NCBI GenBank assembly: GCA_030264375.1
Contig: JASCQW010000162.1
Location: forward strand, 106,226,979 to 106,290,978
Direction of reading: 5' to 3'
Length of the DNA: 64,000 nt
From: Carcharhinus longimanus
Lineage: Eukaryota
Shown: positions 1-64,000 of the stretch, piece by piece
How the letters are laid out: each line of letters opens with the position of its first letter
Numbering within the stretch: position 1 is the first letter of the stretch
Notes under the pieces: generated by a model
The model's input: only the letters and a program-made list of their open reading frames with translations
Databases searched by the model: none
What the model was told of the DNA's origin: nothing
Position numbers and translations under genes: made by a program

Positions 1-501
1 ACATTCCTCATGAACTGAAAATGCAAACAGGTCATTGCTTGACAGAGTAAATCATTGCTTTTAAGCTTGTAGTCCAAAGACATGCTGGTTAGGTGCATTG
101 GCTATGCCAATGATTTAGTGGCAGAGTTGGCAATGTTGCACTGCATGTGGAGCTCCAAGGGAGACACTAAACAAAAACCTTAGGTGCTGTTGAACAAATG
201 CAGATAGTAACAGGAGCTGAGGGAAAAGAAATCCCAGATCATACACACTTAACAGAATGGAAGCCTAGAAAACACATGACTAATGCTCAAGCAACTGTGC
301 AAATTGACCAGGGTGAAAGGGAACATGACAATGAAAGTGAAGAGGAATGTTGTAGTGATGGGGGAAGTATGTGTTTTCTGCAGCTGCAACAGATCCGAAG
401 ATAGTGTTGCCTCTCCAGTACCAGGTTAAAAGAATTGAGATTGGAGACACTGTTGAAGCAGGATTGTAAGGATCCAGTTGCTGTGCTGTGAGCACTGACA
501 T

Positions 502-634
502 AGTAAGAAGTCTCACAACACCAGGTTAAAGTCCAACCAATTTATTTGATCAAAATAAACTGGCTGGACTTTAACCTGGTGCTGAGAGACTTCTTACTGT
601 TTACCCCAGTCCAATGCCAGCATCTCCACATGAC
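502..634 (-). mobile_element. Short Penelope-type inverted-repeat element, copy 1
   Basis: Arms agtaagaagtctcacaacaccaggttaaagtcca / tggactttaacctggtgctgagagacttcttact plus tail ccagtccaatgccagcatctccacat; flanking direct repeat cactgacatag at 493-503 and 635-645; inverted relative to the other copies. Confidence 0.7.
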
Positions 635-649
635 CACTGACATAGCCAG

Positions 650-3075
650 AACTAGGAATGATGGTCTCTTGGAAGAGTTAAGTTCAAATTAAAAATGCAA
701 AGATCCAAAACACAAGAGTGTCTGCTTTGTTAACCGAACGGCATCAATTAGGATAGCATTAAGCAAATGAAACAGATCAAAGGAGTGGTGTGGAACTGCA
801 GAAAGAGGGAGCCATTCCATTACAACAGGTTCCACTTAAACCAGGTCAATATTGCTGTCATGGTGAATTGCACAATTGGGACATGGGGGAAGGAGCAAGG
901 AGGACGAGGGTGAAGGGAGGTTTAGAAATCCAAGTCTGAGGCAGTAAAGCTGAATAGTGATGAGTAAAAGACAAGCAAGGTGGAACAGGAAGGTATACCA
1001 GTAAAAATGCACTGAAAAAAAAAGTCATGCAAAAATTTGAATAAAGCAAGCATTCATAATGAGATGGATGAACTAATGGCACAAAAAAATGATTTGATCT
1101 AATCCCCATTAGAGATAGTTGAAGTGATCAATAGTTCAAAATGTTTTAGGGTACACATTTTGAAACCCCACACAGAATGGAGATTAGCTCTGAGAGAATG
1201 ACATTCAGGGGAGTAGTTTTCAGGTCCCTAGCAATAATGGTGCAAGAAATAACTGGAGCTTGTAGTAAAGGCAATTAAATCATTTGGGGGCAGGGTTCAA
1301 TTCTCCAGACCGGAGAAATTTAAGTTGGCAAAGGTAATCTAGAAAATGAATTTTTAGAATGTTTTCCTGGAAGACATTATGGAACTAATTAACATCTAGC
1401 ATTGTGTAATGAGGTATATGCAGTGAGGTAGGTTTAATTAGTAATGTCATAGCAAAAAATCTGCTGAGAAAAAGAGAGTGGAATTCAGTTGTATTAAGTT
1501 TGAAAGTACTCCAATCCAAAACAAGAATCTCAAACTCAGGAAAAACCAGTTACACAGGTATAAGAGTAGAGCTGGCCAAGGTCAATTTGAATAGACAAAA
1601 TTTGAAACAACATTCAAAAAATACATTCCATAAAAAAACTGAACAATCCATGTGACTGACCCACAGAATTTAAGGGTTATATTAATTGGAAGAGCTGTAT
1701 AATGTTGCAGAGTAGCAGCAAGCCTGATGACTGAGAATGTTTNNNNNNNNNNTCCCTACAGTGCAGGGTATTCAGCCCAACAAGTTTGCACTGATTCTGA
1801 AGTACTACTGTACCCATGTCCTCCCCTCTATTCCTGTATCATATTTACCATGGCTAATCCACCTAACCTACACATCTTTGAACTGTGGGAGGAAGTCTTC
1901 ACCAACAGGGGGGAGAATGTGCAAACTCCACCCAAGATCATTATCAACCCCAGGTCCCTGGAGCTGAGGCAGCAGTGCTAACCACAGGGCTACCCAAAAG
2001 GCCACCAAAAGTCTGAGGGAAAATGGAATGGGAATACACCAGCCAGGAATATAAAAAGATTGCAAGAGCTTTAACAAAAGAAGCTGAGTAGCTAAGATAA
2101 GAGTTGTCTCTGAAATCAAGGGGAACAATTGCAAATCAGTCAGATGTCAGCCATCAGGAAATCAAGGAAGTCTTAGCAATACACTTAAAATCACACCAGA
2201 TCGGACAAAGCCAAAATAATTTTCTGGAAAGTAAATTTGGTTTGACAAATTTAGGAGCTGAGGGTGCAACTGGTTGGGTAGGTAAAGGGGAACCAGTAGT
2301 TTCAGTATACTTGGTTTTCCAAGTCATTTAAGGTGATACACAAGACTAATACACAAGGTGTTGGGTGATACATTAGCATAGAGGGTTGGTTAATGGACAA
2401 GAAACAAAAGCATGAAGATAAAAAGGGGTGTTTTCGTACTTAGGCTGTAGCTTGTAGAATGACAAGGATTAGTGCTAGCACCTCAATATTCAACTTGTAT
2501 TAATGACTTTGACAAAGTGATGTATCCATGATTGCTGACATCTCAAAGCTAGTGGGAATTAAGTTACGAGGAAGATATAAAGGCTGCAAAGAAATATAGC
2601 CAAGATAAGTGGACAACAAGGTTTCAGATGGAATGAGGAGTTTATTCAATTTGATCATACTAGGCAATCAATAATTCCATGTTCAAAAAGTCTTAGTGTA
2701 CTTATAGCAGAAAGTTTAGCATGCAGGTACAGCAAATGAATGAAAGGCAAATGACATATGGCCTTTACTGCAAAAGAGTTGGCATACAGGAATAAGGATG
2801 TGATCTTATTGAAAAATAGGATTATGAAAAAAAACTTGACAGGTTAGATACTAATGGATTGATTCCCCTAACTGGGGAATCCAGAATGTGGGGAGGGGTT
2901 ACAATTTCCAGATAAGAGGCCAATCATTGAGGGCAAAAAGAAAAACTTAAGTGTTATGAAATCTTTGGAATTCTGTACCAGGGTTGTGGATGCTCCATTA
3001 TGTATATTCAAGAGCAGATATGTACAGTTTTTTGATCACTAAATTGGAGTTAGATGTCATGATTGTATTGAATGG
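650..3075 (+). mobile_element. Highly degenerate CR1 LINE remnants, with a SINE inserted
   Basis: Scattered CR1 ORF2-like pieces (tattaatgactttga, gctgacatctcaaagctag, atctttggaattctgtacc); no intact frame; approximate ends. Confidence 0.5.
1850..1990 (-). mobile_element. V-SINE/HE1-like SINE fragment
   Basis: Reverse complement of the same head and core (gcagcagtgctaacca, gagaatgtgcaaactcca); approximate ends. Confidence 0.65.
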
Positions 3076-3837
3076 CATGATGTTAACAGTCATGTGTTTT
3101 ACTTAATTTATTAGTGTCACAAATAGGCTTACATTAACACTGCAATGAAGTTACTGTGATAATCCCCTAGTCGCCACACTCCAGTGCCTGTTCAGGCACA
3201 GAGGGAGGATCTAGCATGGCCAATCTAACCATGTGTTCCTATTGCATATGTTCTTTTATTATGAGGCTGGCTGGCAAAACTCAGGTGAAGGCAGATGAAA
3301 GGATTTGGTAGCTCAAACACATGTAAAGAAAATGCAAATATAATACTGATTAGTTTCATTTTTACAGTAATTTGCTCTTTGGTTCTTTATTCAGCATGGT
3401 TAGAAAATCTGGAACTTGGGGGGGGGCATGGAAAACAGGGATATTTGAGTTCATTTGGTTGATTGTGATGGTCTCCACTACCTGTTTCAATTCACTATAG
3501 TCAACTTTAAGCATAACCATATTGACTGTGCAAAACTTGGATAGACAGGCAAAACAGGAAAGTTGATTTTTAGTGTCTTTATTAATAAACAGCAGTAAAT
3601 ATACCAAATAGGTGAAAATGAAGTTGCGGCTTTAGCAAGTATTCCCACTTAACCTGATTTTTTTCCAGAACTATAGATTTTACAAGTATTAAGCAGTTGC
3701 TTGGAAATACACAATCACTTGTTTTTGCTTTAGAGGCAGACTATGATGGTTTGCTTGCACACTTGTTTCAAAGCAGCACATTTCCAATGAGTGTTTAATA
3801 CAATGCATTTCAAACAGCTGAAAATGGTACATTTAAG

Positions 3838-3843
3838 TTTATT
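3838..3843 (-). promoter_or_regulatory. Candidate polyadenylation signal (AATAAA) of the FLNB 3' UTR
   Basis: tttatt on the + strand about 1.4 kb past the stop codon; further copies at 3578-3583 and 3386-3391. Sequence alone cannot show which is used. Confidence 0.4.
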
Positions 3844-5225
3844 GAGTCNNNNNNNNNNNNNNNNNNNNNNNNNNNNNNNNNNNNNNNNNNNNNNNNNNNN
3901 NNNNNNNNNNNNNNNNNNNNNNNNNNNNNNNNNNNNNNNNNNNNNNNNGTCAATTTCTAGTTACATTAAGCTTTTCACAGTAAGGCACAAAGCATTGTAA
4001 AAACGACAATCAATTCTTCCCCTTGTTTTAAGCTCAACTACAATGTCCAATACCAAAAATCAGCTCAGAGAAAAATATTTTTTAGATGAAGGCCAGAGTA
4101 TAAATAGATTTTAAAGTTCTGTTTTTAAAAAAGTTGTGCAATTTAGTAGCTTTTAATTTCAGTTTAAAACAAAAATATTCAGCCATACAAACTGATCTAT
4201 TCATGTTTCATCAAATGTTATGCACTAGTCAGGTGAGCAACCTTTAACATTACTGCATGGGGCCAGTTCATTTTGATTGAAGCACCAAGGCCAAATATCC
4301 AAGTACATCTAAAAATTGCAGCACTACTGATCGACAGAGGAAAATATATCCTAAAGCAGCTGAATATGTCCAACGAGAAGGAAGTTGGCCTGATCTGCTG
4401 ATTATCCCAGGTTTACCCAATCTGAACATGTGAAGCAGCCCTGGCTTCAAGGGAGGTAGGACCAGAAGACATTTCCCAATTGGGTGTTCACAAAATTTTA
4501 TCTTGGCTACCATCTTATTCCAATTAGTCCTCTACTTAAAATGACACTGCTATTACAGAGCATGCAGCAGACAATGAAACTTGTGATAAAGACAACCACA
4601 GCAGCATGGTTTTTCCCTCAGCAGCACATAATTTAAGATCAGTGTTTATGCAATGGGCAATTTCTGCAGAGATTGAGGCCAGAGTTCTTGAAGCTCCACC
4701 AATTAGCCAATATTACTGCAAAAATCTTTTGATCTGCTCCCACATGCCTGGTGGAAAAACTGCAAAAGACAGTGCAAGTGTCTCCTAATCAAATGGCACC
4801 AAGAAGCATAGCTGACCCCATTATACTAAAGCATGACATCCAAGTAGTAAACCATTTCTAATGGGATTTCCTCATTCCACGTGTCCATCTGACACCTGGA
4901 TAACTGGTTCTGATCAAACTACAGGGCTAGCAAAAAGAAATCCCAATACATTAATCCAGTTTTACAACTGACCCAGTTTAGTTCATATTTAAATATAATC
5001 CATACAATCTTCAGTTTCTACATACAGCTATGGCATTTCTACTCATTACCAAACCCATCCTTTGAAGTTGCTGACTCAACAGCATTTTTGAAAAAAATGA
5101 CATCCATTTTGTAATTTTTAAGCTGTCATGCAATTGCAATGTTGTTTGAAAACTTGAGACACTGAACTGGAGCATTGAATTCAAAGTAACCAGGTCAAGA
5201 CGGAGATGGAGAGAGATGGCCTGTT

Positions 5226-5413
5226 TTAAGGAACCGTAATACGGAATGGACTTCCAGGAATGTGCTCATCACCCCACTTTACAACCAGCGTGTAGTTTCC
5301 CCTCTCCTTCACAACGTACGAAACATTATATTGCTCATTTCCAACATGTTTCACAGATACCTCCTCACACGGAACTGTGGGTCCATGAACACCAACCAGT
5401 AGTACATTAGAGC
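5226..5413 (-). CDS. FLNB: FLNB terminal coding exon (188 nt to TAA; Ig24 dimerisation domain)
   Basis: tgcag|GC TCT AAT...; [62 protein letters not shown]. Confidence 0.94.
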
Positions 5414-6166
5414 CTGCAAGAGGAGGAAGTCATTTATTTATTGTACAAATGGTTAGTTTCACAAACAGAGGAATGGAGTTCAGATTAAAAAAAATCTAAT
5501 TTAAGCACAATATTTAAAAACAGGTACAAATCAAACTGCACAAAAGTTCAAACAGCATCCTACCCAGTACATAGCAAAGAAGAAACTTCAGAACAGTTAC
5601 AAATTGAATAAACCACACTCCCAATTCCAGAGTACTTTGAGCCCTTAGAAATTATTAAACTCTTTGGACCCCAGTTAAAAAGGATTCCTAATGGTCCACA
5701 AAACCACTAAAGATTACTTTTGCCCCATCATGCAGAAACAGTACAATGGGAACAATGTTGTACAGTGGATGCAAAGACCAACATTTCTAGGGCATCAACC
5801 TATAAAACTGAAAGCATTTTTATTTCCCCCAGAAGTCACTTTAAACTATCTTCCTTATATTTTGAAGGTTCTGTCTACTGCCCCTTCAGTCCAAATAAAT
5901 CACTAAAATTAGTAGATGACAAGGGGAGATCCTTGAAGAAATGCAATGGATAGCCAGAAAACTGCTTTCAACAAATTAGTGCATTAAATACTCCTCAATA
6001 CAATAAAAGACCAAGCATTTCATTTTACGTTAAGATCACAGGTGTGCTGCACCACTCATTTTACTTGGTGACTCATCCAAGCCAGTGACATGAGAAATCA
6101 AGTTGCATGAAACCAGACATGAAAACAGTCACTGATTTGAAATTGGAGCCAAGTGCATTATATAAA

Positions 6167-6478
6167 TTTTTTTTTTTAATCCAATCCAATCAAGTCAAAT
6201 TAAACCCAATTCAGAGTCCCAACAAGTTGGGACATTCCCGATCCAAGCTGACAAGACAGGGCTCTCACCTCCTGTCTTGGGCTTGATCTACATGATCCAA
6301 GCTGACTGGAGTAGGTGTAGCTCCTCCTCCAGGGCTTGATCTTATTTGCATCTTAGCCAAAAGGCCGAGATGCCGCTTTAAAAAATTGCTTCAAATGAAG
6401 CTGAAACATAACCTAATGACTTCAACCAAGTGCAGCATGTCGATACTACACTTGATCTTAGCCAAAAGGCCAAGAAGC
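6167..6478 (-). mobile_element. Retroposed element with U2 snRNA-derived 5' head, poly(A) tail and TSD (SINEU/Keno-like)
   Basis: 6442-6478 matches U2 nt 4-40 with 1 mismatch; second U2 fragment at 6350-6373; T11 at 6167-6177; gcattatataaa repeated at 6155-6166 and 6477-6488. Confidence 0.85.
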
Positions 6479-8205
6479 ATTATATAAAATCAGCAAGTAC
6501 AAGGGAATACTCAAAATCTGACACTGCAGAACTGATTGGCTATGGAAGTTAGATGTGCTGACACTATCACATTTTATAAAGTATTACCCAATTTACAACT
6601 CGCTACCCTGTGCCCTGGTATCAAAATTGTAGACAAAATTATTCAAATTCTCTTCCAGCTGATCTCCCCATCATGTACCCTATAAACTCCTTATCCAAAA
6701 CTGTTAGCCACATGCTAATTCACCACATCTGCTGACCAAACTGATTTGAAATCTGAACACTTCAATTTTAGAATTCCCATCAGTTGTCTTGTTCCCTCCC
6801 CATTTCTAAATCTGCTCCAGCCTGACTGTTCTGATTTATCACAAATCATTGTTAACAGTCTTCAGTTTACTCAGCTCCAAGCTCCAGAATACCAGCCTGA
6901 AATTTTAGGCAAGTTCTCCTTCAAAACCACATTTTGTTTATATTTACTTGTCAATAGCTCATGGGTTCTGTGAAATTTTGTTTGACAATGTTATTATAAT
7001 GAAGCTTACCAAAATGCTTCATATACTAAATTTATTCCTAATCCATGTGGTCTTTCTTAAACACCCTGCTTACAAAAAGTTGCAAGCATTAGCAATTTTT
7101 TTGGGACATTCATCCATCAGATATGACTTCCTGGATAGGCCAGCATTTGTCACCCTTAAGGTGGTGGTGAGCTGCCTTCATGAACTGCTGCAGTCCATGT
7201 GGTGTAGGTACACTGTGCTTTTAGGGAAGGATTTTGATCCAGTGACAGTGAACAAATGGTGATATGGTAAAGTCAAGCTAGTGAATGACCTGGTTTGGAA
7301 GGTGTTATTGAAAGAGATTTGAACCATTGTAGATGGTACACAAATACTTAATAGCACTGTCCAATGACACTTTCCATCACTTTGTTGATGGCAGTCATTG
7401 AAATCTACACAAAAACCACTTAGGTCTATGAAACTAAAACGGGTGCTATATTAAAAGTATGTCTTTTAGGCAACTGCAACATTGTACTAAGTTTGCCCAA
7501 AAATTTAGTCCCCAAGAGCTGGAATTCAACCAAAATGGTTGAAGACTGGACAAGAAGCTATGATGCAAAGCTGAAGAATTTGCAACTTTAGCTTTTTTCC
7601 ACAACTGTATCAGTTGCACAAAAAGGGCCTTGCTTAAGCAATGTATAAACTGAAGTTCTGTTGTACACAAAACAAAAATATGCATAAAATTGGTATCACA
7701 AATGGTCAAAGGATTGAGTCTTGAAATCAAATTCAGTCAATAATTTCTGAAAAAGATTAAAGCCGAATTGTGTTATACCAATTTTACATTAAGTTGGCAC
7801 TCAAAGGCTAATAAAGTTAAGCTTATCATAATGAATAGTTATAAGAGAACCATGTATTGGACATATTTGAAACTGCCTTAACTTGTAACCCTCATTAGAA
7901 CTTTAAGTTCAAGCATCCACAACAGTCCCAGGCCAAATAAAAAGGCTCAAAGGATGAAGCGAAGTGCTGGACAAGTTATTCAGTACTGGTTAGCTGAAAA
8001 GCAGGAGACCTCCAAATGCTGCAAGACATTCAAAGCACCTACATATGAATGTAATCCAAGTACGCTCTACACATACCAAGTAGACAATAGGATCAGTTAC
8101 AAAAGACAAAATATACAATAGTCTTAGGCTACAACAGTTTGAGATGTCAGGCTCTATACGGAACTCCATTGTATGAACACATTGAGGTTGGAGTGTTAGT
8201 TTTAC

Positions 8206-8409
8206 CTGCTCTGCTACAATCCACTGAGAAGCAGTTCTTCTGGTCCAGGTTTGCAGCAGAAAGTCCTGCACCACTGGATACCACTTTGCTGCTATCAGAC
8301 GAAAATTTGGGGACAGCACTATAGGAGCTGACAGTAGTGGATTTGGTCACAGATTCTACCATAATAGACGAGCTTTCGTGTGTATTACCACCACTGATCA
8401 GTCGAGCAC
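8206..8409 (-). CDS. FLNB: FLNB exon 45-equivalent (204 nt; hinge 2 and start of Ig24)
   Basis: cccag|GT GCT CGA...GCA G|gtaaaa; ARLISGGNTHESSSIMVESVTKS...SSDSSKVVSSGAGL...VDCSRA. Confidence 0.92.
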
Positions 8410-9277
8410 CTGGGATTGTTTGGTGGAGTGGGAGAGAATTGCAAAAAGAAAAATTAATCATTCATCTCTTGATCTTAAAAGCAGCATAGTCAGTCAATAA
8501 AACAGATGTCACATCTTCAGTCTGTTAAGTCCTCAGTTTCTACTGGCTTTGTGGACCAATGGATAAGTTAGTGTACATGAACACATTGGACAATTTTAAA
8601 AGAATCAGCTCATTGTTCCACTAAGTCCATTCCACAAGAAGTTGTAAATTAAGACTGAAAATGATTAATTTCAAGTCACAATTCCACCTTCCAATCTGAA
8701 TACTACAGATGCTAAAACAATTCTTTCCTCAAATCACAATTTTAATGATGCGTAGTGACCAATATTTTTAAGTATAGTCAGCATATTTGCTAAGAGTTTC
8801 TGCTGCAGTGTCACTGAATAGATGCCAGGTTATAACACTGAGCTGCATTTATTGTACAGCCTGACAGATCATTTCAAGAACAAATAGAATATCAGCTGGC
8901 TGGTCATTTCAAGTTGTACTAGAATTTTTAATCTAAATTTTAACAATGCAACCAGTATTCATTTTTTCCTCAATTCCTGGAAGGAACACATTAAATTTCT
9001 CCTAAAATAAATAGCTAAATATTCTTAGGTTTCCACATTCTTGATTCCATGGCATCTGCCAAATAATTTTGTGATTAACAGCATTCTTAAACTATAATGT
9101 TTAAGTTTACTCTCTTGTAGACTACTAAAGCTCTCCTTGTGCTCTTAGATGTATGGGTTGTAGCTGACAAGCCAAGTTCTCACCAATATAACCTGATTAA
9201 TCCAAATCTGCATCAGGCTATTCTGAATCAATTTCAATCTACCCACTTTTAATTTTAGTCTGGTCTATGCTGGAAAT

Positions 9278-9553
9278 GGCAGCATATAGTGGTTAGCACT
9301 GCTGCCTCTCAGCACCAGAGACCCTGGTTCAATTCCAGCCTTGGGTCACTATGTGGAGTTTGCATCTTTTCCCTTTGTCTGTGAAGATTTCATCTGGTGG
9401 TGCGGTTTCCTCAAAGTCCAAAAGATATGCTGATTTAAGTGAATTGCCCATGCTAAACTGACCCTAGTGTCAGGTGATTAGCATAAGGCAAATATATGGA
9501 GTTACAGGAATAGAGCAGACTCAATGGACCAAATGGCCTCTTCTGCATTGTAG
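9278..9553 (+). mobile_element. tRNA-derived V-SINE/HE1-like SINE
   Basis: Head with A/B-box-like tagtggttagc...ggttcaattcc, V-domain-like tgtggagtttgca...ggtttcctc...gtccaaaagat, CR1-type tail aaatggcctcttctgca; approximate ends. Confidence 0.75.
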
Positions 9554-10544
9554 GAATTTTATTTTCTACAACTGCAGATCTTCCTTAGTTCAAAATAAGG
9601 AAATGCTGCATTTGTCACCTGGTTGCAAAATTTCTGCAGCAATAGCCTATAAATATTCGTGGGCATGTGTGGTTACTCAAGATGTTTGATCAACAATGCG
9701 GGAAGCGGTTAATTACTTGTCTTTGACTAATGTAGTTATCTGTAATGCTTCATGTAATGTTTCTGGCAACATTTTTGCAATGACATTATACTTCAGAGAA
9801 GCATTCTGTAACACTATTTAATTTAATCAATAGAACACTGCTTACAGCCATCACTTCTACAATTCTTTGAAACAAAATGCAAAGCAAAGCTCCTTCTACA
9901 TAAATTTGCTGCATAATTAGAGGACCCCCACACCCCAGAATGCTGTCAGGAAAGGAGATACAAAAGTCTGAGGACATGTACCAGACTCAAGAACAGCTTC
10001 TTCCCTGCTGCCAGACTTTTGAATGTACCTACCTCGCATTAAGTTGATCTTTCTCTACACACCAGCTGCGATTGAACACTACATTCTACACCCTCTCCTT
10101 TTCTCTATGAACAGTATGCTTTGCTTGTGTAGCAAGAAACACACTTCACTGTATACTAATACATGTGACAATAATCAAATGCTAGGCTTTGAGAAATTTA
10201 CATTACAAAAGTGACTCAAAATTAGCTGATTGTACAGCATCATGGACTAGTACAGCCAAACGAAAGTATTTGAATAACTTAAGAGTACAACATTCACCTT
10301 AAATTCTAAAAATGCCACTCAAGTTTTAATTTGTCTCTTAAACCATAAAACGGCAAGCATTAATGTTGTAAGCAATAATGCTCATAAGCTATATCGGCAA
10401 GCTATATCAGCAGGATGCAGTATTTATCTAATCAGACCATTTTAACAGGTGAAACAAGATATTTTAATTTTTGGTTTTTGTTTGTAGGCTGATGTAGATG
10501 TGTCCAGTTGGTATACCATTATATAGAAGTCCAAATTATATTAC

Positions 10545-10763
10545 CTGTGACGTTTGCCTTGAAAGGACTTCCCTGGATGTGATATGGTCCTCCATATTTA
10601 ATTCCAATTTGGTACTCTCCTGGTGCCATAGGAGTGTACAAGACCTTGTATCCTTCAGGACAGTCACGACAGTCCATTTTTACTTTAGATGGCCCATCAA
10701 TTGCAACACTAAGTGAGCCTGGGCTGGCATTAGCTGTTTTAACAATAAATTCAGATTGGACAC
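10545..10763 (-). CDS. FLNB: FLNB exon 44-equivalent (219 nt; Ig23)
   Basis: tgcag|GT GTC CAA...ACA G|gtaata; [31 protein letters not shown]...YTPMAPG...GSPFKANVT. Confidence 0.92.
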
Positions 10764-10808
10764 CTGCAAATGAAAAAATTATAAATTCACTATGTATTAC
10801 ATCACATT

Positions 10809-11640
10809 CAGCTGTGGCTCAGTTGGTAGCAATCTTGCTGCTGTGTCAGAAGGCTCTGGGTTTTAAGTCCCACTCCTGGAAGTGTTGCACTGGCAGAGAT
10901 TGTCTTTCATGTGAGATGTTAAACTGAAGATAAAAATTAAAAAGTTTATNNNNNNNNNNNNNNNNNNNNNNNNNNNNNNNNNNNNNNNNNNNNNNNNNNN
11001 NNNNNNNNNNNNNNNNNNNNNNNNNNNNNNNNNNNNNNNNNNNNNNNNNCCTATCCTGGTCACATGCCGGTCACATTCCACTCCCCCCCCCCCCCACCGT
11101 GGAATCAAACCTTACCGGCATGACTTCAGGGCTTTATAACAGCTTTTTGCAGTTTATTTGTTTATTAGTTACAAGTTAGGCTTACATTAACACTGCAATG
11201 AAGTTACTGTGAAATTCCCCTAATTGACACCTTTTCAGGTCAATGCACCCAACCAGTACGTCTTTCAGACTCTGGGAGGAAACTGGAGTACTTGGAGAAA
11301 ACCCATGCAGACATGGGGAGAATGTGCAAACTCCACAGCATCACCCAAGCTGGGAATCAAACCTGGGTCCCTGCATGGTGAGGTTGCAGTACTAAACTGA
11401 GGCACCATCTGCCTGCTCTAGTGGATGTAAAGATAGCACTAACTCAAGGAGTAGGGGAGTTATCCTCAGTGTCCTGACCAATATTTAGTTCTCAATCATC
11501 ACCACAGATCTGGTCATTATCACATTGTGGAACACAATATTAGTTGCCATGTTCCCTGCTTTACAAATGGTGACAATGCTTACCTCATTAGCTGTACATC
11601 ACCTTTACATGTCTTGTGATGTGCAAAAAGCACTACACTT
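10809..11640 (+). mobile_element. Deu-SINE-like element (SacSINE/AmnSINE core), interrupted
   Basis: tRNA-like head gctgtggctcagttggtagc...gggttttaagtccc at 10810-10875; Deu-like core gtggatgtaaaga...ggggagttatcctcagtgtcctgaccaatattta at about 11420-11490; recognised from memory. Confidence 0.6.
11155..11408 (-). mobile_element. V-SINE/HE1-like SINE nested inside a Deu-SINE
   Basis: tgggaggaaactggagtac...gagaatgtgcaaactccaca; tail ttattagt..ggcttacattaacactgcaatgaag also seen near 3110 and 42840. Confidence 0.7.
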
Positions 11641-14129
11641 TTTTTAAAATGTGGAAGCCAATAATCAACTTTGCACAAGTACCACTGTCACCAAATGTGA
11701 CACTCAAATGCAGTACAAGATAGTAAAGACGTCCAATCACGATCTTCTTACCACATTACAGCTGCATTTAGAAAACCCCTTGTGGGAAAAAAAATCCACT
11801 GGCATGAATCTTTTGCTCAGGATAATGTGTTACAGCTTCAAACCCTTGAGTCACCTTTAGCCCTTGTCAGCCTTAAAGTGCATACTGGCTTGACAATCTG
11901 TTCAAATTAATGACGTAGTAACAGGAGACACTGATTGCAACAGGAAAAAACAGCCATCTGGGGTTTTCCCAGAGGAGGAAAGTGAGCACAAACTTCCCAT
12001 CTGAAAACCTAAGCTAACCACTGAGCAATTTGAACCAGTCACCAGACAATTTGAACCAGTCACAATAGAAAAATCTTTATTCTGAAAGAAAGGCCACTCA
12101 AGTGTTCAATGAGTTATTTTGCCAAGAAAAGTTGGTCATAATCCTCAAAATCTTCCAACAATTTCAACTCACTTGCCCATTAAAATGATAAATTCACAAG
12201 CAGGTTAGTCCTTTTACAAACAACCAGTGTTGTTGGTTTTTCCATGCTGTTGTAGCCCTAGATTTATAATGAGTGATTCAACAATTAAGATCAGTTTTTA
12301 ATAAGAAGCCATTCAAAACTGATGGTTATAATGTCAGTGCTGTCAGAAATGTAGCCTTTAAAATTTACAAAGTGACATTGTGTTGCTGTGAAGCTCTATT
12401 GTTCACTGCCATATCCATACTGTAACTCTCGTAAACAACCCTACAATGCCTGCTGATTGAGCTAAACCACAAGTCATTAGATAGGAAGTTTAACTGTTAG
12501 TTTAGTCATAGGAGTTGCAGCCTGTTTAGAAGAGATAAGTCACAATGGACCAGGGGCAAAGAAAGATGTGTGCATGCAAGGTGAAAAATGCATTTGTTTT
12601 CATGGCAACCAAGGTTTTTGAACTTGATGTATTCTAAACACACGAACTAGCATTCAGATTTGCACAATCTCCAATTTACATGCACTTGGAGAAGTTAATA
12701 TTCTTAATCTTGAAATTAGGATTATAGTTTTTAAAATGTATTTTTGACAATGGTTTCATGGTCATCAGCAGGTTCTTAATTCCAGATTTAGGGATTTGGA
12801 ATTCCGTCTGCCAAGGCAGGATTCAAACCCAAATCCTCAGAATATTAACTAAACTTCTGGATTAATAGTCTAGTGATAATACCAATAGACCATAGCCTCC
12901 CTTTACTTAAAGCACAGGGAGAGAGACATGCAAGTAGAGTGGGTGGGATTTCCCCAGAATCTTAGACGATATTTAACTCACATATCAAATCATTACACCA
13001 CATGGCTTTCCATGAGTTCTTATGCAAAATTTGGCCACATTGTTTTGGAATCATGCAGGGAAACGGTGATGTCAAAGTTCTGCAAGTACACGTGTCAAAT
13101 AGAATTCAGGATAAAGAGCTGAGGTGGCTTAATTTGAATAAGGTACCCTTAAATCTTTGGAAGGCAAGGAATCAAAATGGGATAGAAGATCAATCGATCT
13201 GGGAATACAAAATGCCCAAATCAAAGTAGTACAGCCATGGTGCAAACCAACTATGGCTATTTAGAGAAATGGAACACTGACTGGATCAGATCACAGTTCT
13301 GGAATGCATACTCAATATAAAAAAGATGGAAGTACAGAAAGAGATTGACAATCACGTTGCATCAAGATGCAACCAGGAAAGGTTACACAAGTTGGGGCTC
13401 TGGCTTCAATAGAAGTCTTTAAAATTATGGAGGCTTGATAGTTTCCCTTGCCTTCGCTAGGTGAAAAAATCCAGAACAAAAAGTACACAAGTTTAAGACA
13501 GCCACCAACAGATCAAAGAAAGAATTCTGAAGTTTATTAATATGGAGAGCACAAGAACATAGAACACACTGCCCATGATTAAGCAGATAGCATTGATGTA
13601 CTTGAGGTTTGAGGCAGTTGTGAATGTAGGATAGTGAGATACAGGGTCAAGGCAGGAAGAGAATTTAGGATTGGGCAACAGACTTGAATGGAGTACAAAC
13701 ACTGGCATAGACCATTTGGACTTCCTTTGCAATGTATTTTCATAAAAATGTATATTTTATATCAAGGCTTCAGAAATAAAATGTAACCAAATGATACTTA
13801 ATAAAATAAAAGGAGTGCTTTTAATGTTTATGCATCTGTCATTCCATACACAAGGACCTTGAAAATTTGCAGGAAACAAAATAAACTTCATGTCTCATAA
13901 ACCAATGAAACCAAGAGATAGGTGGAAGGGTACATCTGGATGATGAACATTACAAAAGACTTTCACTCATACATACAGGGGAATTCTTTAGGGAGCTCAG
14001 AACCATGGTTTTGTGAATGGGCCAATCTGCAATTTACTGTCACCATAACAGGTTAGACTAGATTTACTTGGGAGTTAACAGTGATCTAGCTGAATTCCAA
14101 CTTGCTCAGGATCACTAGGAGCAGCAGAA

Positions 14130-14391
14130 CCATAGAACTCTACAATGAAGCGGCCATTTGGCCCATCAAATCCACACTAACTACAATCCTATCCCCATAA
14201 CCCTATGTATTTGACCCTTAGACTAGCTAGGGTAATTTAGCATGGCCAACCTTACACATCTTTGAAGTGTGGAAGAAAACCAGAAGAAACCCACACAGAC
14301 ATGAGGAGTACATGCAGAGTCTGCACAGAGTCACTAGAGGCAGGAATTGAATTTGGCTCCCTGGTGCTGAGGCAGCAGTGCTAACCACTGT
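14130..14391 (-). mobile_element. V-SINE/HE1-like SINE
   Basis: ggccatttggcccatc tail, aatttagcatggccaa, ctgaggcagcagtgctaaccactgt head. Confidence 0.7.
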
Positions 14392-15778
14392 CACTCAAAG
14401 AATTTTAGTAATAGATCCAGTAAAAAGATGTACTGTGAAAAGGAGAATGTAAATTTCAAACTCATTGGAGAGACTGATACGCAATACACAACCTGTTACT
14501 GCTCAGACCAGCACACAGCGTGGAAAATATTCTCTTCACTAGCTGAAGCAGTTAGCAATACTGCAAAGAAAATATACAGAATGCTACAGTACATGAAGAC
14601 TTTATACAAGCACCTTTTCTTTAAAGAAATGAGGGCACCCCCCTGACATGATCAATCAGGGAAAAACCAGTGTTCAGAACCTTTTCAGCTTTAGAAGAAT
14701 GAAGCTACTTCTGTGAGAACTGAGTGCATCATAAATATCAGAGGCAAGGATAATTAATGTTTACAATATTACTTGGTCAACATCTTGTAATTTTCCCCAG
14801 TGAGTTGCATCATTTTGTAGGAGAAATTCATACTGAAAACTCTCAATTTACAGGAACTGGGGTGACAGCAGGTTGGTTAAAGGATTCCCTCAAGGTTGGG
14901 ATACAGCCTGGTTAAAGGGAATTAACAAAAGGCCTGCACTTTTCAGGTTTAAAAGGAGTCCTAAATAAAATTAATAGGCCAGAGAAGATTAAAAAATGGC
15001 CATAAGCTAGAACTGAATTGACAGTGTCTGAACCAACATACATTGGGTGGCTGGTGTGGGAGAAGAGTCATTATGGTTTCAATTGGAATTCAAGTTGATA
15101 GATTTACATTTGCTTTAATTCAAGACATTGATCAATGTGAAGGGAATTTCACTGCTCAGTGTATTAATTAGCTTGTAAATTAACACGTAGACAAGACGAC
15201 TATTGGCAATACATCCTTAACACCCATTTTCTTTGCAACAAAATTTTAATCATGGAGCAATTGGCAAAATATTATGGAACTGTGAAGGACAGGGAACACT
15301 GGTGAGCTATCAGGTACAAATATTCACAATAGCACTGCAGATTAGCAGTTTAATTTTAGAACTGAAGGGTTTGAGGGATATATTGAGAAATTAAAATTAT
15401 GGTTTGGGTGGACATGTTCATTGCGCACAACATACTTCTCCCCCAAGAAACACCAAATATTTACTGAATTTTGAGGGAATTAATTATTTTCCAGTTCTGC
15501 TAAAAGCAACTTTTAGAGAAACAGCAAGTGTTCAATATTTGTTTGAAACATGTATTGGAGCATTACAGTTCTGATGCAAGAAATGTCAATTATCAGTCAA
15601 ACCTTAGGACTAGGGCTAATAAATTGTGCTGCCAGAACAGGTTTGGGCATTCTCCTGGCAGATGAGAATTGGAGACAAATGCTGGAACATCTTCTAATAC
15701 AAGAAATACATAAGAAAGAGACAATGTATAGGAAACCTGCATGGCATACAAGTAGAAAGAAATGTACCAGCAACTTAC

Positions 15779-15955
15779 CCGTAGTTCCTTTTTCAAGGCC
15801 TAATCCATAAGCAGAAACAAGACTCGTGTCGCCTGTCTGGCCAGGTTCCCCAACTCGAACCTTGAATGGACTACCAGTGATGTGACTGCCATTGAATTTG
15901 ACATCAATAAAATGGACACCATTCTCGTGAGGAATGAAGCGGATGGCATACTTGC
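15779..15955 (-). CDS. FLNB: FLNB exon 43-equivalent (177 nt)
   Basis: tacag|GC AAG TAT...ACG G|gtaagt; [39 protein letters not shown]. Confidence 0.92.
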
Positions 15956-16067
15956 CTGTAACAATGACCATAAAGGTTACACTTTTAGCAACGCACGAGC
16001 AACATTTCCACTCATTAGGTTATAAATATAAAAAGCATGCACACATACCAATGGAAAAAATCCTTAC

Positions 16068-16200
16068 CTGGCTCAATTTCAGATATATGGGTATCCTCCA
16101 CTGCCCCTGATGGACTGTGAACTTTAGCGTCAATTAAACCCTTAGCACCATTCAGTCTCACAGCAAAGGATACTGGCTGATTTACTTTTAATCCTGACTC
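16068..16200 (-). CDS. FLNB: FLNB exon 42-equivalent (133 nt)
   Basis: ttcag|GAG TCA...CCA G|gtaagg; [21 protein letters not shown]. Confidence 0.92.
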
Positions 16201-16349
16201 CTGAAGATTGAATAGTAAACACTTTATTGCACATTTAGATTCCACTGAAGCACAAGAAAAGGACTACACAAAGTTAGGCCAGAAGGTATAAAGCTTGCTT
16301 CACTTTGGCTATTGCTATACAGTGCAGTCAATGTTTACCACACTGATCC

Positions 16350-16770
16350 TGAGATGACAGGTTTGTCATAGGAGATTAAATTGGTTAGGACTATGTTTCA
16401 TTGGAGCTCAGAAGAGCGAGAGGGAATCTCAAACTTAAAATTCTAACAAGATTAGACAGCATAGATTTATTAAAAAATGTTCCTGATGGTGGGGCAGTCC
16501 AGAATAGGGGTCACTGTTTGAGGATAAGGGATGGAAGTGAGAAAATTCTTCAGAGGATGGTGAATCTGTGCAATTCACCATCACAGAAAAATAGTTGAGA
16601 CCAAAACAAATGTCTGATTTGAAGGTGGAATTAGATACATGTCTTGGGGATAAAGGGATCAAGGGAAACGGAGGGAAAGGCAAGATCAGAGTATTAATTA
16701 TCGTGGCTGATCATATTCAATTGTGGAGCAGGCTCAAAAAAAAAGGCAGAATGGCCTGCTCCTATTTTCT
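16350..16770 (+). mobile_element. Degenerate CR1 LINE 3' fragment
   Basis: agaagagcgagagggaatct...ggtgaatctgtgcaattc...gaatggcctgcctcctattttct. Confidence 0.7.
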
Positions 16771-17574
16771 ACATATTTCATTGATGGCTGACCTATATTG
16801 GAATAAGATCCTACGGCTGCAAGTTAAAGATCTAAAGCAGTTGCATTTCTTGTGTATTACTGCAGAAATAAGAGAACATAAGCATGTTAACGAGTGAAAA
16901 GAAAAGGTGACCAACTAAAATAACCTGAATCAAAACATGTAAAAACATCTCTAGTCGTGCTTTTTATAACCGAATAGAAAAAGCCCTTTGTCTGCCCTGA
17001 TAAAGGTCATTTCCTCTAGGATCAAAATTCAGCAGTTCAACTTGGCTGATAGAAATGAAGTCCAGACTTGAAATAAAAAAAAAAAATGGAGCTTCTGTTT
17101 CCAAGCTTGCTTAGACTGCGTTTAGTGAGGATGTCAATTTAGTTGACAAGCAAGCTGATTAAATCCCATTCAGCACAAGAGGTCTTGTGCATGGATCAGA
17201 GAATCAGCAGTGAGCCTATCAATTTTAAGCAGGTGAAGAAGATGGAAGCAGCCCAACTATACTGATGTACTTCAGGCATTCAAGTAGCCACCATTGGGCC
17301 TACCTCAGGTAAAAAAACCCAGGTGGGGCAGCAGCTCTCCACTGCATACAGCACCACCAAGAGCAGTGGCAGCTGCTGGTAATGCACCCAGAGGCCTAGG
17401 ATCACGACAGAACCCCAAGCCAAAAAGGTGTGTGAAGTAGAGNNNNNNNNNNNNNNNNNNNNNNNNNNNNNNNNNNNNNNNNNNNNNNNNNNNNNNNNNN
17501 NNNNNNNNNNNNNNNNNNNNNNNNNNNNNNNNNNNNNNNNNNAACCCCAAGCCTAAAAGGTGTGCGCAGTAGAG

Positions 17575-17652
17575 TTGTGGTGGCGGTGGCGGTGGCGGTG
17601 GGGGGGGGGGGGAAGGAGAAGAAGAAGAAGGAGGAAAGAGGGAGGTGGTGGA
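17575..17652. repeat. Low-complexity G-rich tract: (GGCGGT)n, poly-G, (GAA)n
   Basis: Directly visible. Confidence 0.85.
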
Positions 17653-19599
17653 AATGAAATGACCAAAGGACAGGGAGTGGCTCTGACCACAAACCACCCT
17701 CTCTTACACCCCTTCCCCCCCCCAACCCTTTCTAGTGCTAGGTTCCTTGAATAGGTTTGGAGTGCCAAACATCCAGGGAGGATGAGGACTGATCAGGGGA
17801 AGTTCCACCATCACTTGGAAACTAATTCAGGACCTTTCCAGTGATTAAATGGGCCTGGCCACCATGGTTCCTGCTGTGACAGCCCAGATTAAATTCTACC
17901 CACTGTGCCTGGTCTTAAAATGACAGATTCCCTGCAGGTAGTATTGTGCTGCACAGAATCCACCAGTAATAAACTGCCATTTGAAAGAGCTCATGCAATG
18001 TCTGGGCAGTTATAAGCTTAAAAGAACAGCTACTGATTACAAAAACTGAGGCCAATCTACTTGCAACAAAATCTCAATGCCAAAAGCATCAGAGTTCATA
18101 TCAAACCTAGTTTGAGATAAAACCATAATGAATACAAAATTAAAGATTTAATGAATTTCAACATTACCTGTTACCATTAATTTTTGCTAAAGACCTGAAG
18201 AGGGAGTTCCACCTTGTTTTCACCAAATACCAAACCATTACAAATACAACTTCAGGAACAAGCAGTCTGAGCCATTCACCAAGCACCACTGTAACAGCTG
18301 TTCACTTTTAACCAATATCAACTAAAGAACATCAGCATAAAAAAGGTTGGACTCTTAAACCTCTTCAACCTTTAACTTGTGGACAACATGCATCTTGCAG
18401 GTATGCTGTCACAAACCTTTAAATGAGACACAAGAAAAACATCCTAAATTTTTCAAGTGGCAGATGGTGAACTCCTTACACATGCAAAGGCCACACTGAT
18501 ATTTATCTCCATTTTAATGTAAATGTTGCAGAGCTTTGCAACCGGTGTTCTCAATAGGTTAGAACCAAAAAACCAGAGTTGGACCATGTAGCCCATGGAG
18601 AAAAAAGACTGCTACGGAGGAAGCATAAACTCAGACCATCTGTGTGACAAGTTGGAAACAGAGGTTCCACATGGTTTGCTGCCCCTCAGGCAAAGTTAAA
18701 TGGAAGCAGACTATATTCTACAATTGTGATTGCAAGTATAGCCAAGTTGCTGATCAAACAAATTAAGCTGATTAAATACAAAATTACAAAATTGTGGCAC
18801 AATCAAGTTTAATATTTTTTTTTAAAATGCGTGGTACTTTTCCTGGTTTAAAAATCCAATTCCTGTCATTAACCTCTTGGAATGATTTAGTTAGCGGTTT
18901 AATTCTTAAAGCATTACTTCCTTTAAATCTGCCCTCTTGGAACATATTACAAATTTTATCTATTTTATCTTACAAACTAATTCTCAACCTGTGGCATGTG
19001 AAATTTCAAGTGGTAAATTAAGATCAAATTGGATAATTTGATCAGAAAGGGCAAGAGTATCACATTAGCTTAAATTTATCTTTTTGAAAACTGGTTGTTT
19101 AAATGGTAAAACCATTTGAGTTTTTAAAAAGCTCTTATTTTCATCAATTTAAATTCTTTTTCTGCATGATCTAGGTAGCGGCAACTAACCACCATTAGTA
19201 CCATCTCTCAGAGTATTTTTTTTTAAAAAAGAGGAAGTGCACTTACTGTAGAAACCTCTGCAAACTTCACTTCATCCCAACACTGCAGCTAAAGTATAAC
19301 AACCCAGAACTGGGATGTGTATGTATTAGAGGAGAATAGTTTATTCTGCTATGGAATTAAGGGCCAAGATACATAGCACAACTGGATAAATGCAAGAAGC
19401 TGCTGAGAATGAGGGGGGGTAATTAATTCCTAACATTCACTTGCATCTGTATTCTTCTCCCTCTGACATTTCCACATTCAAGTATCACATCTTTCTAGGC
19501 AAGATATGGAACCATTTTAAATGGAGACACTTGCGAGTGTGGCCTTTGAGCGTGCAGCAGGAAACCCAGCCAGTAAGCCGATATTTTCTTATGTCTCAC

Positions 19600-19715
19600 C
19601 TGAAGACTAGCAACAGTAAGTCTGCTTGCATCCTCTGATGAAGCCAAGATGGGAACAACAAAGGGACTGCCAGGAATGTACTCGTCGTTGAACTTGATCG
19701 ACACCTCATAATCAC
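19600..19715 (-). CDS. FLNB: FLNB exon 41-equivalent (116 nt; ends in the Q/R editing codon)
   Basis: tgcag|GT GAT TAT...CTT CAG|gtgaga; [22 protein letters not shown]...LTVASLQ. Confidence 0.92.
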
Positions 19716-20214
19716 CTGCAACAAAAACACATTTAGATCAATGCTAAGTTACAAACATACTGAATCTACTAAACCAAATTTCAGATTTATTGTTCAACAC
19801 CATTAAAATTGTTGCTGCCTTCTAGGCCACAGATGCATTGCCGATACATCAGTTTGAATAAACAAAAAAGATTTTCATATTAAATTACAGGGGGTTACTA
19901 TATATTTTAGATTCAAATCTTGGATGGACTTTAGCTTTCAAGGGTTAATGGAGAACGGATTTGTAGAGAGAATGAAATCTGGCTTTCTGAAAACTATTTT
20001 TAGCAATTCAAGGTCTAGTGCTGGTAGATTATCAGAAATTCTCCTGGAAAACTTTGGCCTGAATTTCGTACTCCTTGCTTGGTGATGGAGGAAGATTTAT
20101 CCAAAATGGGGAAAGCCAGGAAAAGAACAGACTTAGATCCCAGATGGAAGACAGTAACTCCATCAGAAACCCCCTTTGTTCACAGGTGTCCCCGTACAAT
20201 GGGGTTCAGTGGCT

Positions 20215-20598
20215 GCTGGACCTCCAGAGAAGAATGAGGGGAGATCTCATTGAGACATATAAAATGATGAATGGGATGGATAAGATAGAGGTAGAGAGGC
20301 TCTTCCCACTCAGAAAGGACAGTAGGACTAGAGGGCACAGCCTCAAGATAAAGGGGGGCGGTTTAGAACAGAGTTGAGGAGGAACTTCTTCACTCAAAGG
20401 GTGGTGAATCTCTGGAATTCTCTGCCNNNNNNNNNNNNNNNNNNNNNNNNNNNNNNNNNNNNNNNNNNNNNNNNNNNNNNNNNNNNNNNNNNNNNNNNNN
20501 NNNNNNNNNNNNNNNNNNNNNNNNNNTTATTGAATGGCGGGGCAGGCTCGAGGGGCTAGATGGCCTACTCCTGCTCCTATTTCTTATGTTCTTATGTT
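20215..20598 (+). mobile_element. CR1-clade LINE 3' fragment
   Basis: ORF2 C-terminus RRMRGDLIETYKMMNG...TRGHSLK..FFTQRVVNLWNSL; tail atggcctactcctgctcctatttcttatgttcttatgttct. Confidence 0.85.
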
Positions 20599-20848
20599 CT
20601 TCCTCTCCCACCCAGCTCTCCAGTGACATCCCAATTGCCCCCTTAGGCCTTCACTATCCTCCCCACCCTGGGGGCTCTTAAAATTTGCCTCGGCCTCAGG
20701 ACTTATGCTCAGACATCTCAGTTGCTATCAAGGTGGTGGTGAGCTGTCACCTTGAGCCACTGTAATGCTGTTCTCACCAAGACCATCAAATTGAGGGGAA
20801 TTGTCCTTTGTATTATCAGCAACACTGTCAGGATTTCTACACACTCAC

Positions 20849-20986
20849 CAGGCTCTTGTGCCACGTATGACACACCACAGGATCCATCCTTCCGGTCTTC
20901 AAATGAAATCTCTGCCCTGCTGGGTCCTTCCACAGCAATGGAAAGGCCACCTGCACCTGCTTCCCGTGTCCAGATACTGAATTCAG
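20849..20986 (-). CDS. FLNB: FLNB exon 40-equivalent (138 nt; Ig21)
   Basis: tctag|CT GAA TTC...CCT G|gtgagt; [46 protein letters not shown]. Confidence 0.93.
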
Positions 20987-21947
20987 CTAGAAGGGCGAAC
21001 ATTAATTATAACCAATACTTAAATCCTCAGACAGTTGCCAACATAACTAACCTCTGCTTTTGAAAAGCTTAATATTGCAACGTGTGAAAAGATTGAAGTC
21101 ATAACTTGAGGTCTTCATTTAACTTGTGACTAGTTTGCATCAAGTTTAGACAATTCCATTTCCCAATGCATCCTGAAGATTTAGTTCAAAGCCAGTGATT
21201 CACTTATACATAACACCAGGAGACCCTTGTACTTGGATGTTTTAAAATGTACAAATAGATGAATCTTAATTATAAAGGCCCAATTTTAACTCCAGGTGAC
21301 TGGCAAATTATAAAAAAACTATTGATTTTCTCCAGAAGTCGGATTGTTTCATCTCAGTCATGAATGTCATCCAAATCTTAGTCACCAACTTTTCAGAGGG
21401 AAGGTCTACACTTATGGGGATTGGAGCACAAGTCCTGTCTCTGGCTTCACAGGTTGACCCCCACCCCCAAATTACTTCACTGGGATATGCCACTAGGATA
21501 GTCACTGTGCCTTTCCTACTCAGGCCACCAGTTAAAAGGTGTTGTCAAACAGCAATAAAGATTTGATGTGCATTTGGGAAAAAAGGACTCCACAGCACCT
21601 TTGGACAGTGCACTCAGGTTACAAAGTTGGAAACATGTGTACAGAGCAGCTGCCTACCTTGGTTTCTGGCAAGGGGCGAGTTGGTTAAAAAGCACCCTCC
21701 CTAGATGAGCTAGTAAACCAAATTTAATGTAATAACTAGAACTATTAGTCAAGCATCAAAAAAGCCTTACAGGAAAAGCAAATTGCTAAGATTACAAATT
21801 TACTGTTCCCCATATTCAAAAGTATTCCACATTAGGTATCTGTAGCGTTGACATAATCCACACACATTGCAAAGCTAACTCGACCATAATCCTTCCCACA
21901 GAAATCAGGGAAACCCACCGGTGAAAAATACATTTTCACTAACTTAC

Positions 21948-22214
21948 CTGGGACTCCCACTTCGCCTCGCTCAAGGCCAGGGCCACCAGCGCGCACTTTG
22001 AGAGCTCCTCCTTCGCCAAGGGGCCCCACAGTAAATTGGAAAGGACTGCCTGGTACATGCCGGTTCCGATACATGACACTAACTGTATGCACACCCATCT
22101 CATCCGGCACAAATCTGACACAGTACGTGTGATTGTCACTTTCAGTGATCTCAGCATCAGCCAGTTTTCCAGAGGGACTGGTCACTTGAGCAGACATGTC
22201 ACGGACATCAATTT
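21948..22214 (-). CDS. FLNB: FLNB exon 39-equivalent (267 nt)
   Basis: tatag|AA ATT GAT...CCA G|gtaagt; [15 protein letters not shown]...[26 protein letters not shown]. Confidence 0.93.
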
Positions 22215-23371
22215 CTATAGGGGGACAGTCAGTGTCAAGTTACATTCTAGACTGGAGGCACCAAAATAACTGAAAACCAATAAAATCAAGTTTAACCAAG
22301 TAGCCATATTTGCCTTGCACTGGAAAAGACTGGTTGTGTAGGATTTCATGTTTTACTAGTATTTAACTGTACATTATACGGCTTAGTGTTTTTGATACCA
22401 GGACAGACCCATCAGTTACAAGGTTGGAAAGCTTTTTTTTGCTATTCCTTCTGACAGGTCAGAAGGCAGAGCTCGAGCTTCCAACTGCTAGTGCTTAACC
22501 AGGGTTTCAGATAACAACTAAAAAAACAGCGATGTTTACAACTAAACCATGAGATATCAATGAAAGTAAAACAAACTTTGATCAAAGCATTGTGGTTGCT
22601 TGCTTACCACAATGATTTTATACAGACCACATCATAGAATGTTTAATTAAAACAACTTCATCTTCAAATTAAAATTAGTTAAACAGCAAATAGATGCTAA
22701 TTAGGTAAACAATAAGAGGAAGTCAAATTAGTAGACAGGAATTCTACATTTTGACCATGCTGAAATATGTTGGTTTCAGGACTTTTGACTCATTCTCTTT
22801 TCAATTTTACACCCCCACCCTACACCCATACATGATCCCACCCATACTTGGTTAGCAGGAAAAGGGTCATCGAGACCCAGCGCCACCTCATTATCCTGAC
22901 TGGCACTTTTCCTTGAAGTTAAAATGCATTATCTGCAGTATTTACTTCAAAATTACTTTGCAAATTATTTGTCATCAAAAGGGCTTTATTTTTCTTCAGG
23001 TCTAACATTTAAAGTTTCTCTTGGGTACTCAACTCCTACCCCAGATACTGTAATATCATATGGTATAATGCAAAGCCAGAAGGTGGCAGATTATTTTAGT
23101 ACAGTACAATGTAGACACCCATTCCATTTCCAGTCTGTACTTTCATGCTTAAGCTAGTGAGCAAATCTGCAACATAATACATTTGACTACTTTGGTTGTC
23201 TGTAGGACAGTAAGTAATTTGCAAGTAGGACAGTCCTAAGCAAATTTAAAAACTCTGCAAGGGAAGGAAATTCTTACTCATGCAACTACCATCGACAAAA
23301 GCATGCTGGCTAATTTAAAATAAGCACATTCTGCCGACCTCAGAGTCCACATGCCCAGTGCTGAAACGCAC

Positions 23372-23599
23372 CATCCGGCCTTAATGGCCATGCACTGAAC
23401 AATTTGTATTCCTCCTGGCCCAAGAGGCCAAACAGGGACGGGATAGGTCGACTTTGAACACTAGCAGGGTCCTTGGATTTTTCAAACCGATTCTGGCGGA
23501 TCTCCATTTGTTCTGCACGCAAGAAAGTGCAACTTGTCTGAAAATCTGAATGTGTGCAACAGAGGCGTTCCCGAGCCACCGTTAGTTGGAACCAAGTCA
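23372..23599 (-). CDS. FLNB: Putative cassette exon (228 nt, 76 aa) homologous to the filamin-C Ig20 insertion
   Basis: Long pyrimidine tract cctgtctctctttccttttctttcctattccactcag|TG ACT TGG; donor GAT G|gtgcgt; phase 1-1, no stops; VTWFQLTVARERL...TFLRAEQMEI...PIPSLFGLLGQE aligns by eye with recalled FLNC NWFQMVSAQERL...TYTRTERTEI...PFPAVFGDFLGRE. Confidence 0.78.
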
Positions 23600-24819
23600 C
23601 TGAGTGGAATAGGAAAGAAAAGGAAAGAGAGACAGGAAACAGTTGTATTCTAGAAGAAAAATTGAGATAGACATCTGCACTTCAGTTTTCTACATCTTCA
23701 TGCACTTCAACAAATTAACTGGTCTACACCTTATTACACATTTAAAAAAAATTAAACTAACACCCCCCTTATCCCACCCAAGACTTCACATGATTGGAAT
23801 TTAGATTTGATTTAGCCCAGAATAGTCCATGATGCTGTGGGAACTGAATTTACACAGNNNNNNNNNNNNNNNNNNNNNNNNNNNNNNNNNNNNNNNNACT
23901 TTGCACGCAAATCTCACACAAAGGAAATGCCACATGAATGCAATAAAGATCAACAATCACATTGTTCATTGTGAATAAATTGCCAAAATAGCTGACAAAA
24001 CTAGTGGGGTCAGCAGCAACTTGACGTTTTCATGATGGGCATTTGCTCTCACCACCCTTCTGCCATTTGCTCAAATTTGGCAGTGTTTTAGTGACTGGAA
24101 AGATCCCAAATTTTTAAAAATCAAAATAGTCTAACATTACAAATCACTAAATGCGATTTATGGTATCACAGCCCACAAGCTATAAACAGCTTTCAAATTT
24201 GACTATTTTTAGTGATAGGTGACAACTAACCTCCCCATCTATTTTTAATTGAATGGCTGAAACCATTATGTAAACATCTGTAAATCGTGTCAAGTTTAAA
24301 AACTGAAATGACAAATTGTTTTCCCAAGATTAGTGGAAAGGAAAAAAATAGCCTGGACAGTATTCAGAATCGCAGAAAAAGAATGCTACAACAGCACATT
24401 CCTCAAAACTGTAAACATGAACTAATTCCTCACATCATTTGTGCTCTTTAGAGATTTCAATGAGATGTATTCAGAAATAAATACAACTTCTGTTTTATTT
24501 CATTTAATCTATTAGCCATACGCTGGATTGAGTTATTAGAACTAGCGTTGGAGGATTAAAATACCATTGCACTGCACTTTTTAAAGTTTCTCTTTGTGAA
24601 AAGATTCAATTGCACAAACTGGGCGAGATGATTTGCCATCAGCCATCACTGTATTTATAATTCAGCCAACATTTAAAGTGAAGTAATGACTAACAGCCAA
24701 CTCTGTTAAACATTCTTTACTTCTGACATTTTTCAAATGCCGAGCTGACTCAATTACACAATCCAAATACTTTGAGGACAGATTCCAGCAAATGTTTGGA
24801 ATTCCTTTTTCAATCTTAC

Positions 24820-24942
24820 CGGGAATCTTTAGGTTCAGATCACAGATACTTCCGACAGTGGCTTCAGATGCAGCCTGTCTTCTGCGAGTGATGCTCTCTC
24901 TCATTCGTCCTTCACCTGTTACTTTGACAGTGAATGGGCTCC
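24820..24942 (-). CDS. FLNB: FLNB exon 38-equivalent (123 nt; the 41-aa 'var-1' exon spanning Ig19/20)
   Basis: ttcag|GG AGC CCA...CCC G|gtaaga; [41 protein letters not shown]. Confidence 0.92.
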
Positions 24943-25106
24943 CTGAAAACGTTCACACAGTTAAAGGATAAGACCCTGCTATACAATAGATTCCAATTGC
25001 TCATACACAGAACTTCTGTTTGCTAAACTCTGGTAAATTAGCAGCAATTTTTTAAAAGAACATTTTGCACAACGTTCATTTGGACCAAACGACAGAATCT
25101 TTGACT

Positions 25107-25402
25107 AGAATACCTAGAGTAAAAGGCAGCCATTCAGCTCATTGAATCTGCACCAATTCTGCAAAAGAGCATCTCAGCTAGCTACCCGCCACCATTCCTG
25201 CAACCCAAAACATTTACCGTGGTTAATCTCCTAATCTATGCATCTTGTGACAGTGGGCAGCAGTTTAACACAGCCAATCCACCTAACCTATCATCTTGGG
25301 ACTGTGGGAGGAAACCCACACAGACATGGGGAGAATGACTGTCTGTGGAGTTTGCACAAAAGACTGCGACTGAACCCGAGTTCCTGGTGCTGTGAGGCCA
25401 CC
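25107..25402 (-). mobile_element. V-SINE/HE1-like SINE
   Basis: ccaatccacctaacc...tgggaggaaacccaca...ctggtgctgtgaggc. Confidence 0.65.
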
Positions 25403-26445
25403 CATAAATAATGCATTAAATAATCTCAGTAATCTACCAAAGGACAAATTGGCTTAATCAAACAGGTACCAAAATTGGTTTCAAATACAAGTGCTTTTAG
25501 TGTTGTGATTCACGTATACTTTGGTTCAATTTCTGAAAATAAGGAATATTTCAACCCTAGTTATATAAATAGGATTCCTCAAGTATTTGATCAAATAACT
25601 AAATTCAGATCATAGCCACATGGGATCCTTGCCCAATATGCTACATTCAAAAGGCACCAGAACGACAAACCAGGCCAATTTCTGCACGAATTCAGAGCAT
25701 GAGAATGTAGGTGCTACAGCAAATGAGTGCCAGAGATAACATTTGCAAGTAGAATATTTTACAAAAGATTCTAATAAAAATTGGTGGCTTTTCCTCTAAT
25801 AACATTTTAAATGAGGTAATAATGCGAAAGCAATTAGCTACATATGATCTCGAAAGTTCAACAAGCTGCATACCATTATAACAGTTTTACCTGACATTAA
25901 ACCAAGCTCAGATGTTAACTAGCAATAAATGACTGTAGAGCCAGCAGAATATGCCACAAATTTTATCATCTAGTCATGTACTGCATCAATTCTGAACAAA
26001 AAGCATTGATATTGGAACACCGTGCTGGATCAAAATTAGAGGAAATATATGCTTGGTGGTTAAAAAAGCGTGAATAAGAATTCAAATAGAAAATCTGACA
26101 GGACTCATCATTGACTATATAGACTATTTAATGCAGCCAAAGTCTATCATTACTGCAAACTAAACAGTTGAGTCTGGTTCATCAAGAGACCAAATTCAAT
26201 TATTTCACTAGATACCTAGGAACCCAATTTGAACACAGAAGAACTGACTTTACTAGGGATTTTCAGCCCAGTTTATTAGCATGGATCCCTTCCTGCTGCA
26301 AAAGATGTAGCACTGTCAAATTATTGCATTACATTTTTTTTTTTTGCAATAAAGAACTTTTCAGGAGCAAGGCCATACATCCATTAATGTCTGGAAGTGA
26401 TGGCAGAAGATAAAAATGAAAACAATTTTATGTCACTTTTCATAC

Positions 26446-26598
26446 CTGGTACATGTTCATCAGCAAATTTGATGTAAATAATGTAAGTGCCTGGCTCAGT
26501 TGGACAGTAGAAAACCTTGCAGGCACCATCCACAGTCTCTTCTGTATTAATATCCACCTTACTTGGGCCTTCAATAGATAGTGCAAGACCACCATAAC
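26446..26598 (-). CDS. FLNB: FLNB exon 37-equivalent (153 nt)
   Basis: ttcag|GT TAT GGT...CCA G|gtatga; [17 protein letters not shown]...FADEHVP. Confidence 0.92.
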
Positions 26599-26760
26599 CT
26601 GAAACATTTAAGGGCAATTATAATTCATACTATTTTGTTTAAAAAATTTTCAAGATGTGCATTTTACTAACATGTTGCAGCCAATGGAATAATGAAACAT
26701 AGGACTGTTCTCAGAGAGGACAGACATTCCATTAAGTCTACAAGTTTCTGGGTAAAATCA

Positions 26761-26973
26761 GAATCTCTTACAGGGTGAGGAAGAGGCCGGTTAGCCTATT
26801 GAATCTGCACCGACGTTCCGACACAGCATCTGACTCCTCCTGTAACTCCATGTATTTACCCTGCGAATCCTCCCAACCTACACATTGTGTCACTAAGGGG
26901 CAATTTTAACATGGCCAATCTCGCTAACCTACAAATCTTTGGACTGGGAACACTGAAGGAAACTCATGCAGAC
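26761..26973 (-). mobile_element. V-SINE/HE1-like SINE, 3' part
   Basis: cactaaggggcaattttaacatggccaatc...ctttggactggg. Confidence 0.6.
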
Positions 26974-27491
26974 AAGTTTTTCCCCCCTATCTATCCATCT
27001 CTGCTCAGTAGAGAAGGATTAAATGTTGTTCTTGTGGAAACAATTAGCTACATGTTTAAGGCTACATTTATTGTACCATCACTATTAGGTGTATAAACAG
27101 CACTTGCCACTCTAGACAGTTAGTTCACTCCATGGAACGGAAATTATGACTTGCCTGCTCCACATCACAATTGAGACTGGCCACTTTAAGGCAATGGGAG
27201 CACAAAGAGCAAGAGTTATATTTTCCAGCCAATTGCACCCTGCTGTCAGCAAGGACAGAATCTGGCAGTCAGCCAAATCTCTTGACTGCAGTGGATGAGA
27301 GAATCCTGCTGGTGTGAACAGCGCGAGTCTGTTTTCCCAACTTGAGTCAGTTGGGCAAGATTTCAGTGGCCTGTTTCATTACTGCAAGGTTATATGATGT
27401 TTTAAAATATGATACAGGTATATATTATATATTAGAGAGAACTGCATATCCAGTGTCCTCAGAACCATTGGTTTGCACAGGCTCATCTTAC

Positions 27492-27695
27492 CTGCATCCC
27501 TCGTGTCCACAATGAAGTCAGACATTTCAAATGTACGTCCTGCTGTCAAACCTTCGCCAGAGACCTTAACTCTGTTAGCATCTCCAATTTCAGACTGGCC
27601 AACCATAATGGCAATCGGGCTATTTGCCACATGTCTTCCATTTTTCTTTATGCTGACAAGATGTTCACCCACTTCCCGTGGGATAAAGGAGATAC
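27492..27695 (-). CDS. FLNB: FLNB exon 36-equivalent (204 nt)
   Basis: aatag|GT ATC TCC...GCA G|gtaaga; [20 protein letters not shown]...VDTRDA. Confidence 0.92.
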
Positions 27696-28181
27696 CTATT
27701 GATCAGAAAGGTATCACACCTTTCAGCATTTCATAATTCAGAAAAATCCCTCTCCATCGCTCCAATCTTAAATGGTTTTGTGCATACATCTCACTCCCGT
27801 TAGATATACCTATGCAGCCAACAGTCTCTACAATCTGCAACTTCCTTCTTAAAATGCCTCCCTTATTAGTTCCTTCTTTGGCTCAAAGCCTATTTTGTCC
27901 CTCTTACAGTTGGAGAAAATGTCCTTACAATACTGAAATAAAAGTATTCCACACATTGTAAATACACAGGTCAAGTTCAAATTCCACATAAGAATTGAGA
28001 TATTAGATTCAACATTCTTTTGCTAAAAACAAAAGATTTGGCACAGAAATCAAAGGTTTTATTTCTTCAGTCATGGCATATTTCAATTTACAAATCAATT
28101 AAAAACAAAAAATTAACCAAGTTGCACAAGTATTCTTAAAATGTTACCTTGGAGGCACAGAATATAACTTCAGGCACTTAC

Positions 28182-28344
28182 CAATGTGATTGTTTGGCAG
28201 TCTCTTCAGCAGGCATGGCTCATCTTGGCCAGATGGAGATTTAATGCTGGCAGATAGCAAACTAAGGTCACTTTCATTGATGTCCAAAGAGATGTCAGCA
28301 GATGNNNNNNNNNNNNNNNNNNNNNNNNNNNNNNNNNNNNTCAT
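28182..28344 (-). CDS. FLNB: FLNB exon 35-equivalent, interrupted by an assembly gap (28305-28340)
   Basis: ttcag|AT GA[N]..[41 protein letters not shown]|gtaagt. Confidence 0.88.
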
Positions 28345-29115
28345 CTGAAAACAGCCAAATGAATTTAGTCCAGAAATTTATGATACAGAACAGATCTTTA
28401 TGTTAAAATTCTTTAGCTGAAGAGTTTTTAGAACAAAAGTGCATCACAATGAAGCAGATATCCTGTAAATAAAATTCATTAGGTCCAGTGTTTATCAACA
28501 GATGAATTTACCATGTTGCCAAAAACCCAGTTGTGTCTCAATTTTAAGAGTTTTTAAAAGAGAGACCAGCAGTATAACATCAATTCAAAGGTTATGCACT
28601 GATTTGTAGTTCTGCCTCAACAGCACACCTTTTGAAGAACAGAATCAAGCAAAAACAACTTGGATTTCACGTTACTGAAGTCCTGTTGCAGTGGATTGAA
28701 TGCTGACAGCCTCACCATTATTACTACTACAAAATCCAGACTATCACATAAATGTGACTAAATTAAAATGTTACCACTTCCTTAGCGATATACCTCACAT
28801 GCACTTCAAACTAAAATGTACTTGGGTTGTTCGACAATCACTTCCCAATACAAACTAGTTTATAGCAAGACTAAAACTTGTTCCACTTTGAGCTTTCATT
28901 TAGAAAATAGATATTACACCAAGAAAGTAACAAACCAAAAAATCAGTACAATTATGAACTTCAGCCTTAAAAACTTCCAAACCTAGTACAATTGTGCCAG
29001 GACAAAATGGAACAGAAACCGGACAAGCCATTTTTGAGGAGCTGTAGATAACATGGCGCAAGATAGCACATCTGACGTGGAGACAAATTAGACAAGTGTC
29101 TAAAAAGGTGGATAG

Positions 29116-29266
29116 GCATGGTGGTTAACACTGCTGCTTCAGCACCAGTGACCTGGGTTCAATTCCCAGCTTGGGTGTCTGTGGAGTTGCACATTGTGTT
29201 TGCATGGGTTTCACCCACAGTCCAAAGATGTGCAGATTAGGTGGATTGACCATGCTAAATTGCCCC
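29116..29266 (+). mobile_element. V-SINE/HE1-like SINE running into N gap
   Basis: gtggttaacactgctgc...gggttcaattccc...cacagtccaaagatgtgcag...catgctaaattgcccc. Confidence 0.72.
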
Positions 29267-30355
29267 NNNNNNNNNNNNNNNNNNNNNNNNNNNNNNNNNN
29301 NNNNNNNNNNNNNNNNNNNNNNNNNNNNNNNNNNNNNNNNNNNNNNNNNNNNNNNNNNNNNNNNNNNNNNNNNNNNNNNNNNNNNNNNNNNNNNNNNNNN
29401 NNNNNNNNNNNNNNNNNNNNNNNNNNNNNNNNNNNNNNNNNNNNNNNNNNNNNNNNNNNNNNNNNNNNNNNNNNNNNNNNNNNNNNNNNNNNNNNNNNNN
29501 NNNNNNNNNNNNNNNNNNNNNNNNNNNNNNNNNNNNNNNNNNNNNNNNNNNNNNNNNNNNNNNNNNNNNNNNNNNNNNNNNNNNNNNNNNNNNNNNNNNN
29601 NNNNNNNNNNNNNNNNNNNNNNNNNNNNNNNNNNNNNNNNNNNNNNNNNNNNNNNNNNNNNNNNNNNNNNNNNNNNNNNNNNNNNNNNNNNNNNNNNNNN
29701 NNNNNNNNNNNNNNNNNNNNNNNNNNNNNNNNNNNNNNNNNNNGTACATAAACAAGGCTGGGGGAAACTTGGAACTCAGTGTCTGAGAAAAAGGTGGTAG
29801 AGACACCACACAAAAATTGGATGTCTACTTGGGGAGCTATGGCCTGCATGAGTGTCAGAAGGTGGGATTAGAATGGAGTGTTTTTGGTCAACTGGCACAG
29901 ACACAATGAGCCAAATGGCCTCATTAAATGAGGTCAGTTGACCTCATACTATAATTCCTGCTCGTTTAAGTGACAAACAAGGTGAACAAACAAGATAGCT
30001 ACTTTGCAGTAGTCATTAAGTTAGGAATCGTCCAATTGTAATTGAGTTTCATAAGTTCTAACATTTGAATGTGAATAGAGTCCAAACAAAATTAGTCAAC
30101 TAGAACCAAAATTTGTTATCCCAATTAAGTCATGACTGCAATTTTACCAGTTCAGAATTCCCAGCTACACTAATCTTCCCAGTTTCAGCTCTCTTGTATA
30201 ACTAAAGTTTCAAAGCATTTTTGTTATGCTACACAATTAGCATTAGTACTAGACTAGGTTCATGTCATAGATCAAGTCCATTTCACAATTAGAAATGGTA
30301 TTTAGGTTTAACCTACTGAAATTTATTTGCAATTTCATCGTAGATAATTTATTAC

Positions 30356-30529
30356 CTGTAATTTTGGCAGTGAAAGGGCTTCCAGGAATATGTTTTTCAT
30401 TGTATTTGACAACGATACTGTAATCACCTGGCAGGGTTGGCAGGTAAGAGACTGTACAAGTGCCATTCTTGTTATCTGTGCAATTGATTTCTGCCTTAGA
30501 AGGTCCCTCAATGGCCAAGTCCAGACCTC
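30356..30529 (-). CDS. FLNB: FLNB exon 34-equivalent (174 nt)
   Basis: catag|GA GGT CTG...ACA G|gtaata; [23 protein letters not shown]...FTAKIT. Confidence 0.92.
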
Positions 30530-30899
30530 CTATGCAGTGGGGGAGGAGACAAGACAAAAACTCCACTTTAGAACACTTGGACTGACCTTATATAGTCACC
30601 GTGAAGGAAGAAAATCTTCCTGCATGTTAGAGAAAACATTACCAACTAATATGGATTATACTAGATAGACCTTGAAAAATCAGGTGGTAGCTCATGTTAC
30701 TTCCAAATTGCTGTTAGAACACAATTATTGGAGCAAAATTGTTAACTGACAACTGTTAAGGTTGTGTTACAAGCAGTTGAGCACCAATTGGTAAACAGTT
30801 CTTAGATCAAAGACCCATTAGTGGTTTCATAGCTGACTTGAATCAGCATGCACATGTATTCTATAATGTTCTGCAGAGTATTAATAGTTTGATGCTTAC

Positions 30900-31028
30900 C
30901 TTCTCCAGCATCTTCAGTTACAATTGTAAAAGTAGCTAGTTTGTTGACAACGCCATAGACAAGGCCTGGACCATATGCTGACACATGTCCACTACTTCCA
31001 TAATTCACAAAGAACTGTAGTGGACTCT
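30900..31028 (-). CDS. FLNB: FLNB exon 33-equivalent (129 nt)
   Basis: ttcag|AG AGT CCA...GAA G|gtaagc; [29 protein letters not shown]. Confidence 0.92.
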
Positions 31029-31551
31029 CTGAAAGTAATCAAATACATGGCCAAAATTGAGTCAATTAGATAATTAGCAGTTTAGCTCTACTAAAAGATA
31101 ATGCCAAAAGATGTTGAAGAATGACATCTGTAGGCAAGATATAGTATGGTTGAATGCAGTAAACTAAATCAGCATTACTTAGATTCTCCTACCCCAGTCT
31201 GAATTCAAATGTACTCAGCTTGGTAGTTATTGGTTCATCTTAAATGCAGTATTTTTANNNNNNNNNNGTTTATGACATGGTATAAAAGGAAGTTAATTTA
31301 TCAACTACATTGCCAAGTCCTCAATCTCCACTTTTATTTCAGGATGGATTAGGTAAAACATCAGAACTCAAAACACCCAAAGTCATAATGGAGACAACTT
31401 CTGCCTCATCTGATCTTAAATTTGGAACTTTTATTCTTGGGCATGTGCTTAAATATTACATGAGCTCAAGATTTCTTTTATGTACTGAGATTTGTATTAC
31501 ATGCAGGAAAGAAAAATGTATGCCAGACAGGCCTAAAAAGAAAGTGAATAC

Positions 31552-31692
31552 CTGGAATATGTCTGCCATTGTACTTGATGTGCATCTCATGTAGCCCAAC
31601 CTCAGTTGGTGCATATTTGACAGTCACGGTACCATCCTTATTATCAATAATTTCTGGCTTAGCAGTTTTTTTTGAAGGCATGTGAACTTCAC
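31552..31692 (-). CDS. FLNB: FLNB exon 32-equivalent (141 nt)
   Basis: catag|GT GAA GTT...CCA G|gtattc; [37 protein letters not shown]. Confidence 0.92.
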
Positions 31693-32444
31693 CTATGTAA
31701 TAATTATATACAAGTCAAATACAAGATAGCTGCAAAAGGCAGGTTAAATAATTCCAAATATTAAACTATAAAACTTTTCAAAAATCCAACATAGAAAAAT
31801 CATTCAACTTCCAAAATGCATCATTTGTGAAAAACAGGTAACAACAAAGGCAGGCAGTAAGTGTATAACCACCAGTTGTACGCAAAAATTCAGAAGCTAG
31901 TGAGCTTTACCCCACCCCATAACCATGTTATAAATACTGCAATCCTAGCTCCTCTTAATTATTACCAAGGTACTGTGTACAGTGGTTATTGCACCCGCTA
32001 CAATCTTAACATTTGATCCTGCATCATGGCCAACTATTGGGTCATAGGGATCAAGCTGCCAAAATATTATTTCACATCAAGCTATTTCAAAAAGTTCTCA
32101 ACTTGAACAATTAGGTGTCAGGTTTGCCTTTTCACATTACAGGAATAAAGCTGGCAGTAGGCAGATGGGCTTTCATCCTAGCTACTTTGGGTAGGTTTCA
32201 AAGAAAGTAATTGAAAACATATTATAGTTAGGGCATCTGCAAAGTTCTCAATTGGAAAACTGTCATTGCTCTACTTAAGGGGAAGGATTCATCCGACACC
32301 TGTCACTGACAGACCGGAGTCTGTAATGAAGGATATAGAGATGACCGAACATCTTAATTCCAACCATGAGCGCTAGAATAGATTCTTAAAGCTTTGGTGG
32401 CACCAAACAAATGGGATTGAATTTTTGAAGTGGCTACTAATTAG

Positions 32445-32646
32445 TGACTTGGAGATGCTGGCGTTGGACTGGAATAAGTACCGTAAGTCTCAACGCCAGG
32501 TTGAAATCCAAATGGACTATCTTCGTTTCCAGGTTGCGGCGTTTGCAGCAGAGCTGGTTGAGATGCTTGAGTGTGAGGGGGTGTGATGGCAAAGTCTCAG
32601 CATAGTCTGCGCTGCAGGTTTGACCTGGTGTTGAGACTTCTTACTA
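32445..32646 (+). mobile_element. Short Penelope-type inverted-repeat element, copy 2
   Basis: ggagatgctggcgttggactgg...ccaggttgaaatcca ... tttgacctggtgttgagacttcttact; TSD tactaattag at 32435-32444 and 32647-32656. Confidence 0.7.
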
Positions 32647-33432
32647 TACTAATTAGCAATCAGGGGAATGTTGATGGATGCCACAGAATGCATATGACAG
32701 AAGTTCTCCATAAGAGGCTGTTGGCCGAAGATTGAGTTTGGAATTAGAGGCAAATCACTGACCCATTTAGGAAACTGGGCCTAGTGGAAGGGGACAAGGG
32801 TAGGGAAAATGGGAAGAAAGCAAAATGGTGTCTCAGAAGTATTGGTGTTAATTAGTCACTGATTAATAACTTGGCTAAGGTGATGACAGATTGCTTAGGT
32901 TTTCTATTACTGCTTCATAATGTTACATTTAACAACTGGACAAAACTTTGGATTTCAATATTGGTGAAAAAAGACATGGTTGCACTTATCAGGACAAATT
33001 GTAAGGATACCAATGTCAGGGGAAACAACTTTACACTGTATGGGAAGGGTGCAGATGGGTAGATGTGTCATCATGGGAGAATGCACCAGTTGATGGTAAC
33101 TGAGCTAGCCTACAAGGCTTGGTTTGAAATTTGAACCAGGCAGCTAGACTCTGGTCAAGGCATTGCTGAGGAATGAACCAGTGAATGACTGACTATCAGC
33201 TGAAACAGGTAGTGTGGATATATATTCTGTCAAAGACCAAAGTTCTGCATATTAATACATGTCGCATCCAGCACATGCAAATCAGAGTCCATCTGACTAT
33301 CCTAAATTTTTAAGCACACTTTGGTATTATCTTGCAAATGTCATCTATTGCAGATTCATATCTAATGTTGGACACAGTTTTGCATTTTGTTTGCATATGG
33401 TCTACACTTGGCCAGTTGTGAACAGAAGGGAC

Positions 33433-34087
33433 ATGGGGCCCTATTTTACCATTTTGATTCAAAGTGCTGGGCAGACTTGAAACTGAGTGTTTCAGATCCA
33501 ACTTTGTATGGGGGTTCTCAGGCACCCCTATACACACTGCCTGAAAAAGCATCAGAAATTCTGAATCATGCTGCACAAGCCTGTGGGTGGGGCTTAACAC
33601 ACAAAATCCTGCAGCTCAGATCAGCACCTGCACATATGCAGGGAAAAAATGCTAATGCAGTATCCTTGCCACATTGCTCCCAGGCTGGATATGCCTTCCT
33701 CTGGCTCCCCCAGAACACTGACCCCCTTATCTCCCTACTCCATTCCACCACCCAGATTGACCGCGGGCCCCTTTGATATCTCGTCCCCTGCTCGGCACTC
33801 ACTAACAAATGCCCAAATTGGACTTGTGAAACAAACAGCTCCACATCAATTCTGGATGGGTGAGCACAGTGGTAAAGGGGGAAGTGTTGGTAAAGTCAGG
33901 CGTGCAGCCTATTAAGCCAATTTAAATGCATTCAAATGGCTGTCGTGCCCGATCATGGCCATTTTCAGGCCTTGATAAGAGGAGGAACTGGCGTGGAGGC
34001 AGGCATGGATCACACTACTCGCCTCACGTTTAACTACCACTCTTTCATGCCCAAAAACAGACAACTTAATGGCAAAATCAGGCCCAT
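33433..34087. mobile_element. Possible non-autonomous DNA element (MITE-like)
   Basis: Imperfect terminal inverted repeats atggggccctattttaccatt / aatggcaaaatcaggcccat enclosing a GC-richer segment. Confidence 0.4.
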
Positions 34088-34771
34088 GGTGTTTGATTAG
34101 ATCTATCAATCCTATCAATGTGAAGCCAACATACCTAGCATTACACTAACACTGATTCATATACCACATTACTTGTGTGATGGATAGAATTGCTGAAATC
34201 TTGCTGGAGTTACAATGGCAGGATCTTACATCCTGCCAACAGTACACCCCTGCCACAGGTTTCCCAACAGGAAACCTCATTGACAATAGCAGGACCATAA
34301 GAACACTGCCAGTGAGCAGTGCACTGTCTTCACCACAGTGAAACATACCAGAGAGAGGGGGGAGGAAAATCCATCTCATTGCTGAAGCTAAATTACAGGA
34401 CTTACACAACCAAATTGGATTTCTGAATTACTTACAAACTTGGCAAGCATAAAAAGCTATAACCAGCAGATGGAAGGAAAGAATGGTAAACAGTGCCTGA
34501 AGGATCAATGACAGGCACAAAAGCAAGGGTCAGATAGCACTCAAGTCAGTCTTTAAGCAAAACCTACCCCTGCTCAAAATTTGTTAAAATATTACTCCAA
34601 TCTCAAGAGGCAAAAATGGTGCCCAAGTAGTAAATACATTTAAGAAACTTGTAAAGGAGGGGACAATTTGGGTGGTTGCAACAGTCCAAAAAACAAACTT
34701 TTTGAACACAGAATTTTGCACTACAGAGACCCCCAGCAACCTTATTTTCCATTAATAATGGCAGATTTTAC

Positions 34772-34874
34772 CTGTGATTTCCCCTGTCCTGAGAGCAAAA
34801 GGAATGACGATATCAAAAGGTTTCAAGCCCAAGCCATCTATACCATCAACTGGTGTGTAGGCACTATCAAGAAC
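34772..34874 (-). CDS. FLNB: FLNB exon 31-equivalent (103 nt)
   Basis: ccaag|GTT CTT...ACA G|gtaaaa; VLDSAYTPVDGIDGLGLKPFDIVIPFALRTGEIT. Confidence 0.9.
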
Positions 34875-36839
34875 CTTGGAAACAGGATGAAAAATCATTT
34901 GAAACCTACATTGCCAAGTCAAAGTCTCAAGAGCAATAAAAAAATGCTAGCTTGCCATTGTTGCCTATGTGACATGAAAGAACAAAGTGGTTCACAAAAA
35001 TTTAAAGAATTACTATGCAATTCTTCAAGAAAAAAGCCATTTCATGTCAGTTTCTGAAATAGAAGGTACATTGTGTTCAATGGAATGGATGGATTCCCAG
35101 GTTATCAATGCGAGGCATTCACAATGTGAAAAATCTCCCACCAGCTGTTTGAATTACAATTAAATCTGAAACACCAAGAGCTAGAAAAAGGCTTCCAAAT
35201 GGCAGTACACAAGGTGGGCTATCTTCACTGCTCTAGAGGCTCAGCTCCAACTGGACTAAGTTAGCTGTAACCAAGAGGTTTTAAATAGTTAATCAGCTAT
35301 TTACAGACAATATTACATTTCAACTGCAGTGTACAGAGATAAAAACAAACAGGAGCTAAAGATGTCAATCCATTTAGAGAAGGTTCTTCTTGGCTTGTGC
35401 CTGCAAAGAACAGTAGAGCAGCAAAAGAAATAGAAAGTAAGTAAAAGGATCAAAGTGCAATCTCAATTAACAAGCAGTGCTGCACCCATTTGTTGAGTTT
35501 GAGGGAGGTTATTAAACTGCATTATTATTTAACGTTAAAAACCAGATTTGCATCCTCAAAGAAACCAAATTCAGATTCACCAGTGCCATGGGGAGACAGA
35601 CATTCCTCATAATTGAGGTGGAGGACAGCAGTTAAAATGAGCAGCATTTCAAATTTATATTTTTTCATGACAAATGATTAGATTCTGCAACAATGTCAAA
35701 GCAGGCAAAGCAAATGTAATTTTAGGTAAACGGGGAAAAAAGTTAGCCATTATACCCCTTTTATGGGCTCATTTCGGTGATAACTGGAAGATTGTTTAAA
35801 GAAATTCAAATTAACATTAACGTTATTGATTGGTTACTTTTCAGAAGCGGCAATAGAGCTTAAGTAGATAAAACAACAAAGTTGGCAACATTTATACCAA
35901 CTTATTTTCTCTAATCTCCACAACAAATCAAAAGCACAATGCTTGTAATGTTTCAGGTTACAAGCTTAATTAAGGATCGTAGTTTCAAATGTCCGATCAC
36001 AAGCTATTCATTTTACAGCTTTGAGGATAGCAGCATTAAAATTACTAGCACTGGGGAAAGGCAGCTGGCAAAAATACCAAAAGCTGACATTTATTTACAA
36101 AACCTTCAAGCAGCCCAGTGGTCAATCCTTTCAACTGCTAAACTGTGAATGACAACATTGACATGTTACCTCACTCTTGGGAAATATTGTTTCCCAACAT
36201 CAAGTCACCATAATCAGGATGAACATTATATTTTCTACTGGTCAAAAAATGTTAGATTTTATTTAATTCATGCAAGTAATGGAAATTTTCCAAACCTTTT
36301 CTTTCCTTCAATCTATATTTCAATTGAAGTGTCTGAGCTGCAAAGCAGGAATACTGAAACAGTCCCTACCCCACCATCCAAGATGTTTGAAATCTGATTA
36401 AAAATGCAATAGTCATTTATAAAGTTGCTGCTTACTGGTCAAGTGATTTTTTTTTGTATTTAGAAGGAGATTGCACCTTTTTAAAGTTAGTGACCTTTAA
36501 TTGGCATTGTTACAGCTTTAAACTGCCTAACACAACAGGCAAACCACATTTCACCAGCCTGCTACTAGTGGAGAGTGCGGTTAGAAAATAAATGTTGAGT
36601 ACCCAAAATTAAAAGTCGCTGATAAAATAATAAACTGCAGACACTGCATTCACCTGTTTAAAATAGAGCGTTTAACATCCATCACGTAATGAAAGTACAA
36701 TTCACAGTAGCTAAAATAGTTGGATAATTGAATAGAAAAAAAGAAATCAAGCAGTCCAAATGGCAGATCCCAGCAAGCGTGAACACTAGCTTTGGAAGAA
36801 AACAGGAGAATAGAAAGTTCAACATATTAAAATCTGTAC

Positions 36840-36929
36840 CCAGGGTTGGAAGCCAGGGGGATATGCATTTAGGGATTGCTGCTGCTGTTGTACCATCTGC
36901 TGTGGCACTACTGGAACTTCATCTGTGGC
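36840..36929 (-). CDS. FLNB: FLNB exon 30-equivalent, hinge 1 (90 nt; alternatively spliced in mammals)
   Basis: actag|GCC ACA GAT...TGG|gtacag; ATDEVPVVPQQMVQQQQQSLNAYPPGFQPW vs recalled human ATDGEV...ACPPGFRPW; phase 0-0. Confidence 0.88.
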
Positions 36930-39226
36930 CTAGTGAATGGTAAACAGCAAGTTAGTTCTTTCTCAAAACATATTTGAATAATTTGAGTTAATATTCAAAC
37001 TAGCTGTTCAAAATGTACTCAAATTCTACATGCAGTAATACATTTAATTTCGTATTGAATAATTCAGGTAGTTTTAAAAATGCATCAGCATCCATGTGTA
37101 GAAGACCAACCATTATTCATGTTAAATTGATAGTTTTCACAATCAAATTTCATTGTAAAGTGACATCTTCCAACTCATGCCATGGGAGATGAGCATGAAA
37201 AACCTTGGTATAAAACTAGTATTTGCAAAACCAGTGACTGCATCAGTTAATATCTATCAGAATTATTTTTGCTAGCTCAACTGTCATTTGGTTTCAGGTT
37301 CTGATCATGCAAGAGGGGATTTCTGAAACTTCACTCCTGAGCAATTGCCTTTTTTTTTTAAAAAAAAACTTATTCATACTCAGATTACAGCACTGAAGGA
37401 GGCTGTCATTTGGCCCATCATGCCCATGCCAGCCAAAAAGCAGCATCAGGCATAGTTGCACATTCCAACTCTTGGTCAGTAGCCTGCAATATTTCAAATG
37501 AATATCCAAAAGGTTTAAATGTGTTAAGGTTTGCAGCAGCTACCACCCTTTCCAGCAGCGAGTTCCAGACCACCATCACTCGCTGGATGAGAAATAAATT
37601 CCCAATCCTCCTCTATCATTACACCTATCAAGAGAAAATCCAGCCAAATGTAGTTACGTTTAGCCATTTGGTATTATATTTTCAAGATGTAGGTAGGACA
37701 CCACATTTGAAAATTTAAGAACGAACAGAGCACTTTTTATTTAGACTGGAGAACACCAACTGTTCTTTATACTCAAGGACCATTGGAGAGAATAAAATTA
37801 TAATCAAGGGAGCAATAAGTAGGTAGAATGAAGACATGGGTGTGTAATTAGTCTGCAGAAGTGATTAGAAACGCTGAACTCAAAGCTGTTAATTGGTAAC
37901 AATGGAAACCAAACAGTAGATCAATAGTGCTAAATATTTAATGACAAGCTTAATAAAGTACATCTAACCCAACCTGGGGAGAACAAAGGTTGGGGTTTTG
38001 ATGCAACAAAAATAAATTAGCTCAAATGATAATGCAGGAGAAACTAGAAGATATGCCAAGGCTGATAATGAAGGCTTTGATAACAGCACAAAAAAAAAAG
38101 AGACTCCTGTGTAATTATGTCAAAGAATAGTACATGTTATTTGGTTCCAGTCTACGAAAGATAAAAGATTCAGGTGGATATGGAAGCAGCACTGCTGGAG
38201 ATAAGTATTCAAAATGGAAGCTGCATTCAAATCAAATGGAGGGAAGAAAAATGTCAAAAGCTCAACTGGTATTCATTCCAGAATGTTGGAAGATTGGACC
38301 AGTGATGGTGGAGGCATTGACTACAATTTTTCAAAATCTTTAGGCATTTAAACTTAGTGCAAGAAGGATTGATGGTAGGATATGTGGGAACAATAGGTTA
38401 TAAGTGTAGTGTTCAGCATGAAGAACTCAACTTCCAAAACTTTTCTACAATGACCTCATGATCAGGGAGTGTTACACACAACATGTTTTGGTGTTGTAGA
38501 ATATGAATATTTCAATGTTAATGGACAAAATCTTAAATCAAACTAAGAAATTCAAAGCAGTCCATTATACAAGGATGCATTATAAATTCAGTTTGGGCTT
38601 AAATGGCAAACAAGTTTGGATGGCACATTTCAAAATTGCTCCATTTGCCAATATTTTTTCTGCATATTTGGAAACTAGAAATTGGTGCACACCTCATTTA
38701 TAGATCCAACACAAAGCCTCTTAATGTTCAATATTCATCCTGAACATTAAGAGGAGGATGGCACCATATTGCAAGGACAGGATAAGGATTATGGTTTTAT
38801 TGAACAAGAGCATTTGGTTTAGAATTGGGCAATATTAAATCAGACTTGGGATTAGTTTGGATCCATTAGATTGCAGACAGGCTAGTTATCAGATTAGAAG
38901 TCAGCAGAACTCTCTGCTTTGAGATAAGGAGCTGAAATACACTAAATGTTAAATAGGCTTCATTATCAAGAGCTGGGGGGTCAAAATGAACTAAATCACA
39001 ATTTTTAAATTACTTGGTCTGCCACAGCTAAGATTCGACTGTTAAGACTGACAAACAGAACGAATCAGCAGATAGCAAATCTTGACTGAATAAATTTTCA
39101 CTTGTTTTAATTAAAACAAAAGTGACAGTATTAAAGGCAATTGATCCTTTTGGACAATTCCAATTGCAAGCAGTAGGTATTTCATCTCCCATAATTTAAA
39201 AAGAACCCAAATAGGAAGAGGCTCAC

Positions 39227-39474
39227 CACTACAGTGAATGGACTGTTGGCAACATCCACTCCTCCAAAGCGAACATAAACAATGTAGGTTCCTTTCTCAG
39301 GTGCTGTATAGTAGATGTTATAAGTTCCATCATTATTTTCAATAACATCAGCTTCCACTTCGGTCCCGTCAGGGGTGCAGATTGTGCAGGTGACTTTGCC
39401 CTTGCCTGCAGCTTTCGCATCTACTTTCATTCCCAGTTCCTCTCCCAGCTGAACAGTGGGTCCAAGACCAGAAC
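39227..39474 (-). CDS. FLNB: FLNB exon 29-equivalent (248 nt)
   Basis: ttcag|GT TCT GGT...GTG|gtgagc; [26 protein letters not shown]...NSPFTVV. Confidence 0.92.
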
Positions 39475-39865
39475 CTGAAAAAGAAAGTTAATATCTATGC
39501 AATTTACAATTTATTTTAAATTAAATCATGCAATTGAAGTAATAATTTGCACTGCAATTGGACAACGGACCATCTAGATAGGAAACGAGTCCAGGTTTTT
39601 GATGCCGTGATGAAGGAATTATGACAGCAGTACCACTTGGTAGGATGGCATATTGGCTTGAAAGTTACTTGCAGGTGGTGGTTCTGTTCAGCACTAGGAC
39701 AGTCAAGTAATATTGCAAAATGCATTGGTCAGAAATACAAATGTGCTTTTTTCCTGGTTCTACTCCAATGCTGCAGGCTTCTCCAGCACAAAGCCAGGCA
39801 TGGCAATTATTAGCCCATTTTGGACAGTCTCATTGTACATAGAAAGTAGACAAGTAGACAGCTAC

Positions 39866-40055
39866 CTGACATCGTACACTTGCTGGCATCACCAGTAGCT
39901 GCTGCACGGATTCGGTAAGGAGATGCTGGGATCTCATCACCCCCATATTTGATCACAATGGTGTAACGTCCAGTCTTGTCTGGTATGTAGGAAACCTTGT
40001 AGGTGCCATCATTATTATTGTGGATATTAGCTTTCTTTGGCTTCCCTTCTTGATC
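39866..40055 (-). CDS. FLNB: FLNB exon 28-equivalent (190 nt)
   Basis: tgtag|GAT CAA...TCA G|gtagct; [31 protein letters not shown]...GDASKC. Confidence 0.92.
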
Positions 40056-41309
40056 CTACAGGCAACAGAAAAAAAAGCTTTACTAAAATGTATTATCAAG
40101 CTTTTTAAATAAGCCACTTCTGACGACTGTCACTAAAAAGTACAATCATTTTAACATTGGAATTTTACAGCTCAGTTGTACAATTCATCCAGAAAAAACA
40201 AACATGTTAATATACAACCTTTTAAAGCAAATGCTCAAGTCTAGGAAAAATGGTTCTGATTTATTTAAAACAAGTAGGATATTCTAGGGAGATGGTTGAG
40301 TGTTGGTGTTAACAATGGCAGAAAGCCTTTTCACCCTAGATGTGCTCAGTTAGTTGCAGTGAACAACCTACACCAAGATTACAATGGCAACTACAGTCTT
40401 CTGCACATCCTTACAGCCAGAAATAGATAAAGCAAGGAGTAAAAATGGTCTTGCAGCAAAAAAAGTTTTTGCAGGTACTTTTAAGAATGGATTAAAGAGA
40501 TCAGATGTGGGAGTTGTTAAGACTTAGTACTGCATGACACAGACAAATCAGTATTCAACAGGCATATTGTTGTGTCAGACTATCCTAGCTCTTGTGATTC
40601 GCTGCCAATTATCAGAAAGACAACTACTGTGCAGCACCTACATTACGGAAAAAGGGACAATGATTAAACTGGGATCAGCAACAGGTTCATGAAATAAGCT
40701 ATTAAACAGAATAAAGGCTTATTTTAAAAAGGTATTATTGCATAGTTGAGGAGCAATATGGCAAGAGTTGCAAGTCTATTTGAACCAGTGTGCAATTGAG
40801 TTATTGTAGGTAAAGGGAAAAAAAACTTATTTGGAAGCTAACTAGTTTAATATACCTTGGAAATTGTTCATCCTTTATTCTTAGGAAGATAGCAGTATTA
40901 AGGCGGCAAAATAAAATCAAAACAAATCCTACAGTAATTTAAATCAAAGTCCAGCTGAATGAAGCAGGCAATCTTAGCTGTCACTGGCCAAATTGCAGAT
41001 CAAACTTTCTATTGTTCAACTAATTATAGGCTGTCCCCATCAGAATGCAATAAAGATTCTGATGGAGTTTAATACTACTAGAAGACTGGGATGTCAACTC
41101 AAAACACTGCTGCAGAAGCAAGTAGGACAACAGGCTTACTTGCCCACTTTCCATTTAGAGAAAGAGGTTTACAGCAAGGAAACAGGTCCTTTGGCCCAAT
41201 TTATCCATGCTGTCCCTTTTTTGTAAAACCACTATTTGCAGGGAAAGATTTTTAAGACTGATGCACATTCATCCTTTATTTGCTTGGAAGGGAAACATTT
41301 GAAACTTAC

Positions 41310-41463
41310 AGTTACATGTACTGAAAGGAGTCCTTCTCCAGCATCTTTGGCATCAATGGTAAATTCTACAGGTAGACTAGCTTGAACACCAGAATTGAGG
41401 CCTGGCCCACTTGCTTTCACTTTGCTGGCATCATGAGTTGGCAGAACCTTAACCCTGTAAGGA
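41310..41463 (-). CDS. FLNB: FLNB exon 27-equivalent (154 nt)
   Basis: tttag|T CCT TAC...ACT|gtaagt; [35 protein letters not shown]. Confidence 0.92.
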
Positions 41464-42236
41464 CTAAAGAAACAGATGATAATTAATCTGACACACAAAG
41501 GACTGGAATCAATTACGAACATCACTATCAACTTGTACGATATTTACCATCAGCAAAAGATTAAGATGTCTGACTGCATGTATGTTATTTTTTGGGAGAA
41601 AATCCAACTGGAATGTTTTCAATTCTTTTTATACTGATGGATATACATTTTTACTCCAAAAACAAATTGCACCCCTCAGGTGCAGTCAGATGCATACTTA
41701 GCTAATACTCAGCTAGATCAGAATGCCACTTATGTAGTTTTGTTTGGCACTTGGAATATCCAATTAATTGAAAAATGGAACACAATCAAGTTGGACCAAT
41801 TGAATTTACAAAAAGATGTCATTCATGGACACATGAACACAAGCATGTGTATGAATATGACAGGTTTAAAATTAGGCACTTCAAATTGAAAATTTAAACA
41901 AAACAAATAGTCTTACTATTGGCATGAATAAAGGGTCAAATAGATTGTAAATAGAAGGACAAGCACTAATGAAATTTAGACAATTAAAATTTGAGATCAT
42001 TGTTGATTTCCAACACCACAAGGTAGATTTCTGTTCAGTCCTGCTAACCCAGAGCAAAATATTGATAGAATACAACCTTGAATCAGGACAATTACTTCTT
42101 CGAATCCTGGTCTGATGTTTTCAATCTGTTTATTCAGGGGTTGGTGTTTTTAGATTATGGAACTGTTGTCTTATTTGTAAAGAGCCAAGGTTGACAGCAA
42201 CACAGTTTAGCCTTGAGGGTTTAAGTTTGATGTTAC

Positions 42237-42360
42237 CTGCGAGGAATCTCTTCATCTCCATACTGGATGGAAACAGAATATGGCCCTTCGACTGAAGGTG
42301 TGTAGCTGATAGTGTGCGTGCCATCACCATTGTCAATAACCTCAGCAGACTCAATTATGG
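42237..42360 (-). CDS. FLNB: FLNB exon 26-equivalent (124 nt)
   Basis: tgcag|CC ATA...CGC AG|gtaaca; [27 protein letters not shown]. Confidence 0.92.
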
Positions 42361-42834
42361 CTGCAAAAGAAGAAATGAAAATATCAAAACTCGTGCACAT
42401 CAGTCCAAAGCAAAAAAGGTTAAATAAAGTAACCACCTTTTTCATTAATCCAGGTAGTCAGCTGTGCACAAAAAGCTGGTTAGTCTTTTAAATGCACTGC
42501 CATCTAACAGTACTAAATGCTGCAAAACTATAAAGCAGAGTCAAGACAGACCATTTCACTAGCTTTAGTAGATTTTTAATATTATGCCATTGCAGAAAAT
42601 GAGTGCAGGGGGAAAAAGAGACATCCATTTGGAGTCATTTGCTCTTGGTATTCCATAGCTAAGCAAACATTGCTACTTGAGTTCATATTAATTTTGTGAT
42701 TTACTCATTCAAAGTTTCATGCACATTTTAAGGTTTGCTTTAAATCAGAGCAGTACTGAAGTAGATTTAGAGTGGCAATGTTGTGCACCTACTCTAAACT
42801 ACCTGGCCATAAATGAAGCATCACTAGGTCATAT

Positions 42835-43094
42835 GTAGGCTTACATTAACAAGGCAATAAAGTTTGAGAAAATCCCCTAGTTGCCATACTCTGGCACCAG
42901 TTTGGGTGCACAGAATTTAGCATGGCCAACATGCCTAACCAGCATGTTTTTTTGGACTGTGGGAAGAGACTGGAGCACCAAGGGAAAACCACACACGAAA
43001 GGGGGAAAATGTGCAGACTCTGCACAGTGACTCAAGTCAGGAATTGAAATTGGTTCCCATCACTGAGGCAGCAGTGCTAACCACTGTGCTACCC
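42835..43094 (-). mobile_element. V-SINE/HE1-like SINE
   Basis: ttggactgtgggaag...actgaggcagcagtgctaaccactgtgctaccc. Confidence 0.7.
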
Positions 43095-43712
43095 AATAAG
43101 GCATAATCTTGTGGGTTTAATACAGCCCCAATGCAAAATACTACAACTGAAAATCAAATCACATTTTAATTTTGAGTAGATTCACAAACCAGCCCATGTT
43201 GAGCAGTCTACACTTCAATTAAAACACATTGAAGCAAACCCAAAAAACTTTCAATGAGCAAAAGATTTAAATTTTTTTTAACCAGTTCTGCAGTATCAAG
43301 ACAATCACAACCAAATAAAAGCTGTGAAGCAATCTGCTCATTCAGGATTCTTCAAAATTTATGTCTGGAATTTGAAATGAATTGAACTAGGTCATGCGAA
43401 AATTTGCCACGAAATGCAACAGAAACGTGCCATTTTAAATACTGATTTTCACTTTAGAAAATAGTCAACCAGATTTCTCTAATCAGAAAGGGGCTACCGA
43501 ATAAAAATGGAATGTGATTTAAAAATCCTTTATACAAAATTAACACAAGGTCTTGTTAAGAGTGACAACACGGAAAGTAAAATTCTACTTGAAGCATTAG
43601 GCCTAGCTCTTTGGCTCTTAACATGAAAGCAGACAGGACCAGCTTAGTTGTTCCCGGCCATATACGCCCGCCACCTTTCTTGCCTTGGAGATTAAGTAGC
43701 TCAAATCCAAAC

Positions 43713-43805
43713 CTGTCTCACTGTCATCGCTCTTGGTCTCTCCTTTAAAGAAGTCTGCAATCGTTTTCAAAGGGCTGCGCCACGGTTGGGGCTGTGCCTC
43801 ACCAA
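43713..43805 (-). CDS. FLNB: FLNB alternative cassette exon (93 nt, 31 aa) between exons 25 and 26
   Basis: ttttctgttctag|TT GGT...ACA G|gtttgg; phase 1-1; VGEAQPQPWRSPLKTIADFFKGETKSDDSET resembles the recalled human FLNB 31-aa insert (SWRSPLKALSEFFKGD). Not in the ORF track. Confidence 0.85.
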
Positions 43806-44118
43806 CTAGAACAGAAAACCTTTAACTTGCAGCAAATCTGAACAGTCACTCAAAAGGTGACAAGTGATGCCCTTAACCAAAAGAGCACAATGCTTCGTAG
43901 CTGTGCAACTGGTCAAAAACTTATGATTAATATTCAAAAAAATCCACTCCTAAGCATGTACCTGGCACACAAGCATTGTATCATATAACTGAATTGTCAA
44001 TCTTAGACTCGGACTCCTCATCCTCACATCCAAAGAGTGAAAGGTATGTATAAACCTGTATCATGAATTAGCATTTTTAATCAATGGCTAATTAAAACTG
44101 CTGAGGTTATGATTGTAC

Positions 44119-44286
44119 CTTTTGGTCCCAGCACAGTCACTTGGAGGGGAGCTTTTCCAGCCTTGCTACAGTCCACGGTGAAGTGTTGTGGAACTTTGGC
44201 TCGTACTCCTGAACTCAGCCCAGGCCCACTACACTTCACTTTGCTTGGGTCCACAACATCTTTGACTGGCACCTTAAATGGACTGC
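44119..44286 (-). CDS. FLNB: FLNB exon 25-equivalent (168 nt)
   Basis: gtag|GC AGT CCA...AAA G|gtacaa; [24 protein letters not shown]...LGPK. Confidence 0.92.
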
Positions 44287-44934
44287 CTACAAACAAAAAA
44301 AAACTTCAATGATTTGCACTTTGGATCATTTTAAATGACAATGTAGGAAAAAAGTACAGATTTCAGTTTTCACTCAAAAAGGTGAATGTTAAAATGGACA
44401 ATTAGACAAATCTGCAACTGACCCAAGGAAATGCAGTATCCACAAATCTAAATATTGCTAAGTCACTGTACAAATACTTGAAATGAATTCCAATCAACCT
44501 TTCACACAATCCATTCTAAATTTTAATATTTAATAGGAAATTCATCCCAACAGTAAAAACAATGAAAAATTTAATCAGATTAGGAAATTCTGCTTGCATC
44601 ATAAATTATATGAAGTACATTAAATCAGGGTTTAGCCAAGAGATAGACTCCATTATACAGGAAGGAGGCAAAATTTATTGTTAGACAAAGCACTGCCATT
44701 TGAAAATAGTGTAGAATGAAAACATTCTGAATAAATAAGGGGAGATAAAGATGGAGTTCAGTACCTTAGGAACAGAGCTGAATATGTTAACAGTTTCCTC
44801 CTATGACTAGACCTTTGAAATAAGCTAAAATTATTGAAAAATGACTTGTTCTAAATAATACCCATGTAATCCTTAACTTTGGTCTACAGTTGATTTAAAG
44901 CAGTAGATTGAGCAAAACAAATGTAAAGGCTTAC

Positions 44935-45095
44935 CAGTTATGTGCTGTCCTCCATAAGTAATATTCAAGTCATAATCTCCAGGGGTGTAAGGGGTATATT
45001 CAACACTGCAGCTGCCATCTTTGTTATCCTTGCAAGAGATCTTTGCCTCTGAAGGTCCTTCAACAGTAATACCAAGGCCACCAGTACCTGCTCCT
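44935..45095 (-). CDS. FLNB: FLNB exon 24-equivalent (161 nt)
   Basis: tgcag|A GGA GCA...ACT G|gtaagc; [41 protein letters not shown]. Confidence 0.92.
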
Positions 45096-45603
45096 CTGCA
45101 TCACAAGATTTTTAGTTACTAGCTTTGTTAGAGTATGAAAAATATATTACAAGTCCCGAGTTTAGCATTGTGCCACTATTCAATTCAAAATGAATTGTTC
45201 CAGGGCAGTGAACAGTTAAAAGTGGTGCAGCCTACAAACTTTCATGCCGATTGCTGTAGGGTAATAAATTGGCAGGTCAGTAGTCAAACCCACATCTAGA
45301 CCCAAGGAAAATGGAACATGTCTCAAATGAAGGTTCAATAGACAAATAGCTGCAGTTCAGATGTTTGTGGGTCACAAACATTGACATCAACACTGGTAAA
45401 TATAATAAACTTGTAGATCACTATATGCATGCTGTTTTATTTCATGAGTCAACTTCTATTGATTCAACTATGTTTTTGATCAAGAATGAGGGTAGCTTTT
45501 GTGTGTTCAGTATGGGAATGTAGTTGCCGTGAAATGAATCCAGTCTCTTAAAATCCCAAATGGAATAAATTGAACTCTCCAGTCCAAAGCAAATTAAGAA
45601 TAC

Positions 45604-45766
45604 CTTGTTACCACAGAGAACTTGTTCACTTTGTTAGTCAAGCCCTCCTGAAGTCCAGGTCCACTTGCTGAGACACGCAAAGGGTCACAACCTTCAGTGA
45701 CTCCTACCTTGAATGGGCTCTTCGGAACTGGTGCATCATCATAGGTTACATCAATAGAGTGTACAC
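45604..45766 (-). CDS. FLNB: FLNB exon 23-equivalent (163 nt)
   Basis: acag|GT GTA...ACA AG|gtattc; GVHSIDVTYDDAPVPKSPFKVGVTEGCDP. Confidence 0.92.
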
Positions 45767-46499
45767 CTGTACACAAAAAAATATAAATTTGATTGAAAGT
45801 TGTGGTTAAACCCTTACCATGTTCTAATACTGGGAATAGCAAGACATTGATTTCATTTAACAAGAAACAGCATTTTTAGGAGTTTTGGCTGTGACAATGG
45901 TAAGTGAGAAAGTACAACATAACAGAGCAGGAGTAAGCTATTCAGCCATGCAATACAACCATAGTTGAACTTGTCAACTCCACTTTTTCCAACTATCCCA
46001 AAATTCCCTGTCTCAGGCTCAAAATGTATTCAAAGATGGAGCACCCACAACTGTCTGGAGTCGGGAATTCTAAAGATTCCCAAACACCCGAGTGAAATAA
46101 TTTGCTAAATAACCACCCCTTATCTAGAGATTGCATGTTCGAGGCTAGCCTGTAAAACCTGATCAGGATCAGAATCTTTCTGCTGTGGGTGCTGCTTTGA
46201 TCTTAACCATGCACTTGTGGACTGATCGGAAAACAAAATCAGGGTTAATGATAGTCAATTATTAATTTATAACCTGAAACAGAGTGGCAGCTACTATTAC
46301 TACAATGTTGGTGTGGAATGTAGCCTCTTGTCTATCCAGAAATTGAAATACTTTAACTGATAAAGAGTTTGCATACTGAAGAGCTCGAGGGGTTAGATAA
46401 AGCTGAAGTTAAAGGACATCCATGGAATCAGGTCTCAAGGGTTTGGACTCAAATTAGTACGATTAATTATGCCTTCTGCACAGTGAATTTCCATCATAC

Positions 46500-46673
46500 C
46501 CTTTTCATATGGTGTGTACTCCACTGCGTATGTCCCATTTCCATTATCCTTAATCAGACAATCTGTGCGAGATCCTGAAGGATTTATGACACCTGCTTTG
46601 AGATGGTTTCCTCCCACCTTGGTCAGTGAACTTGCATCAACAATAAAGTCAGTTGTAGCATCACAGAAAACAC
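46500..46673 (-). CDS. FLNB: FLNB exon 22-equivalent (174 nt)
   Basis: tgtag|GT GTT...AAG G|gtatga; VFCDATTDFIVDASSLTKVGGNHLKA...EYTPYEK. Confidence 0.92.
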
Positions 46674-48873
46674 CTACAAAAAGCAATGCAGCTTTAAGTA
46701 AAATCCAACCAAGTAAAAAAATGACCATTACCATCCTGGCCACTTTTTAGCCTTAGCTGTACAATGTATTGTGTTATGGACCAGAAAATCTCACTTCTGT
46801 GCATTCAAGATCAGCTGGTTTGGAGAAGTCCCATATTGGAACATTAAAACTACACATTTTCTTGGACTTAGCAAGTCTGAAGTTCTCCTCTTTGACTGTG
46901 CAGTATCCTTTTGCTCAAAGTCAGAGAAGGACCTCAGTTCACAAAAAGGTCAGCTGTAATGCTCTGCCTGAGCTAGCACTTGAGTATGAGGACTGCCAGC
47001 AACCTTCAGGCATGCTGTGTGCACCAATACAAAACAACTGGAAAGAATGTTTACAAATAATCATGGAATTGTAACTTAAAACACAAATATTGAATGACAG
47101 ATCTAGCACAAGCTGATTCATGAAATTCAAATATATACCCAGATTTAACAATTACTCAAAATTGATTTCTAACTGACATTAGAGTCCCATTAATAGAAGA
47201 TTGAGACAATAAGGAAGGGAATTTTTACAAAGTTATGACACAAATTACTAAATCTACTTGGTGCATTCATGAAGTTTCAAGCACTTGTGTAACCACCACA
47301 ATTATAGTACTGAACTATTGCACTGGCAAAGCTTACTAACAAACTCTGCTTGGGAACATAATGTCTCATGATACATCTTGTCATGCTTTGAATTTGCTTT
47401 TGCTTGACTGTCCATTTGTCATCCATGGAAATAAAGAACTTCTCTTAATAGCCCCTTCTCAGAGCTGGAATCAGGGTCCCTTGGCTAGAATTTGTGGTTA
47501 TGTCAATTTAAGATTTGATCTACATTCCTTGGCAAGGTTTGTTAAAGGTCTTCCGCTCCAGATTCCTTAATCCATTGTCCAGATTACGTTTGGCCATCTC
47601 CAAAGCTTGTCTCGTTCCTATTTTAGGGAAAATCAGGCCTATGCACAGGGCTCTTGCTGTCGTCAAACCAGTGCACTCTACAAGTTCAGCTATTATCGCT
47701 GTCAGAATAATGTTCAGCCTCATATACTCAAATTGTTAACCACTTTACTGCACTTAAGTGACTCAATCCACCAATAATTAGTGAAGGCCCTGCCCCCAAC
47801 ATGAAACATCTGACAGTGATTAGCATAACTCCAAAATAGTCATACATTTAGACAGGCTAAGTAGCGATCAAAAAAATCTATAGTGTACATGAATTAGATC
47901 TTTATGATTGCGGCAAACCTACTTTAAAGGAAGTAGCTTCCTTTTAATAGGGAAGCAAAGTTAAAAAATGGCAAATATTTTCCAAAACGGTTTGCTCTCT
48001 GCTGTTCCAAAATATTAGAAATAAAAACATGATAGAATGCGACAGGTTTACAGCTTTGTATACTGATCACAAAATGAAATGTTGGAACACTTAAAATGTT
48101 ATCGTACAAGTTGTGCACAAAATGGAAATAAAGATTTCCTGCCTCATGTAATTGTAGTTCAGATTGAACTTTGTTCAGTCAACTTACACAAATACTGACA
48201 AAATGATCAGGTTATCTATAACAATGGTTAAAATAAAGTTTAACTTGATACAGGCAGCTTTAAAGCTAGCTAATTTTAGAGTTAGAATAAGATCACACAA
48301 ATAAACATATTCCAAAGAATAGCAGGTACATGTGACGGCCAATTTAATTCACCACTAACCATTCAAACCCGCAAAAAAAATGTTAATGATGGCAGGAACC
48401 AAAACATTGGTCTGGGCTCAAAGGCTTGTTGACAATCCAAGATATGCTGCACTGTTAGTTAACCTCATTCAAAACATGACCTCTTAGTCTTCATCTGCCC
48501 TTAAAAAGGCAATGTAAAAGATTTTGAATCACTCAAGAACAGTGAACCTGCCCTGACTGGCCCTCCACCACTCAACTATACAATGAAAACCTGGCTATTT
48601 GTACCATTACTATTGTCAATGCACTCTTGTGCACAGGTTTTTTTGCTACATTTTCTGAAATAAAGCAGTGCTAAGCAAATTGCTTTGGGATATCCCTATT
48701 TTAATTTGCAGAATATTTTATTTAAATTGACTCTAGCTATAGTTCAATTTCACATCACGTGATATCGTACGCTGATTTTATTGGCAGGGATACAATAAAT
48801 ATCAAAGTGGAAAAATGCTTGCGAAAAGACCACAAGAATAGCCAAAAAAGGTTAAGAAATACAAACAGCTTAC

Positions 48874-49471
48874 CACGTCCTTCAATTCCAGGTCCATATA
48901 CTTTAACACTGCTTGTATCCACTGCTGGATCCACCTGCAGCCGTACTGGAAAATTGGGCACTGGCTGCCCTCCATATTTCAGTGCAATTGTGTGAGGACC
49001 ATGCTGACGTGGAATACAGCTGACTGTGTGAGTGCCATCACCATTATCCTGAATGTGGGCTTCAGCCTGAACACCATTCTCTGATACTGGCTCTATTGTC
49101 AATTCACCAGGGCCAGCTTTAGAACAGTCAACAGTGAAAAGTCCAGCTTCTCCAACTTTTCCACGTTCCAATCCAGGACCAGAGGCAATAACTTTGGAGG
49201 GGTCAAAGGGCAGTTTCACATCTGCCTTGAATGGAGAACCCGGAATGTGAACTTCTTCAAACAAAATATTAATAAGATATTCACCAGCTTCATTTGGTAA
49301 ATAGGAGACTGAGCATGTTCCATCCCCATTATCAGAGCACTCAATCTTGGCTTCACATGGACCTTCCACAGTGAGACCCAGCCCACCTGTGCCAGCTCCT
49401 TTGGTGTCTACAGTGAATTCAGCAGATTTGCCGACAACACCATTTTTGAGGCCTGGCCCATACGCTTTTAC
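48874..49471 (-). CDS. FLNB: FLNB exon 21-equivalent (598 nt)
   Basis: tgtag|GTA AAA GCG...CGT G|gtaagc; [19 protein letters not shown]...[16 protein letters not shown]...VYGPGIEGR. Confidence 0.93.
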
Positions 49472-49859
49472 CTACAAAGCAAACAAGGCAACGAGATGCA
49501 GTCACAAGTGGAAAGCTAAAGATATCACCTACCCCAATTCAGATTCAAGTCTTAATAGAATAGCAACTAATTTAACAGCTGAATGGCTTATCCTGACTAG
49601 GAAACCTCCAAGAGTAATCTTTGTCTTGCATGCTACAAAAATGGGAGTGCTCAGGTTTCAACTTGGATTGGAAACTCAACTGCACTGTGCCATCAACTGC
49701 ATTCTAAATTGGCTTGCTTTTCAGTGTAGAGGGAGAGAACCTCTACTTGCTCAATTCTTCAGTTCCTAAATTTGGTGGTTTTTATAATCGAAAAGAATCT
49801 AGAAGCTTGAAAAAGGTACAAAACACCACAGCAAAAATCTAAAATTAGTAGCCACTTAC

Positions 49860-50122
49860 CTTGGAAGGATCTGGCGGTAGTGCAGCTTCCAGAGTGAATG
49901 GGCTGCCTACAATTGGATTCCTGTCATACATCACGTCTACCGTGTATAGCCCTTCTTCCTTGGGGATGTACTTGGCAACACAAGCATCCTTACCAGTAAC
50001 TGGCTCTACTACACAAGGCACAGGTTTCTGTGAAGGACTCGAGATGGTCACATCCACTTTACCTTGCCCCCCTGCTCCTTTTGTGTTTATGCTGAACTGC
50101 TGATCTTTCCCAACTTCTACTC
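49860..50122 (-). CDS. FLNB: FLNB exon 20-equivalent (263 nt)
   Basis: attag|GA GTA...AAG|gtaagt; VEVGKDQQFSINTKGAGGQGKV...LPPDPSK. Confidence 0.92.
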
Positions 50123-51323
50123 CTAATAATAGAAACAAAAATGTATTTGTCATGCAAACAGGCAACCATGAACACATTAACAGTTACCTAGTGTATAACT
50201 CTTCAGACAAGAGAATTCAGGAATAGGGACATTTTCTAAACATGCACCCAGAGATGGGCATTTTCTGGCCATTCACACTGGCAAGATATTGCAGTCCTAC
50301 CAATGGCAAAACCTACTGACAGTTTCCTGGCAGCAGAGGGTTTGTGTGCATGTTGAAACAAAGTGTTGGTGGGGGCACTGAATATTCTGCCCAACACCCA
50401 ATACTACAAAATTAAATTTACATTTCATCTCAGAATTCACATTGACAGTGTTTGTCTTTAGGGAGACCAGAGGTGGTGAACTAGGTTAGCATTTTGCACG
50501 TGATTAGCTCTGTCCAAAGTGCATTCATTACAAAATCTGACCTGTAGTCAGCCTCAGTAACATCCTAAAAAAGTCTTGTGCCTAATCAAGAATCTTCAGA
50601 GGTCACCCTTGAACCGATCACCACAAACACACAATTAGAACACCATAAAGAATAGCAGAAATTCAAAAAACAGATCAAAACTGATATTTAGCCATCACTA
50701 AAAAAGGTGGTCCAAAACACAAAAATACAATGCAAACTAAAAATATGACATCGGGAAAATGGTATTTTTGTTGGGTTGCCAGTTTTAGTTAAAGGCATAC
50801 TAAAAAGACAGTGAAAAGGATCTGAAATAGAAAATTATGAAACAAAAATTTAGACAAAACAATGCAATAGCCATTCCAAAAATATGATGATTAAAAGGGA
50901 ACTTAAAAAGGGAAAAGCAATGACAGCTGAAAACATATTGAAGACAATTATACATAATGTATTATGCTGAAATAAATTTTATTCTGAATTGCAAAATTGC
51001 TTTACATACGTGTGAAGTACCAAATGGTTATGTTGGGCAACTCTGCAGGATAAGATAGATTAGCCAATGTAAAACCTGAAGACTAATTCAGATGGAATAC
51101 ATATTCCAGGTACTCAAATTTGCACTCAGTTTAAATATTGACTTCAGAAAAAACGTTGATGAATCAATTCTATTAGACACTGGACTAGAAGTAGTGCAAT
51201 TGTAATGCACGTTATGTGAAGCATTTAGCACAGAAACAGGCTGTAACACTGTTTAAATCAAAACCAACTGATCTACAAGTACAAATACATTTCTTTCGAA
51301 GCAATTCAAAGAGATGTACATAC

Positions 51324-51441
51324 TGTTTTCAAGACCATTAACCGTGATCTTGCTCATGTCAAGTGGATATGCTACCTCTATGCCGAAGGGACTCTTGGGA
51401 ATTGGATCGCCACCATAGGTCACAGCAATTCCCATCTTACC
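51324..51441 (-). CDS. FLNB: FLNB exon 19-equivalent (118 nt)
   Basis: ttcag|GGT AAG...AAC A|gtatgt; [32 protein letters not shown]. Confidence 0.92.
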
Positions 51442-51719
51442 CTGAAATACACATCAGAATAACACTTTGTATATTTTACAAAACAGGCTAGAGCAGTTTT
51501 ACCCAAATAAATAGATTTCACATGAATATATGACAGGCAACTCCACCATTGAGCTCGCTCAGAAATTCAACAAGATCATGGTTGATCAGATTGTAAATCC
51601 CATTTTTTTGCTTATCCCAATGACCTTGCACAAAGATATACCTATCTTTGCCTTAATGTTCAAAGGCCCAGCTTGCCTTTTGAGAAGTTCAAAAGGCCCC
51701 GGCCCCTTCATTAGCCATG

Positions 51720-51791
51720 ATGTGGGTATGCCGGCATTGGACTGGCGTAAACACAGTAAAAAGTCTGACAACACCAGGTTTTAGTCCAACC
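51720..51791 (+). mobile_element. Penelope-type element, copy 3, truncated by N gap
   Basis: atgtgggtatgccggcattggactgg...acaacaccaggttttagtccaac; same terminus as the other copies. Confidence 0.65.
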
Positions 51792-52049
51792 NNNNNNNNN
51801 NNNNNNNNNNNNNNNNNNNNNNNNNNNNNNNNNNNNNNNNNNNNNNNNNNNNNNNNNNNNNNNNNNNNNNNNNNNNNNNNNNNNNNNNNNNNNNNNNNNN
51901 NNNNNNNNNNNNNNNNNNNNNNNNNNNNNNNNNNNNNNNNNNNNNNNNNNNNNNNNNNNNNNNNNNNNNNNNNNNNNNNNNNNNNNNNNNNNNNNNNNNN
52001 NNNNNNNNNNNNNNNNNNNNNNNNNNNNNNNNNNNNNNNNNNNNNNNAT

Positions 52050-53730
52050 AATATTCTATTAGTTTTCCCAATTACTTTACTTGCATACTAACATTTACAA
52101 TTCATGTGCTAGGACATCCATATTCTTCCTAATCCAAGCTCTGCAATTTCTCACCATGATGTGCTTTTGTATACTTCCTGCCAAAATGGGCAATTTCACA
52201 TTTGCCCACATGATACTCCATTTGTCAGATCTTTGCCCACTCACTTAACTACTGTCACTTTGTAGTCTCCTTGCATCCTCTTCAGAGCTTGCTTTCCTAC
52301 CCATCTTGTCTCAATATCATATGTGCATTCATCCAATTCATTTACATAAATTGAGTCCTGGCACAGACTGGTAGGCCAATTACATTCTGCTAGAAAAGAC
52401 CCACTTATGGTTAGCCCCAGTTTCCTTTAGCAAGTCAATCTTCTATTCATGCCAATGTTACCTCCCTATAACATGAACTTTGTTTTCTGCAATAACCTTT
52501 GTGGCACAATGTGTCTTCTAGAAATCCAAGCACTGTACATCCAACAGTTCTCCTTTATGTACAGCATGTGACTCAGAACACAGCACAGGAAGCAGGCCCT
52601 TCAGCCCAACAAGCCCATGCTGCCATTTTAACATTCAGTGACTGCCTCATCTACCTTTTTACTTATGACTTTTCTCCACCAGATTTGGGGAGGTCTAATT
52701 TAGGGACAATTTGTTAACACCAATCAGCCTAAAAGCACATTTTTGGTGTGTGGGAGGAAACCTGAGCACCCCAGAAAACCCATGCAAGTATGGGGAGAAT
52801 GTGCAAACTCCCAGACACTGACCCAAGTCAGAGATCCAACCCAGGTACATGTATCTGCACAAACAGTGATAGTCACTGAGCTGTTGTGTTGCCAGCTCCT
52901 TGAAAGAGCTCCAGTAAATGGATTAAACAGGATTTCCCTTTCATCAAAACATGTTAACACTATCCAATCACCTGAAAACATTTCCAAACCTATTGCAAGG
53001 CATTTAATAGTAGCTTCTTACATGTTCCCTGTGGCACATTTTTTACTGTGTTCATGGGATGTGGGGTTGCTGGCTATTACCCATCACTGCAGGCAACTAA
53101 GTCAACCACATTGCTGTGGATCTGGAGTCACATGTAGGCCTGATTTCCTTCCCCAAGGGATATTAGTGAACTAGACTTTATGGCAATCGAGTGGGTTCAT
53201 GGTCATTAGACTTTAACTACCATATTTATATTTAATTCAAATTTCACCATTAGCAGTGATAGGATTTGAACCAGTGTCCCCAGCACATAATGCTGGGTGT
53301 CTGGATTCCTAATCCAACAATACAATTGTCTTCCCCTGCCCATGTTAAGGTAATTGGCCTGTAGTTTCCGGTCTTCCTTTGACTAAAAATAGGGTATGTG
53401 CTATTTTCCAATCTAATGGAATCGTTCCCAAATCTAGTGAGTGCTGGAAAATTAAAACTAAACAACTATTTTACTAACTACTACTTGAGGACTCAGGAAG
53501 TTTCAGGACTCAGGTCAGCCCCATAGCTCCAACTACTTGCTCAATTCCATTTCTCTGGCAAGTCTAATTTTCTGGAGTTCCTTTTCCCATTTCCTGATGG
53601 ACTATTTCTGGAATGTTACTTATATCTACATCCTCTATAGTAAAAGAGGGATACAAAATGCCTATTTCAATTTGTTAGTCACTTCCTTACTTTACATTAT
53701 TAATTCTCCATACTCACTTTCTAAATGACC
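52050..53730 (-). mobile_element. Degenerate CR1 LINE fragments with nested SINEs
   Basis: Reverse-strand pieces such as GNYRPITLT (ORF 53250..53465) and cacatttgcccacatgatactccatttg; approximate ends. Confidence 0.5.
52575..52850 (-). mobile_element. V-SINE/HE1-like SINE
   Basis: gtgggaggaaacctgagcacccc...ggggagaatgtgcaaactcc. Confidence 0.65.
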
Positions 53731-54252
53731 AACACTTAGAAACTCTTGTCTTAATACTCCCTCAATCTTTTAGTCATTTATATTCTGTTCAATTTTCTGA
53801 CCTACCATTCACTTCACTGCAAAATGCTTTTTTTCTTTGATATCTTTAACTAGTTAACAACAGATGGTAAGTTTTTCAGTGAAATTCTTCACTGGATTGT
53901 ATCTATATAGATTATAGATATTGACTATTCCAAAATATTTGTTGCTGCATCTCAATTGATGTATTCTTTAACTCTATGTGCCAATTCACTTCTACTTTCA
54001 TGCCCTCATAACTGTCATTCAAGTTTAAAATACTAGTTTTGCCTCCAATATCCTATTGGTCTAACAATGCAAAATTCAATCATATTAATGATTACTGCTA
54101 CCTAGGGATACCTTCAGGAGGTCATCAATCCCACTCATTGCACTGTACCAGGCTAGTATTACCTGCTCTGTTGCTGTTCCAAGAAACTATCCCAAAGATC
54201 TTGATTCCATGCAAGAATCAATGAAGTATGACAGGTGAATACCAGTACTCAC

Positions 54253-54422
54253 CTGCTGTAGTGGTGTATACTTGACTGTCTGTGAGTAGTCATAATTATC
54301 GATAATTTCAAAATCAGCAACGGCATCTCCTTTTGCAGGTCCACTGAAATGTGCTTGAAGTGGGGCCTTCCCAGCACCTTTTGTAAAGACGGTGAAGTGG
54401 GTTGGCTTCCCAAGTTCTACTC
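54253..54422 (-). CDS. FLNB: FLNB exon 18-equivalent (170 nt)
   Basis: acag|GA GTA...CAG|gtgagt; [22 protein letters not shown]...VKYTPLQQ. Confidence 0.92.
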
Positions 54423-56050
54423 CTGTCCATTGAAAAAACATTACTCAGTTAGAGCTTATTATGCAACAAATGCTATCAGACAATAGGGAAACTAATGGGA
54501 AAGGGGCAGCATTCCCCCAAAAAATGATAAATTTGCCTTGCAGAATACAATTTCAAAATATTCCACTGAATAAGCAAGTTACCACTGATCCTTGCTCCCT
54601 CACAATGAGATTACTCCTTCAGAGGTCTGTACTTCCAGGTAGCCTGAGGCCACTGGTAAAACATGGGAATGACTGCCAGCAGCTAGAGTTGACAGCACCT
54701 TATTCCAGGCCAAAATTAATGAGTATTTGAATTTGAAACCATTGAACAAGTTTGCAAAAAGATGGCCAGTTGAGTATAAGCATTACATTGAGCACAAACA
54801 TCAGTCCAGTATTGTCCCCTCAATCAAAATCACACAACAAAAACGTGCACACCCAAAATCTCAACTTGTCCATTAGAGCAAAAAGAATACAATATTGGAT
54901 AACCCTGACAACTAAGGCAAACATGTTTTTACCATGGCTGATTACGTGCATTGACCATTATCCTTTCAAGGCAAGCACGGTTTTCTTCATTTTCTGGAGT
55001 CAAGAACAGTATAAAATACTACAGAATGATAGAGTTGAATACCACTTTAACATCTGCTTAGAAGTACCTTGATTATTTACAGTTGCTCCCTGCAGAGATT
55101 TCCAGAATGAATTGAGGCTTAAAGTAATAGGCATTACGTTAAAAATTATACTCCACAAGAACATACCAGGCAAACCAAAAGCAGACAGTCTTTTGGCCCA
55201 GGTTAGCTTTCTTCGACAAAAGCTACATAGTGGTTGAAAAAGGAAAGATCGCCATGGGGGTTAGGGGCACAGAACAGCACTATTTTAAGTCATAAGGAAA
55301 CCACATGGTTTCCAGAGTCTTTTCAGATTTATCACATTACATTACTCAATGACAAATACATATGGAGCTGCCTATTTTGAACAATCAAGTCATGCACTGA
55401 CATAAATAGCCTTTTAACCATAATTATTTCATACTGCATTTCTGCAGTAACACAAATATTTCAATATTTTTTCACACCACAGAACCACACAGCCTCAATT
55501 ACTTAAATCTGATTGCTTAGTTTTTTTAAAAAACTGCAACCAGCAGCAAGCACCAAATTTGTTATCAACATTAAGGCACTCTGAAGTTGCTCAAAGACAG
55601 CTGTGGAACCAATACTTCCATCATAATACATCACTCTTAGCTATGGACATGCATTAGATAGTGGATCAGAGTTCTTTTCCAGGACTACCATAAGGAGAAG
55701 CTTCTCATTGACAAAGAAAGAAGCCAAAATATTCAATTACAGTTCAGGGAACTGATTAAGATTGCTTGCAAAAGCAACAAAGACTTACAGGTTGAGGAAT
55801 TTCAATTTGATCTACTAAACCTGGGCAATGGTTCAAAACAAAACAGAATGTACCCTGCTTTATTTAGCAAGTCCCAAGATATTTTACCAAGTTCACATGC
55901 ATGCTTTGGAACATTTGATACACTATGTTATAAGCTGTGAATACTAGCAAAAAAACTTTTAATAGCACAGAACAAGGTGCAAAATAGACAAAGATCAGAA
56001 GGCTGAACTGACCTACAAATGCTCTCATGGGATTAAGTGTTGACTCTTAC

Positions 56051-56141
56051 CAGTTTTACTTAACCCTGGACCTTCAGCCTTAACTTTGCTGGCATCATGT
56101 GACGGATCCACTTTAACTCTGAAAGAGCCCATGGGAATTTC
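56051..56141 (-). CDS. FLNB: FLNB exon 17-equivalent (91 nt)
   Basis: aatag|GAA ATT...ACT G|gtaaga; [30 protein letters not shown]; preceded by a 90-nt intron. Confidence 0.92.
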
Positions 56142-56231
56142 CTATTGAAAAAAGGATGGAGGATTAGCCAATTGCACAAGCTACAAGAGCCAAGCTGTAA
56201 TGCTGGGTAGCTTTAGTTACAGGATACAAAC

Positions 56232-56392
56232 CTGACCAGCAAACAGTACTTTAATGGTGTACCGACCAGCAGCAGGTGGTGTATATTTGACTGTGAAAGT
56301 ATCGTTAGGATTTGTAATGATGTCAAACTCAATGTCCTCCTCAGATTCACTAATCACACGAGCATCACATTTTATGCCAACACTGACATCAC
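56232..56392 (-). CDS. FLNB: FLNB exon 16-equivalent (161 nt)
   Basis: ttcag|GT GAT GTC...CAG|gtttgt; [37 protein letters not shown]. Confidence 0.92.
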
Positions 56393-57189
56393 CTGAAGAC
56401 AAGCGTAGAAGAGAAGTTACAATTGACCTCAACTGGAAACATCTGTAAATCTGCTTAGCTAGTATCACATTTTCCTGATAACCAAATACAAATTTCCTTC
56501 CATATTGCACATTTGCATTTCTGCTTGGCCTTCCACATTCTGAGTGGTAATGGGGATGCATCAGTCTTGGCTAGTAATATTAACAGGGTTTGACCACTGA
56601 CTATTGCTACCAAGTAAACTTGTTGGACTTATTACTAATGACAGGAATCAGAGTTCCTGTGACATACCCGTGCACAAATCACAAGAGCAAAGTTCAAGAA
56701 TCCTGCCAATTTTTTCCTCTTCAACATGGGAACATTAAACTAATTTTACTATTTTAGTCATCTGAAGAGATCAACATGGACTTGGGATGAAACCAGAGAT
56801 CACCCCAGTCTCATCAGTTTGGTGAATACTGAAAATTCGTGAAGTCATTGACTCATGTGGACTGTTTCATCTGACATCCTGTTCAATTGTTATTCTTTTA
56901 GGATTAGGATTTCAGAAAAAAGTCTTAAAGCCAAATGTTTGCTCACCACCAATGAACTGGTCTATTCTGAACCAGAGCAAAAATGCATGATCAAGAAAGG
57001 TTGGACAGACAAGTGGCAAGTCACATTCACACCTCACAAGAGGCAGACAATTCCAACAAGACAGAATTCAACCTTCCCCTCGTGACATGACTATCACTGA
57101 ATCCCCTACTTTAGCAGTTTGCATTGACAAACAATGATGCAATTGGACTCAGTGCAAATACTGTGGCTACAAGGGCACGCTACAGACTT

Positions 57190-57705
57190 AAAATTCTGCA
57201 GATGGTTGCTCACTTGACTCCAAAGCCCATCCACCATCTACAAGCCCAAGTCACAAGTGTGATGGAATATTCTCCACTTGCCTAGTTGAGTGCAGCTTCA
57301 CTCATGTTTGACACCTTCTAGGATAAAGCAGCCCACTTGATTGGCACCTCACCCACCAACTTAAATATTCATTCCCTCCAGTACTGCATACTATTTATAA
57401 GATTCACTGCAGCACCTTCCAAGCCCACAACCTATATCACTCAGAAGGACAAGAGCAGCAAATGCATGGGAACACCACCATCACCTGCAAGCTCTCCTAG
57501 CCACACACCATCCTGATTTGGAAATATACTACTATTCCTTCACCCTTGCTGGGTTAAAGTTATGGAACTCTCATCCTAACTGCACTGTGGGTCTACCTGC
57601 GTCACATGGACTGCAGAAGTTGGGAGGTGGCTCACTATTACCTTTAAGGATAATTAGGGATGGGTAATAAATGCTGGACTAGCCAGCAACACCCACATCC
57701 TGTAA
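57190..57705 (+). mobile_element. CR1/T1-like LINE 3' end (second family)
   Basis: Degenerate YKxQVxSVMEYSPLA...DKAAxLIG coding remnant; 3' end aattagggatgggtaataaatgctgg...cccacatcc; related reverse-strand pieces near 7120-7280 and 53050. Confidence 0.65.
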
Positions 57706-57825
57706 ACAAATAAATATAGAGAGAGTCAGTCTTATGGTATGACCACAACTGGAAGAGCAACTGTGCAGAAATGGTTGAGGGAAACAAGAAATAAGTAGCA
57801 TACATTTTCCAGGCCTTTTCCTTAC

Positions 57826-57949
57826 CTTCCCCAGCTTCTGTGCAATCCACTATAAAATGAGTCGGTTCATTAGCTTTCAAACCAGTTCTTTCAATGCCAG
57901 GACCAAAAACCTTCACCTTTTGTGGATGACTCCCCTGGCCGATATTAAT
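57826..57949 (-). CDS. FLNB: FLNB exon 15-equivalent (124 nt)
   Basis: tttag|ATT AAT...GAA G|gtaagg; [32 protein letters not shown]. Confidence 0.92.
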
Positions 57950-58493
57950 CTAAAGACACAAGTTAATTTAGAAAAACGAAACAGCTAAGCAGTCATTTTA
58001 AACATGCCTGTGCTTCACATAACTCTGTAGATAAATATACACTTGTGTGGGGTACTAAACTATGCAAGAGTCACAAATCATCCCAAAGGGGCCATAAGTA
58101 ATTTCCTAAAAGTTTCTTGGCATAAAGAATGAGTTTCAAACAGATTTCAAATTTAAGTTTGCTACTTGGGAAATTCCCAAATAGCAAGGAGTTCAGCACA
58201 ACACTGGCTCCAGCTAAGAATTTTAGCTAAGACTTGGTCATTATGGAGAATAAAAAGAGCATCAAAATCCTGAAACCATTTGTGTCAGAAGTTAAGTCTT
58301 GGCAAGTATCAACATATCTGCATGAGGAAAAGGGCAAAGTGACTACTTATACATAACTATCGAAAGCAAAATTGAAGTTGTAACTATGTCTTGCAAAGCA
58401 AGAACAGACATTAGGGTACAGGCCATTGACAGGAACACCATCTTCCTACTACAAGCAAGATCAAGGGAATGACAGAAGTGAATGCCAACTTAC

Positions 58494-58637
58494 TCTGAAT
58501 GGGCTGTTGGGGACATTGACTCCTCCCCATGCAATTGCAACAGTGTGCTTGATTGGTTTGGTCGGAATATAGGAGCAGGCTGTTAATCCATCACCTTTAT
58601 TCTTGACTTGAACATTGATAGGAATGCCTTCCGAATC
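58494..58637 (-). CDS. FLNB: FLNB exon 14-equivalent (144 nt)
   Basis: tatag|GAT TCG...AGA|gtaagt; [48 protein letters not shown]. Confidence 0.92.
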
Positions 58638-58665
58638 CTATAAATTGCAGATACAAACAAACAGT

Positions 58666-58897
58666 CATAGAATCCTGACAATGCAGAAGGTAGCCATTTG
58701 GGCCATCGACCCTGCATCGACAATAATTTCACCCAGACCCTACCTCCATATTTACTCTGCCAATTAACCTAACCTGCACATCTTCAGTGTGGGAGAAAAC
58801 CCACAGAACATGCAAACTCCACACAAGGCATTCACTCAAGACTGGAATTAAATTCAGGTCCCTGGTGCTGTGAGGCAGCGCTAACCACTGTGCCATC
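58666..58897 (-). mobile_element. V-SINE/HE1-like SINE
   Basis: catagaatcc..gaaggtagccatt tail; ggtccctggtgctgtgaggcagcgctaaccactgtgcc head. Confidence 0.7.
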
Positions 58898-59441
58898 CAA
58901 TGGAAAAGCTTTTTACATTAAAGATTGCCTTATGCAGCAGGATCTTTATCTAGCAGTGCTATTAAAACTTCAACAATATCACTTATAAAGGTGATAAGAA
59001 TTCAGCTGCAGGGAGGAACTTTAAGTCTTTGAACACTAAATGTCACAAATCTAAACAAATTTTAAGCCAAAAATGGGATCCTACTTCTCAGGCAGCGTGT
59101 TCAAGACAAAAAAGATTTCCATCCCCCTCTCCCCCCCATCCACCCCAAACTGCACATTACAGGATTACAATCCATGCAAGTGCATGTGTCATGGGTGTAC
59201 AGACAAACAGGTGTTACTAATTCACTGTACTAAGCAGCCTCTGAACCAGAGCGTCTGGGGCCTATTTTCTATTCTGTTGCCAAAGAACGTCAACCTGTCT
59301 TTTTTTTAAAAAAAAACAGTTTTCTATTGCTTCATTAGATAGTTGGCAAGGGCATATTTTCCAAATTGCATTGGAAAGTTCATATGATGAGACTTGCATC
59401 AATAGTGGGGGGAACAAAAATGCAGAATTGGTTCTTCTTAC

Positions 59442-59555
59442 TTGTGCGTAAATTTTTAGTGGTGCCTTCCCAGCATCTTTAGCATCCACTGTGAATTCAG
59501 CTGGTTTGTGAACAATGCAGCCAGTTTTCTCCAAGCCAGGACCATAGGCTTTAAC
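59442..59555 (-). CDS. FLNB: FLNB exon 13-equivalent (114 nt)
   Basis: cag|GTT AAA...CAA|gtaaga; [38 protein letters not shown]. Confidence 0.92.
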
Positions 59556-59886
59556 CTGTGCGAGGAGGAAAACACCACATCTTGTAACAAAAAGTCACCG
59601 TTCAATAGATTCCTCCATTCTTCAGAATATACAAATATCATAGCTGCCATTTAAAATATCTAATATATAGATATCCCTTTCAGGATTACCAAATTAGCCT
59701 AAACTAGAAATGTCAACTATAGGACTAAGAGGTATTTTAAGCTTGTATTTGAATGACTTTGCATTTTATTTACTGATCTTTGCAACATACAGCACCAATG
59801 CATCATCTACATTGTAAAATGCAGCTTAGAAAACCTATACATGCTTATTTAGCCACTTTCCACATTTATCTGGCTATCACGGCTGA

Positions 59887-60086
59887 TGTGGAGATGCTGG
59901 CATTGGACTAGGACAAACACAGTAAGAAGTGTCAACACCAGGTTGAAGTCCAACAGGAGGTTGCTGGTCTTGTCAGATGAGCAAAGGTGAACTCACCTGA
60001 TGGAGCAGAAGATGCTCCGAAAGCTAGTGGATTTTGCTATCAAATAAACCTATTGGACTTCAACCTGGTGTTGAGGCTTCTTACTG
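59887..60086 (+). mobile_element. Penelope-type element, copy 4, with hammerhead-like remnant
   Basis: Same arms; TSD tatca(c/t)ggctga at 59875-59886 and 60087-60098; internal cacCTGATggagca..tgctccGAAAgctagtg. Confidence 0.72.
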
Positions 60087-61156
60087 TATCATGGCTGAGC
60101 CAGACTGTTACTAAATAAGGGGGAAAGCCCTGGTCATCAAGCACATACAATACAGTTAGACAGAAATGAGCAAGCTACACCAAGTTGTGAAATGGGTTCC
60201 ATGTCAACATACATCCCAGCAGACCTGATAATCTTGAATAAAAAGCACTGCAACCAACTTTAAGTATTGATCATTCTTGAGCGTTAGAATTTTGCTAATA
60301 ACTTAATGGTTTGTTGTGTTCTTAATATATTCAGGATATGCATCAAAATGATTTAATCTCCTCTGCACCTGCCTCAAGTAATTAGCCAGAGTGTGTGATT
60401 AAGAGACAGGAGGCAGCCTTCTATGAACTACCTTACAATATATGCCATGATCAGATTTTATAAAAATGAATTAAGACAAACATTTAATGCATTGGAAGTT
60501 CTGTGCATTTATTGAATTGCCCTTTGTATGCTTCAGAAGTGGTGTTTACAATGACCTGGAGTTCAGTCTGAGCAAGCACAAGTGTCACCTGCATACTGGA
60601 ACTCAACGATTGAAGTACATTGGAGTGATTTTGTTTCCTCCTATTTAAGGCTTGGACAATTTACAGCAGACACTTCAAAATACTGAAGTATCACCAGCAG
60701 CAAGATTGTAAGATCTTGCAAATCTGTTGGCAAGATAGTGTTCCAACAACAGCCCTCCAAGCCAACATGTCCAGCATTAAGGCATGTAACAGTTCTGTTG
60801 GACAGGACATTCATATGCTGAGGCCACATTCCCAAAGCAACTACTCCACTCAACTTGCAGCAAAAAACTTCCAGGAGGATAGTGGAGATGCTTTCAGAGA
60901 TGTCCTCAAAGCATCAATGGTGGTTAAACATCCCCATTGACACATGGTAATCCCTAGAAAAGATTTATTTGGGACATGACAAAATGAGAGACTGTCAGGA
61001 ACAAAGATGAAGTGAAGCTCCAAAGTGTGTACAAACTTCTCAACTCATCTACTCGACCATCTAAACACCAACTGCCCCACAGAGGTGTACTATTACTATC
61101 TCAGAACCCATCAAATAATGGGAACAAGTCATACTTGATCCCAAAAGGACTCTTGC

Positions 61157-61350
61157 CTTATCAGGATGGAAGGCACTTGATGCAGGTTGAATGGTGGCCA
61201 TAAAAGGACTATCCACGATGTCGTCATCATCGCACAAAACATGCACTGCATATTCACCAGGTTCTGTTGGCCAGTAGCGTACATTACAGGAGCCATCACT
61301 CTGATCATCACATTCAATCTTGGCTTGAGAGGGACCCTCCACTGCAAAAC
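61157..61350 (-). CDS. FLNB: FLNB exon 12-equivalent (194 nt), GC donor
   Basis: tgcag|GT TTT GCA...GAT AAG|gcaaga; [34 protein letters not shown]...HPDK. Confidence 0.9.
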
Positions 61351-61797
61351 CTGCAAAACAGATTAATCTTTCAACATTTGTAGCTCAAATTCAAAACAAA
61401 GTTACAATTATCACTATCACAAAGAGAAGTGTTGAAGTTGCTTGCATGTTAAACAAAATTTGGTCCATCTATAACTGGATGAGCTTGTCATTGTAGTCAC
61501 TTCTCACTCTGTGATATTCCATTTTAACAAGCCAAATAAATGTATTTAACAATCTGAAGCTGTTCCACACAGCGCAAGTGCCTTCTAAAGCAAATCTGAT
61601 GTGAAATTTGTGAAGCCTGAAAGAGAGCATGCAGTTGAGGATGTAACATCTAGGTGCATGACAACAAGAACATTCTTTAAGTGGAGTTCTTGGGAGCAAG
61701 TTAATCCTGCAACTCCAATATAGAAACACCAGTCTTGGTCTCAAATCATAACTACTATAGTATTTAATGTAAAAACATTTTGCAAAACTAACTTTAC

Positions 61798-61934
61798 CTA
61801 GCACACCAACATCTGTCCCAATAGTTTCTACGACAAAGTCTGCCGACTTGCCAACAACTCCTCCATCAAGGCCAGGTCCCCAGGCTCGTATCTTTTGAAT
61901 ACCTGCTTCAGGTCCAATCTGAATTTCAAAAGGA
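61798..61934 (-). CDS. FLNB: FLNB exon 11-equivalent (137 nt)
   Basis: tattag|T CCT TTT...CTA G|gtaaag; [37 protein letters not shown]. Confidence 0.92.
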
Positions 61935-62595
61935 CTAATAGAAGGGAAAATATTTGTGTTCGGGTTGAAACCACTATCACAATATTCTCATCATTTGCAC
62001 TACACCAAAGGGTTTAACATTGAATTTTGTTACATTTAGTGCACTAACAGTTAAGAATGATCTTGCCAACATTTAAAGTGTAATTCATGTAAACACAACA
62101 GGAAATTGAAAAAATACAATGTTTCATACAAATTGTTTTACATTAGACCAACATATCCAAAAGCAGTTGAGGACTAAACATCCTGCAGCTGGTCACATTG
62201 AAGAGCTGATTGTAACTTTGCTTCCGTTGGTGTAACTATCATTTGAGGATGAATCAGGAACATTTTTTCTTGCCGAACAGTACATCTGTTACTCACTAAG
62301 GGAGAAGTTTCATTCAAAAATATCCCATAGCTTTAGTTTGGGGTTGGGACAGGGGAAAGATCCAGATAGTTAGATGGAATGCACAATAGTTTTAAGGCTA
62401 TATACAAAAAGTTACAACAGTAGATGAATAGAGGGGCCTGAGTTTTAAGCAGTTCACTTGTTTCAAAAAGAAAAGTGGCTATGAGGGGAAATTTTCAAAG
62501 AAACAATTGATTTATTTTTGAACTAGAAATAAACTTAAAATTTGTTATCCTCATTTGAATATATCAACTGAGCTTTGCAAGACGGACAAACTCAC

Positions 62596-62728
62596 CTCCT
62601 GGGAATGTTATGACCACCCCAGGTGATAGTGACGATGTGTTTTCCAGGTGTGACAGGGTAGTACTCATAGGAAAAGGTGTCCCCGCCATCCAAGAGATCT
62701 TTTTGTTTCACAGGCTGCTCCAACCCTT
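62596..62728 (-). CDS. FLNB: FLNB exon 10-equivalent (133 nt)
   Basis: tgacag|AAGGG...AGGAG|gtgagt; [44 protein letters not shown]. Confidence 0.9.
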
Positions 62729-62959
62729 CTGTCAAGGAGGTATAACCAACAGACTTTGAGACATGCAAACAGAACTTGGATTAACCAAAGTTAATTGCAT
62801 CAATGCAGTCTCCGCTACATTAAATATAGATGCAGTGACTACTTAGTGGAAAACGTTTACTGTTTGCACACATGACCAACTTTCCTGTTGCTTGCAATAG
62901 GAAAAAGTTGGTCACGTGTGCAAATGGAGCAGTTTGCTCTCATGCCCACGTCTTGTCCT

Positions 62960-63270
62960 TGACCTGCTGCAATGTTCCAGGTGAAGTCCAGTGCAAGCTG
63001 GAGGAGCAGCATCTCTTTTGATTGGGTACATTGCAGTCCTTGGGATTTGAGCTCAACTTTAGATTCAAGACTGTCTTAAAACCCCTTAAAAAAGTGACCC
63101 AACATGTATTGCCACAATTCAAATTATCCCCCTCCCACAGGAGACTTTTGTTCTTAAAGTTGCAATCTCTTACAGCACTAACACATTCTCCCTCAAGAGT
63201 CAAAAGGACTCAAACACTGACTCAGGTTTCTTTAATAGATGCTGTCAGACCTGCAGAGTTTTTCTAGCAT
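62960..63270 (+). mobile_element. Penelope-like retroelement 3' remnant
   Basis: aagctggaggagcagcatctcttttgattgggtacattgcag reads as degenerate KLEEQHL.F.LGTLQ, like the end of a GIY-YIG-bearing PLE ORF; tail ctgtcagacctgcagagtttttctagcat. Confidence 0.5.
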
Positions 63271-64000
63271 CCTCCGCTCTTGATAATTGTTTCAAGGCTC
63301 TTAGCAGGTAACTATAAAAAAGTAGTAAAGAGCAATATACAATTTTATGTGCCACAGGGGAAGTGGCAAGGTCACTGATGAAATCACATTTTAAATAAAG
63401 GGACTGGAAATTCAGTGTTAAAGATAAGGTTGTCTAGCAGCACAATTCACAAAATCCAATTTTAAAAACTATCTACTACTTTATTGCTAGCGAAAACAAA
63501 TCTCACTTGTTGCCCATGTGTATTGTTAATTCTGAGAAACCAATACCACAAACAATTAACAGGAAGTACATTTACAGAATATTAACATTCACAAACTTTA
63601 AAAATGGTGGAAAACCAAACTGCAAGTTTTAGATTTAGCAAAATATTTAATGAGGGTCTATTCGCTAATTAACAGAACAAAAATTGAATTCAATGTCTCA
63701 TTAATGACAGTCACATGGTCATGGACAAAGACCTCAATAATGCTAATCATGATGGTGTTACTCTTTTTGGCCCTTTGACCCCAACGAGCAAGGTAAGCAC
63801 AAAACTGAAGCAGTCTGGGACGTGTGGCAGAATCATAGACTTGATCATTCAAATGCTGGAAAATAGGATTAGAACAGTTGGCTGGTTTGTCTTTGAGCAG
63901 TGCAGATGTGATGGGCTAAAGGGCTTTTTTGTGCTGTATACCTGACTTTATGACTCAACTTCAAATTGCTATTCCAAAGTTATAAGAAAAGACAAGCAGT

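Follow-up and report, generated by a model that had tools for sequence, protein, structure and literature searches.

The FLNB gene of Carcharhinus longimanus probably carries an alternatively spliced exon that is homologous to the Ig20 insert of FLNC, is likely to descend from a single vertebrate filamin gene that preceded the split of the family, and is likely to be used mainly in striated muscle. In the window, which is the whole 64,000-nucleotide stretch of DNA analysed here, the FLNB gene body occupies positions 5229..62729 of the minus strand, where 35 exons match residues 495-2608 of coelacanth FLNB in colinear order. The insert exon (23372..23599, minus strand) is 228 nt long and encodes 76 codons in frame (peptide P0001). 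It is a separate, symmetric phase 1-1 exon between the two halves of Ig20. The upstream exon (24820..24942, minus strand, 123 nt) encodes the end of Ig19 and the start of Ig20 and ends in LNLKIP-G with a phase-1 donor. The downstream exon (21948..22214, minus strand), the counterpart of human exon 41, encodes the remainder of Ig20 and the start of Ig21. The polypyrimidine tract and CAG acceptor of the insert exon lie at 23600..23640 (minus strand, CAG at 23602-23600), with 23/25 pyrimidines compared with 16/25 at both neighbouring acceptors. The donor, GTGCGT after a final exonic G, lies with the read-through tail at 23340..23371 (minus strand), and 24 of the 34 other donors of the gene score higher in a rough matrix. 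When the exons were joined by script, the three-exon form and the skipped form each gave one stop-free frame. Re-reading the sequence and joining the exons confirmed the coordinates, phase, peptide, flanking exons, acceptor and donor of the original prediction, and the stop-free segment it described is an in-frame FLNB exon. The open frame by itself is weak evidence, since 168 of 7806 stretches of equal length across the gene body (2.2%) are also open; homology is the strong part of the case.

Three filamin loci were identified in this genome, namely the window gene and one locus each on contigs C130 and C105. For phylogenetic analysis, each position was mapped onto one scaffold protein, and 9 of 40 rows with <450 filled columns were excluded from the first tree. 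Trees built on 1039 and later on 1957 aligned columns place the window gene as the sister of all bony-vertebrate FLNB (SH-aLRT 100), a position that suggests a cartilaginous fish. Placements in or beside FLNC or FLNA were rejected by the AU test (p 3e-5, 1e-40 and ~1e-4, all at most 1.3e-4). PDHB lies ~282 kb from the window, and ATP6V1F lies a few kb downstream of the C130 filamin, with human gene order taken as the yardstick for both neighbourhoods. A search for the RPP14 family gave a match on another contig only. The C130 filamin is FLNC, in which a separate 240-nt phase-1 exon encodes the classic insert, and the C105 filamin groups with FLNA. The FLNA equivalent of exon 40 and the next intron (L057:2141-3680) are lost in an assembly gap of 1540 bases, so FLNA may have its own insert copy in this genome; the insert was found in 0 of 21 stored FLNA-type proteins under a crude paralogue assignment. 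N makes up 33% of the 100 kb around the FLNA locus. Transketolase-family genes occur on both the FLNB contig (C162:110.45 Mb) and the FLNA contig (C105:80.04 Mb), which fits paired duplicated regions. The FLNB identity originally proposed for the window gene is borne out by the tree, the AU test and the PDHB neighbour, with FLNC and FLNA at other loci.

The insert peptide matches the FLNC insert of the same genome with a BLASTP E of 4e-10 (25/77 identical), and none of 2000 shuffled sequences reached this score (z 13). Profile searches were run on 13,818 six-frame pieces, taken from the three filamin loci and from 200 kb of their neighbourhood. With an HMM of 15 FLNC inserts, the FLNB segment was the sole other match above threshold (E 1.3e-4). 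An HMM of bony-vertebrate FLNB inserts, with the shark left out, gave the window segment the best rank (E 1.8e-8) and the FLNC exon the next best (E 1.7e-4). Comparison of the FLNB-insert profile with the FLNC-insert profile gave 94.9% (E 4.6e-8). Across the genome (2.68 Gb), the single-sequence match of the insert reached an E of just 6.4, level with a chance match, so it is the pairwise and profile tests, together with the position in the same intron, that make the homology significant. These tests uphold the proposed homology of the FLNB and FLNC inserts. Against proteins of 133-2000 residues, a range that full-length filamins exceed, 0 of 23 candidates scored with the insert peptide, a result that therefore carries no weight. 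The AlphaFold model of the insert peptide alone was uninformative (mean pLDDT 55, pTM 0.21), a PDB sequence search with the FLNC insert gave 0 matches, and a search of the ESM Atlas gave no match >=0.9.

The FLNB insert peptide evolves fast and does not match the strong cross-species conservation of the FLNC insert: FLNC inserts share 82-94% identity between species, whereas the shark FLNB insert shares 20-47% with 11 bony-vertebrate copies, the coelacanth copy reaching 47% over the whole exon. The W and F at the start of the insert are unchanged in all 13 FLNB species, and the tryptophan that is invariant in 13/13 FLNB copies corresponds to FLNC W2164. The positions I2160, W2164, S2233 and S2236, cited for FLNC in the available text of two papers (PMC7216277; PMC11550807), fit the mammalian FLNC insert when counted by hand. 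The AKT site RxRxxS has been described at human FLNC S2233 (PMC11550807). As originally noted, RERLGS is absent from the FLNB insert, and with it this site. The FLNC insert of the same genome reads RDSLGS and likewise has no -3 arginine; counted by eye, RxRxxS occurs in 1 of 15 aligned FLNC inserts, that of the mammal. As 14/15 FLNC inserts, including the one from the same genome, are without the site, its absence says little about FLNB regulation, which leaves the suggestion of different regulation weak, and RxRxxS is not a defining trait outside mammals.

Database models place the same exon in a range of bony vertebrates. A search with frog FLNB was extended by 20 FLNB clusters with at most 15 members listed each. 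Of the 290 stored FLNB-type proteins compared in all, 14 have the insert and represent 12 species, 269 have none and 7 are odd, with paralogues assigned crudely. Models with the exon come from coelacanth, lungfish, gar, bowfin, four teleosts and four lizards. The coelacanth, Prochilodus, two catfish and Anolis models contain it as an in-frame cassette, full-length in Anolis XP_062825912 and coelacanth H3B014. In the gar, piranha, lungfish, Podarcis and Lacerta models it is a last exon that reads through the donor: gar XP_069045499, piranha XP_037388079 and lungfish XP_043934725 (all RefSeq) end in G-A-F-stop directly after the donor, and the Podarcis and Lacerta models end in a similar way. 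The Varanus model has a stop inside the insert exon, the bowfin model (MBN3302122) diverges after the insert start, and a second piranha model has the exon followed by intron-like sequence. Altogether, six of the 14 database proteins stop in or shortly after the exon. The other accessions of FLNB models with the exon are KAI4879622, TSM44169, KAK3536563, XP_053233897, XP_032996890 and XP_044307318. Counting the shark, 11 of 13 species keep the reading frame open as far as the presumed donor, at lengths of 61, 64, 76, 77, 79 and ~80 codons; the in-frame models are in frame by construction, and phase is thus independently tested by the read-through models alone.

A search with frog FLNB recovered the Prochilodus insert with the same start, and no shark FLNB, among the 120 of 2217 matches listed; the searches contained no chondrichthyan FLNB protein. 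The start motif is absent among the listed amphibian, bird, turtle, crocodilian, snake and mammal FLNB proteins, where absence from annotation does not equal absence from the genome. A search of 1.84 billion representatives with the FLNC-insert profile gave 32 matches, comprising 30 FLNC-type sequences, one divergent sequence and one unrelated repeat, and no further FLNB-type insert copy. The divergent sequence (P0152), from an ENA contig, is an FLNC-type insert exon, with z 25 to the FLNC insert of the shark genome and no significant match to the shark FLNB copy; it could be a teleost duplicate, FLNA or from a jawless fish. Inserts at the same junction in Anabas and Sinocyclocheilus are unrelated to the FLNB insert (z under 0), as are, judged by eye, inserts in one piranha, one Xenopus and one catfish model. 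The bowfin FLNB with the insert (MBN3302122) was deposited as 'FLNC protein', and in several bird models labelled FLNA the junctions are of FLNC type but the insert is missing. Away from Ig20, isoforms of frog and lizard FLNB show further differences in blocks of ~24-31 residues. On the evidence of the FLNB models from coelacanth to lizards together with the shark gene, the insert exon is pan-gnathostome and already present in public automatic annotation. The ancient origin that had been proposed is supported to at least jawed-vertebrate age by the shark-to-lizard copies and the profiles.

The splicing of the exon was examined in 4 of 24 sequence runs (X1, X2, X3 and X8), all as contigs and presumed to be RNA; X3 and X8 are taken as RNA because spliced joints are present in both. 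In an X3 contig from another, related species (depth 3.5), the insert continues into a 24-base stretch identical to the end of exon 40 at 21/24 positions, and the three mismatches are all silent. There is no gap across 132 bases in X3, and 167/167 bases match in X2. The skip joint 22215-24822 occurs in X8 at a depth of 90.7. The exon is therefore used alternatively, as had been predicted, being joined upstream in X3 and skipped in X8, and most observed FLNB transcript forms skip it. X8 is without insert coverage and X1 and X2 are without coverage of the flanking exons; the records were filtered, so these gaps carry no meaning. Of the two inclusion junctions proposed, 24820>23599 is supported by the one X3 contig, and 23372>22214 was not seen directly in the four runs. 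Its use is suggested by the X1 and X2 contigs, from two studies, which end exactly at 23372, as would be expected of a fork at which the donor is sometimes spliced and sometimes read through. In X1, 100 nt of upstream intron sequence are retained and there is one gap of unspecified place, which is probably intronic as all 22 sampled exon words are present. Two changes in the insert exon are listed in the runs, one silent and one not. A 595-base X8 contig covers intron 24208-24618 with 37 differences and many small gaps, and is probably non-coding pre-mRNA of a related species.

Binding of RBFOX downstream of an exon favours its inclusion in muscle. Five GCATG words of RBFOX type, two of them full TGCATG, are clustered at 23141..23400 (minus strand), and four lie downstream of the donor. 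This cluster is the densest of 2822 windows of 260 nt in the gene body, the window having been picked post hoc. We propose that the exon was inherited from one filamin gene before this gene split into A, B and C. When the insert is spliced at both ends, 76 residues would be added in frame after the LNLKIP strand of Ig20, at the site of the FLNC insert. The RBFOX-type sites below a donor of middling strength may raise inclusion in muscle, and a muscle bias is also suggested by analogy with the FLNB exon used in human heart. Inclusion would give FLNB a flexible loop, and about the first twelve residues of this loop (W-F...E.L, with the equivalent of FLNC W2164) could bind Z-disc partners as FLNC does. 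After duplication, the FLNC insert presumably came under strong constraint and the FLNB copy drifted. If splicing bypassed the donor, the protein would terminate with this exon, giving a filamin without repeats 21-24. In the shark, the frame past an unused donor continues G-A-F and meets a stop at 23342-23340. This truncating last-exon form, modelled in gar, piranha, lungfish and three lizards, was missed by the original prediction.

In the main rival account, which is less probable, the exon is likewise real and ancient but serves in FLNB chiefly to truncate the protein or lower its level in muscle: the acceptor would be used and the donor often read through, the transcript would finish inside the intron or be broken down, and the in-frame cassette would be a minor leftover. 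The G-A-F-stop ends in gar, piranha and lungfish, the similar ends in Podarcis and Lacerta, the stop inside the Varanus exon, the matching start of the shark read-through before 23342 and the low rank of the donor among those of the gene (rough matrix) all fit such a role. The X1 and X2 contigs ending at the donor would fit a spliced/read-through fork, and truncated FLNB var-2 and var-3 in human heart arise from an exon in the same intron (PMC2199218). However, the frame is open and in phase at differing lengths in 11/13 species, the starting W and F are invariant in all 13, and the Anolis and coelacanth models are full-length cassettes. The terminal models may also be artefacts of retained-intron reads, and the lone AATAAA in the downstream intron, at 22990, is no excess over what AT-rich DNA would yield. 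That the exon is a decaying pseudo-exon, spliced only as noise, is very improbable: the inclusion contigs have low depth, the protein changes fast, the Varanus copy has a stop and 269/290 FLNB-type proteins are without the insert, but the open frame and the common start motif extend from shark to lizard, the acceptor is strong, X2 matches at 167/167 bases and X3 is gap-free over 132 bases.

The same pattern might have arisen if the exon originated in FLNC after the duplications and a gene conversion event in the jawed-vertebrate stem lineage then transferred a copy to FLNB. Among stored proteins, the insert was not seen in FLNA or invertebrate filamins, and 30 of the 32 matches among 1.84 billion representatives are FLNC-type. 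Conversion would need exchange between paralogues on different chromosomes, however, and the flanking exons group cleanly as FLNB. A single loss from FLNA explains the pattern equally simply, and the human FLNC insert is a separate, differentially spliced exon (PMC2192634), easily lost. We regard conversion as very unlikely. A rooted tree with Ciona and protostomes, containing no lamprey or hagfish filamin, favours the order (C,(A,B)), in which FLNC diverges first and FLNA pairs with FLNB; the AU test (5000 replicates) gives both alternative orders p 0.002, and the SH test gives no rejection (p 0.32-0.33). With this order favoured, an insert common to B and C points to their common ancestor. 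A second FLNC at the window locus, in which the insert would be expected, has a negligible probability. The insert alone, together with a bowfin FLNB deposited under an FLNC name, speaks for it, and it is ruled out by the tree, the AU test, which refutes it, and the synteny. Inheritance of the FLNB exon from the ancestral filamin is the reading we favour.

The original prediction that the exon was lost from mammalian FLNB is probably wrong. Human FLNB exon 40 is 123 bp, equal in size to the shark upstream exon, and the intron after it contains the heart-specific exon 40B/C, which gives the truncated var-2 and var-3 (PMC2199218). The role of this exon was called elusive, and the available text draws no link to FLNC (van der Flier 2002, PMC2199218). 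In the dolphin FLNB model XP_033721079, 15 extra residues at the exon 40 junction end in PVGLE, and fish FLNB inserts end in PSGLE, PCGLE and PLGPE. The dolphin insert was scored against 11 FLNB exon ends, with bowfin and Varanus excluded and coelacanth trimmed by two, the dolphin case having been picked after inspection. Over the last 8 residues, 0 of 15,146 null peptides reached its score, and at other lengths 1/16,824 (6 residues), 1/13,645 (10 residues) and 16/11,242 (14 residues) did so. The dolphin insert, which matches the 3' end of the exon, may correspond to exon 40B/C, and the homology of human 40B/C with the shark exon is drawn through this dolphin model, not from human sequence. 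Human 40B/C and the shark exon are both alternative and both lie in the intron after the 123-bp exon 40, and human 40B/C proteins are without the last four repeats, as the shark read-through product would be. They differ in size and effect: 40B/C measures 147 or 70 bp and truncates the protein if included, but the shark exon has 228 nt and stays in frame. The exon probably persists in mammals in a much reduced form that is used in heart. A broader account is about evenly balanced between true and false: the 'FLNC-unique' Z-disc insert would be an ancestral vertebrate filamin exon, kept in FLNB as a muscle switch for >400 million years, of which mammals would retain just the 3' end, converted into the truncating exon 40B/C of heart. 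If true, an exon that once made FLNB resemble FLNC would now serve to switch FLNB off in heart.

The insert has been called unique to FLNC, or missing in FLNA and FLNB (PMC2192634; PMC7216277; PMC11550807), and is held to explain the Z-disc role of FLNC, with cardiomyopathy variants clustering in the region (PMC7216277; PMC11550807). In human FLNC it is a separate, differentially spliced exon of 243 bp (van der Ven 2000, PMC2192634). The FLNB exon resembles it in lying in the same intron as a separate phase 1-1 exon, with sizes of 243 bp in human FLNC, 240 nt in FLNC of the shark genome and 228 nt in FLNB, and the two peptides are homologous (35% identity) with the equivalent of W2164 kept. 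Unlike the FLNC insert, the FLNB exon is in FLNB, mostly skipped, fast-evolving and without RxRxxS. Striated-muscle expression, Z-disc targeting and myotilin binding are further traits of the FLNC-type insert and may extend to the FLNB exon. Automatic FLNB models such as H3B014 and XP_062825912 contain the orthologous exon, with the same start motif at the same junction, and these fish and lizard models are unlabelled predictions. The available text of PMC7714767 and PMC6613909 has nothing on the Ig20 insert exon, and the FLNB exon in PMC6613909 is hinge 1. No paper reporting the insert in FLNB was found in a search that covered neither subscription journals nor supplements. The exon is thus in public automatic annotation yet unremarked in the literature as far as searched; the prior annotation that would have removed its novelty exists as unlabelled bony-fish and lizard models, and no paper noting the exon was found.

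The finding is an evolutionary correction and not a new mechanism. It offers a possible origin for the human cardiac FLNB var-2 and var-3 transcripts. Muscle of fishes and lizards might produce an FLNB that resembles FLNC, with consequences for compensation between paralogues in these models. The diverged FLNB copy provides natural variants for asking which residues of the insert matter: its start, including the W2164 position, is invariant, and the AKT site is not conserved.
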